Positions 1 to 64,000 of a stretch of 64,000 bases of DNA are shown here, one piece after another (the first letter of the stretch is position 1; each line of letters opens with the position of its first letter). A program made the position numbers and the translations under genes. This DNA comes from Rhizaria sp. SCN 62-66 (lineage: Eukaryota). Location: the NCBI GenBank assembly GCA_001724265.1, contig MEDY01000325.1, positions 1 through 64,000 on the forward strand, written 5' to 3'. A model generated the notes under the pieces. That model had not been told where the DNA came from, made no database searches, and saw only the letters and a list, made by a program, of their open reading frames with translations.

Positions 1-241
1 TAAACCACGTAGTTTGATAACTTCTACGAAAGTGCGCCAAAGTCGCAAAAAAAGCGCGAATTCGCGTTTTTTAGTTGACGCTACATAGGGGTTACATGAG
101 TGAGTTCCTTTGCTTGACCATGATCGTGACATGATTCGTCAAAGCCGGATATATATGTATGTTAAAGCAACATGCAGAGTGTACGCGTTGCGGAGAACTT
201 GGTGTGATAATAATCCTGATTTTGTGTTCACAGGAAGACAT

Positions 242-2262
242 TTACATGAAGGTGGCAGCGCTGGTCTCCACGTTCGCGATGTTGTAGCCCTTGGCGATGC
301 GGAAGGTGCCCTCAACGCCCCAGCCAGTGCCGAAAGTCTGCAGTCCGAGCAAATAAAGCACACGTTTAATACGGATAGGAAATACAAGGAGTAGAGTGAG
401 AAAATATGATGCGTGAAATTGTAAAACAGTAATACATCAACATCTACGCCGACCGGTGCAGCTGATTATTCACTAAGTCAACGTACGTTGATGGCAATCC
501 AGTAGGGCCCCTCGACAGGGTCCTTGCCGTAGCCGACGAGCTTGACGACCTGCTCGGAGATGTAGGAGCCCTCGCCGCGGTAGACCTTGTCGCCGATGAA
601 GAGCATGCTGTTGTGCATGGCGATCGTAACGGCCAGCGTGCCGCGCGAGCGCAGCTGGTTCTCCAGCTCATTGACGCCTGCGCGGGAAAGCAGGGAGGAA
701 AACAACGCCAAAGACAATTCGAAAAATTATTAAGGAAGGTGAGTGAACCAGTGATCCATCAATCAATTAGCACAATAAGTTAAAAATGAGTGATATTTGA
801 GATCAATGCGGATTTAAGCGTACCAGAGGCGAGCATGACGATGCGGCCGTCGAGCTGCTTGTCCTTGTCGTAGTCGACCTTGCTGTTGAGGCACTTGTGG
901 AGCTCGACGTCAGGCCCGTCGCGCTTGGCCACGCAGGGCGACTCGTCGAAGCCGCACTTGCGGATGGGGCCCGTGGGGGAGTCCCACTGGCCGTAGCCCA
1001 TGCACTCGGTGCTCACGATGCCCACGGCGGCGACGAAGTCAAACGCGATGGTGCTGTTACCGCCGCGGCAGTGGTCGCCGACATGCACCAGAATGTCGAG
1101 CGCGGCGGGGCGGAAGCCGCCTGTGGCACTGACACCGTTGCTGTGGGCCGAGAAGCCGTGCGTAGCATCGAAGACCTCGCGGGAAAGCCCCAGCGCCTGC
1201 GCGCGCTGCCAGGCGCGCACATTGCCGCGGTCCGCGATGGCCGAGGCCGAGGCGACGGCGTAGGAGCCGGCGCACTTGCCCTGATCCATGGTGAGCTCGA
1301 TGAGTCCGGGCCACTCCTCGCGAGCGTCGTACTCGACGCCGTCGAACACGTGGTACCCCTTGCTGTTGCTGCTGCCGTTGCCCTCCACAACAGAAGAGTC
1401 GTCCTCGCTGTCGAAGAGGGCGGCGGCGAGCGTGTACTCGACGTCGACGCAGGCGAGGCGCGTGCCGGCGGCGGAGAGCACGGCGGCGTTGACGTCGTAG
1501 CGGCCCTTAGGCAGGTCCATGGGCGCCGTCACAGTGTGCTTGATCAGGATCGGGCCCGCAGCAAGGGGGCACGAAACGACGTCGCAAATGTTCACCGTCG
1601 GCTTGATCAGGGGCACGCCGCTCCACTTGACTGTGGGGAGCCCGAAAAATGTGCGAAATGAGTGCGAAGCGAGTGGGGGTAATGTGAGCATAGGACAAGG
1701 TGTTGTGTTAATATCGGTGGTTATTAGTTCAAAGATTCTTGTCGCAGCTATAGTTTCGGCGAGATAACAACGCTTATAGTGTTCATTGATGTTAAAATGA
1801 GACGTACCGACGGCCTTGATGGAGCCGGAGGTGATGGGCTCGGAGGAGTAGGCCGAGAGGGTCACAGTGACCGTGTCGCCCTTCTTGGAGGGCATCTTGG
1901 GGTCAATGCTGATCTGCTTAACCTGTGGTGAGAAAAACAAACAGAGATACAAAGAATGTCATGTGCGTGATTGAGACTATTGTCAAGAAGATGACGAGAG
2001 CTAGGAAACGCAGAGAGTACGCAGCTAAAACAGCTTCCTTAGAAGCAGCACATTGATACATTTATATTTTACAACGTTCTATATAGTATGCTAGATAGGT
2101 ATGTGTTATATCCGCGATCTTTCGTATGCAATAGTTAGGGAAACGTACGGTGATGGTGCCGTTGCCACCGGGGCAGGGGGTGAAGGGAATGTTCTCGGCC
2201 GAGACGACGGCCAGCATGCCGAGGCTGGCGATGAGAAGCGCAATGAAGGACGCAAACTTCAT
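242..2262 (-). CDS. Secreted/lysosomal ML (MD-2/NPC2-like) lipid-binding domain fused to a cathepsin B-like (papain C1A) domain with substituted catalytic residues; 5 exons
   Basis: Exons 2262-2149, 1922-1808, 1630-824, 677-487 and 337-242 join in frame at GT-AG junctions and end in TAA. Signal peptide MKFASFIALLIASLGMLAVVSA. ML-like pattern FTPC...ICDVVSCPLAAG...PKGRYDV...LACV. Papain-like motifs YDAREEWP, DQGKCAGSYA, VKLVGYG, YWIAINTFGTGWGVEGTFRI. Confidence 0.8.
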
Positions 2263-2677
2263 GAGCTAAGCAAGGGTTGACACCAGGTGTGACACGAAAG
2301 AAAAGAAAGTGGGCGTGAGTTGGGAGGCGTTGAGGGGCGGTGAGGCTTGGTTGGCAGCTCGCCAGGCGGAAGATTGGGGATCCGATTTGGGACACCGCCC
2401 AAGCAAAAGGACGCACAGGCAACTAAATAGAATTCACTTCATGCTGTTATTTAAGTAGAATCAAGTTGCAAACTGCAACAACGGACGATTTGGCGAGACC
2501 TGGACTCTGCCGAAATGACGGCGTTATGCGCAACGACGTCGTCGGCGGACTGGAGATGACCGTGAGCATCCCAGCCACCCGTTGGCTCGACAACAGAACA
2601 AGAACCTGAAATGCCGTGTGCGATATATCTGAGCTCTTTAAGTTTTCAAACGCAGATTACGCATTGTTTAAGTCGTT

Positions 2678-5600
2678 ATGTTTTCTATATATTTACGACA
2701 TCTACTGACACCACTATGTCAGCTTCACTTACTCACTTCTAAGACAGATAGCGCTGAAGCTTCGCCGGCCTGCTCGCACATGGCCTCCCCTGCGCTCCCG
2801 CGCATGGCCGCCGCAGCGCCAGCCTTCACCAGCACGGCGTCATTGCGCAGTATGTTTCCACTGAGCTTGGTTGTTGTTACGGCTTCGTCAGACACTGTCA
2901 CGCCTTTCGTCCGTGACGTTCAAAGCATCGCTCGTCGCGTTCCGTCCGCAATCGCACACGCTGCCCCAACCTAGTCAGACCTCTCCAAGCAAGCCAACCA
3001 ATCTGGTTACGGGGCCAACGGGGACGTCACCACTGTTGATGGCGTAAACGTTGCACTTGAGAGTGTTAGTGGAGCTGATACGGCTGTCGGTCTGCTTTGC
3101 TCTCGACTCGCTGAAGCACTCAACCTCGGCCACGCCAGCATGCCGCTGAGCAATGCTCAGCAGTGTGTTGACCCTATGCTCAGTGTCACTGTAGTTCCCG
3201 CATCAAGCCTGCCTTGCAACACCGTGCATGCGGGGAGTCCGCATCTCTGTCACTGTCTCTGTTTATGTGCAGGTGTGGCGAATCCCTCGTGCCACCGCTG
3301 TAACCGCGCAGCCGTCTCCGCCTCGGACGCAGTCGTGGTTGCCTTTCCTCGCGGCGACGCGCTGGCGTTCGCGTCGCTTGTGCGGCAAGCCGGCCCGCCG
3401 CTGCTGCACTTGCACCGACTGAGCAGCGGCGGCGGTGGGAAAAGCAGTGGCGGCGCGCTTGGTGCCATAGCGCCACCGGTGATCATTGTCGAGGTTGATG
3501 GCGAGTGCAACGCTAGTAGTGCGGGCTGCATGGACAAGAGTAGTCGCGCAAACAACCACGTTAGCGCTAGCGTCATGGACACCGTAGCGTCGAGTCTTCG
3601 CATTGCAACCGGCGTTGGCTGCGCGACAAGTGTTAAGCCTGACGACAATGACATCGCGCTGCTTATGCTGCTGCTCAGCTCTGTGACGATCACCACAACA
3701 ACGACGGTAACAACAACGAAGACTCAATCAACTGAAACAACAACGCATGCGTTTATATAGCAGGCAGCGATAAGACACGCGCCGCCAGCCGTAGCAGCGA
3801 GTGCGACTTTACTAGGGCATTATAGTACCGCAGCTGCAGGGGTTACTGCGGCAACAGCATCTCCTCGTGATAGCGCAGCCAAAACGAATGATGCTGGCGC
3901 AGTCGTAACAGGTGATCCGTTTCCGCCCTCGCTTGGTTACCACGATGCGTCGGTGCAACAGGGAGCGGGGCTTGGCGGCAAGACAGTGTTGCCCCGCTAC
4001 ACCCACAGCAGCGAGGAGGACATGAAGGACACGCGGAGCAACACCGAAAAGCCCAAGAGCACTGCTGCGACAGTAGCTGCAAGTCCAGCGTTAAATGCGC
4101 CGGCACCCTTAGCGGTCACGGCGCTTCCGGTAACTGGAACAGTACTCGCTTCTGAAGTGGCCAACCGCACTGTTGGCACACTGGCGCCGGCGGCTACTAA
4201 AGCTAACGGTGTCAGCATCAACACTCGCGGGGCCATAGCGTTCGGGACCAATACTGTGGGACCTGCGACTGATAAGAACTCCACAGTCGGCAGTGCTGGA
4301 AATGTGACCGACTAGGATACCAATGGGGTGACTTCGAGCACACGCACGGTCAAGGCGACAAGAGCTGCTTTGTTTGCACGTTGCCGCGTCCGTGGTGAAG
4401 CCCAACATCAGCAAATGCAAGAGCACTAGCAACAACAGCACGCTTTTCCACACGCGCAACTTGAAGTCCCGGCGGGCCACAGTGCCACATTACGCGCGCG
4501 GCCGCCGCCGTCGCCAGGCGTACCAACATTCGACCTTAGTGCTTTCCTTGCATCCAGTCCTGAGCCCAGTCCGGGTTGTGTTTTCACGCCAAATGCCGAT
4601 AACGCAAAGACGGGCGTTTTTAGTCCTATGAACGCAGGCTTGAATGGGCGCAATGCAAGCGGAACAACGATCGGTGCTGTTGCGCCCATTGCTCAAGGTG
4701 CGCGCGGTTACCAGCAGCTGCCTCTAGGGAACGCAACCAGGAAGCTTTAGACTGAGCTCGAGCTTGACTGTGGGCTGGAAACGGTTGGGATTATTGCTGT
4801 CGTTGCTGTAACAGTGAACGAGGTCCTCACGGCATCACAAGCAAAACCCCGAGCCGCAGTTAAGCCACGGCGGCTTGTGGTTACTCAGGCGGCGTCAGTG
4901 CCACCAGTTCTAAAGACGAAAGTAACTCCAGTCACTCAACCGAAGGCACTTAGCATCAGCGCAACAAGTGCACCCACGGAGCCTTCCACAGCGATTGTGC
5001 CCATTGTCAGGGCGACGTATCTTGTCGGTGATAATAACAGTAGCATCACGGACCCTAGTCTCAGCTACAACGACGCCAGCACCGCTACAGCCAGCACAAG
5101 TGTTAGCAGCGCAGAAAGTGAAAGTACCAGAGTTACAGTAAGCGTAAAATCCAGCACAGCAGTAAACAGCAATAAGAGCACCATTTCAACCGTCGACAAT
5201 CAAGGTCGCAGCCGTGCTCCAAGCGAACTAGGTACGCACACCAATGCCAGAGGCGACAACATTACTGGCGACAAGGGCCTGGCTACTGGGAGCTTTGGAC
5301 TTGGATTCGACACCACCGGCGCCCGTCGACACTTGCCTGTAACGGGTGTTGCGGGAGCTTGCGGCGCAACGGATACTCAGCCAACATCAGCGTCCGCGAT
5401 GCGAAGTGGCATTAAACGCGGTGATCTTGCGGGTGTTGATGGGGAAGCTCTGCACACTTATGCAGCAACTATGCTTACTGGCGGCCGCTCACTTGTTGCA
5501 TGTGGCGGGGGCTCAGCTATGGCTTCCGCCAGGTCTGGTGCAAAGAGTGACACAGCAAAGCGGAGCTATCCGACAAAGACGAGCACGACACCCACGTCGC

Positions 5601-8600
5601 TCGCAACGGTTGCAGCGACAACTGTGCCGGCGACAACAGCCGGACTGTCATCTGGTGCGGCGACAGCGTTTGGGTTGGCGGCGGCAGCTCTATCGCTCAC
5701 CCCAACGGTCGCTCTCGAGTCGCAGCTGGTCCGTCTCGTGAGTGCAAAGACGGAGCCTGGCGCCCCGGGCACTGCGCTAACCCTTGTGCCGCCAACCAAG
5801 CCCCGTGCTGCGTCGGTGCCGCTGCGGGCGAGCCCGCTCACGGAGGCGTCCGGCGCGAGCCCTGCAGGCGCGGACGCGAGTCTTAACACCAGTGCAAGCA
5901 CCGACAGTGAGGGAGCTAAAGCGAAAGCCACTGCGTTGATGCCGCAGCTGTTTGCAATTAGCAGTGATAGTCGCAGTAGCAGTAACATACGGGAGCGGCA
6001 GCTACAGCAGCAGCACTTGCAACAGTCGCAACAAAGGCAGGGCCAAGATCTTTTGCTAGCGAGCAGTATCAGTGATTACGGCACTGGACACAGTGACACG
6101 CGCACAGCGCCTAGCTACATCCATCCGTACCCGCAGCTGAGGACGACAGCAGATGGAGACCTCAACGACCTGAGCGTCTTCTTTGACGCTTTTGACACGC
6201 TTGGTGCCGACACCATGGCGCCCGATGCGGCTGAAAATGCAGGTAAAACGTATATCTCTGGAGGCGATACAGCTGCCGGTCTAAGGATTGCACGCGCAGC
6301 CACAACCACACCTGCTCTAGAAGCCGATACAACGGTCGATGTAGCTGAAGACGTTATTGATGCAGGCACTTCTGCCGCTGCTGAGAACATTGTTGACAAG
6401 GACAGTGCTTCCTCCGGCGCCGTTGTAACAGTGACCTCGGAGCCCGTTGTCGCAACACCGGATCACGAGAGCGGCGGCGGCGTTCGAGGCAAGTTCAAGC
6501 TTAATGGAGCAGCGGCGGCGGCAAAGCGAGCAGAGTATGACGACCGTAACCTTGAGCAAATCCTCTATCCCACCCGAGAAGACGACCACGATGAGAACAG
6601 CGTCCACAGCAGTTTCTTGCTCCGCAATCGCGAAGAGAGCAACGAAAAAGCAAACACGCACGACGTTTCTTTTTCGCGCCGCGAAATCGGCAACACTTTA
6701 CGCGGCAGCCTCCGCAGCGCTATTGCGAGTAGCAAAGACAAATCGACCTTCATTGCTAGTAGTAGCGCTCTTGGTGGCGCCGGCCAAGATGGAAAGGGCA
6801 GCGAGGATAATAGTTTGCGCGCGCAGCAGCAAGCAGCGAAACAAAAGCTAGATCTTGATCACGTGCCTCAAGTCAGCTCTCCAGTGCCGCATGCTCGCTT
6901 GAAGCTTCACGCAAGCCCGTACAGCGGCATTACTACAAACACGAGTCACACTCTTAATATGACCCATGCGCCGCCAATGGGAACAGTAACACCGCTCCAT
7001 ATTACAAGCGCGCCTGCGACTACGGGTCCATCGTTGGTGCCGGCGTTACCACACGGCGGCGTCGTGCATTTGCTCTCAGCGAGCAGCCGCGCCGCTACGC
7101 CTGCCACATCTCCGCGCATGGGCACACGCACGGGCACACATACGACTACAACGACAAGCACCAGCATCAACTTTAGCAGCAACGGTGTCGTTGGCAGTCA
7201 CGGACTCAGTCTGTGCCCCAGTCTAAGCCATGCTAGCCAGGGGCGGGCTCGGAGCCACAGCCATGGCGGTAGTGGCGGCGGCAGCAGCAGCCGGCGCAAA
7301 CGGCTGCAAGCCACTGTCCTAACTGACAAGGCAACTACAGCTGCCCTTGCCGCAGCGGCTGAGGCGGCAACTGCCGCAGGCGCCGGCGTCGGCTCGTTCG
7401 TGCCTGTGCCTTTGCTGCCAGGCTTGTCTCGCGTCAACAGCATTGCCAGCGGCACCAGCGGCACCAGCGGCACCAGCGGCAGTAGTCGCGCCAGCAACAG
7501 TGATGAAGGCGACATCGACGATGATAGCGGAAACCCGCGCACAGGCCCAATGGATAGCACTTTAAGTAGCAATGTTCCAAGCACGACGCTTGAAACATCT
7601 GGTAAAAACCTCATCGGTGGACGCCTTGGCTTTGCCGCCGGTCTCGGTGTTTGGGGAGCAAAGGCTAGTGGCAGCGGCAGCGGTGGGCTGACGAGCTCTA
7701 GCTTGAGTGCAAGTGGCGGTGTTGACGGCGTCAGCGGCGGAGTACTATGGACTCACGGAGGTCGCGGTACTGTATTTGGTGACGAACAAAGCAAAAGCGA
7801 AACCGACAGCACGTGTGTCTATAGTAACACCAGCAATCTCAGCAATGGTGCAAGCGTGACCAGCGAAAGCCTGAGCCCAAGCCGAAGTCGCAGCCGGCAG
7901 AGACACTTTAAGAGCTACGATAATACGTCTACGCCAAGCAGTGACGTCGAGAAAGAGGAATATAGCGCTGAGGCCTACTATAACAAACACGGAACTGGAG
8001 ACGAGCAGTTTCACTTGCACGCGGGCGCGGCGTCTCCAACTAAAGACATAGCACAACTTGCAGCAGTTGCAGCCGCATCAGTAGCGGCAGCAATGGCCGC
8101 GGCCAGTGACAAAACTACTAAATCGCAACGTGCGAGTGCACGTACAACAGACATCGGAACACCCTCCATTCTTGACTCGAGCAAAAGCGCAACAGAGAGC
8201 AGCAACGTTGATGTGGTGCGAGAGTGCAGACAGTTTGTGAAGGGATTGCGCGCCGCCAAAGGCCGCAGTTATAAACACTCGAGGAAACTGTACCAAACAT
8301 ATGCGCCTCATGGCATTGTTCGTGCTCTTAGCGACAGTAAACCTGACTCGGCTGAAGGCGTTAACAAGAGTACCGGGGTTGATGTTGGCAGTCGTCTGAA
8401 CAAAAGCAGCAACAACAAAGACGACGAAGAGTTTGACATGGATGACTTTCTGGGTAACGTAAGTGACAACGTCAGCGACATGGCATTTCGCGACGAAGAT
8501 GATGATCGTGATCACATCAGCGCAACGGGGTCCGGCGCAATCGGCGGCATGTCGCACTCAGGCAGTGTCAGCGTTCTATGCGCTGGTCTTCGCAGGCCTA

Positions 8601-11600
8601 GTCGGAATGCAAGTCGTATCCAGAGTCCATACCTAAGTCGCACTCAGAGCCACGCTCACAGTCACAGTCGAAGCCACAGTCGTGCGCATAGCCGCAGCCG
8701 CAGTCAAAGCCCTGGTCGCACGCATAGCGACAGTGGCAGCTTAAGTCAACGTGATAAGAGCAAAGCAGTTGAGAACATTGGTCAAACCGCAATCACCAAA
8801 AGTAGCAGCCTTGCTGTCAGCCAAGAAATTCCTGGTATTGTGCGCGCTGTAAGTGCCAAGCAGCTTGGTAGCCAGGAAAGCAGCAGCACTAATAGGGGCA
8901 TTGATCCGAGCATTGGTGGCCTTGCAGATAGCAACATTGGCTCTGTCATTGCAACTCCAGCGGCTCCTAGCAGCAATGTCACAAACTACCCATCGAACAC
9001 GGCTACAACTGATACCGCTAAGACGGCTGAGGTTACAACGGGACATGAGATTCTGGCTGTCGACAGTGAGGCCTATCGTGGGCCCGGCACCAACGCACTT
9101 AAGAGCACAGAAAACGACACCGAGAGTGTTTTGGGGAGCGGTAGTGGCAGTGGCACCGGCAGCGGTGAATGTGGCAGTCGTGGCGTTGGAATTGGCGTGC
9201 TAATCCTGCCACCTGCGCTGCAAGACGAGTTTGCAGCCGCAACAGCGTCGTCGAGCAGTCTCTCAACGACTTACGATGAGGAAGACGGAGACTATGTCTG
9301 CAAGCGTACCGAGAGTAGCAGCAGTAGCAGCAGTAGTAGCGGCAGCGCAGACAGTAGCGACAGTGCTCGTGGGCGTGGTGTTGGCAATGGTGGGGGCAAA
9401 AGCAGACTCGATACGAAGAGCTACGCACAGCTCAAGAGCAGCAGCAAGAGCAGTTGTAACGTGGGCAGCAGTGCTTCGAATGTCAACATTAACACCAGCG
9501 CTGGTCCAAGCGCTAGCAGTGACAGCCGCGATAGCCACCGCACATTGAGCACGAGCACGGTGCGGCGCTTGTTTAAGCTTGGCGATGGCAAACAAGATCA
9601 GCTGTACAGTATGGGCGCAAGCGACACTGCTGCCAACAAGGCACAACATAAGACACTGCGATTTGCTGCGTCGAGCACAAACGTGGCTGAAGCGGGTAAG
9701 TTTAGTGCTAGTTCTGCAGAAAGACTGTCACATCATTTGGAGTCGCCCGTGGTGACTCTAAGCAGGGGACGGCAGCGCAGTGTAAGTGTAACAACTGACG
9801 ACGCGGATGGTGATGACGAGGAAAGCACACACCTTGACATCAGTAAAACTCACGCCAAGAGTGAAAACGTCAAAAATAAGGCTGAGATCAGCAGTATTAG
9901 TGCCACAAACAATAGCAGTCGTAGTCGCAACAGCAGCGTTGATGCAAAGCTCAGCTTCGTGGATGACAATGAACACGTAAACAGCAGTAGCAAGAGCAGC
10001 CACAGGCACGTTCGCAGTCAGCGTAGCAGCAACAGCAACAGCCGCAGCCGCAGTCGTAGTCGCAGTCGGGTTCGTTCGAAACAAAGCAGCGCTGGTGGCG
10101 GTGAACGCAACTATATGCGTGAGCAAGAACGCAACCCAAATTTGTTGGTCTTAGACAACCATGCACGCAAACTTGCCGCTGCTGCGTTTGCATCTAGCGC
10201 ACGAGAGAGTTCGACAACAACAGCAACGACTGGAACAGGCTCAAGTGGTCAGGAGGCACAGTCGCAGCGTCCGCCCATGACAGCAGAGCAACAGCAACTG
10301 CAGCAGCGGTACTGGCAGCGGCAACAGCAGCAGCAGTTGAAGCAGAGACATCACAAGTGTGCGTGGGGATACAGGACCCGCTCCCCGCCGCCACTGCGGT
10401 CGCTCTGTGTGTCGCCAGTCGCAACTGCAACAACGCCGCCAACAGTGATCATGCCTAGGATTCTCAAACTAGACACTTCCTCTTGCGCAGATGCGACAAG
10501 CAGCTTGAGCACGAACTCTTCAGGCGTTAACGTCGCACGGGAGCTACCCGTAAAAGCTGGATCTCTGACTGGCATTTGCCCCAACTGTGACGGCAGCAGC
10601 AGCGCAGATACGGCTGGAGTTAGCGCTACAAATGGGCGTAGTGTATCGCGGACGTTGTACTCGCTTAAAGAATACGAAGAAGAGAGTACCGATGGTGATG
10701 ACGCGCGCAAGTCAAGCGCGAGCGCGCGCAAGTCAAGCACGAGCGCAATTCCGAGCAGTATCGCGGGCACAAGTACAACGACTACCGACTCTCGCACCAA
10801 TCTTGCGCAACAGCAACAGACGACGCAGCAACAACAGTTGCAAGGACAGCAGCTTCCCACCACGCAGCAGCGCAAGAGAAGGCGGAGCGCCACCTCGCCT
10901 TTTGCCCTTCCGCTGGCGACGCCCACTGCCGTAAGCGGACACGAGTGGCGGGCCGCTGGCACAGTTGCAGCGCCACGTCAAACGGTTATTGGTCAGCAGG
11001 ATTCTGCCGCAACATCGTCGAAAGCGTTGTTAACACTGCAACCGTCCGACATGGTAAACCAAAATGGCGCAATTGCAGCAAGCCATAGCCGCGACATCAG
11101 TGTTAGCCGTGACCGCGAAAAAACGAAGCGTCGAAGTCGCACTCGCGGTTACGGCAAGACCGGAGAACAGTACGATGGACAACATTAGCAGCTCAGTCAA
11201 CTGAAGTCGCAGCAACGTTTACGCAACGAAGCGCAAAACATCAGCATTAGCAGCAGCATGGATGTTGCGAATAGTGCAAACCATGTCAAGGTTAAGTGCA
11301 GAAGCTGTGGCAATAGCAGCGGTAGCAGCTCGACAACTAAACACAGCACGCAACACAGTGATCCGACATTAAAGCAGACTCATGCACAAACGCATGCCCT
11401 TGCACACGCCCCTGTGCAAACTCGTTCACAAACACTGATGCAGCCGCAGCCACATCTTGAGACGCGTGTCGTTTCAATGCCAATCACACTTCATATGCCA
11501 ACCAGTATTAACGCAAAAACGTATTTGGACGCGGGAGTCAATGCAAACACAAGTACAAACGCGGGCACAGTTCGAAACGTTGGCGGTATCGTGAGCGGCA

Positions 11601-12844
11601 GTGACCAAATTGTATGTTTCAAGCGCACCCACAGGCCCGGCGCCCGCACGGCCGCGCCAAGCCGCGCGACAAGCCCAGTCCCCGGTCTGGTCGCGGGCGG
11701 CCAGTCGGCGCTCGCGGCGTCGCTGGCCGCAGGGCGCCACGGCAGGGCCTGTGCGGATAGCGCAGGCCACGCGGTTGCTGTTGGAATTGCGGGGCCGACG
11801 CGCGCGTTTGTGTTACAGCAATTGGGAGAGCTTGCTGCGGCTACAGCGGCTGAGGAAGAGGCTGTGGTCGCTGCGGCATCAACTGGCGCAGCTGCAAAAC
11901 ACGGCGGTAAGCCGGCGGCTGCAGAGATGAGCGGAGTGAATGTAAGCAATGGACTAGTCTGGCAGCCGCATCAACAGCCGCAGCAGCAGCACGACGTTGT
12001 CATAATTGGCCGAACCAACAGCAGCGACCGTGAGCACAGCAGCTTACACAGGCACAGCCATGACACTGTCAGTGATCACGGCCACCACGGCGCTCACAGC
12101 CACCGCCTTGGCCACGCTCGTGACCACGCACGGCCTCACCGCGTTCACCGCGCCGCAGACGGCAGCCTGACAATTGACCGCGAGCCCACGCCCCCAAGCG
12201 GCCGCGACCAGTGGCTGGCTTTCCTCACCCGCCTCTGCTTCACCGCGCCCGCGCCGCCGGCCGACCGCAGCAAGGGTGAACTTGGCGGCACGTTGACGCT
12301 GCACAGGCTGGGCGTTGGCTCAAGCGTGATCATTGGAAACCTCAATAAGCTTCACACTGACCCGCAGAGAAACGTCGGTGCTCATATTCGCACTGGTCCA
12401 CGCGCACATGTTGACGATCGCCAAGATAAACCTATGAGTGAGCTTGCAAACAAAGCCGATGCAGCGGCAGATGACGCGCACAGCGATAGCAAAAGCAGTC
12501 GCAGTGAACGGGGACGCCGCCGTGATCGTGGGGGACAGAGCGGTCCTGTTGGGAAGAGCGGAAGTGATGCCCACGGAAGCGCGCACGTCAGATGTAGCTC
12601 TAGCGCTGGCGTTAAGACTAGCACGCCCAAGAGCGATATCGGCGACGCTACTGTCTCCACCACAGCGACCTCTGCGACGCCGCCAGTGGTGGCTGCGGTG
12701 CGGGCCTCAGCTGCGGCAGCGGCTGCAACGGCGGCAACAATCGCCGCCAAAGCAACGGAAGCGGCTGCGGAGTCTGCCGGCGTGCCGGGCGTGGTGCTTG
12801 TGCTCGCGCGCGCCCGGTCAGCGCCGAATATGAGGGCGAAGTGA
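2678..12844 (+). CDS. Giant (~3,390 codon) Ser/Ala/Thr-rich low-complexity protein of unknown function; one frame if TAG is a sense codon
   Basis: ORF-track pieces 2678-2974, 3140-3760, 3953-4315, 4814-11188 and 11258-12844 share one frame. They are separated only by TAG (2972, 3758, 4313, 4427, 4748, 11186), with no in-frame TAA/TGA until TGA at 12842-12844. The true start is uncertain (ATG 2678, ATG 2780 or an upstream exon). No domain recognised. Confidence 0.65.
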
Positions 12845-13776
12845 CGAGGACCAGTTGGTAGCTTGCGTCGTCCGACAACCCCTATAGATTATTCAAGAAC
12901 ATTTCGATTCAAAGCAAAGCAATACAGTGATGGTTATGGCAAACGACAGTCGTTGTGATATTAGCGTGTGTATTGTAATTACATTGGTACTATTATGCTA
13001 GGATAATTGATTGATGCACACGCAACCGAGCTGGGTGTTAGCGTTAAAATGAAATATGTAGAGCATGTGAAAGCGAAAAAGAGTTATGATGATGTGGTGG
13101 TGGTGATGGGAGAAAGCGTGCAAAAGGAAATGAGACAAAGGAAACATGACTTTTCATGAGTATAAATTACATAAACCTCGCAACGATGAATGTGAAACAG
13201 AGAGAGAACAGCAGCACAGGGGCGACAACGCAAGAGAGTGCATGGGCGTAGAGAAAAGCGGCGTAGAATAAGCTAGACTAAACACAACGTGCGCAATTTG
13301 CACATATAGTTAGCTGGAAGATATCGCATTAGAGAGAAAAACTAACACTGAGGCTAACACCACACAGAAGCTATTGGTGCTGGCGCTGATATGACTGCTC
13401 GTGTGGATGAAGGAAGAACAGACAACAAAACAAACGAGAACGAGAAAGAAAATATAGCAAATTACACAGAAAGAAACTGACATCAAAAGAGAGCGACAAA
13501 AATAATGAATGAAACTAAGCCGAAAATATGAAAGTATCACTAGACAGCAGCAAAAAACATATTTTAAGAAGAGAGAAAACAGTGTGCATGAATCGGTGGC
13601 TTTAAACTGGATAAAACAACGAAAACAGCATATAAATTACCATTATATAAAAAAGCCAAGACAACCAAAAAGGTAAAGAGAAAGCAAATGAAGCCAAATG
13701 AATAACCTCAGCAAGAGCATCTAGCTGCTCAACTTGAAGCGCATTGCGGCTTAATTTCCGTGTGACGCGGTGAGGC

Positions 13777-16081
13777 TTACTTCGAGGCCGGCTCCGGAGC
13801 ACCAACAGCGGGGGCCGCAGGCGCGCAGGGCGAGGAGGGGAGCCCAAGCCCGGCGAGGTTGTCGACGAGCGCGCCGTACTTTGAGTGGAAGCAGGACGAC
13901 CCCTCGGAGGCCTTGGCGGTGCAGTCGAGGAACATCTTGAAGCGCTGGTAGGGCGGGAAGTAGAGGTGGAGCGTGACGGCCGTCTCGGCGCCGTTGTTGG
14001 CGAGCTTGTGCAGCCCCTTGCTGTCGTTCATGAAGGTCACGCCGCCCGCGCCGCACACGGTGTGGGAGATCTCGGCCAGCGGCGCCGTGGGGGGCGCGTC
14101 CGCGGGCGGCCACGCGTAGAGCGTCTCGGTCACCGCACCCGAGAGGCAGCGCACAAAGCACTCGCAGTCGGGGTGGTTGTGCACGGGCGACTCTTTGTTG
14201 GTGTTCCAGCACAGCAGCAGCAGCGTCCAGTACTTGTTGTCCGTCGTCACGAGGTTGCGCGTGTACTTGACGGCCTGCGATAATGGAGCAGACAACAAAA
14301 AAAGCAAAGAGAGATAACAATGAAAATAGAGCGTAAGAAATTTAAATACGACAACAGGCTTTTCGCAAAATAAGTGTAAATAAGTGTTCTTAAACAAATA
14401 TGTTTCAGTTGACTCGTGGACGTACGTCGTCGCAGAAGGCGTAGCGCTGCCAGTCACCCTGCTCGGCGTCGTAGCGCGCGAGCGCTGAGGCGACCTTGCG
14501 GAGGTCGGCGCGCGCGGGGCCATCCTGCATGAGCGCCTTGATCACTAGCACAAGCTGCGGCATCGTCAGCGGCGCCGTCGCGCTGTCGCGCAGCGCCGCG
14601 ATGTCGGCCGGGACGCCCACAGCGGACCAGTCGGCGCGCGATGCCACGGCCACGCTGCTCACCACCGCCGAGTCGGCAGTCGCGGTCATGGCATCGGTCT
14701 TGTTGAGGGCGCGGTAGGCCTCGGCCTCACGTGCGGCCGCCGCGGCCGTCTCGGCCGCCCAGGAGTCGACCGCGCTGACCGCGCTGGAGCGGGAGCCCGA
14801 GATGGAGACGGAGAGCGACTGAGAGAGAGACTCCGACTGTGTCGCCTGCGCGTCTGCCCCCTGCGCGGCGGTGTGGGAGAGCGCGAGCGCGTCCAGGTCG
14901 AGCGCCTCGCCGACGCGCACGCCGCACTGGCGCAGCGCCGCCAGCGACTGCGCGGCCGAGACGGGCACCGCGGCGGCGGCGGCGGCGGCGGCCAGCAACG
15001 CCGCGCGCGGGGTCGGCGAAAGCGCCGTGATGCCGGGGCACGATGCCAGCGTAGGGGCCGCCTCAGTCGCGGTCGCAGGGGTCAGAGAGTTGTTGTTGAC
15101 GTTGTTGTTGACTGCAATGCTCGCCTTGCTGCGCGCGGCGGCGTCCTTGGGGGCGAAGTAGTCTGAATCGATCACGGCGCTGTGCAGCGCGCGCCGGAAC
15201 GAGTCCCGCGCCAGCGGCTGCGCGGCTTCGACGTCCATCACGCCGGTGGACGCGGCCGCAGTGCGGGGCTGGGTCTTGGCGCCCGCAGCGGTGGCGGCCG
15301 CGCTGCTGCTGGCGGCGGTGGCCAGAGTCGCCTTATGGCTGCCCATGGCGACGTTGGCGGTGAGGCCCGTACGCGTGCGGGTGCCCAGGTCAGGGGACAC
15401 CACGGCCGAGCTGCTCCCGCTGGCGCTGGGGCGCGCCGCCACACTGGAGTGACCGTGACCGTGGAGCGTGGAGCCGGAGCCGGAGACGGTGCGGTCTGCG
15501 GCGCTGTAGAGCTCGTCGGCGAGGGGCGAGAAGGTGAGCGAGCTCAGGTCCGCCTCGAGCGCGCCCGCGGTGGAGCTGGTGGCAAGCATGGCCACGGTCG
15601 AGGCCACGCGGGAGCTCGCCAGCGCGCTGCGCCGCGCGCCGTCGCTGTGCAGGTGGCCAGGACTGGTGTTGTTGCTGTGGCTGTGCATGTCGTCCGAGGC
15701 CGTGTGAGCGAACAGGGTGGGGGAGAGGGAGCGGTCCTGGTCATCGAGCGAGTGCTCCTGGTCGGACCCGCAGCCGTCGCCGAGCCCGTGGTGGCCGTTG
15801 TGGCGGTGGGTCGAGGCGATGCTGTGGTCGTCAGCCGAGGGCGCGTGGGCCAGCGTCGGCTGCAGCAGTTGCGCGCCGCCGGTCAGGCCGCCGGTCAGGC
15901 CGCCCGGGTAGTAGAGCGACATCGCCGCGTAGGGCGAGTGCACCACGGTGGGGCCGTGCTTGCTGCCGAGGGCGGCGCTGTGGGTCTCGGTGTGGGGGCG
16001 CTGCTTGGTGAGAGCGGCGACGGTCGTGGGGGTGGGGACGGCAGAAGCCTCCCCGAGGGGACATCCACGCTCAAAACTCAT
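13777..16081 (-). CDS. CDO1: Cysteine dioxygenase type I with a long low-complexity N-terminal extension; 2 exons
   Basis: Intron 14425-14275 (GTACGT...CAG) joins YAFCDD to AVKYTRNLV. Motifs YTRNLV, LLLCW, SPVHNHPDCECF, GLHK and TLHLYFPP match the CDO 3-His cupin site with the Cys/Tyr cross-link residues. Ends TAA. Start is either 16081 or 15922. Confidence 0.88.
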
Positions 16082-16887
16082 TTAAAGTAGCTATACAGGG
16101 GGAATCGTGGCGAAATTAACGGGGATATGTGAGACACTGTTAAGGGTTGATGGTTGAATCGGGGAAAGCTCGTTTTCTGGCGAGTGGTTCGGGTGAGTCA
16201 AATGAGGAACCGGCAAATTCAAAGAGTTGGGAAAGCTCGGAAGCAGGACTAAATCGCGATTATGCGAGTCATAGAATAAAATAATGATTGTCCATTAAAT
16301 TTAAAACCTGTACAACTCGAACGACAACCAAGTATCGACGTGGTGTCCCGATAAAAAGCGTGGAAAATAAAGTCGCTCATCGCTTCCTTCTTTGCCAACC
16401 ACGTGACCCAATGCTCGACCGGAGCTGATCAGTCAGCGAGCCGGATGGCCGAGTCAGCGACCGAGCAAAGACTTCAATCGGCGCTCGGTCGTCAATTGAT
16501 AGCGATCTGTGTTTCGGTCATAGTGCAAGCCTTCCGAATCGATATTTGAGAGTATACATGAAATTTCATGCATATGATATGGATATCAAAATGATTATTG
16601 TCGAGTCCGACTTTTAAACATCGATGCTTTTTTTCTAAATCCATTGTTTTCTGAGGCATATCAACGCATAGAAGTGGCGATTCTGGAAACCACAACCTGC
16701 AAGCCCCGACAGCGATGACGAGGACCGTCCACGTCATCATCAATATGTCCCTCTATGAACCGTCAGCGGGACCTTAATATCTCTTGCACATTATAAAACT
16801 GTGTATTTCATATATTTTTGTGATAATCCCTGCTCAAACCATTTTCTTCACACTTGTGCACACATCGCCCCGCGTTGCCCGCCCAGG
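16082..16887. promoter_or_regulatory. Putative bidirectional promoter region between divergent CDO1 and GT41 genes
   Basis: AT-rich spacer of about 0.8 kb between head-to-head genes. Inferred from gene orientation only. Confidence 0.35.
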
Positions 16888-19800
16888 ATGCGGCGCCTGC
16901 TGGCCTACGTCGCCGTCCTCGCCGCCGCGGCCACCGCGGTGGTGCTGTCCCTCTCTTCCGCCCTGCCCGTAGCCTCCGCCGCAGGGGGCGACATGGACGC
17001 GATCAACGCGCTGCTGCGCGCGGCCGACGAGGAGGAGAACCCCCGCATCGCGGTCGGCCTGTACCAAAAGGTGCTGGCGCTGGACCCCGGGCACCCGTTC
17101 GCGCTCAACGGCTACGGCGGCATTATCGCGTCCCTGGGCGACGTCCCGGGCTCGATCAAGCCGCTCGAGGCGGCATGTGCGGTCGACTTCCCCGCGACGG
17201 CGCTGGCGTGCTACCAGGCGGGGCTGTCGCACCAAATGCTCGGCAACTACCCCGCCGCCATGCGCCACTACTCCAACTCGATCCGCGCCGACAAGACCTT
17301 CTTCCACACCTACATCAAGATGGCGTACCTCTTGGCGAACACAGGCGCGAACAAGGAGGCGATTCAGGCGCTGCAGACGGCCATCTCGCTGCGCCCCGAG
17401 GTCCCGACCACGTACATGTATCTGGGCGGACTGCTCAACAACGTGCGCCAGTTCGACGGCGCCGTCACCGTGTACAAGCGCGCGCTGGACCTGGACCCCG
17501 CCAACGCGGAGGCCCACGCGGCGTTGGCCGACACGCTCAGCAACATGGGTCGCCCCGCCGCGGCGGTGGCCCACTTCAAGCGCGCGTGGGAGCTGGGCAA
17601 CGATCCTGCGGCGGCGGCCAACGCCGCGTCGGGGCTGCTTAAGACGCAGCGCGAGCTCTGCGACTGGTCCGACTGGGACGCCATCTTGGGTGCGGCCCGC
17701 ACCGCCGTGGCCGCCGCCGTAGCCGCCGACTCGCCGAGCCCGATGGCTCCGTACGAGACGCTCTTCCTGGACCTGCCGCCGGAGCAGGCGCGCCTCGTCG
17801 CAGAGTCCTGGGCCGCGCCCAACGCCGAGATGTCGCGCCGCACCGCTACGGGCGTCTCCGTGCCCGCCTTCAAACTGTCGTTCTCCAAGCTTGAGAAGCG
17901 CCCGGACGCGGTCGCCTCCGCCGCCGCCGCCGCTGAGGCCAAGTCCCAGAGTACAGAGTCCAAGTCCAACGGCGCCAAGAAGGCCGAGGACGAGGATGAG
18001 GAGGACCTAGAGCTCATGAAGCAGATGTTCGGCGTTGACCGCGACGACTCTGACGACGCTGATTCCGGCTCTAGTGGTAAGACTGGTGGTGGCGATGATA
18101 GCGAGACCGTTGACCTCGACACCCTGCTGGACCTGCCCGCGGGCTCGGTCGCGGCCCGCATCGCCCGGCGCGATCGCGAGGCCGACAGCGAGCTGGGCAA
18201 GGCCAGTCAGTGGTGCCGCGTTGCCATCGAGGGCACGGGCCGCTTCCACGTACGTCTTCGTCCTTCAATAGCACTAAACAAGTGATATATCACGCTATAA
18301 CAATGAATCACTCTAAAGTATCACTCTTATCTTTATTCTGTAGTTTATTTTTATATTTAAAACCTTAAATTGAAGAATCGCGAATCACTTATCTTGCGTA
18401 ATGTCGATTCTTAATCCCATTCTTGTCACAGGCCAACGCCGCCGCGAGCGGCGACGCCCTCGCCGTCGCGGGCTCCCGGCTCACAGCCGCCAGCACTGCC
18501 GCCGACGTGGCCGCCGCCGTGGCCGCCGCCGCGGCCGCCGACGCCGACGCGGGCGCCGGCCCTTCGCGCCCGCTGCCGCTGCCCTACGCGAACCCGCCGG
18601 CCCTGCTCCGCGACTTCTTAGTTAGGCCACTGCGCGTGGGCTACCTCTCCCGCCGACTGGAGGACTACGCGGGCGCGCGGCTCGCGGCCCGCCTTTTCCC
18701 GTTGCTGGACCGGCGGCGCTACAAGCTTGCGGTCTACGCGACGGGCCCCGAGGATCACAGCCAGGAGCGGCTTAACATCCGCGCGGGCGCGGATCTCTTC
18801 CTGGACATGTCGGCAGCGACGCCCGCGCAGACGGCGGCGCGCATTGCGCGCGACCGCATCGACGTGCTCATCGATACCGACGGCGGGCACTCGTTCAACA
18901 ACCTGGCCACGCTCGCTTTACGGCCGGCGCCGGTGCAGGTGACGTTCATGGGCTTCGCGGGGACGACGGGCGCTAAGGGCATCGTCGACTACATCGTCGT
19001 CGACCCCGTGCTCGCGCCCCCCGTTGCCACGCTGCCCCGCAGTGAGGATGGCTCTAGTGCGAGTGCGGCCGGTGATGTGGAGAATGCGTGGCGCGTGCTC
19101 GCTGAGTCGCTCGACACCATCGCCGCCGACCTCGGCCTGACGACGTCTATTGCCGACGTCACTGACGGCACGCCCAAGCTCAGTCCTGCCCGCAAGGTTA
19201 CCACCAGCTCTGTGGGCGACGCTGCTGCTTCCCGCACTGCTCTTCTCTCACCTCCTCGCTCGAACACCGGTTCTGGCTCTGAGACTGAGGGCAAGACCTC
19301 CCCTCGCGAGGCGCTGTCTCGCCAGTTGTCCGAGACGCCTCTGTACTTGCCCTGGACCTACCAGCCGCAAGACAACACCGTTGACCTCGGCTCCGTCCTC
19401 ATGACTGACAGTGAAGCGGAGTCTGTTGAGTCTGGTTCTTCGGTGTGGCCCGGCAAGGCGCCCGAGACCAGGGCCGAGGCGGGGTTGCCGGAGACCGGCA
19501 CGGTGTACTGCTCTTTGTACGTTTACCTGTATTTGCGCGTATGATTCCACGAACTGTTTGTATATCATCGAGTTTTAATCATGTTTTATTGTTTCGTATC
19601 GATTCTGTTTCTCTCTTTCTCACTCGATATCTCTCTTGTCATTTTGTCTGTGTCTTTCACGTTTAGCAACCGCAACGACAAGTACGAGCCCGCAACGTGG
19701 TCTGCCTGGATGCGCATCCTGAGCGAGGCGCCCGCCTCGGTGCTCTGGCTCTACGTCAAGGGCGACGACGCCAAGGACAACATCCGGGCCGCCGCGGCCG

Positions 19801-21258
19801 CCAACGACGTGGACCCTGCGCGCGTCATCTTCGCCGAGTCGCGGCCGCCCGTGGCGCACTTGGCGCGGCACAAGCTCGCCGACGTGTTCCTTGATTCGTT
19901 CTACTACAACGCGCACACGACGGCCAGCGATGCGCTCTACGTTGGCGTGCCCGTCGTCACCTTCCCGGGCCGCACCTTCGCCTCGCGCGTCGCCGCGTCG
20001 CTCGTCGCCGCGGCGGGGCTGCCCACGCTCGCCGTCCAGAGCGAGGACGAGTACGTGGCGCTGGCAGTGAAACTGGGCATCGACGACGCACTGCTGCAGC
20101 GGGTCAGGGTGACGCTGGGCGAGCTGCAGAAGCAGAACCTCCGCGTGCCCACCGCCAACCCCGCCATCGTCAACACGCTCCAGCAGCAGGATAGCAAGGA
20201 CGTGAATGTGGGTGCCTCCGTCTCGTCGGTCTACTCCGGCGTGGGCGCCCTCTTCGATAGCGAGCTCTTCGTGACGGCCTTTGAGTCCGCGCTCGACGCC
20301 GCCTGGCTGCGCCGCGTGTGCAGCTCCGTGCTCGACGGCGCTTACAGCACGGCGCCCTCCTCCCCGCAGCGCAAGCCTTCCCACCCCTCGGCGCCCCAGT
20401 CCAGCGTTAACGCCAACAAGGCCGCCGCCGGTGCTAGCTCCAGCGGCTCCAGTGAGGCGGAGAGCGCGGCGGCTGTGCTGGCGGCGGACCTGCGCACCCG
20501 CGTGTCGGCCGCGCGCCTGCCGCCCGTGCGGCCCCTGCTCCAGCGGCCCATCGCGCTCTCGCCCGCCGCCGTGCGTGCGCGCCACGCGCTCCGGTATGTT
20601 TTGAGTTTGGTGTGATGGAGCTTTGGCATGACACATCTCGCTCGAATCATTGATCTGTGCTAATATATTCCTCACGTGCTTAAATAGCTGTATTGCATAT
20701 TGCCTGCATATATTTTGAATTAACTCACTTTAATTTTTCTGCATATCTACCCCTCTTTGCTGTTTCGCTCCTCCGCAGTCTGGCCCAAGACGGCGAGTTC
20801 GTGCGCCGCGGCGGCGTGAACCGCGCAGAGGCCGCCGACGTCGTTGAGGCCAAGCGCAACGCCAAGCTCTACGGCCGCAACAAGCGCGCGCATGCTGCGG
20901 CCGCCGCGGCCGGTGCTGCGCCGTCGTACGAGGAACAGGAGGCTTCGGCTGCGGCGGCCGCGGCTGCGGAGGCCGAGGCTGCCGAGCGTGCCGCTCAGGT
21001 AAATTTTAACAACAACACAATAATATCTATCATATCTCTGAAACGATATGATTCCCTTGACTTTTACGTGTTTTGTAATGTTTTATAAATATGTATTTCC
21101 TTTTATGTCCAAAATGTAACATCTATGTCTCCAAATCCCGTTTTTTATCCGTGTTATTCGTTCGTCGCACACAGGAGGAGGCAGCGCGCGAAGAGCGCCG
21201 TCGGCGTAAGGAGGAAGAGCGGGACGACGTCATCGACCTTGACAAGGACGAGCTCTAA
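16888..21258 (+). CDS. TPR-containing GT41 (O-GlcNAc transferase-like) glycosyltransferase with N-terminal signal peptide and C-terminal KDEL; 5 exons
   Basis: Exons 16888-18249, 18432-19516, 19667-20593, 20779-20998 and 21175-21258 join in frame. It has several TPRs, then ELCDWSDW, LRVGYLS, IARDRIDVLID, LALRPAPVQVTFMGFAGTTGA..VDYIVVD, YCSFNRNDK, SVLWL and LADVFLDSFYYNAHTTASDALYVGVPVVTFPGRTFASRVAASL. Ends DLDKDEL-TAA. Confidence 0.88.
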
Positions 21259-21566
21259 GCACCGCTGCGTATAACAGCACTTTCGCTGCGATAATCGACG
21301 AAGAGAGCCTGAGGCGTGGTGCTGTGCTTGAGTTCGCCTTGCTACGCCTTTGGCCGTGACTTTGTTGACGCTTGTGTTTTTTGTGCATGTACATTATGAT
21401 TACTAGAAGGATATGATATTTAAAGACTTCAAAGTATACTTCAGGAGTTCGTATAATAAAAGATTATGTAATTTATTGTTAAAAAAAAGTTGCTATATAA
21501 CGCATATTAGAGATCTCAAATAGGTTGACACCGTTGAATTATCTGCTTCAGCTCGTGTGCAATTCG

Positions 21567-24500
21567 TTACTTCCACGCCTTGCCGACGTTGGCGCTGACC
21601 TTACCCACGCGCCCGTGCGCGCCCCCCGCGTCCGTGGTGCATTTGTAGCCGCCGCCGCCATGATAGTTGTGGTACGCCCGACGCGCGCGCGCCCGCTCAG
21701 CCGCCTCGGCCAGCTCGACGATGCGCGCCTCCGGCACAGTCACCGGCGCTCGGGCGCCGTCGTAGCCCACCACGACGCTCACGCCAAGGCCGTGCGCACC
21801 AGCAGTCGCGCCGGCAGCAGCAGCAGAGTTGCCGACAACGCTATTCTCAGACTGTTGCTGTGCTTGATGAATGTGAGCAGTTGTGTAGCTGTTGTTGTAC
21901 AGAGGGTAGACAGCGCCGGAGCCGGTGCCGAAGGGCATATTGGGCACGGCAGCGGCCTCGCCGTCGGTCATCAGCCGGGAGATCTGGGAGTTCTTAAGGT
22001 AAGCCGCCTCCGCCGCCTCGGCCTCGGTCAGGGCGGCGTTGACATGCCTCTGGCAGTGGCTTTCAGTCGGGGCCGCAGTGGCAAAATGGCCGTGAGCTGC
22101 GACATTGTGCCCGTAACCGTGATCACCGCCTGTGTAGTGCACTTCAGCACCGTCTGCTACTGTAGAGTGAAAACATGACAACTGCTGCTGCTGCTGAAGT
22201 GCGGCCGCCTGTTGCGCCGCCTGGAGGGGGGTCAGGACCGTGCGTGTGCTGCTGTCGGCAACGCGGATCGAGTGACCGTGGGCGGGAGCGAGAAGACAGT
22301 CGACTGGCGCCCTGAGGGCGAGCCCGCTGGCGCCGCCGAAGAAGCCGCTCGCGGGATGGCTACTGAGAGCATGAATAAAGTTTCTGTGACCGCTACGGTT
22401 GCGCGAGATGGGGGCGGAGCGAGGGCGCGTGTTTACGCGATTGACCGCATTGGAGCGGTTGGTATTGCTCCCTTTGCCAGTGGGAGCGGAGTCGAGCCGA
22501 CTGGGGTAGGTATTCCTCAAAGGTGGAGGCCCCATCGTTGCGTGCTTGTTCAAATGTGACCCGCTCCTCGCAGAAGCTAAGCCGTCCCTCTGCCGACCGC
22601 TCTGCGTTTGTTGCTGCTGTTGCCGCTGCAGTTGGTGCATTTGTTGTTCCTGCTGCCGCTGTTGCTCCACCAGCGCCTGCTGCTGCAAGAACCCCTGGCT
22701 CGGGTTATACACCATGCCCGCAAGCAGCTGCTGAGTCAGCATGCCCCTTTCAACGCCGTTCACGAGGCGCGCCCCCGCCGCTGCCGCGGCGACAGTCTCG
22801 ACTCCCCACGCGCCGCCGCAGCGGCCGGACTGAGCCGCTGCCACGGCGGCGGCGATCGCGGCGGCCTCGTCCTCGGCCGTGGCGCCCTCAGTGGTGACTG
22901 TGGGCAGCATCAACCCGCCTGGGGTGACCGTGGCGGCGGCACCCAGCTGCGGGGACGGCGGGGCTGACCGGTGCGTGATTTGGTACGCGTAGGTCTTGAT
23001 GAGGTTGTCGTCCAAGGGAGGCGTCTAAAGATACAGAATCGAGATTATGTAAAGAAAATAAAGTGATCTTTGATACTTTGAAACAAATTAGCTTTCACTA
23101 ATATTCTAATTTCGCACAAAAACAGTGTTCATGATACCTACCTGTGGCCGTCCTCCGGCGCTCGCCCGCTCGCGGTCCCGGTTGATCCTCTCGAGCGCCG
23201 CAGCCTCAGCGTCGAGCGCCTCGAGCGCGGCCCTCTGCCGGCCGCCGCTACCGCCGCCGCTAAACTGCGGTAGTTGCTGCTGCCGCTGCAGCCGCGCCCG
23301 CATGCGCGCTTTAAAGGGCGTCAATCCCAGCCGGCCAGTCGCCGGGTCCACGCTCGCGCGGCTCGCGAAAGACGACGCCGCGCTGTTGCGCTCCGACAGC
23401 GCTGCCAGTGCGGCGCCGTGGCGGCTGCCGCGCACGCTCGGGCTGAACGCACGGCTCCGGCTCGGGCTCTGGTCCTGGCCCTGGTTCTGGGTTTGAGCGC
23501 CGTTGTGGTTGTTGCGGCCGGAGAGGCTTGCAGGGCTCGACATCATGCTTGGAGGCGCAATAATAGAGCCATTGGTGTGACGCGTAGTGCCGTTGTTGTA
23601 GCTATTGCTATTGAAGTTGGTATTATAGACCGAGCCCGAGGCTGAGGGCGCGCCCGTTTTGCCCTCAGTCGGGCCCGGCAGCATCGCCAGCTGTTGCGCT
23701 GACAGCCCGCCGCCGGCTAAGGGGGTACTTACACTGCCGCCACTTAAACCGGTGTTTAGACTGGGGCGGCGCAGGGAACCGCGCTCGGCAGCGTTGGCGC
23801 GCAAAGGGGTCGACATATCACCTGCAACATGTGCGTTATTGCCACTGTTGTTGTTATTGCCTGAGTAGTTGTTGACGGAGGCGGTGGACGACTGTGGCGC
23901 AGTGGCGGGAACGCGATTGATCGCGTTGTTGTTATTAATGTTAAATTGATACTGGGTCAAGTCCAACACGCCGGCATGGCTCGGAGCAGCTGTAGCTCCG
24001 ACACTGCCGCCGTAGATATGACTCGAACTCGGACTCGGACGCTGGGTGTCGTCGCCGTAGTTGTGATGGCTGCCGGGGCTGCTGCGACTTGAGCTGTTGC
24101 TGCGCCTGCGGCGTTCGTGATGTGGCGAAGCACTGGCAAAGCTACCAGTCCTCTCAGCATTGTTATTCGCACAAGAGCTCTTGCTGCTCGTGTAATTTCT
24201 GCTGCTACCGGCGTTGTCCTCAGTGTTGCGGATGTACCTGTTGACGTTGCTCACCACGTCGCCCCCAACCGCCCCAGGCCTCACGCTCACGCCGTCACTA
24301 GCCCTAGCACCCGTGGCCCCACGCGTCCCGCCGCGGCCACCGTTCTTATCGCTGCTGTTAGCGGTGCTGTGATCACTGTAGCCCGCGAAGGCGAGCTCCT
24401 CGGCCCTTGCCAGGTCGCCGTACCCCGCGGTGACCCGCAGGCCCATCATGCGCGCCGCCCGGTCGTCTGCCAGATCCCGCTTCAGCAGCCCGGCAAGCCC

Positions 24501-27027
24501 GGCCACCGCGGCCTCCTGCGCGACGCCCTCCTGGGCGCGGGCAGCGAGGGCCGCGCGGGCGCGAACGAGAGCCGCGTCCCTGAGGCAGGTGGAAGCAACA
24601 AAAGTACAAGAGAAGATATCGAAGGCATGTGAGAAACTTCGTTCCTAAACGTGAGAAATGAAGAGATATCATCTATGTAACTCCTGTGGTATGTAACAAC
24701 TAGTCATATTCAGTTCGATCTCAGCGGTAAATCTTCATGTGAAGTTTGGTTATAATGTACCTTGCGAAGACCGCCTGTTGGAGCTCCCCCGCGAGCGCCC
24801 GCAGCGCCTCGTGGTTGCCGTCCTTCCGCTGGCCGACCTCGGTGCGCAGCGACGCCGCCAGCAGCCGTTGCGCCTGCTCGCGTGCGGCCCGCCCGTCCTC
24901 TTTGGCGGCAGTGAGCTGGGTGTAGAGCCCGCGCTCGCGGTCGCGGCCCGAGTCGAGGGCCGCACGCGCCTGTGACAGCGCCTGCGCCGTGGCGGCCAGC
25001 TCGTCGGCCACGGCCGCGCGGGACTGGTCCTGCAGCTGCTCCGTTTGGGCGCGGTCCGCCGTCGCCGCAGACAGCTTGCGGTGCAGCAGGTCGCGGTCGA
25101 GCTGAGGAGGAGGGAAAGAGCAAAAACAAAAGCAAGAAAGAATTTGATAAAGTATGAGGATATAGAGGAACGGCATGTTTTTCACGTCGCGTAATTAAAT
25201 GATTATCAGCATCTATATCAGACTGGACAAAAATATACGCGATTTGATCGATACTCAAGAGATATCGTCTGAAATGTCACAATCCTGATCGCTCTTGTTG
25301 CGAGAATAATATATTTTCTCAAGACGTACCTCAACCGCGGCGCGCGCGCGCTCGCTGGCCGTGAGCCTCTGTGCCGCCTCGGCCAGCGCGTTGGTCACGT
25401 TGGCCGTGGCGTGGTACGAGTGCATGTCCACCGTCAGCGGCGACACGAAGCCGGTGGTGATGTTATGACCACTATTTGCATGTGTCCCCCCACGGGTGCC
25501 GCTGGTACCCCCGCGAGTATTACGGCGGAGACCGGGAGTGCTGCTGCGTGCGTAAGGGGGCTTGTGCAAGCCTGCATTGCTCATGCCACCTAAACTGGCA
25601 CTGCCACTGTCGAAATGACCAGTATGGCTCTGTAAGTGTGTGCTGAGAGGCAGGTGGTTGTGGTACAGCGCAAGGTCGTCGTCGTTGCCGTACTAGTGCG
25701 CCGTGTCGCTGCTCTTGCTGTACTTGTAGTCCGTCTCGCCGTTGTCTTTGATGCCGTAGTGGCTGGGGCTCTTGAGCGTGTTGACGTTGAAGTTGATCCC
25801 GTGGTTTTTGAGCAGCGTCGTCAGTGTCGGCACGGCCACGCCAAGCTGCTGCGCCGCGCTGAACTCGTACCCGTAGCCGGAGCCTGTCTCGGGCTCCAAA
25901 GCTAGGCCGCCCCGCTGCAGGGACCGCGAGACGGGCGCAGAACCGGGCCGTCGACGGGTGGAAATACTGTTACTACTGCTAGCGCCGCTGCTGCTGCTGT
26001 TCAGGCCAGTGCTGCGGTCCCAGCCCCGCGTGCCCGCAAGCGTACACGCGGCGTCACGTGTACCAGGTGTGTTGTAGTCACGAGTGCCATCTTCGCCATA
26101 GCTACTATTATGACTGCTGTCGTACCTGTCGTAGCTATTGTGAGCGTGGCCATTGTCGTTGTCATAGTGCACGTACTTGGGTTTCCCGACCGGCCAGCCC
26201 GCGGCCTTGCCCCGACCGCGGCCCCGCACCACCGCCGCGGCGCCCGCGCCCAGCCGTGCGCGCGCTGCCGCGTCCTCGGCCGTCGCGATGGCCGCTGCCG
26301 ATTGCGGGTCCGAGTCGCGCATCGCCCGCTCCAGGTCCGCGGCGGAGGGCAGAAGGTAGCGGTCATTGACGGCGGCGGTGCCGGTGATGTCGTGATCGAG
26401 CCAGTGCCGCCGCTGCCAGCCCGCGTGGAGCCGCTCGGCGTGTGGAACAAGGGCCTGGGAGAGCGCGCGCTGAGACAGGCCGCCCTTGTCCTCGCGGGGC
26501 TGGGCTAAACGGGCGGCCTCTTGTGCGAAGTAGGACAAGTTGCTCCTCGTAACACTACTCGCGGGGTCCGCGTTATGAGCGCCAGAGCCGGTATAGCCAA
26601 CGCCGCCGAGACCGTCGTAACTGCTGTTACTGCTCGCAGGCGGGTGATAGCCCGTGTAGCTGTTGTTAAGGAATATAGCGTTGTTGTGGGTGTGGGGCCG
26701 GGCACTGCCCCAGAGTTCAGGCGCCCCCGACGCGCCGCCGCTGCCGCCATCGCCGGCCACTGGGGAGGCCGCAAACGTCGCGGCATATGCCGACCCGGGC
26801 CCCGCTCCCGCGCTGGCGGCAGCTGCGGAGGGCGCAGACTGCAGCTGAGAGGCGGTCGCGACGTGTTGGTAGTGGGAGGGATCTGTCGCGGCGGCGAGCG
26901 GGCGGAAGGCGTGCAGCGGCGGCGGAGGCACGTCCATGCTCGCGTGACGCGCGCGAGAGCTGAACATTACGGGCGGCACGGGCGGAGGGTCCGTGCCGGC
27001 AGCGGCGCTGATATAGCTGCTGCTCAT
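21567..27027 (-). CDS. Large low-complexity protein with a central Ala/Arg/Glu/Gln-rich probable coiled coil; unknown function; 4 exons; one in-frame TAG
   Basis: Exons 27027-25330, 25101-24761, 24579-23142 and 23024-21567 join in frame at GT-AG sites. Exon 1 continues in frame through TAG at 25695-25693 into ORF 25255-25584. Ends TAA. Confidence 0.65.
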
Positions 27028-28168
27028 GTGTTGGGTGAGATCAAGCGGAGCAAAAGTGTGCCTCTGCTTCTGAGGGGTAGAAACGAGACTGCAGGGAGGC
27101 GAGGGTGTACATGCAAGAGATGAAAATTGAATGGCAATGAGATATTCTTGAGACAGTTCAATGAGTGAAAAGACAAATGCATAGACGGAAGTTGTGAGAC
27201 TGTAGCGATGGTCCTGAATCGAGCGCGACTGGTGCCATACTTCCGCTTGTGTCGCCAGATCTCGCCTTCTTCAAGGCATCAGGAGACGTCTTCATTGACA
27301 ACATGAGTTGTACAACTCACAGGGAAACAATATGTATGTCGTTTTTCTTTCATTCTCCTCGATGTTCGTCTCCGTTCCACAGTCGCTGCTGCTTCTAAGG
27401 TAACTGCGCCAGTGGCCCCAGCACCTGCTCTAGATGACCTATGGGCGTGTGAAAGAATGATAATTACCGGTGGGCAGTAGTTGTCTCGAAATTGAGCGAA
27501 ATAAAGACAAATGCGACGACAGATTTTAAGACAACACATAATGTCAGTTCTTATAAGATAAAAATGCAAAGATTGTATGCGTATTTGCACCATCAATCAA
27601 AACAGTTCAGAACTAACTGTACCGACAAACATAGACAGAAAAACTCACAAAATATACAAATCTCACAATGAAAGACACACGAAGACTAGCTAACAAAGTA
27701 AATAACATTACCTTGCACACAGCAGTAGCAATAACAAGAACAGCCAAGAAAGAAAACAAAAACAGCGACAACAATCATCACAGTACGGCTGTTGCGAATA
27801 TTTTGGAGGTGACAGTCTCATCAAATGAATCAGCAAGCAATCAAGCATGCAAGCAAGCAAACAAACAGGCATACATGCAGAGAAAAACAAGTGACAAACA
27901 CCCACAATTTGGTGCAATGCAATACTCAATGATTGCACAAACAAACATAAAGGACTGCACAAACAAAACAAACAAACAAAACAACAACAACAAAAAACAT
28001 GTTGACACCCAAGCCTGTCTACTTACATTAATAATAATACAACAACACAACAAACGTAAGTAAGTCATCACTTCGATGATACAAAATAAACACAAAGAAA
28101 ACAAAGCAAAGCACAGCAAAGCCAAGCAACGCCGCAGTGGAGGCCCTTAGCCGGCCCTTGGCCGGCCT

Positions 28169-29319
28169 TTAGCCGCGCATGGACGACTGCTTGACGCAGC
28201 CCTCAGTGAGGACCTCGAGCGCCTTTTTGTACTCGCCCAGCACCGTCTCCATCTCCTCAGGCTTGACGAAGGACGCGTACGAGTACGACTTCTGCAGCAG
28301 CGCGGCCAGCTTGCGCCGCGAGCGCAGCAGCTCGCCGCCGCGCACGTCGGGCGAGTCGAGCCGCTTCAGGAACGACGGCTTCGGCGTTCCGTGGCCGCCG
28401 ATGATCGCGGCGGGGCCCGGCGCGCCGTTGCTGTTGCCGCCATTGCTGCCGTTGCCGTTCGCAAGCCCGACGAGGCCGGCACCGTTGTCGTAGCTGCCGC
28501 CGCCGGCGTTGAGCGGCTTGGCGACCGAGTGCGAGCTCAGGCCCAGCCCGGAGCGCACGTAGCCGGCGCTGCCGCCCGCCGCGGTGCTGTTGCTGCCGCC
28601 GTTCGTCTCGGACTCGGCGAGACGGAGCAGCAGAGAGTGCGCGTTGCGCTGCGCGGGGGACCCAGGCGGCAGCTCGTGGGGCAGCCGACCCTGGCCAGTC
28701 AGCTGGGGCGCGCCAGAGGCGGCGCCGGCACCGCCCGCGGCGATGGCGGCGGCGGCGGCGGCGCTGCCAGAGGCGTTCGCGGCGGAGGCCGCAGTGGACG
28801 CAGCGGCGGCCGCTGAAGATGAGGCCGAGGAAGAATTGGCTGCGGCGCCGGTGTGGGCGTCGATGAGGTCATTCGCGGGCACCGTCACAGCGGTCGCGGC
28901 AGGGGCGCTCGCGGTCGGGGTGGCGGCGGCGGTGGTGGACCCAGAGGACGCGGCTGCGGCGGCCGCGGCGGACTGCGCGGCGGCCTGCTGCGCGAAGCGC
29001 GACATGGGCGCGCCCGCGGCGGCCGCGGCGGCGGCGTCGCCGGTGGAGGCGGAGGGCGCGGAGGAGCGCGGCGTGCCTAGATTGCGGCCCGTGACGCGCG
29101 GCGACGAGTAGTCCTGGGTCACCGAGGAGCGCGCCAAGATCGGCTGCGAGGCTGGGGGGCCCACCGCGGGCACCGCGGGCGGCACGCTCGGGCCCGATTG
29201 CGGCTGCGACTGAGAGCCCGCTGCTGCTGCGGCGGCGGAGGCGGCAGCGGCGGCCGCGGCGGAGGCGGCGGCAGCCAGACGGTCGGCCTCGAGCTGGGCC
29301 TGCACCTGCTGCTGCAGCA

Positions 29320-29351
<32 letters not shown>

Positions 29352-30614
29352 GCCTGCAGCGCGAGCGCGCTGGGCTGGCTGCGGCTGCTCGCGCCCGCGC
29401 CGCCCACCCCGCCTGCGGCCGAGGGGCCCGCGGCGGCGCCGCTGGCGGGACCGGCGTTGAGCGAGCGGCGCTGGCGGGCCGGCGAGTCGTAGTCCATAGT
29501 GACGCGGCGGGGGGCGTTGGCGGCCTCGGCGGCGGCGGCGAGCGGGCGCGTGAAGCCCGTCACGGGCGAGTGCGCGCCGCGGGCAGAGCCGGAGGAGTTG
29601 GACACCACTGAGAGCTGCTGCTGCAGCGACGGCGGCTGAGAGCCCGCGTTGGCAACAGCAGCCCCGCCAGCAGCAGCGGCAGCGGCAATGATCGCGGCGT
29701 TATTCGCAGCGTTGGCGTTGATGACGTTGACGTTGTTGCTGGACTGCGAGTGGGAGCTGGAGGACGTGTGCGAAGCGGCGGGCGTGCCCGGGGTGACCGT
29801 AGGGAGGTCCGCCGACAGCGAGGCCTCGGGCACCACGCCCACGGTCGCGAGCCGGATCAGCGCGCTGAGCTTCGGCGTCGCCATCGCCACCTGCGCAGCC
29901 TGCACGGCGTTGTTGGCGTTGTTGTTGCCAGTGTTGTTGGTGGAAGAGGAGGACACGGAGTGCGAGCCCGAGGTCGAGGTGGGGGCGCCGGAGACCGAGA
30001 CCACGCCGTCGGGGCCCGTCACGCCCGCGCCCACGCCCGAGCCCGCGGCGGCGGCAGCGGCGGTGGAGGAGGCGGTGGTCTGGCGCGAAGGGGAGAGGAC
30101 GTGCCGCGACATCGCCAGCGTGAGGTCGTCGGGCGCGTTGGCCAGGTAGGAGTTCGTCGCGTCGCCGGCAATGCGCTGATCGATGACGGCGACGGGGTAC
30201 TCAAGGCTGGCGACGAGCGTCTCGAGCGCGCGCTCAAACATGGCGATGACTTCGTCGACTTTGTCCAAGCGCACGTGGGGCACGCTGTCCAGGGCGCTGT
30301 GAGGTCGATGGAGGCACAAACAAAAGGTAAAAACGGCGACAAAATGCAAGAAGGGACCATAGTAGATTTGAATAGAAAGTGAGGTGACGGCGTATGCACG
30401 AGGCATTAGGGATGCTGGTGCTGAAGGAGAGGAAAAGGGCTGGACGAAGGAATGCTGCAGAGGAAATGCACGTGCAAGCGACAAAACATTGCGGAGACAA
30501 GAGATAGTATGATAGCGGATGTGATAAGAATGTTTGGTGTGCGCAGGAAAGAGGGACGTACAGCTGAATGAGGTCGCGGAGCTCACGCTCAGCAGCTTCA
30601 CGAGAGGTCGCCAT
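28169..30614 (-). CDS. Protein of unknown function: two similar helical segments at the termini joined by a long Ala/Ser/Gln-rich linker; 2 exons
   Basis: Exon 30614-30562 (MATSREAAERELRDLIQ), intron 30561-30297 (GTACGT...CAG), exon 30296-28169 ending TAA. Strongly GC-biased third codon positions. Confidence 0.7.
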
Positions 30615-31194
30615 GAGAGGCGGTGGTGTCGGTGTTAGGCACGACGAGCCGCGGGGGTTAGAAGGGTCTGGAAGAGGCAGCGAAAGGTTCAAGGGTTAGT
30701 GTGTAGGGCACACAATGTCTGCAACCAGAAAGAGATGCAGTTACATGACACGGACAATGATGGGAGTGAGAAAAGTAAAAGCATGAGCAGCCAGAAGTAA
30801 TTGCAACTGAGTCCTAAGAAGAAGCACGAATGTGCGAGACAGCAGGCCGGGATACAAAAAAGAATCATATGCGACAGCACTACATATACTCAGGTAATCA
30901 TGTAGACCCGCCTGGTACTAACAGCGAAAGTGTGCGCAGCGCCAGAAACGATCGTATCTCGTTCTTCTTGGGCCCTTCTTGATCAGCCAGCAAGCAGCCG
31001 GCTTCGAAATTTGGGTGCGATTTTTTACGAACCGCAGCATCCAGAAGAAGCCTCAAAACCAACTTACAAACGTGTCTTAATCTTCACAGATACTCGTCAT
31101 GACTTGGTTTGGCTGGCATTTCACTGCAGACGCGTGTTTACCCAACGTATATTTTTAATTGTGTATCTGAAACCTACGTTTCTATAGAGCTGTG
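30615..31194. promoter_or_regulatory. Putative bidirectional promoter/5' UTR region
   Basis: 580-nt spacer between divergent start codons at 30614 (-) and 31195 (+). Orientation-based inference. Confidence 0.35.
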
Positions 31195-33074
31195 ATGAGC
31201 GGCCCGTGCGTCTTCTCGACTCTGCAGACGCTCTTCTCGTCGCCCGACTGTCCCACGGGCTACGTCGTCATCGCTGTCGCTTCCTGCCTGTTCTTTGTTC
31301 TCTGGTCATGCTTCTCTGTTCGCGCATCCGCCGGCGCGGCCGCGGATGCCACCCGCGCCGGCGCGCGCGCGCTGGCGGTGGCGAGCGGCCCGATCACCCC
31401 GGCCGGGCTGGCCGTGCTCTCGCAGCACAAGTACAAGAGCTCCGAGTACACCCCCGTCGACCTCTTCATGAACGGCTACTGGCTCTGGGTGTCGTCTCTT
31501 GTTCCCGCGTGGATCGCGCCAAACCTGGTCACTCTTATTGGTACGTCTAGACGCCGTTAGCAACGCATACGCTGACTTGTTGCGGAGTTGAGCCTTTTCG
31601 TCTGAGTATTGACTTGAAATGAAGCTCATCAAATTTATTTTTATCTCAAAGTGTATTAGATGTGTGTCTATATGGTCACGTGTGTACATTTGATATCTTG
31701 TGTTTCTTGTAACGCTAATTTCTGTGATATACCCCTGGTTTCCCATCCTCCTCTCCCGCCGGCTCAGGCCTCGGCTCGATGGCCGCGCCCGCGCTCTACG
31801 GCCTGTCGCTCTCCCCCGTACTCGCTGCCCCGCGCCCTGCGCTGTTTCATGCACTGTGCGTGCTGGGCCTGTTCGGTTACCAGACGCTCGACGCCGTCGA
31901 CGGCAAGCACGCGCGCGCCACCAACTCGTCCTCGCCGCTGGGCCAGCTCTTTGACCATGGCTGCGACGCCATCTCGGTCACATTTGCCACGCTCATCTGC
32001 GCCATGACGCTGCAGCTCTCGCCCGAGGCCTTCCTCGCGATCCTGGCTGCCACCCACGTGCCCTTCTTTGTTGCGCAGTGGAGCGAGCGCCACACGCATG
32101 TGCTGCGCACCTCGGTCGGCCCCATCGGGCTCACCGAGACGCAGCTCTTCGCCATGGCGCTGCCGCTGGCATCCGCCGTGAGCCCCGCGTTCTGGGTCTC
32201 CGCGTTGCCCGTCGCCGTAGCCGAGAAGCTCGCCGCCGTGCTCGTGGCGCTGCCGTTCCCGCTGTATAACTGGTTAGGCTGGGCCTCGGCGGGTGCGATG
32301 GCGCAGGGACTGAGGTTCCACCACGTCGTCCTCGCCCTGTACGCCACCACGGCCGCCGTGGCCACCGTCTCTGTAATCATCGACACTGTGCTCGTGCTCA
32401 AGAAGAAGAACAAGCTGGCCGAGGCCGAGGCTGAGGCTGAGACTGTGGATGTTTCGACTGCTAATGCTGTTGCTGCTGCTGATGCTGCTTGTGCGCCGTG
32501 CTGCCCGATTGTCGCGGCCTTGGCCAAGCCGTGCGATCTGTTGTCTAAGTTCATGTGCTTGTCGTCCTCCTCGTCTTCGTCCAAGTGCTGCTTTGCGTCC
32601 AAGTCTAAGTCCTGCTCTGCGCTCAAGGAGCTCGTCCCCGCCCTCTCATTATGTGCCCTGACGTACCTCTGGACGACTGCGCCGCTGGCCGCCACCGAGG
32701 GCTTCTTCGCGTTTCCTCTGCTCGCGCCGCTGACGCTGGGCACGTACTTCACCAAGCTGTCGTGCGAGATGATCATCGCGGCCATGTCGCGCGACGCCTT
32801 CCCCGCCTGCTCTCTATCGCTGCTCCCTCTCGCGGCTCACATCGCCGCCGTCACGCTCTTCCCGGGCGCCACCGTGGCCCTGGGTGGCACCGTGAGCGGC
32901 GCTGCGGCGGTGCGGGTGACCGTGAGCACGGTGACGCTTGCGGTCGCCGTCGCGGGCGCCGCGGCGACGCTAACGGTTTTCGTGGTGGGCGCGGCGTTGC
33001 AGATCGCGCGCTACCTGGGCATCTACGTGCTCGTGCAGGGCCGGCGCCCCGAGGTCGCGGACAAGAGCGAGTAA
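31195..33074 (+). CDS. Choline/ethanolamine phosphotransferase (CDP-alcohol phosphotransferase, CEPT1/AAPT family); 2 exons
   Basis: Exons 31195-31540 and 31768-33074. Motifs HKYKS, PAWIAPNLVTLIG and the CDP-alcohol signature YQTLDAVDGKHARATNSSSPLGQLFDHGCD. Multiple hydrophobic helices. Ends TAA. Confidence 0.92.
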
Positions 33075-33904
33075 ACGAACACAACGACAGGGCTTCTCGG
33101 GCTCAGCGTCGACGGAAGAATAATGTATATCGGCTTTGAAAATGCTGAGAAACGAAAGCCCAAGTCTTCGACTGGTGACCAAGTTGTGTGATAAGTGGTC
33201 TATTTCGGAGCAAATTCGAATGTACCACAGATTAAATTATTAAAATGTATGTTTTTGTTTGTATTCCTGCTTGGTATCCGCAGGTTTTGTTTCAAACAGC
33301 AGCCGTGATGGCACTTGTGAGCGCTAAGGTGACAAGTGACCGCAGACCGTGACTGGCTGGGACGAAGCAACCAGAGCCCGCGCTCTCGAGGGCTCTTGCG
33401 CGGAACGCTGCAGGGTATCTTTGGGGCGAGTTATCTAGACCGATGAAACGTAAAATAGCATACATGAATCATATTTTGTTTCTACGCGAATTATTTATTC
33501 ACTGCATCTTTTTATATGAGCTCCACCTTTTGATAAGCTAGACGTATGCGACCATTCCTCACACCTCTTTGACTGCATCTCAACCTCGACTGTTCACCTA
33601 TCATTCGGTCACAATGGTTTGTTCATTTCAACTGAATATGTCATTACCAGGGCTTTACAACTTAGAAACGTCTAATAAGTGTCATATCATTGCCAGGCGT
33701 CTTGGACTCTCTGTTGCAGCCGTCTACGCCGCCCTTTGCGCACCGCGCTTTGGACTAGGACTCCCCAGCGTCCAACAAGTTCACATCTCTCATCTCACAC
33801 TCTCGCAATCGCAGTCGGTCATATCTGCCCGCGCGTCTTGTGTCTCCAGCTTTGCCCAACGCTTTTAACCGCGCGTGTCTTTGCGTGCAGCTCGCCGTGG
33901 CCCG

Positions 33905-34988
33905 ATGTCGCACTCGTACAAGGGCCGCGCCGATCCAGGCAGCAGTCTCAGTCGCAGCAACAGCCTCCCTCGGTCGACGGGTTCGAGCGCCAAACCCGAC
34001 GCGAGCTCGTCCATTGTCGTGAACACGAGCTCTATTGTTCACCCTACCGCTCAGGGGAGTAGCGTAAGTAAGAAAGTTAGCCGCACACCGAGTGCTTCCG
34101 TCTCCGGCAGCAGTGGGAGTTCTCTCCAGTTTGCGTCGCTGATCGCTGACTCTAACGCGGCCGCGGCCAAGCGCCGGCGGCATGCGGAGTCTCACAGCAA
34201 ACGCGACCGCAAGTCCGAGAGCGCGCAGCCCAAGAGCGCAACCACGGCGAAAAGTCCGGGTTCCAGCCGTCCGGGCCTTGAAGCGAGCGGTCACAGCAAG
34301 GCAGCGGCAGCGTCTCTGATGCGCGACCGTCTCTCGAGCAAGGTGAGTTCTCTTAGCGCTTACGCGAGCGCCACGTCCATCTCTGACGCCGGCAAGACTG
34401 GCAGGGGCGCGAAGCCCGCTCCGCCCGACATCACCGCTTCCATCACCGCCTCCGTCGCTGCCGACGCGACTAACGCGTCCAAAGACGCGGCTAAGGCCAA
34501 GACCATCGCAAGCATTATCGGCATCGCCGACAGGGACGCGGCGGCCCAGGCGGCGGTTCGGGCGGCGGACGACGCGAAGATCGACGGACTGGCCGCGTCA
34601 CTGCACGCGGCCTCAGCGGGCCTCATCGACCACGGAGCCGCCGTGCGCGCCGCAGTCGAGGCGTACGAGGCCAGCGAGGCAGACCGACGCCGCTAGCGCC
34701 GCGACGCGCAGGCCAAGAAGGGGCTGAGGTCCGCCGCCGCCGCTACCGCCGCCGCCGCTACCGCCGCCGCCGCCGCCGCTTCTGTTGATGCGAGTGCTGT
34801 TGCTACCGTGGCTGTCACGGCAGCAACCGCAACTTCTGCTGGAGTGTCGAGACTGACACAGCCGCGTTCACAACCGCAGGCGTAGTCACAGTCTAAATTA
34901 CAGTCTAAGTCACAACAGCCACAGGCATAGCACTCGCAGGCATAGCAGTCGCAGCTGCCGCCGCGGCAGGAGCAACAGCGTCAGCAAG

Positions 34989-35077
<89 letters not shown>

Positions 35078-38000
35078 AACAACAACAACAACAACAACAA
35101 TATCAGCAGCGTGACAAGCTTCCATCACAGATCAATCTCGCAAACGACTCCGAGACGGATTCTGAAACCGACACTAAATCCTGCACCGACGACTCCGACG
35201 CTGACTCCAGCACGGACACTGATGTGGCTTCCACGCCCGTGGCAAAGCCCCGCCGTGGAGATGGCAACGGCAGCGCCAACAGTGCAGACAAGAGGCGCAG
35301 CGGCCGAACCAACGACAGCGTGAACTACAACGAAACCGTCGCCTCAGAGTCTGACTCTGATTCCGACTCTGATCGCAGTTCGAGCTCCAACACGGGTCCA
35401 GGCCTCAAGCCGGCAGCGACTCAGCCGAGCGCTAATGCTGGCCATGTCTCTGCGTCTGACTCCGACTCTGGCTCTAGCTCGGACTCCGAATCATCCAAGA
35501 GCTCTGGCTCCGACTCGGATTCCGGCGTTGCTATCGAAAGTGACGACGATGATATCAAGGCTGGCCACGCCAACAAGAGCGACATCAGTGCTGGAGTCGG
35601 TATAACCGCTGAGTTGGCAAGGATTATTAGTCGCAACAGCGAAAGCAACCCCGATCGCGACTATGATGATAACGACGACGATCAGAGTGTTCAGACGATT
35701 GCCAGCAGCAGAGGCGGGGTTCTGCAAATGGCCCCCAGTGCAACTGTGCGGATTTTCTGGGACATGCCGCCCGCGGCCAGCAGCAGCAAGCTTCAGTCAG
35801 TGCCGCGCCACGTTAAAGCCGACGACGATGATGACGACGGCACTGTGTGCGCGTTGTTCAAGGCCAATACGCCTACGAAGCGGGCACCAAGTAACGCAGC
35901 AACGCCGCATTCCCAGTCATCGTCACAGGAGGCGCGGTCGAGCGCGAGCTCTAGTCAAGTCATTTTCCCTATCACTGGCACCCGCGCTGGCTCCGTCACT
36001 GCCACCACGGCGTCGAAGCCAACTGCTGTGGCGAAGGGGCCCAAGAGCCGGCGTCTTCAGACGCTCGACCAGTCTGACGCAGACTCTGACTCCGACGACA
36101 TTGAGGTCCCAAGCGAGACGGCGGCGGTGAATGGCACAGCTCCCGCACTAACTGCCCTAACCAGCTCTCGGACCGCGGATGCTGTGAGCGTTGGCTCCGC
36201 TCGTGCGCACCGCAACTTGACTTCCCCTGCCCCTGTCGGTGCTGCCGAGTCAGCTGAGCCTGCCGGGACTGCGGGGGCCGCGGGTCGCTCGCAGGTCGCC
36301 AGATCGGCCGCGGGTAATGAACCGGCTGTCATAAGTGACAGTGACCCTGACAGTCAAAATGGTTGTGACAGCTGTGTTACGATCTCGTCATCGAGCTCCG
36401 ACTCCGAGACTGATTCCTAGACGGATTCTGACTCGGCCTCGGACACTGCCACTGGCGGTAAATCTGTCGCCGACGCTGCCGCTGGCACCGACGTTAACCG
36501 TGTACCAATGCCTGGCGTGAACGCTAAGAGCTAGGATGACGGTGAGGATGAATCTCCCACTGTGACTGAGTCTACTGAGTCAGAGTCGGAATCAGGATCA
36601 GACTCCCCGGTCATGGTGCCTGTGAGTGACCGTGAGCAGCGCAAGAGAGTTCGCGAGCAGAGTCTGCACAAGATGCTGCAGCAACAAGTCCTCCAGCAAC
36701 AGCAGCAACAGCAACAGCAACGCGTCGCCGAGGCGTCTTACTCCGCAGACTCAGCGGTGGGTGTTGCGAGTGCCGGTCTGAGTAACCCTGAGGCCGCTCC
36801 TGTTGCGAATGCAGCAAGCGACCGGCGGGTCGGTGGGCGCGGCAAGGTCTCAGCGTCTGCCCGCACAGCAACGGTACCAGCACCAACAACAACAGCAACA
36901 GTTATAGCAATGCCGCAAGCTCTGTCTGCGCCAAACGTCATTGATGGGAATCCTAACCGCAGCTGCGATGTCGTCGCCAGTGACAGCGATGACAGCGATG
37001 ACATTGGTGATGAGGAGGCGGATGATGATGATGGTACTGATGACGAGCAAGATGAACACGAAAACGGAGACAATGACGTCCGTGAGATTGCCTGCGACAG
37101 TGACGAAGGCTTCGAAAACACAAGCAGCAAACGTGCTCGACTTGCATCTGCTTCTGCACCCAAGACCTCTGGTCTTAAATTTGACTCCGATAGTGACTCT
37201 GGTGATCATGCTGAGCGCACGCCGAGTGACCGTGAGCAGCAGCAGCAGCAGCTTGAACAACTGCACTCCCATCGCAGTCCTCGCCTCAGTCGCCGCTCTT
37301 GCCAGAGTGACCGTGAGCGCAGTCGCCGCGAGCGCGCGCTGGCCCTGCTGAAGCGCCCCAGCTCTCTGTCCGCCGGCGCGCTGCTCGTGCTCGCGCCGCC
37401 GGTGTGGACGCTGTTGCCGCCGTGCCTCGCGCACAACGAAGTGATCACGATCCAGCTCCGCTTCCTCGTCAACTCCGACAGCAGCCCTGACACGGGGGCC
37501 GGCGCGCGCGCGCTCACTGCGGGCACCGGGACCGAAAAAATCGCGTCCCTGCGGCAGGTCCACCAGTCGGAGCAGATCACATTCGGCGCTTCCGACTGCG
37601 CCTCCGTCTGGCCGGGCGCGTACATGAGCGACGCCGCGCTGGACCTGGCATTCGCGCTCGTGCAGGCGCGCGCGCCGCAGCCACCTTCGCTGGCCTCGCT
37701 GGCGGCGCTCGCGGCCGCGAAGCCCGCGGCGACCGCGGCGACCGCGGCGGGCGAGAACGCGCCGCCGGCGACTGCTACAGTGACCGTGGGCGGGGTGGCC
37801 GTGGGCAGCGGCACGCTCCGCGCAGTCCGTGCGCTGCCGTACGGCGCGCCGGTGCAGAGCAGCGTGGTGTACTCATCGCTCTTCGTGCCATCGCTGCGGC
37901 CCAACGCGCCGCAGCAGGCGCAACTCAAGCGCGACCGCGAGGCCGAGCTGGCCCACGCGTACGAGAGTGTTCGACACATGCTCACTGCGTTCGGTCCCCT

Positions 38001-41000
38001 CGGTCAAAACCAGGCTCAGCAATGGCAGGACAGCGCGGGCGTGAGTGGCAGTGCGAGCGCGGCTGCTGCCAATGAGGCCGGGCTTTGCGACTCGCATTCG
38101 CACTCGCGCATTTTCGCTGATCCCCTGCCCAGTCTGCAGTCGCAGATGCAAGCGCTATTGCGTCCGCAGCCCGCACGGAGCTCGCAGAATTGCCTCGACA
38201 ACTTCTCTGACTGTGACGACGACGACGACACCGACAGCAACAACAGCATGGCCAGTCGGAGTCACAACAGCCACGGTCAGAAGCGCGGCGGTCCATCGTC
38301 GCTGAGCGCGCATCCCGGTGCGATGGACGGCGACGGCAGCGAGAGCGAATGCGGGCACGAGAGCGACTGCGTGCGCGAACGCATGAGCGAGCTGGAGGAG
38401 CAGAGCGAAGAGGACGACGACGACGAGTACTACTCGCGCAACAGCTACATCGTCGCTAACTACAAGATGGTGACCGCGCTCACTGCGGCGGCGCATGGAC
38501 GCGACGGCAGCAGCAGCATTAGCAGCAGCAGCAGCGGCAGCAGCACCGAATATAGCAGCACTGGCTCTGATCATCAGACGAGCGTGAGCGACGGTATGAA
38601 CAGTGGCCGCAGCAATTTGGCTGGCGCGGTGCATGCTACCTTTCGCAACAGCAGTGGCAGTAAGAGCGCCAAATCTGCGGCTAAGATTTCTAGCACCACT
38701 GCGAGCACGAACGATACGACGAATAGTTTCAGCAACGACTTGGCTCTCGCCGCTTTGCCGACACACGCAGAAGCCGTCACCTACTGGCGCATGGCGACAG
38801 AGGGGCGGCTTAACTTATCCCCGCACTGCGAGATCCTGCGGCCGCTCCGCGCAGACGCGTGGGTACCTCCGCATGTTGACGAAAACACGCCGGCACCGCA
38901 GCCGGCGACAGCGTCCGGCGCCGCGACAGCGGGTGGGAGCGCGAGAGCGCATCCGCCGCTGATGACTGCGCCGGGGCTGTGGCGCGTGGGCATCCCCACC
39001 GCGGTGCATCACAGCTCTCACTCTACGACCTCCGCCTTGGTGGCTCCTGCTCTTGCCGCTGCTGCTACTGCTGCTGCTTCCGCTCCTGTTGCGAGTGTCG
39101 CTGCAGCGGCGCCCGCGGTCAATGACGACGACCGTGACCTCGACGCTGAGGACGAGTTCGACGCCTTGCGGCCCAGCCAGGCCACCAGTGTCTCCGGCCG
39201 CATCGGCGGCGGGGGCGGCGGCGGCATCATCGCCGGTATGTGGCCGCGGCAGCCCTTGGACTGGTATGCTGATCCTGCGACCGACTACGTCCGTGGGGTC
39301 GGGACCTCCAAGTACTCAGGACAGTATTTGCGTGCGCCTCAGGTGCCGCGCACTCTTAACGACTCGCTATTCGCGCCTCTCAGAGTCACTAACTCCCCTG
39401 ATATCAGCAGCTCTCATTTGTTTACTGACAATGTCAACGTTATTCCAATCTACAGTAGCAACAACAACAGCAGCGACAGCCTCTACGCGCAGCTCCGGAC
39501 TCAGCTGCGCTTGCACTCTCAGCCGCAGTCTGAGGCACGGTCGCATCGCCACGAGCGCCCGTACCCGCAGTCTCCCTGGGGCTTCGTGACTGCGTCCTCG
39601 GCGGCCGCCCTGCCGGTCCTGCCGCCGCACGCGTGGGCGGGCACTTACACGCGCTACCACCCCCTTACACCGCCGCCGTACCGCCGCGCGCAGCACGGCG
39701 CCGCGCAGAGCGCGCTGTACAGGGCGATCCGCAACGCGCAGGACAAGTAGCAGCAACAAGAGAGTCACCGCGCTGACGGTGGCGCAGCTTCTGCTCGGCC
39801 CACGGCCAGCGCGAGCGCGCGCGTTGTGCCCGCTGCGGCGGCGCTCAGCGTCGCGCAGAAGGTGTCCCCGCGCACAGCTGAGCACCACCACGCCAGGCGG
39901 CAGCAGGAGCAGCTCGAGCAGCAGCAACACGAGCAGCTGCTGCAGCAGAGGCGGCAGCTCCGGCAGCAGCAGCAGCGCGAGCAGCGCCGCGCCGTGCTGC
40001 GGGCACACGCGCGCGCGCTGCTGCTGCGGAGCCTGCGGCTGCCGGCGCCGCTGCCGCTGGTGCACGGGCTGTGGTTCGACCGCGTTGCGCGCTGGATGCG
40101 CCGCACTGACGTCTTCGCCGCCGACGCGCTGTGCCTGCCGCTTATCTCACAGAACCACTGGACGCTGCTGCTCGTCCACGGACTGCTGCGCTGGCGCGTG
40201 CGCGAGGCTCGCGTCGCGCGCAGGGCCGAGCGGTACGCGCTCGCGCTCGCGCGGGCGCAGGCCGCGGGCGCTAAGGCGGCCGTGGCGGCGGCGGCGGCGC
40301 ACGCGATCATCGCAGCGTTCGATGGCATCAGCAAGAGCGATACCACTGGCGTCAACAACTCCGCAGGCAATGCTGCGAGAGGCTACGGTGGTGGCGCCTC
40401 TTCCGCTGCTGCTGCGGGCGTCGACCTAGCCCAGGCTCTTACAGCTGCTCTGGCCTATAACGGCCAGCACGGCCGTCGCGGCCTCCACGGTCACGGCCTC
40501 GGCGGTACGGGTGTACACAGTCAATCCGCGCCCGCGCACAGCCTCGCTCTGCTCAACGCGGCCTCCCGCAACGGCGGCGGCGCCACTGCTGCCGCTGCCG
40601 CTTTGATCTCGGCCGAGACTGTGCAGGCCGCGGTCGCGCGCGCCGCCGCCACCGCCTCTGCCGCGGCGGACGCTGTGACTGCCGCGACAGACGCGGCTCG
40701 CCAGCTGGAGCGCGCGGCCGGGGCGCTGCTGGCCGGCGACTGCTGCGTACTTCTGGTCAACTCGCTGCAGAACCACAAGGAAGAGCTCATCTACGCCTAC
40801 TCGAGCGGCAGGACGCTGATCAAGGGCGCGGCCAAAACAGGGCTCCAGGTGCCGCCGGCGCTGCTGGGCCGCTCGATGACGGCGCCACCTAACGAGGCAA
40901 GCGTTGTCATTCACAGCAACAGCAACGGTGCGACGAGTAAGAGCAGGAACAAGAGGAAGGACGCGAATAAGCTGGCTGCTCAACTAAAGGCGGCCACGGC

Positions 41001-44000
41001 TGCCGCGTCTAAGGGCGCGTCGCCTCTCAGTGCAAAGCTGTGTGGCTCCGCGAGCAAGAATGCTGCTACTGATGCTGCGCCGAAGATTACTGGCAATGCT
41101 GTTTCTGCTGATACTACGACTAGCAAGACCAAGAGCCCCAACCCCAAGGTCACTGCGACAGCGCCCAATGTTCGCGCACGCGTTGCCAGCCCTCTAGCTG
41201 CTAGCCTTGGCAACGAAAAGGATCGGGCTGCAGCAGTGGCGGTCGCCAACGCGTCGAAGCAACTGAAGCGGGCCTTCGCAGACTTGATTGGCAACAACGA
41301 TAGCAACAGCGATGACAGCGACGAAAGTGACAGCGAAAGTGACAGCAGTGGCACCGGCGCTGTCATTGGTGCTCAAACCATGAACGACAACGATGACGAC
41401 GATGATACTGCTGATGCCACGACTGGCGGTACTGCTCACGACGCCAACGCTGACGAAGACAACGAGGATGAGGACGAGGACGCCGCTGACGACGACGCTG
41501 CCAATGACGATGACGACGATGACACCGACGACACCGACGTCGATCACGACGACGCTGGCGGCGTAACCTCTGCTAATAGCGCAACCCCCCGGTGCGGTAT
41601 TCCGGCCCCCGTGATGAACGCGTCCCCGGTCACCGCGCTCCTCGCCGCGGGCTATTGCATCGTGCGCCCCGCGCGTCTGCACCCGGACCCCTTAGTCGGC
41701 GCCATCTGCAGGTACTTAGACCAGCTCTGGCTCGAGCCCGCCAACGCGCCGCACCGTGCGCTCGTGCTCGCGGTCCGCAACGGCTGCGGCGACGAGGCCC
41801 AGGACGACGCGGAGGACGACCGCGCCGCCGCCGACGCCGCCGCCGCGGGCGCCGCGATGACGGCAGCTCTCGCAGGTTCTCACCCTGCAACGGCAACTGC
41901 CACTGCGAGCTCGAGTGCGAGTGCGAGCTGTGTCACAGAGGGAGGCGCCCCGTCTGGGTTGGTTGCAGAGCAGTACATCAGGCTGGCGCGGGAGCTGCGC
42001 AGGAGCCCGTACTATGCGGTTCCGAAAAAAGCGCCTGCGAACGACGCGTTCTGCCCCTGCAACAACTGCATCAACAACAACGTCAACGGCTCTACTGGTT
42101 TAAACGCCGCCAATGTTCACTCCAGCGCCTCTGGCAACGTCGCGAACCCGAGTCACGCGGGGCCGGCCGCCGCTGCGGAGGTGGTGAACGTCGGCGTGGG
42201 CGTCGTCGGCGGCGACAAGTGCCTGCACCGGCGGCTGCACGAGCGGGCCTACACCAAGCGGCCCAGCGCCGAGAGCGTGGCGTGCCTGTTCGAGCCCACG
42301 CCCGCGCAGCTGCGGTCGCTGCGCATTGTCGCGGGCTCGCACAGTGTCGCTGTCGATAGTGCGGCTGAGGATCACAACCACAGCTTCATTGCGAAGCAGG
42401 AGCAGCTTTGGCACTACTACAAGCACTCTCTTCCTGCTTCGGTTGCCAACACCGTCCCTCAAGTCTTTGCTCAGCAGTCGCACACCCGTTCCCACCGCGC
42501 TGCCGCGTCCAAGCCGCTGTCTAAGTACCCCTTAGACGCCGCGTCCCCGGCCTTCGCGCTGCCGCTGTACGCCGCGGCGCCGCACTGCCCTTCGTTCCTG
42601 CTGCTCCCCACAGTGACCCTGGACTCGCCGCAGCAGCGCAACGGCGCCGACTGCGGCCCCTTCGCCTCGGCTTTTGCCAGCGCGCACCTGCAGCGGCCGC
42701 TTACGCTCGCGGGCGGGCTGGGCGCGGTGGTCCGCCGCGCGGGCGCCGTGGCGGCCGCGCAGGCCGAAGCACAGCGCGTCATGATCGCCGGTCTGCTTGC
42801 GACGGTGCACAATAATAACAAGGCTGCGCTCAGCACCAGCGCGGCGGGCAGCGGGGCGAGCAGCGCGAATGTGAAGCAAGGCCCGTTGTCGTTAATTCTG
42901 ACGCCGACGCCGTTTTACGCTGCAAGCGACGCCAGTGCGCATGATGGCTTCGCCTGTGTTGGTGCTGGAATTACGGCGATGTGCGATGACGCTCACAGTT
43001 GCTATGCGCAGACAGGCCACTTAGTGAGTCGTGCTCACGGTCACTTCGAGTGCTGCGCGTCGCCAGCGCCGGTTTGGACGTGGACGCCGCTACCAGCGCT
43101 CACAACCACTGCCAAGACCACGACTACTAGTGTTGCTGCGCCAGATGAGGTGACTGCGCCCACGGTCACTCCGCTGACTCTCGAGGCATCGCGCACGCGG
43201 CTGAACTTTGCGACGAGCGAGATCAAACGCCGCGTGCGTGAAAAGCTCATCGAGCTCATCATGGCTGCGAGCAACCAGAGCTCCAGCAGCGCGACCGCGG
43301 CGGCCGCGACGCCGCCCGCGTCGCTGCTGCTGGCGTCGCAGCCACACGTTAAGTCCGAGCATGGTGGCGTGCAGATGTCGCTGTCGAGCAAGCTCCAGCT
43401 CTTGCAAAGCGCTCCTAGTGCGTGGAGCCCCAGCTCTCTGCTCAGTGCGATTGCCGGCCTTCACCCTGGCGGTAACGCCGGCGCCAGTCGTGGCCAGCTC
43501 GCGCTTGCCGTCGCACTCAAGGGTCACGCCTCAGACTCCAAGCACGACGTGAACTCTGGCGCTGGCCCTGCTGTCGGCGCTACTGCCGTTTCTCGCCCTA
43601 ACCAGCGGCTGGGCCTGGGCCTCGCCCCCGCCCAAGTCTCGGCCGGCGGCGAGCAGTTCACCGCTGTCGGCCTGGCAGAGGCCGTGGGCCAGGTTGGGCT
43701 CACCAACTGGGACGCCGCGGCACTGCTGCGCGCCGCGCTGAACAAGGACACGGGTGACGACTACGTCAACGACTACAACGACCTCAACGCTCTGGGCGAG
43801 TTTAGCGACTCTGATGGTGATAGCGGCAGCGACCGTGACGGGAGCGACCCTGGTTTGGCCCAAAGTACGAACGCGACTGAGAAGGAGAACAACGAGGATG
43901 ACGATGTGGGCACCGCGAATGGCTCCGATCGCAACAACCTCTCGACCCAGTCAAATGACCGTGACTCGCGCTCTGCTGATCCCAGCTCTGACGCCACGGC

Positions 44001-45897
44001 TTATCACAACGCCGTGAACAGGGGCCTCACCTCGAGCCGCAGCAGCGCCCGCGTCCGCAGCGGCGCGCAGCTGAGAGGCTACGCGGGCATGGACGGCAAC
44101 GACAGCGACTACGAGAGCGGCGGCAAGACCAAGAACAGCGGCACGGGGCTCTTCGCGCAGCCCATTCTGGCGCCGCTGATCTCTGCTGTGATGCGAGAGT
44201 ACACCGCGCAGGAGCTCGTGAAGGACCAGGAGCGGGCGCAGAAGCAGCTGGCCAAGCTTGTGCAACGCGCGCAGAAGCAAGAGGGTCAAGGCAGCTCGCA
44301 TAGTGGGTGTGTAGTGACCGCGGACGGCGCTGTCATGCCGTGCAAGTGCTGCGCCGGAGTCACCAAGTGTTGTATGCTGCCTCGCTTGAACAACACCAGT
44401 GGCAAGGGCGCGATTGGCAAGCAGAGTCTACGCTGTGTACGTTCGAGCGCGACTGATCACTCTCTCGGTCTCGATGCAAACAGCGCTCCTCTTGACGCTG
44501 GCGCTCCTGCGTTCTACTTACACCTTGACAAGAAGAACCCTGCTGACGCATCTGTGATTGGCTTGGCAGTTCAGAACGAGTGCCTGGCGCGCTTGTTGGC
44601 GTTCTCAAAGCAACAAGCTGGTTCCGGTGATGCTTCCAACGACAATGCTGACAGTTTTGGCTTCATTGCGACGCCTTCTGCAAATCTCGCTGATACTGCC
44701 CGCGCCAGCGTCTGCAACTGTGGTTTTGCTCCCGGTGCGCTGAAGATGTGCCTGTGTCGTCTCGCCTCAGAGAGCTCCAACGCTGCTGCGGTCGCGGCTG
44801 TAGCTCTGACTCCTGCGAGAGCGAGAGCCTTGCCGACAGTGCCAGCTTCTCCTGTTAGAGTTGCTTCCGGTGCGGGCACTCGTACGTCGTTGAGCTCGAG
44901 CACGAGCTCAAGCCTTGACGGCTCTGACGATGACTCGATCATGATTATCGACTCGGACTCTGAAGCTGACGCTGACACCGATGACGACATCGGCACGACC
45001 GCTCGCAGGAGCAGGAATCCGAAAGCTTCTGCAAAGAAGTCGAGTCGCGCGAGCCACGCCGTCACCGACGCGCTCCCGGCCGCGAATGCCGACACCAGTC
45101 CCAACAAGGCCGCGGGCGGGTCCCCAACGCGGGCCGGCCGCGGCGGCGGCGAGTATGCTACGCCGAAGCCCCCCGTCAGTGCTTCGCGCGTCGGCCACTT
45201 GCGTCTGAGCGCTGTGGCCGACAGCCCCGCGCTGGACGGTGCCGGGAGCGCGAGCCCGCCGACGCGCGGCCGCAAGCGCAACGCGGCCTCGATGGACGCC
45301 GGCGCGAACGCGACTCCCGTGGCAACTGACGCGCGTCTCAGTCGCAATGCAAGCCACTCTGATATCTTTATTGACGTTGACGATGACAGTGACAACGCTG
45401 ATGAAGATAGTCATAGCGCGATCGCGCAGCAACGCAAGCGCTCGCACAAAGCCAGCGACAGCGCTCAAAACACCAACGCTCGCATGCCCGCCGGTGACGG
45501 CGCGAAGGGGGGTCGCAAGTCGAGCTTGGGCTCGCCCGTGGTCGTCAGTGTCGACAGTCACGCCGATGCCAGCAAGAGTGCCAGCAAGATCAAGCGCAGG
45601 TCCATGGCTGTAGATGCCGACGCTTTGCAGGAGTCCGAATCTGCCGCTGCCGTGGCTGCTGAGAATGTGGTTACGGCGGTGTCCAAGGTGACTCGCGGTC
45701 GGCCGCGCGCGTCGACCGGCGAGGCAGAGGCGGAGGCGCTGGCTGTGACTTCGGTTTCGATCTCTGCCACAAGCAAGCATGTGAGTGCGATGCCGATGAA
45801 AATGACGCGCAGCGCTAGCAATAATGCTGTTATCGTCGACACGAACGCAAAGACTGACACTGACACCGAAAAGTCAGGTCGGTCAAGGCGCCGGTGA
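33905..45897 (+). CDS. Giant (~4,000 aa) Ulp1/SENP-like (C48) SUMO-protease-family protein with an insertion-fragmented catalytic domain; 7 in-frame TAG and one apparent 1-nt frameshift in a CAA tract
   Basis: C48-like motifs occur in canonical order: WPGAYMSDAALD (~37610), YSSLF (~37870), FDRVARWMRRTDVFAADALCLPLISQNHWTLLLV (His 40156), VLLVNSL (40759), PQQRNGADCGPF (Cys 42652). In-frame TAGs at 34694, 34883, 34928, 34943, 36418, 36532 and 39748. A C is missing at 35077/35078. Ends TGA. The start is uncertain. Confidence 0.72.
34991..35100 (+). repeat. (CAA)29-AA-(CAA)7 microsatellite, polyglutamine-coding
   Basis: Read directly. One interruption (CAAAAC) at 35075-35080. Confidence 0.95.
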
Positions 45898-46323
45898 CCA
45901 CAAATTCGCATACCAACTTTCACAGAATGCAAATCGCATATGCTTGTTGTTTATAGCTTTTGATTTACGCATTTCACATATCCTACAAGTTACCTATTTA
46001 CCCTGTTACATTGTATACCTCTAATATAGTGAATGTTACACTCTTAACACAATACACATTCTTGTCATCCGAAAACTTTGCAGTATGAACAGGAACGACG
46101 ATGTAGAACCAGAAATTGACGTATTTTGTATGCAGCATATATATATACACATCCTAAATTGGCCCTGATAAGCGCAAGCAACAATCAACAGAATCGATAA
46201 GAAGCGCCGCTGGCCAGCTGTTCGAGGTCACGTTGCAGTCACGCAGATGATAGACAAACGGCTTGACAAACGGCTTTGCATCTGCGTGACTGCAACGAGT
46301 CATAGAGGGACAGGCACAGCAAT

Positions 46324-47873
46324 TCAAGCGGGGGGGCCGCGCTTGCGCCGGCCTCTGGCAACCAGCGCCATGATGGCCGCGTCGTCGTCGCCCAGGCCCG
46401 CGCTCACGCTCGTCTCCGGCAGCGCGTGCCCGCCGGCACCAGTGACGCCAGCGCCCGCCGCCGCCGCCGCCGCCGCCGCTGCGGCCGCCGCGGCGTGGGA
46501 CGGGATGACGATCTGCACCTCCTTGCGGCCCCCGCCGGCGGCCGCGGCAGCTGCGGCGGCGGCGAGCTTAGCCTGCTTGTTGCGCTGGTACACACGCAGC
46601 TCAGTCTTGCCCATGGCCGCCATCTTGGCCTCCTCGTCCTCCTCCTCCGTCGCCGCGCTCTGCTGCTGCTGCTGTTGCTGCTGCTGCTGGGGTAGAGTAC
46701 GGACGCCTCTGGGGTTGGCCGCCTGAGCCGCGGCCGCAGCCGCAGCCGCCGCGGCGGCCGCGTTGGCGGCGTTGGTCGTGCGCACGATGTCCGCCGCCGC
46801 CGCCGCCTCGGCCGCAGCCGCCGCGGCGGCCTCTTCAAGGGCCAGTGCAGCGTCGGTGGCCGGGCCAACCTCGCCCGGGTTTCTCGCGCGGTAGCTGTCG
46901 CTGGCGGCGGCGAAGGCGTCCTCGTCCATGGGCAGCTTGTTGCGCAGCGCGAGCGAGACCAGCCGCGGCTGCTCGTGCTCCAGCCGCCGCACGCAGTCGC
47001 GGATCTGTGCGCGCGTGCGCTTGGGGAAGTGCTGCGCGATGAAGGTAAAGTTGAGGCCGTACACGCCGAGCAGCTGGAAGAGATGCGCCATGTCGCGCCG
47101 CGACCAGCGCTGCCCCACGCGGTGATTGGTGAAGGACATGGACGTCACGCGCGGACCGTCGCCGGCGACGCGCGGGGCCGCCAGCTGCAGCGGCGCGGCC
47201 TCGGGCTGCGCGAAGAGCGACTCCTCGTCGATGACGATCTCGCCGCCCACGAACGACACCTGCGGCTGCGAGGACACCGAGTCCAGTGCGGCGACCTGCG
47301 CGTCGACCGCCGCAGAGGCAGAGCCCGAGAATGAGGAGAAGCTGCTGCTGCGGCTCAAGCTCAGGCTCGCGAGACCGCTGCCTGCGCCGCTGCCGAAGCT
47401 GCTGTAGGCACCACTGGCCGCGCCGCCGAAGCTACCGCCGGCGCCCGCGAACGCGCCCGCAGGGACCGAGAGTGCGCTGTCCGCACCGTATCCGTGGCCG
47501 AGTCCGAGGCCGAGGCCGTCTTTGTCGCCCCCAGCGGCGGCGTCGCTGCCAGTGCCGGCGCTGGCGTCAGTGGAGTCGGGGGCGCCGACGCCCGGGCGGC
47601 CGGCGACTGTGTACCGGCGTCTCTGGCGCATCGCGCGCAGGGCCGCCTCCGCCTCCATGTCTTCGAGCATCTCGACGCGGTCCTGCTGCTCCTCGACGAG
47701 CGCCGCGGCTTCGTTCCATTCGCTCAGACCCTCCAGGTCAAGCACGAGCGTGTCACTGCCAGTGCCGGCGCCAGAGACGACGAGGGCGCTGGAGCTGGCG
47801 TTGGAGCTGGGGCCTGCTGAAGCGAGGACGCCCGCCTTGGAGTCAGCAGTGCTCTTGGAGTCCACAGCTCCAG

Positions 47874-47954
<81 letters not shown>

Positions 47955-49381
47955 GCCTCACGGATCATACGGCGCATGTGCGCGCGGCGCAGCTCCCTGG
48001 CGGCGCGCGCGGGCGCCCGCAGCCGCGCGCGGTCTACGAGCGCGACCAGCTCCGCCTCGCGCTGGCGCCGGCGCACCTCGGCGGCAGACAGCACGCCCTC
48101 CTCGGTCGACCGCAGCAGCGCGCTCAGTGTCAGCCCGCGCCGCACGCCAGGCTGGGGCTCCGTCGGCGCGGCAGACGCGGCGGCGGACGCAGCTGCGGCC
48201 GCGGCAGCCTCTTGCGCGAGCAACATGGCGCCGCGCGAGCGGCGGGACGCGGCGCCCGGGCCGTTAGAGGCGGCGTCGTTAGCGCCCACGGCAGCGGCCG
48301 CAGCGGCGGCGGCAGCAGCGGCGGCGGAGGGGGCGGTGGCGTTGGAGATGATGGGCGGGACTGACGATGCGCTGAAGCTATTGCCGCTGCCGCTGCTGTT
48401 GCTGTTGCGCGCAGCGGAGGCGGAGGCGGCGGAGGCGGCGGAAGCGCTGCCCGCGCGCGCGGCCGCGGCGGGAGCGCCGGGGGCGGTGGACTTGGCAAGG
48501 GCGGCGCGCGTGGCCGTGACCTTGATGCGAGGGCCACTCTTCGCACCAGCAGCAGGCGCGGGCGCGGGCGCAGGCGCAGTCTCAGCAGCAGGGCCAGCGA
48601 CAGCTGCGGCGGCTGCAGCAGCAGCAGCGGCGGCGGCGACGGTTGCTGCGGTTTGTTTGCTCGCGGCGGCCTTGGGAGCAGCAGCCAGAGCAGCAGCAGC
48701 AGCAGCGCTGGTATGGGCGTGGGCGTTGGCGTTGGCGGCCTTCTTCTTGGCACCAGTTCTGGCGTCTGTGGTGTCGTTGGCGGCGGACAGAGTCGCAACA
48801 GCGGCGGCGGCAGCGGCGGCGGCGGCGGCAGCGGCAACGGTGGAGAGATCGGAGCCTGCTGTCGTGGCAGCAGCAGTCTTGGCGGCGGCGGGCACAGCAG
48901 CGGCGGCGCCGGCTTTGCTGCCTCTGACCTGACTCTTGCCAGCCACAGCTAAAGCCGCAGCCGCCGTCGCAGGCGCAGCAGCAGGCGCGAGCGGAGGCGC
49001 AGCCGTTGCGGTCGCTGCCCTTCTGTCGCCGCTACTGCTGCTGAGGGTGTTATTGGCGGGATCGGAGGCCGCGGAGTCGAGCGCGGCCGACAGCGAGCGG
49101 CCACTGCGCGGCTGCGGCGCCCTGGGGGCAGCCGTCGCCGCCACCGCAGCAACAGGCGCAGCAGCAGCAGGAGCAGCAGCAGGCGCAACAGCAGCGGTGT
49201 TAGCCCTGGCGCTGGGTTTGGCGGAGGCAGAGGCGGAGGTGGCGCCGGCGCGGGGGCGGGGGACGGCGACAGGCGCGGCCGCGGCGGCGGCGGCGGGACG
49301 GCGGGGGCCCGCGCCCGCGACCAGGGACTGTAGCGCGGAGCGCGTGGCGTCGGTGCCGGTAGGGGCGTCGCGGCCGGACAT
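46324..49381 (-). CDS. BDP1: TFIIIB subunit B'' (Bdp1) with SANT/Myb domain; apparent frame change inside a CAG tract
   Basis: PQVSFVGGEIVIDEESL followed by VTSMSF...RWSRRDMAHLFQLLGVYGLNFTFIAQHFPKRTRAQIRDCVRRLEHEQPRLVSLAL matches my recollection of the Bdp1 conserved block. Upstream ORF 47843-49516 (ATG 49381) and downstream ORF 46324-47961 overlap across the repeat in different frames. Ends TGA. Confidence 0.78.
47876..47953 (+). repeat. Pure (CTG)~26 microsatellite, (CAG)n on the coding strand
   Basis: Read directly. Confidence 0.95.
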
Positions 49382-49986
49382 GACGGCGGGGCAGAGAAGG
49401 GCGATGTGCGAACGACGGGGGTGGGGGAAGCAAGGGACGAGTCGGGAACTGTCTGCGCGGAACACAACGTTTTCGGAGGAAGGGCAAGCGTGAGTTCGAC
49501 AAAAATTAAATAGCAAGGAGAAATTTCATGATTAATTCGGATTCTCTCAAAGCAATGTCGCTTTACGGATACTGGCATCGTGTGCTCAACGTTCAAGTTG
49601 ACCCTTCACTGGGCGCGATTTTGGCCTCCTGTCTTTCGCCCCTTCGCTAAGGTCGAAACACAATTATACTTGATAACTTAGAACAAATGTCTGTTTCAGA
49701 CATAAATCTAGTGTTCAGTTATTTATTCGTCTTTTTATTCCTGTTCAAATTAGTCTTGTTTTGTATGATTTTGATCTCATTGAGATATTGTAGGTTCTGT
49801 GAATCCGTTTTCGCACGGATGCGTTGGCCGCACCTTGAGCAAAGCAGAGCTCCTGCAGAAAGTAAGCTACTGGCAAAGTTATAGAGCTGGGTCAATTGGG
49901 CTTGGTTTGCTCCTGCTCAGTCAGCAGGGGAGCTCTTGGTCGGTTGCTTGTTGCTGCATTTCGTTGCACGTATCGTCCGTTAAACA
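49382..49986. promoter_or_regulatory. Putative bidirectional promoter region between BDP1 and TXNDC12-like genes
   Basis: Spacer of about 0.6 kb with an AT-rich core between divergent starts. Orientation-based inference. Confidence 0.35.
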
Positions 49987-50582
49987 ATGGCTCGGTTTTC
50001 CCTTATTGCGGTTGTTCTTGCAGTCTTTGTCGCTGCTGTTTACGCCTCTGCCAACGGTATGTCCTACCCCATATCTATCCTACCAAATCACCACCCAGTC
50101 TATCTCATCCGAACGCCCACGTTTCCTTTCATACCGCCTCACAACCAACTCGACATGCATCTTTCATCTTAAATCGTATTATTGTAGGCTTCAACGAGGC
50201 TGTAAACTGGCTGAGCTCCCTGGATGAGGCCAAGAAGGTTTCTGCCGAGACTGGCAAGCCGGTCATGGCGCTCATCCACAAGTCGTGGTGCGGCGCCTGC
50301 AAGCGCCTCAAGACGCAGCTCGAGGGCGCGGCCGCCGAATCCTTCGTCGCCGCGTCGGCTGACTTTGTGATGGTGAACCTGGCCGACGACGCCGAGCCCG
50401 CGGACCCGGCGTACGCGCCCGACGGCGGCTACATCCCGCGCGTCATCTTCGTCGACGCCAAGGGCGCCGTCCGCCCCGAGCTTAAGAACCCTGCTCGCAG
50501 CGGCGAGTACAAGTACTTCTACACCGACGCCACCTCGCTCGTCAACGGCATGAAGGCCGCCAAGGCCGCCCTCGTCGTCTAA
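49987..50582 (+). CDS. TXNDC12: ERp18/TXNDC12-like (AGR family) secretory thioredoxin; 2 exons
   Basis: Exon 49987-50056 encodes a signal peptide (MARFSLIAVVLAVFVAAVYASA); exon 50188-50582 follows. Motifs KPVMALIHKSWCGACKRLK, FVMVNL, PDGGYIPRVIFVD, YKYFY. Ends TAA. Confidence 0.88.
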
Positions 50583-50905
50583 GCAGCTCTGTTGTTCGTC
50601 AACGATGTTATGAGTCGCGCCCAAAGTAAAAAGTATCTTGTATTGGTTTGACTGTGTTCTTCTCTTATCTGGGTTTTTGAAATAGTGTTTTTCCGTTTAT
50701 TTTTTTGCAAAATGAAGAATAAAACATGTTTTATATTTCTATTTTGTATTATTTCCTCGCATAAGTGCGGTATATCAAACATTTTCAAGATTCATCAAGT
50801 TTCGCTCAAACTGGCCACCCTTGTCAAATGATTGGTTCCAGCTTCGTGACGCGTGCGGAGTCACTGTCACGTTGTGCTCAGCTGCTATTACTCCGCGCTC
50901 GCACC

Positions 50906-50912
50906 TCAGACG

Positions 50913-50944
<32 letters not shown>

Positions 50945-51968
50945 GGCCTTCTTGCGCTTGTACATGCTGTTGACGATCTTGCCGAAGGCGCGCGCGGCAG
51001 TGGTGGGGGGTGCCGACGACTCGTCCTGGCCCTGCGCGGGCGCCGTGGGCGAGACCGAGACGTTGACGATCGGCACGTTAAACTCACCGTTCCTGGGTAG
51101 AGAGGCAAGTCGGGCAGATAAGACCGAAAAAAAAAGAGACGAGGTGAAGCAAGAGCAGAACATAGCAAGTGAGGTCAGACAAATGTGAAAGTGGGGTCTT
51201 TGGAGAAGCAGTCGGGACTTGAAACAACAGTAAAACAAAATCAAGCCACAAATGGATATGTGAATAGGCTAACACGTCAAAATCCATATCATAACACCGA
51301 AGCATATATTGTCTTGTTGCTGGGTTCGAGCGGGCACGTACATGATGACGAGGGGCGCGTGCTGGACGGTCGAGTCGTCGGTGACTGCGAGCATCACACA
51401 CTGGCCCTTCCCCAGCTGCGACTTTAGGCAGAACCACTCGCACCACACGCGCGCGTCGTTGTTCTAAATAACACAATCATAATGGGGCAAGTGGGCATCA
51501 GGAAAGGAAGAGTGTAAATAAGAGTGTGTTCCGGCAGTAACGTAAAGTAGGCATGATATATCGACGTAGAATCCGGCCATCAAAGTGAAACAAGTAAATG
51601 GAATAGCTAAATACGTTATGCATATAATACACCAGTTAAAGTCTGAAGCCTGGTCGTAATCATTGTTTCATGCAGTGTAAACGGACCTGGGTCTGGTTGT
51701 GCGGGTTAAAGACGACGATGATGCCGTCCAGGTCCTTGATGATGGCGGGCCAACAGTACTCGTACTCCTGATCGCCCGACACGTCCCACAGCTCCACCGA
51801 CACGGGCTGCGGTACCTCGAGCACCTGCGTGTGCTGAATGGTGCGCACGCCGACCGTGGCGTCGTAAACGCCGCCGTAGGGGATGTTCTGCACCGTCACG
51901 TGGTTCGAGAAACGGGTCTTGCCGCTCTCCTTAGGGCCAATGATGGCCACTTTGACCGTGTCGGACAT
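50906..51968 (-). CDS. IFT22: Intraflagellar transport protein 22 (RABL5) small GTPase; 3 exons
   Basis: Exons 51968-51687, 51463-51342 and 51092-50906. Motifs KVAIIGPKESGKT, YDATVGVR, ELWDVSGDQEYEYCWPAIIKDLDGIIVVFNP, VWCEWF. No NKxD motif, which is typical of IFT22. Ends TGA. Confidence 0.85.
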
Positions 51969-52351
51969 GGCTCGCAAGCTGTCAAAAGGAATCGGGGGCA
52001 AACAAGCAAAAGCAGAAAGAAGGCGGCGGAGGGGCGCTGTTGGGAAGCGAGATGGGAGAGGAGAGAGCCGTTTGAAGTGGAGCAGGAAGAACAAGGTCAG
52101 CAAATGAGACAGATGCATCGTGACCGGTATACAATTTAAAATACACATATACATTAAGTGCTCTATGTCGGTGAAACCGCGGTCATTTCATTAGAACGAT
52201 TAGAAACGATACAAAGGGGTCGGTTTAGAATCGACCTCAGCCGATACGTTATCGCCAGCCACAGCCGGCCCGCTGGACCAGCGAGCGAAGAGATCAAGTG
52301 GCGGAGAGGTGGCTGATTTTGTGGTATCAATTGCACCTGTCCCGACCGACC
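51969..52351. promoter_or_regulatory. Compact putative bidirectional promoter (383 nt) between IFT22 and the exosome subunit gene
   Basis: Divergent ATGs at 51968 (-) and 52352 (+). Confidence 0.45.
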
Positions 52352-53717
52352 ATGCAATCTTACAAGCCTAAGGAGTGGGTCAACAAAACGTCTTCTAACG
52401 CTGCAATTCCCGCGCAGACGCAAGCCGCGACCTCTGTGGATAATATCGACAGCAGTGCGTACTTCAAGACGGGCGTTGTCTCCTCGGCCGCCGGTTCCTC
52501 CTACTACGAGTTTGGCGGCACCAAGGTCATCTGCGCCGTCTACGGCCCGCTTCCCTCACTCAAAGCGCAGTCTTTCGACCGTGGTGTGCTTGTCTGCGAG
52601 TTCGAGTTCGCGCCCTTCGCCTCCAGCTCGATCACCAGCGCCAGCGCCAGCGCCAGCTCCAGCTCCGGCGCCGCCGTCAGCGCCGTCGCCGCGGGGCCCG
52701 GCGCGGTGATCAACGCGTCCGCCAGCGCCAGTGCAGGCACGGCGGGCCGTCGCCGCCGCGGCGGGCGCCAGGATCCCGAGGAGAGCTTGAACGCGTCGAT
52801 GCTGCACGACGCGCTCTCGGTCGCCGTCCGGCTCGACCGCTTCCCCAAGCACGAGGTGCGTCATCTATATCGGCTACATTGCACGATAACATTAATAGCA
52901 TGGCCGTTGCCGTTGCATTGTTATTTCGATTATATGGTCACTATATGTCTTTTTTTTACCACATCAGCCTCTCATATACCTTCGATATCTCTCTCTATAT
53001 GTCCTCTGCAGGTGCAAGTGTTGGTTCAGGTGCTCGAGCGCAACGGCGGCGAGCTCGCTGCGGCGATTAACGCCGCCGTCGTCGCGCTTGCGGACTCGGG
53101 CATCGAGATGCTTGATCTGGCCGCCGCCGCCACTGTGGTCCGTCTCTCTCCTGTTTCCTTCATGAAATCTATTCTAGTCATACCATACCATATCTCACTC
53201 AACTTACTCACACTCGCTCTCGTTACTCCTCATCTGCTCTTGTCGATATATAGGCTTACGACACGAAGGCCGGCGTGATCGTCACCCCCAGCTTCGCCCA
53301 GATGGCCTCGCGCCGCTGCCGCGGCACCCTCACCATGTCCTGCCTGCCTACCCTCAACCAGGTCTCGTTCATTCACCAGGTACGGCGCAGCAATCTCACA
53401 CGATACCACTAGATATCGCTGATATTCAATGTGAAACTTTACTGTAATGTTGCATATGTGAGTATCGTCAACGTGATAAAGTTTGCGCGAAGTTCACTCA
53501 CATCTAAATCCTAATATCTTGTATCCTGTTGCAACAGACTGGTGCGCTGTCGATCGAGCAGTCCGAGAGCCTGATCACCGCGGCGAACAAGCAATGCGCG
53601 GACATGGTGGCGGCCATTACCGCGCGGCTCATCAAGACTGCGACGCAGGCCCGCAAGGCCGAGCTCGCGGCTGCCTCTACCGCTGAGGCCATCGCGGCCG
53701 CGCTCGGCGACCAGTGA
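52352..53717 (+). CDS. RNA exosome RNase PH-like core subunit (Mtr3/EXOSC6-like; Rrp41 not excluded); 4 exons
   Basis: Exons 52352-52855, 53012-53137, 53254-53379 and 53538-53717, all with phase-0 junctions. Motifs FKTGVVSSAAGSSYYEFGGTKVICAVYGP, FAPFA, VRLDRFPK, VLERNGGELAAAINAAVVALADSGIEMLDL. Ends TGA. Confidence 0.85.
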
Positions 53718-54352
53718 ACACAATACGTAGTCAACAAAACAGCGCATTTAATGAACAGCAAGATCACGTATCACGAACGTCCCGCTAAGCTAGTCATGTA
53801 TTAGAGCTGTGCTTTGACTAATTGCTCTTATTTGACGCAACAGACTGAAAGTCATCCCGTTATGCATGCTTTGTGAGAATGGATGGACTTGGCCCCCGAG
53901 CAGGCCAGAGTATTGCACAATCGCCACCTAGAAATAGATAACACGTTATACAAATTATCCACATCTTGAACAACCATGAATTTGCAATAATAATGCTAAC
54001 GACAATCATATCAGAGTGCTGCAGTGTATTTTAATGACTGGTTGAATGGCTGCAAGTGACCCACAGTCCTTGCTCTTGCAGTTTTGGGCTTGCCAACGGA
54101 TACCTGCCTGGCAGGAGATGCGAGATGGCAACGGCCCTAAGGTCTTTCAAAGCTAATATGTGCCTTTAAACAGAAGCTAAACGAAATGATATGGATGTAA
54201 ATAGTATTTATGCGAAGGTTCTCATTGTTTACTTCTTTATCTTTGTATTCTACCCGTAGGTTCATTGTCTAGCCCAGGCTTGATTTCCCACCCGTTAGAC
54301 CACCCTAAATCTATCGCCGTTTACGTGCGATCACCACCGTTTCCTCACCGCA

Positions 54353-57300
54353 ATGAGTGATTCTGCTTGTCCCGTTGTGGATGCTGAGAAGGAGGTATGC
54401 ATTCAACTAGATATTTGTTTTATATTACGTTCTGTTGCGGTTTTGCCACTGAAACCTAAGTTCTTATCTCAGCCGCGTGCCCCTCACCTGCCGCTCGCTC
54501 ACCGCCCTGCTTCCACAACTGTTGTCACATTTGCTTACTCTTTACTGTTACGTCACCCTCTATAGGAGAAGAACATGCGCCTCCGCCAGCGCGTTCTTAG
54601 TGAGATCACCTCCTCTGAGAAAACCTATCTTACTGACCTCAACAACGTCATTTCCGTCTACATGGAGGTCCGTTTCCCTGCAAGCATGAGCATCTATCTT
54701 GAGCTATATAACTCGATCTACGATTTTATTCACGCGATATCAATCTTCATATTTCATATATTGCAATGTTTAACAACTGAGCGATCTATTTCATCATTGA
54801 CTTCTGATATTTATCACTCGAAACTCCCTCCAAATCTCTTCATTGTCTCATCCGTTCACACTCAACCTTCTTTTTATAACCGTGCATTACACCCGTCTAC
54901 AGCCTCTCGCGCGCGTTGCCGATGACATTGATAAGCAGGACGCCATTACTGCCGTCCAGTCCCTTTTTTCTCAGCTTTCTCAGATCCGCTCTTTCCACCA
55001 GATTCTCCTGGCGACGTTCGAGAGCTCGGTGACCGCGACTGACTACGCCGACACCTTCATCAAGTACTCGGACTTCTTCAAGATGTACACAAGCTACATC
55101 AACAGCTACGACCAGCACATGGACTCCGTACAGCTGCTCCGCGGCGTCAAGCGCCTGAACGCGGTGCTGGACTCTGGTCGCGACAAGCTCAAGGGCCGCG
55201 ACATCACGAGCTACCTGATCACGCCGGTGCAGCGAATCCCGCGCTTCGAGCTGCTGCTGCGAGAGGTGCTGCGCTACACGAGCGACGCCGACGAGACGGA
55301 GCGCCTCGACTTCGCGCTTGAGAAGGTCAAGGCCATCGCGCTTGTGATCAACGAGGACAAGCGCGCCGCCGAGCGTAAGTCAAAGCTGCTGGAGCTGGCC
55401 GCGACGCTCGTCGACCTCGACAAGTGCCTGCAGACGCCGCTGCTCGAGGCGCATCGCCACTTCATCATGGAGGGCACGCTCGTGGACATTATCAAGAAGA
55501 AGCCGCGCCACTGCGTGCTCTTCAACGACCTGTTCCTGTGGTGCTCTCTGCCGAAGCTGCGCGTCAAGGGCGTGGTCAAGCTCGACAAGTCGGTTTTCAT
55601 GACCCACGGCCAGGACCCTAGTGAAACGCAGGAATTCTCCGTCTCCGATGTCAACACGCTCTTCCCCGAGCTCGCCGCCGCTGCTGCCGCGCAGGCCGAG
55701 GCCGAGGCCGAGGCGGAAGCCGCCGCCGCGATGTACAACAGCAACGGCTCCGGTGTATGCGACTACGAGCCCGATTCCCCCTGCTCGGCCGCGGGCGACA
55801 TGTGGGCCACCGCGGCCGCTGCCGCCGGGCTCGAGGCACCCGCGAACTCCACGCTGCCCAGCAACAGCTTCGGCGACAGCGGGCTGACCAGTAGCAGCTC
55901 TGGCTTCGGAAACAGCAGCAGCTCCAACGACTGCCTCGATCTCGACATGCTGCCTTCCCCCACCGTCGGCCTCAACGCCAACACCAACAACGCTAGCAAC
56001 AACGCCAACGGTGGCAACAACACTCCGATCATGATGAACGGCGCCTTTGCCCCCAACGCCACTCTCAATCTCTCCGCGATCGCCGCCGCGTCCGCCGCCG
56101 CCGTGGCGTCCCGCAACTACAGCAACAGCGTCAGCTCCAATGCCTCACAGCCCCAGTGCCCTAGCACCCCCGAGGTCAAGTCGCAGGCGCCCGAGCTCAA
56201 GCCGCTCAGCTCCGCCGACGTGCCCACCGCGGCTGTGGGCCAGGGCAGCCTTGTCTTCGTGCGCGCCTCGCCCGCCCTCCGCTCGCGCGCGGCGCTGTCT
56301 GCGGCGCCCATGTCGCGGCCCGGCTCCCGCGCCGGCTCGCGCGCGCCCTCGCTCGGCCGCGGCTCGCGCGCGCCGTCGCCCGCGCCCGGTGTGCTCAGCG
56401 ACGCGTCGCTGCACGTCGAGTTCCGCTGGACCTCCGCGGACCGCGTGCCGCGCCCGCTCGCGCTGCGCCTCGCCGCCAACTGCCACGAAGACAAGCAGGA
56501 GTGGGTTGAGTCAGTCACCGAGGCGCTGCGCGACGTCGCCTGGATTCGCCCCGGTGCGCTGCCCAACCTCTGCTCGCCCTCGGCCTTCGCCAACGGCGGC
56601 GCGGGCGCAGGCGCGCAGTGCGCCGGCACGGGCTCCGGCGTCAACTCGCCCATCGCGGGCCCTATGGCGGCCGGCGGCACCCCCGGCACCAAGGGCCGCC
56701 GCGCCAGCTTCGGCGGCGCCGGCCCTGTCATGCGCTCGCCCAAGCGCTTCTCGCTGGGCGGCCTGGGCGCCTACAGCACGCTCACCGCGCCCCTCGGCTC
56801 CGTGCCCTGCGTGCCCACCTCCGCGGGCACTCCTGGTGCCAGCGGCAGCAGCAACGGCTTCATGCCCGCCAACACGCTTGTCACCACGCTCAGCGGCTCC
56901 GGCAACGGCGCCAACAGCAGCGCGGTCCCGCTGGTGCGCCCCGCGGTGAGCACGCCATCGCGCACGGGCACGCCCTCGGCCATGCGCACGTACCGCCCCG
57001 TCATGCCGCATCTCGCGCCCGGCGCCGCCGGCGGCAACGCGGGCTTTGGCGCCGGCACCGCGCCCGCGGCCACGCTGGCCGCCGCGCTGGCCGCGGGCCC
57101 CAACGGCTTCGGCAACGTCAACATCGACGGCGTGTCGCCCACCAGCGCTAACAGCGCTTCGCATGGCGTCTTCGGCGGCAGCGGCGCAGGCGCGATGACC
57201 CCGCGCGTCGTCGCCCCGCGCGTCGCGGCCACGCCGCAGCACCAGCAGGGCCGCGCCGGCTCCCAAAGCTCCGGCACAGCCCCCGCCGCCGCCATGGCCG

Positions 57301-58289
57301 CCGCCGCCGCCGCGGGGCTGGCGCCCGGCTCCGCGGCGCACGCGTCCCTCTTCGGGCAGCCCGCGATGCACCCCGCCACTCCTGGCCCTAGCGCCGGCGC
57401 CGGCAGCAGCGCCAACAGCAACGCGCGCACCGTCGCGCGCCGCGCACTGCTCGCCACCAGCGTGACTAACTCCAACGCCATCGGCGTCGCCGTCGGCGGC
57501 GCGACTGCGGGGGCGAATGCGCACGCCGTGGGCACCCCGCGCGCCGCAACCGCGTACGTCGGCTCGGCCGCGGCCGCCAACAACAAGGCGCCCGTGTTCG
57601 GCCAGCCTGCCGCGCTCCCGGGCCAGAAGAAGCAGTTTGCCGTGTCCTCAGCTGTCAGCGCCAGCGGTCTGCGCCCGCTGTCGCCACCCGGCTCGGGGCC
57701 CGGCTCGCCGGTGCGCCAGAGCGTCAGCCCGAACAAGCGCGCCGCCACGGCCGCCCCCGCGGGCGCCTCGCCGACGGGATTCCGCCCGCGGCTCGCCTCG
57801 GCTAGCCCCACCAACGGGCTCTCCGGCCGTGTTGCCGAGCTCAGCATCGGCGGCGGCGGCGGCGACGGCGACGGCGACTCCCCCGCCAAGCAGCAGCGCC
57901 GGCGCCGCTCTGGCGGCCTCAAGAGCCCCAACGCCGCCGCGGCCGCCGGCGGCAAGCAGCTGCGCTCCCCGGGCGGCTGGAACGTGCGCTCCCCTCTTGC
58001 CAACAGCAACGGCAGCAACCAGGAGCCCCCACGCTCGCGCGCGCGCGGCCGTGGCTTCACGTTTGGTCACGACTCGCCCCCGCCCGCCAGCGCGGCCGGC
58101 GCCGACGCCGCTGGTGGGTCCCCGCGCTCGCCCATACAGAACAGTGCGCGCGTGCACAACCTGCGCTCCCCGCGCGCCGGCGGCAACGGCAACGCGGGCG
58201 CAGTCAAGTCTCCCGTCGGCTCGCCCGGCGACTTGATGGGCAAGGAGAACCGCAAGAGCCGCCGCCGCTCGGGCTGCAACCAGCAGTAA
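54353..58289 (+). CDS. Dbl-family RhoGEF (DH domain + split PH domain + long Ser/Pro-rich tail); 3 exons
   Basis: Exons 54353-54394, 54566-54667 and 54903-58289. DH motifs RQRVLSEITSSEKTYLTDL, FFKMYTSYINSY, SYLITPVQRIPRFELLLREVLRYT. PH start RHFIMEGTL...RHCVLFNDLFLWC and PH end LAANCHEDKQEWVESVTEAL. Ends TAA. Confidence 0.9.
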
Positions 58290-60068
58290 GTGCAGTGAGC
58301 TTTTGAAGTCAAGCCTCCTCAGATGGTCACGTCGTCGCTGCAATTTTTGTTTCGTTGTTGAATGTATCATCATATGCATTTCAGTTAAAAATGGGTTCTT
58401 TTGATTGTTGTTGTTTTTTTGTTCGTTCCTGTTCTTGTCGTCTCTGCTGTCGCGTGTTTAATCATATTATTTTGTTTCTCAATGTTGGGCTGTGTGCTAA
58501 TGTGTTGGGTTTCCCATATGAACAAGCATCGCTGTAGTTGCAAAAGCAACAATGATGTTGGTCAAGTGCTTGTTTCGTATCTCAAAAGTAGTAGAGGTAA
58601 TTAAAATCTGTCAACCATGAGTTTTTGCTGTGTTTAAGTGCAACGCCACGTTGTTTCAAAGAATTGCTTTGTTTGTAACAACAATCAATCCGTTTAAAGT
58701 GGTTGTTTCGCCTCCGTTTGCTCTCGTGTTGTTCTCGCTCTCTCAGTTGTCCTGAGTTTCCTGTTGTTGTTCTTGTGCCTCTGGAAGTTACACTCGCTTT
58801 GTATTGCATACTACGCGAGCGCAGTAACGAACAAGACCAGTCGCAAGACCTAACACGACGCATGCATGTAGTAGATATGTGTATGAGTGGCAATGTTTTG
58901 TTAATAAAGAGCTGTAATAAATGTCAAAGTACCGTACTTCTGCGGCAGCAGCACAGCCTTCTGCGACTGCAGCACAGCTTTCTGCAACTACACTGTCGCC
59001 TTTTGCGGCTGTGGCGCTGGCGGCCCTGCCGTTGCGCCTTCCCCAAGGCTTCGAGTTGCGCCTTCTGCTGCGCCATCTGCTCCTCCACCAGCAAGCCCAT
59101 CAGCTTCAGAAACAATTGCGAATCAGCGACAGCATCGGCAGCGGAATCAAGAGCAGAATCAGCAGCGGCATGAGAGCGCTGACAGGGGCAGCCACGGCGA
59201 GGCACGCTTCACCAGCGACCACCTCAGCTCCGAAAACGTCGGGTCTTCGGGATTGCGGGGCGCTCCGTCCAGGTAGCGCTAGTTGCCAGCGTACTGACCG
59301 GAGCCAGGTGGGACGCGGTGACGAAAACTTAGAATGCATTTTTCAAGTAGCATTTTTTATTATTTGCAATAAAAAAAAACTTCACATATTTCTACTATTA
59401 ATGTGATATAATTATTGTGTTTATTCTAAAATTAGACTTTGTTTCATCCTTTTCCACTGTTTACAAGATTTCAGGCGTCTCATTTTTTAATCGAGTAAAG
59501 TTAGTTACACCTAGCTTAGTGGGTATCATTTCATGACGCCAACAATATGCACACGTCATGATTAGTTGTGGCCGTCACACATTTGTCATTTATCTGGTTG
59601 GGTATGAACAACGTGATATACGGACACGTCCTTGCTTTTCTTTGAGCAAGGTCAGGACGTACTCATGTGTTCAGCTTCCCAGAACAAGACTTACGGTTGT
59701 TAAGAAAACGCAAACTTCATGCTTTTAACACGGTCAAATGTATTGTTATAATTAATGGATAAGATTTTATTATGAGCAGCATCTTTCATGGCCGGGTTCT
59801 AAGCCAAATTAACAGTTGATCGAGTATCATGCCCGTCAAGGAGCGATCAAAAACATCTCGAACACAAACTTAATTCCACATCTAGCATACAAAATATACA
59901 CAAACAAATAGTGATTGCACATCTAAAATATAAAAAACCGGCCGGCTTCGTATCCTTGATCTTACGAGGAACGAGTATCTTAACCGTAAACAGAGTTGAG
60001 TAAAAGGTCCTAAACTACCTAAGAAGTGCAAGTGCAGCCAAGCTGTTCACTGGCTTGGACCCCGCCAC

Positions 60069-63000
60069 TCACATCTGGTGCTGGAACTTGATGTTGGCGC
60101 TGACGACAACGCCGTCGCGCACGGTCTTAATCGCGGCCGCGAGCGCGGGCACCGCGCCACTGCGGCCGTTGCGCCGCAGGTACTGGCCCGTGCGCGCGAG
60201 CTCTCCCGCCAGACTAGTCAGCGGCTCGGCGGCCGCCGATGCCGAGGTCACTGCCGCGGCGCGGGCGCGCGCGGAGAGGATCGCCTGCGCCAGCACGCTA
60301 GAAGCGGAGCCGGCTGTGGCGGCGGCGGCGGCCGCGGTGGCGGCGGCAGAGGCCGAGGCCGAGGCGGCGGCGACTGAGGCAGGCGACGGGTAAGCGTAGG
60401 CGGAGCTGATCTTGGCAGGAGCGCCAGAGTTCACACTCAAGTTGCTGCCCTTAGCGCTGCTGAATGCACCCTTAGACGCCGCCGCGCCGCTGTAAGGGGC
60501 GGCCTGGCCGTACGCCACGTCGTTTTCGTCGCTGTCGTTGTTGGCCTCGTCGTCGTAGACAGACCCGCGGGAGAAGCGGCCAGAGGCAGAAGCCCACTGC
60601 TGCTGCTGCTGCTGGGCCTGCTGGTAGGCAATGGCCTGATTGTTGCGATATGCATTCACCTCAGCGGCAGCGCGGGCCTTGGCGCGCGCGCCAGCGGCAG
60701 CGACGGCCTCGGCCTCAGCCTTGGCTTCGGCCTCTGCAGCAGTAGCGGCGGCGGCAGCGACTGCGGCAGAGACGGCGGCGGCCTCGGCAGCTATCGCGCT
60801 CGCCACCTCAGCAGCGCTGTTGTGCTGCTGCTGCTGCTGGTGGTTAGCAGAGGCGGCCTGCTGAGCCTTCCACGGAGCGCCCCAGCCGCCGACCCCGGCG
60901 CCAGCGCCTGCGCTGACAGCTGCGGCGTTGCCAGCCTCCGCGGCGCCGCTGGCGTCGGGGCTGTTGTTGTTGCTGTGGGCGGGGGCCTGGACGTCGGGCC
61001 TGCGCCACGGCTGGTAGTTGTTGCCAACGTCGTCATTCTCGCTCTCGACATCGGCATTCGCAGCCGGCTGCGGGTTGCTTGCGTTGACGCTAGCGTTGAC
61101 AGGCGCGAAGCCGGTGAGGCTTACGCTGGCGTGGCCGTGGGCCACCTGCCCGTTCTGGCCGTGGCTGTAGCCGCCATTGCTGTAGTGATGCTCCGGCTGC
61201 GCGAACAGCAGCACGGGCCCCTTGGCCGCCGGAGACATCGGCACCGAGGCCTCGGGCAGACCCGGCAGCGCGCTCGTCGGCGACATTGGCACACCGCCAG
61301 CAGCAGCAGCAGCGCCAGTTTGACCGTGGCTGTGGCCGTGGCTGCGGGGAGGGGTGACCGTGACAGCGTCAGTGCCGCTGCCAGAGCTCTCCGCGGCGTC
61401 GGCCTGGCTCTGCGCGGCGTTGGCGGCGCTGTTGGTGGTGTTGGATGGAGGCAGCGGGGGACGGGCAAAGGCAGACAGCGGTGGACGCACGTTGGCGATG
61501 GCATTGACGCGACTGGCGTCGTTGTTGTTGATGTTGTTGTGAGCATTGAACCCGCTGGCCGACTCGGTCTGCGCAGCGCCAGCGTGGCTGTGGCTCGGCG
61601 CAGCGGCAGCAGCGGCGTTGTGACCGCTGCGAGAGTGATACGAAGGCTGTGCGAACAGACAGCTGGGGGAGCTGGGCACGTCCGGGGTCGGGAGGCCTGG
61701 AGGTGAAAGTAACAAAAAGGGAGAGTATAGACTCGTAATGAGATTGGTTCAACGTTAAATAAGATTTCGTAGAAATGGCAATTCAATTTACAGATGGCAT
61801 GAAAGAGCAGTGATTGTCTAAGACTTTGGTGATCTATATCCACACAAACTTTGGCGAATGACGTACCAGGCAGGCGAGAGGTGGGACTGAGCAAAGCAGC
61901 ACCGGCGCCAACGCTGCCATCACAGCCCGCGGCGCCGCTCGCAGCCGCGGCGTGCGTGTTGTTGGCCGAGTTCATGCGGGACGGGCGCGGCGGCGTGCAG
62001 GGGTCAGCCTCTGGGGCCGCGTTCGCGCTCTCCGAGGCGGCGCCCGCGTTGGCGTTGTGGTGGGGCTTGTTGAACGCGGACAAGGCGGCTAGCCCCGCGC
62101 CGTCATGAGCAGCAGCAGCAGGGGCGCCACTGGCGGCGGCGGTTCCAAAAAAGGCCTTTCCGTCGTCGACGTGCCTGCGGGGCGAAGCGAAGAGCGAAAC
62201 CGAGGCCGGCGCCGGCAGCGTCGGCAGCGGCGACGACGGCACGGCGGCACTGGCACCACCGCTCGCAACAACAGCAGCAGCAGCCTTTGAAGCGCTTGCG
62301 TGTTCACTAGCGGCCGTGCTGTTGTTGGCGGCGACAGGAGCGAAGCCGGTCAGCGAGGCGCGCGTGGCGTTGTTGCCTTGACCCTGGTTGTGGCTGTGCG
62401 TGTTGCTGTTGCTCGTGGTGGGCGGCGAGAAGAGCGGCACGGGGGCGCGAGACGGCGGCGACATCGGCACCGTCGGCTGCGGCAGCGGCGACAACGGGCA
62501 TGCGGCAGCAGCAGCAGCAGCAGGGGCAGCAACAGTCTCAGTCGCTGAAGGAGCAGCGACGAAGCCGGAGATGCTGACGTTGTTGGCGCTGGCATTGACA
62601 GCGTTGCGGACCGGCACGGGAGGCGGAGGCGCAGTGAACCCAGTGAAGGCACCGCCATTACTAGCAGAAGCAGCACTGATGTTATTCGCAGCGACAAAGC
62701 CACTCTTGGCGTGAGCGCCGCCCTTCGCGGCCTCGGCCTCGACGTCTCTATCGGCGTCAACACTGTCCATGGTCGCAACGCCGCCACCGCCGCCTGCGCC
62801 GTCGCGGAGCAGGCGCGAAATGGGGTGGTTTGACGGGTTCGGCGCCGGAGACCAGTCCGAGCACTGTGCCGCGCCGAAGTTAGGCCGCCCGCTTGCACCA
62901 GCGCCCGACGGAGAGAGCAGCGAGGGCATGCCGTCGACGATACACACGCCATCGCCAGCGCTGCTGCTGCTGTTGCGGTTCGCGGGGGAAAACGCGTCCG

Positions 63001-64000
63001 GCGCAGGCAGGCCCGGCAGCGGCGAGCGCAGCGGCGTCATCGCTTTGCCATTGCCGGTGCCATCGCCGCTGTGGCTGCGGTGCGCCGCGGCGCCCGTGCC
63101 GGGGGCGAGCGAGGCGGGCGCTGCGGCGCGGGCGGGGGAGGCGTACAGGTCGCTCGTCTCACGGTGCAGCGCCGCGCCCGCAGCCGAGGTCGCAGCAGCG
63201 TTGGCGGCAGCGTTAATGTCGGGCGCGAAGGCAGCGGAGGCAGAGGCAGCGTTGGTGGTGGCGTCAGAGCCCAGGAAGCCGTAACCGTAGCCCTGAACCA
63301 CCGCGGCGATGGGGCCAGCAGAGCCGGCGGTGACGGCAGAGGCAGCGGGGGCGGTAGAGGCGGAGACGGCCGAGCCGGGGACCGAGGAGGAGGAGGACGA
63401 AGCGTAGGACGAGGTCGTCGAGGGCGTCGGCGGCGTCAGCTGCAGCTGTGGGCCCTCCCACCGCCGCAGCACCGCAGCTGGGCTCGGCGTCTCCGCGGCG
63501 TAAGGGCCTGGCGTGTGAGTACCCTGCTGCCGCTGCTGCTGCTGCTGTTGCTGCTGCATTTGGGGAGTCGACGACTCGCTGCTCTCCTGGCCCAGGGACT
63601 TGCGGCCGGGGGTCTGCGCGGCGCTGCGGCTGCCGTCGTCCGCGCCGTGGTCAGTCTCGCTCTCGCTGTGACTGCGGCTGTGGCCGCTGCCGAAGCTGTG
63701 GCCGTTGAGGCGGTCCTCCGCGGTGTAGGTGCCGCGGGAGGCGTTTGGCGTGAAAAGCGTCGTGGCCGAGGGCAGGTCTGCAAGCGTGTCGTCCTCGTCC
63801 TCGAGGTCGCCGCCGCCGCCGCCGCTGCTGCTGCCGCGGGGAGTGCCGTTGCTGCTGCTGGCCTTGGGGGGCGTCGACAGGACAGCATCGTTAGCGGCAG
63901 CTGCAGCCGTGTTGTCGGTGGCGAAGTCGCCGCTGGCGTTCTCCGCCGCACTGTACACCGAGTCAATGCCGAGCTCGGCGGGAATGCCGTTCGCGGTGAC
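60069..64000 (-). CDS. 3' part of a large Ala/Ser/Pro-rich low-complexity protein with internal repeats; 5' end lies outside the window
   Basis: Frame is open from the window edge to 61867, then intron 61866-61697 (GTACGT...CAG), then exon 61696-60069 ending TGA. No domain recognised. Confidence 0.7.

Follow-up and report, generated by a model that had tools for sequence, protein, structure and literature searches.

Codon UAG as a probable glutamate codon, with UAA and UGA as stops, in the nuclear genome of a rhizarian flagellate

UAG-specific codes and the organism

Nuclear codes in which UAG alone has changed are known with UAG as leucine in exLh, a rhizarian, and in three TARA ciliates, as glutamine in Iotanema, Hartmannula, Trochilia and Protocruzia, and as serine in Scotinosphaera (main texts of PMC5304391 and PMC11687900). 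UAA and UAG almost always change together according to the main texts of PMC11687900, PMC10553269 and PMC12153298. Where UAG is reported there as glutamate, it comes with UAA as lysine (PL0344, PMC10553269) or with UAA as glutamate (Blastocrithidia, PMC12153298; some ciliates, PMC5304391). UAG as glutamate with both UAA and UGA as stops was found to be unreported, and likewise a second rhizarian code, in a partial search of the literature covering mainly the main texts of non-subscription papers.

The genome of Rhizaria sp. SCN 62-66 (GCA_001724265.1) comprises 34.9 Mb in 714 contigs and is characterized by GC-rich exons, AT-richer introns and the presence of axonemal dyneins. The organism is a flagellate. 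The window, meaning the whole stretch of 64,000 nucleotides that was analyzed, is positions 1 to 64,000 of contig MEDY01000325.1 (C325). For this organism a nuclear code is proposed in which UAG would specify glutamate and UAA and UGA would be stops, with a probability of roughly 0.7 on the evidence of the sequences. If true, this is a further variant of the genetic code and a second, different UAG change within Rhizaria, and one genome displays the tRNA, the eRF1 changes and the codon use together. A tree of one dynein heavy chain (34 rows) separates the organism from alveolates and stramenopiles and places it in a 100/99 clade where the cercozoan Mataza sp. D1 is the sole member with a name. 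This one-gene tree suggests that the organism groups with Cercozoa. Two NCBI proteins, P0121 and P0248, are nearest to the dynein (74% over the core, sister 100/100) and to a protein encoded on contig C154. The 18S rRNA gene (L039, G000:C706:4459-8903), about 4.4 kb long, is very divergent and has several long insertions, the first possibly with an open frame; the insertions look like group I introns. In its divergence and interruptions the gene may resemble that of Sainouroidea.

The rhizarian exLh (Sainouroidea), with UAG as leucine and UAA and UGA as stops, shares with the present organism a UAG-only change in a rhizarian nuclear genome and the avoidance of UAG in highly expressed genes (PMC5304391, main text). 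In contrast to exLh, leucine here lies 21 bits below glutamate in the Pfam sums given below, the variable loop of the tRNA is short and its stem of Glu type, eRF1 retains Leu69 and has a changed Thr32, and UAG is far rarer. The ciliates Iotanema spirale, Hartmannula sinica, Trochilia petrani and Protocruzia tuzeti, in which UAG is glutamine and UAA a stop, are UAG-only like the present genome (main texts of PMC5304391 and PMC11687900), whereas the residue here is most likely glutamate. The share of UAG in its synonymous family is about 0.5% here, compared to about 8% in I. spirale and 18.5-31.8% in two phyllopharyngeans (PMC5304391, PMC11687900). Oligohymenophorea sp. PL0344 reads UAG as glutamate by means of tRNA(CUA) genes closest to tRNA-Glu, as would be the case here. 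It also reads UAA as lysine and has 10 CUA and 12 UUA genes (PMC10553269, main text), whereas here UAA is the commonest stop, one CUA gene is present and no UUA gene was found in the searches described below. A Glu-derived tRNA(CUA), avoidance of the reassigned codons in highly expressed genes and eRF1 changes are also shared with Blastocrithidia spp. and the ciliates reading both UAA and UAG as glutamate. These organisms read UAA as glutamate, and Blastocrithidia in addition UGA as tryptophan, in a change described as AT-driven (main texts of PMC12153298 and PMC5304391), whereas the present genome has GC-rich exons and retains UAA and UGA as stops.

UAG in open reading frames

A sequence-only reading of the window had proposed UAG as glutamine, mainly from a low-complexity S/P/A-Q repeat at 34859..34990 (+) with three in-frame TAGs (34883, 34928, 34943). 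The translation of this Gln-rich stretch is as that reading gave it, the duplicated 15-nt unit it described lies at 34922..34951 (+) with one TAG per copy, and the CAA tract follows directly downstream from 34991. The other sites it quoted, at 3758, 4427, 11186 and 39748, are all in-frame TAGs. The CAA (polyQ) tract at 34991..35100 (+) contains a one-base slip at 35078-35079, which shifts the reading frame and may be an assembly error or real. If it is an error, 33905..45897 (+) is probably a single gene of about 4,000 codons, predicted from a Peptidase_C48 match to encode an Ulp1/SENP-type protease. Seven TAGs are in frame over this gene and TAA and TGA are absent; the two parts of 33869-45897 separated by the slip hold four and three TAGs, with zero TAA or TGA. 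Besides those of the Gln-rich stretch, TAGs were found in an Arg run in the same frame as the stretch (34694..34696, +), in the Glu slot of a D-S-E-T repeat (36418..36420, +), preceding an acidic run (36532..36534, +) and preceding a short Gln run (39748..39750, +). The TAGs of the window in acidic slots, at 36418, 36532 and 4313, had been omitted from the earlier reading. The three TAGs of the Gln-rich stretch lie in copies of one repeat unit and may result from one or two mutations, and AAA and AAG also fill the TAG slots of the repeat. The stretch therefore shows the origin of TAG better than its meaning.

A frame of 3390 codons at 2672..12844 (+), with no Pfam match, is open only when TAG is read through and ends in TGA. 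It contains six TAGs (2972, 3758, 4313, 4427, 4748, 11186) and zero TAA or TGA, compared to 67-232 stops in each of the other five frames over the same interval. On the opposite strand, an in-frame TAG at 25693..25695 (-) lies inside the frame 25255-27270 with coding-like sequence on both sides. The open TAG-bearing frames of the window are more than chance. The window gave neither a tRNA match nor an Rfam match. Five Pfam-matched genes in the window look ordinary: an ML domain with a papain-like part (783-1958, -), TPR with glycosyltransferase 41 (16759-19544, +), CDP-alcohol phosphatidyltransferase (31728-33074, +), RNase PH (52229-53278, +) and RhoGEF (54801-58289, +). A Bdp1-like gene with a Myb_DNA-bind_7 match (46324-47964, -) has a frame change at its polyQ tract (47843-47964), as seen in the Ulp1-type gene, and this may be an intron or an assembly slip.

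Stop behavior was examined over about 950 kb, close to 1 Mb of the 35-Mb genome, by a Markov model trained on long frames, which picked stops situated after a coding frame. In-frame continuation of the coding signal was observed past 23 of 31 TAGs, but only past 1 of 78 TAAs and 2 of 50 TGAs. These counts bear out that UAG, and neither UAA nor UGA, is read as sense. The remaining eight TAGs include two that may be where genes end, one 16 codons before a TGA (L114) and one with a weak upstream signal (L091). UAA is the commonest stop of the genome, and the genes for eRF1 and one dynein terminate at TAA. In-frame UAG is present in conserved genes, i.e. those for eRF1, kinases, SUV3 and a Ubc6-like protein. 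A kinase on contig C18 has intact HRD, DFG-like and APE motifs behind its TAG, and the TAG-bearing eRF1 and SUV3 genes look essential and single-copy. That UAG is a sense codon in this genome is considered nearly certain.

The in-frame TAGs could instead be sequencing errors, pseudogene stops or intron ends within a standard code. Many TAGs in domain matches did turn out to be 3' splice sites, an intron-edge rule removed 14 of 64 candidate TAGs, and the Ulp1-type gene of the window also carries the frame slip. Such artefacts are contradicted by the different behavior of TAA and TGA, by the existence of a cognate tRNA(CUA) gene and by the eRF1 gene (L001, C63), where the TAG is located in exon 2, in the part encoding the N domain. 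This TAG was also found in a separately assembled metagenome contig (L194) without a difference, in a polyA-RNA contig (X7) free of differences across 1166-1817, and in a contig (X5) that is spliced, lacking the 292-nt intron, and likewise free of differences, the transcript contigs being from other studies. The agreement of these three contigs rules out error, intron end and editing as sources of the eRF1 TAG; for eRF1 the artefact explanation is refuted, and for the genome as a whole it is highly improbable. TAGs from family searches that were set aside as intron edges or intronic comprise those in DEAD, kinesin, myosin and Ras matches and two of the three in Helicase_C matches. Standard gene callers cut the TAG-bearing proteins short, and a kinase TAG is the exact end point of three database entries. 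A homologue search with the C18 kinase gave one cluster only, from the same organism and cut at the TAG, and a NEK-like kinase query gave zero matches at its threshold.

The residue at UAG

Deep alignments were made at two TAG sites only, those of eRF1 and the C154 protein. The eRF1 column is occupied by Glu in 119 of 120 homologues, and in 75 of 77 in a second set, and one contig from a near relative carries the Glu codon GAG at this site. In the C154 protein, Glu was found in 14 and Gln in one of the 17 nearest homologues, which were collected with Glu at the TAG site and re-ranked with X; among 97 gap-free rows of 113 hits the counts were 24 Glu and 9 Gln. The earlier reading had named conserved non-Gln columns as the observation that would speak against UAG as a synonym for Gln, and both columns are of this kind and both are Glu. 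Its claim of sense use is upheld, but the Gln identity is not. The weight of such columns was estimated from the organism's own dyneins. In columns with at least 95% Glu these have Glu in 140 cases and Gln in 7, the likelihood ratio of a Glu to a Gln codon being 14; columns with 70-95% Glu give a ratio of 4. Conserved Gln columns were never seen to face a TAG; where Gln did stand opposite a TAG, the site was variable.

Less conserved sites gave a more varied picture. The TAG of SUV3 faces Asp in human SUV3 and that of the Ubc6-like protein faces Asp in yeast Ubc6, these being the closest solved relatives, with Ser in others. For ten sites, Pfam scores summed by hand were 530.9 bits for Glu, 526.0 for Gln, 524.1 for Lys, 519.5 for Ser, 509.7 for Tyr, 509.6 for Leu and 506.5 for Trp. 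Glu leads Gln by 4.9 bits, and one kinase hinge contributed half of this; the closest relatives of known structure carry Ser (KSR) or Gln (Raf) at the hinge site. Two additional sites gave Glu leads of 0.0 and -0.2 bits. The sequence-only reading had held that Leu, Glu and Tyr fit the contexts of its sites worse than Gln. UAG as leucine was rejected on the Leu score and on the 36 of 73 bases that the tRNA(CUA) shares with tRNA-Leu(CAG). Comparisons that carried little information were own-paralogue kinase columns, which were too variable, and PDB alignments at a CaMK-like site (Ala or Tyr), at a chromodomain site (gapped) and at a SNF2 site (two Glu and three Val of five).

A code with UAG as glutamine, of the Iotanema type, has precedent (PMC5304391, main text) and is consistent with the Gln at the hinge of Raf kinases and with Gln in three paralogue or duplicate comparisons. 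Two of these are on contig C681, where TAG faces Gln in a ubiquitin-like domain and in an internal duplicate in own-genome comparison; in a paralogue pair one TAG faces Gln and the other Asp. None of the 12 Pfam-scored domain sites, however, favors Gln by more than 0.2 bits, and both deep columns are Glu. The C681 frame (L047, about 1455-3600) has an internal duplication, a ubiquitin-like domain, a Peptidase_S74 domain and two TAGs facing Gln in own paralogues, and is possibly virus-derived or a mobile element. A polyubiquitin junction, sought for a lineage test, was not found. Two contig-end ubiquitin copies are ribosomal-protein fusions (among L274 and L287-L291), and the organism's own ubiquitin at these loci looks, in our judgement, unusually divergent.

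Glutamine was also suggested by Q-rich contexts, in the window and at three further loci (L094, L188 and L113). Neighboring residues were compared for 64 TAGs in 208,185 coding codons, of which the intron-edge rule removed 14 and kept 50; two probably real sites, 3758 in the window and 8015 in L113, were also removed by the rule. The neighbors of the 50 TAGs were 8.0% Gln and 13.8% Asp/Glu, compared to 14.2% and 8.5% for neighbors of CAG and 4.1% and 13.5% for those of GAG. TAG as a plain synonym of CAG, as proposed from the sequence-only reading, was rejected by a Gln-versus-Glu classifier (P <= 0.001, 50 sites), also when three sites of that reading were added (P 0.006) and when the window sites were left out (P 0.004). 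A pure Glu profile was rejected too (P about 0.003), and the Gln-type share of the contexts was estimated at 0.39 (interval 0.13-0.70). The Q-rich contexts are real, but hold for about 40% of the sites only, and such contexts can mislead the reading of a code. In a preceding naive-Bayes context model on the 64 uncleaned sites, Tyr and Ile came out on top owing to contamination by introns; this model was replaced by the cleaned test. If UAG were Gln, synonymy and transition bias would both favor an origin from CAG, and the profile should therefore be almost pure Gln. If UAG were Glu, synonymous GAG>TAG changes together with tolerated CAG>TAG changes would lead to a mixed profile. The Q-rich sites would then be explained by mutation, the CAG>TAG transition being a tolerated Gln-to-Glu change in disordered, low-complexity tracts such as 34859-34990. 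Mixed charging of the tRNA would likewise give a mixed profile.

A CUA anticodon-loop pattern gave eight hits, of which one is a tRNA (G000:C84:76008-76080). The gene is single copy and is followed by a T run, and its Rfam score of 58.0 bits is very similar to the 58.3 bits of the organism's own tRNA-Glu. Of its 73 bases, 47 are identical to tRNA-Glu(CTC), 40 to Glu(TTC), 40 to His, 39 to Asp, 36 to Leu(CAG), 33 to Gln(CTG) and 29 to Gln(TTG), corresponding to a divergence of 36% from tRNA-Glu(CTC). Both Glu tRNAs share its first five acceptor pairs and Glu(TTC) also its discriminator, and the Gln tRNAs differ at both. The tRNA(CUA) therefore has a Glu-type body, and charging with glutamate is probable from its sequence. 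ARAGORN calls any CUA tRNA 'Pyl'. Using the architectural features of tRNA-Pyl as a yardstick, a pyrrolysine tRNA was rejected, as the tRNA(CUA) has an ordinary cloverleaf, GG in the D-loop and TTC in the T-loop. Patterns for CUA tRNAs with a long arm or an intron gave 25 hits and those for UUA tRNAs 23, and no further CUA or UUA tRNA was present in the 34 candidate stretches that had no other explanation. BLAST with the organism's own tRNA-Gln(CTG) returned only its five identical copies, and no Gln-type tRNA(CUA) was found by this search, by the patterns or by a general tRNA search that scored 63 of 506 candidates and could miss an atypical tRNA gene. Taken with the columns and contexts, this makes glutamine a very unlikely meaning of UAG. 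Among the other tRNA genes (L004-L067), those for tRNA-Ala start with G-U-G. Low Rfam scores of about 50-70 bits were obtained for several standard tRNAs, and tRNA-Gln(TTG) appears to have little resemblance to tRNA-Gln(CTG).

The proposed glutamate code would have arisen by duplication of a tRNA-Glu(CUC) gene, the copy changing its anticodon to CUA and keeping the Glu acceptor stem. A CUA anticodon pairs with UAG and not with UAA. UAG would arise synonymously from GAG, and eRF1 would have gained T32S and further substitutions in its N domain, with its recognition of UAG probably weakened as a result.

eRF1 changes and the rarity of UAG

Positions in eRF1 follow human numbering. The Thr of the GTS motif is replaced by Ser (T32S), this Thr being present throughout two sets of homologues (87 of 87 and 72 of 72), and T58K precedes NIKS at a position where Thr is found in 120 of 120 homologues. 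Further changes relative to the homologues are M34V, G57S and K130Q, the last in YxCxxxF. Thr32 bonds or contacts the G of UAG, and is replaced by Gly (T32G) in Iotanema spirale (PMC5304391, main text), where the same position is changed as in the present eRF1. T32S here and T32G in Iotanema suggest a single position in eRF1 at which recognition of UAG in particular is lost, and the N-domain changes seen here, including T32S, probably weaken recognition of UAG.

UAG is very rare. The 50 TAGs in the 208,185 codons examined correspond to about 0.5% of Glu codons, and UAG is nearly absent from conserved genes. Inspection by eye of ten dynein heavy-chain genes, together about 40,000 codons, revealed no exonic TAG, there was none in 149 WD40 or 20 ABC matches, and 11 of 142 kinase matches listed a TAG, some of them intronic. 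The presence of only one tRNA(CUA) gene would make UAG a poor codon and could thereby explain its near absence from conserved genes. Rarity of this degree makes the genome a candidate for the early stage debated between the codon-capture and ambiguous-intermediate models.

UAG could be ambiguous. In such an intermediate state eRF1 would still terminate part of the chains, in competition with the Glu-derived tRNA(CUA), or this tRNA would accept Gln as well as Glu. Mischarging with Gln is frequent among amber suppressors with U35, which counts in favor of such a state. So do the lack of TAG in the dyneins, the single tRNA gene, the mixed contexts and the two TAGs that could be gene ends. UAG at about 0.5% of Glu codons also contrasts with the 6.5-31.8% of phyllopharyngean ciliates (PMC11687900, main text). 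Yet TA-containing codons are rare in general (ATA 70 of 3027 Ile codons, TTA 156 of 10,847 Leu codons), and mutation by itself would also produce the context mixture. With seven TAGs in series, the Ulp1-type gene of the window would be almost silenced if UAG were a leaky stop, and TAG is found inside the essential-looking, single-copy eRF1 and SUV3 genes. An ambiguous UAG is unlikely, and the proposed glutamate code is preferred.

The UAG in the eRF1 gene is suggestive, and no more, of a feedback brake on the release factor. A reassignment still in progress would have UAG partly acting as a stop, a young Glu-derived tRNA set against a half-blind eRF1, and full-length eRF1 dependent on read-through; this is regarded as unlikely. 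Bacterial RF2 has an internal UGA and is autoregulated, and if the partial-stop reading were true, the present eRF1 would be a eukaryotic counterpart of this feedback. The plant eRF1-1 readthrough/NMD circuit also involves a stop-type codon in the release factor's own mRNA (PMC5397192), whereas here the UAG is in frame in the N domain of eRF1. From a rough tally of domain matches, about one TAG is found per 10,000 codons, and a gene of the length of eRF1 has about a 5% chance of having one. A near relative has GAG at the eRF1 TAG site, beside third-position changes (one X4 contig, depth 4.9), which argues against a conserved feedback role and against an ambiguous UAG. A metagenome scan for eRF1 gave one identical contig, all others having at most 71% identity. 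The runs holding eRF1 best were bioreactor, wastewater and activated-sludge metagenomes.
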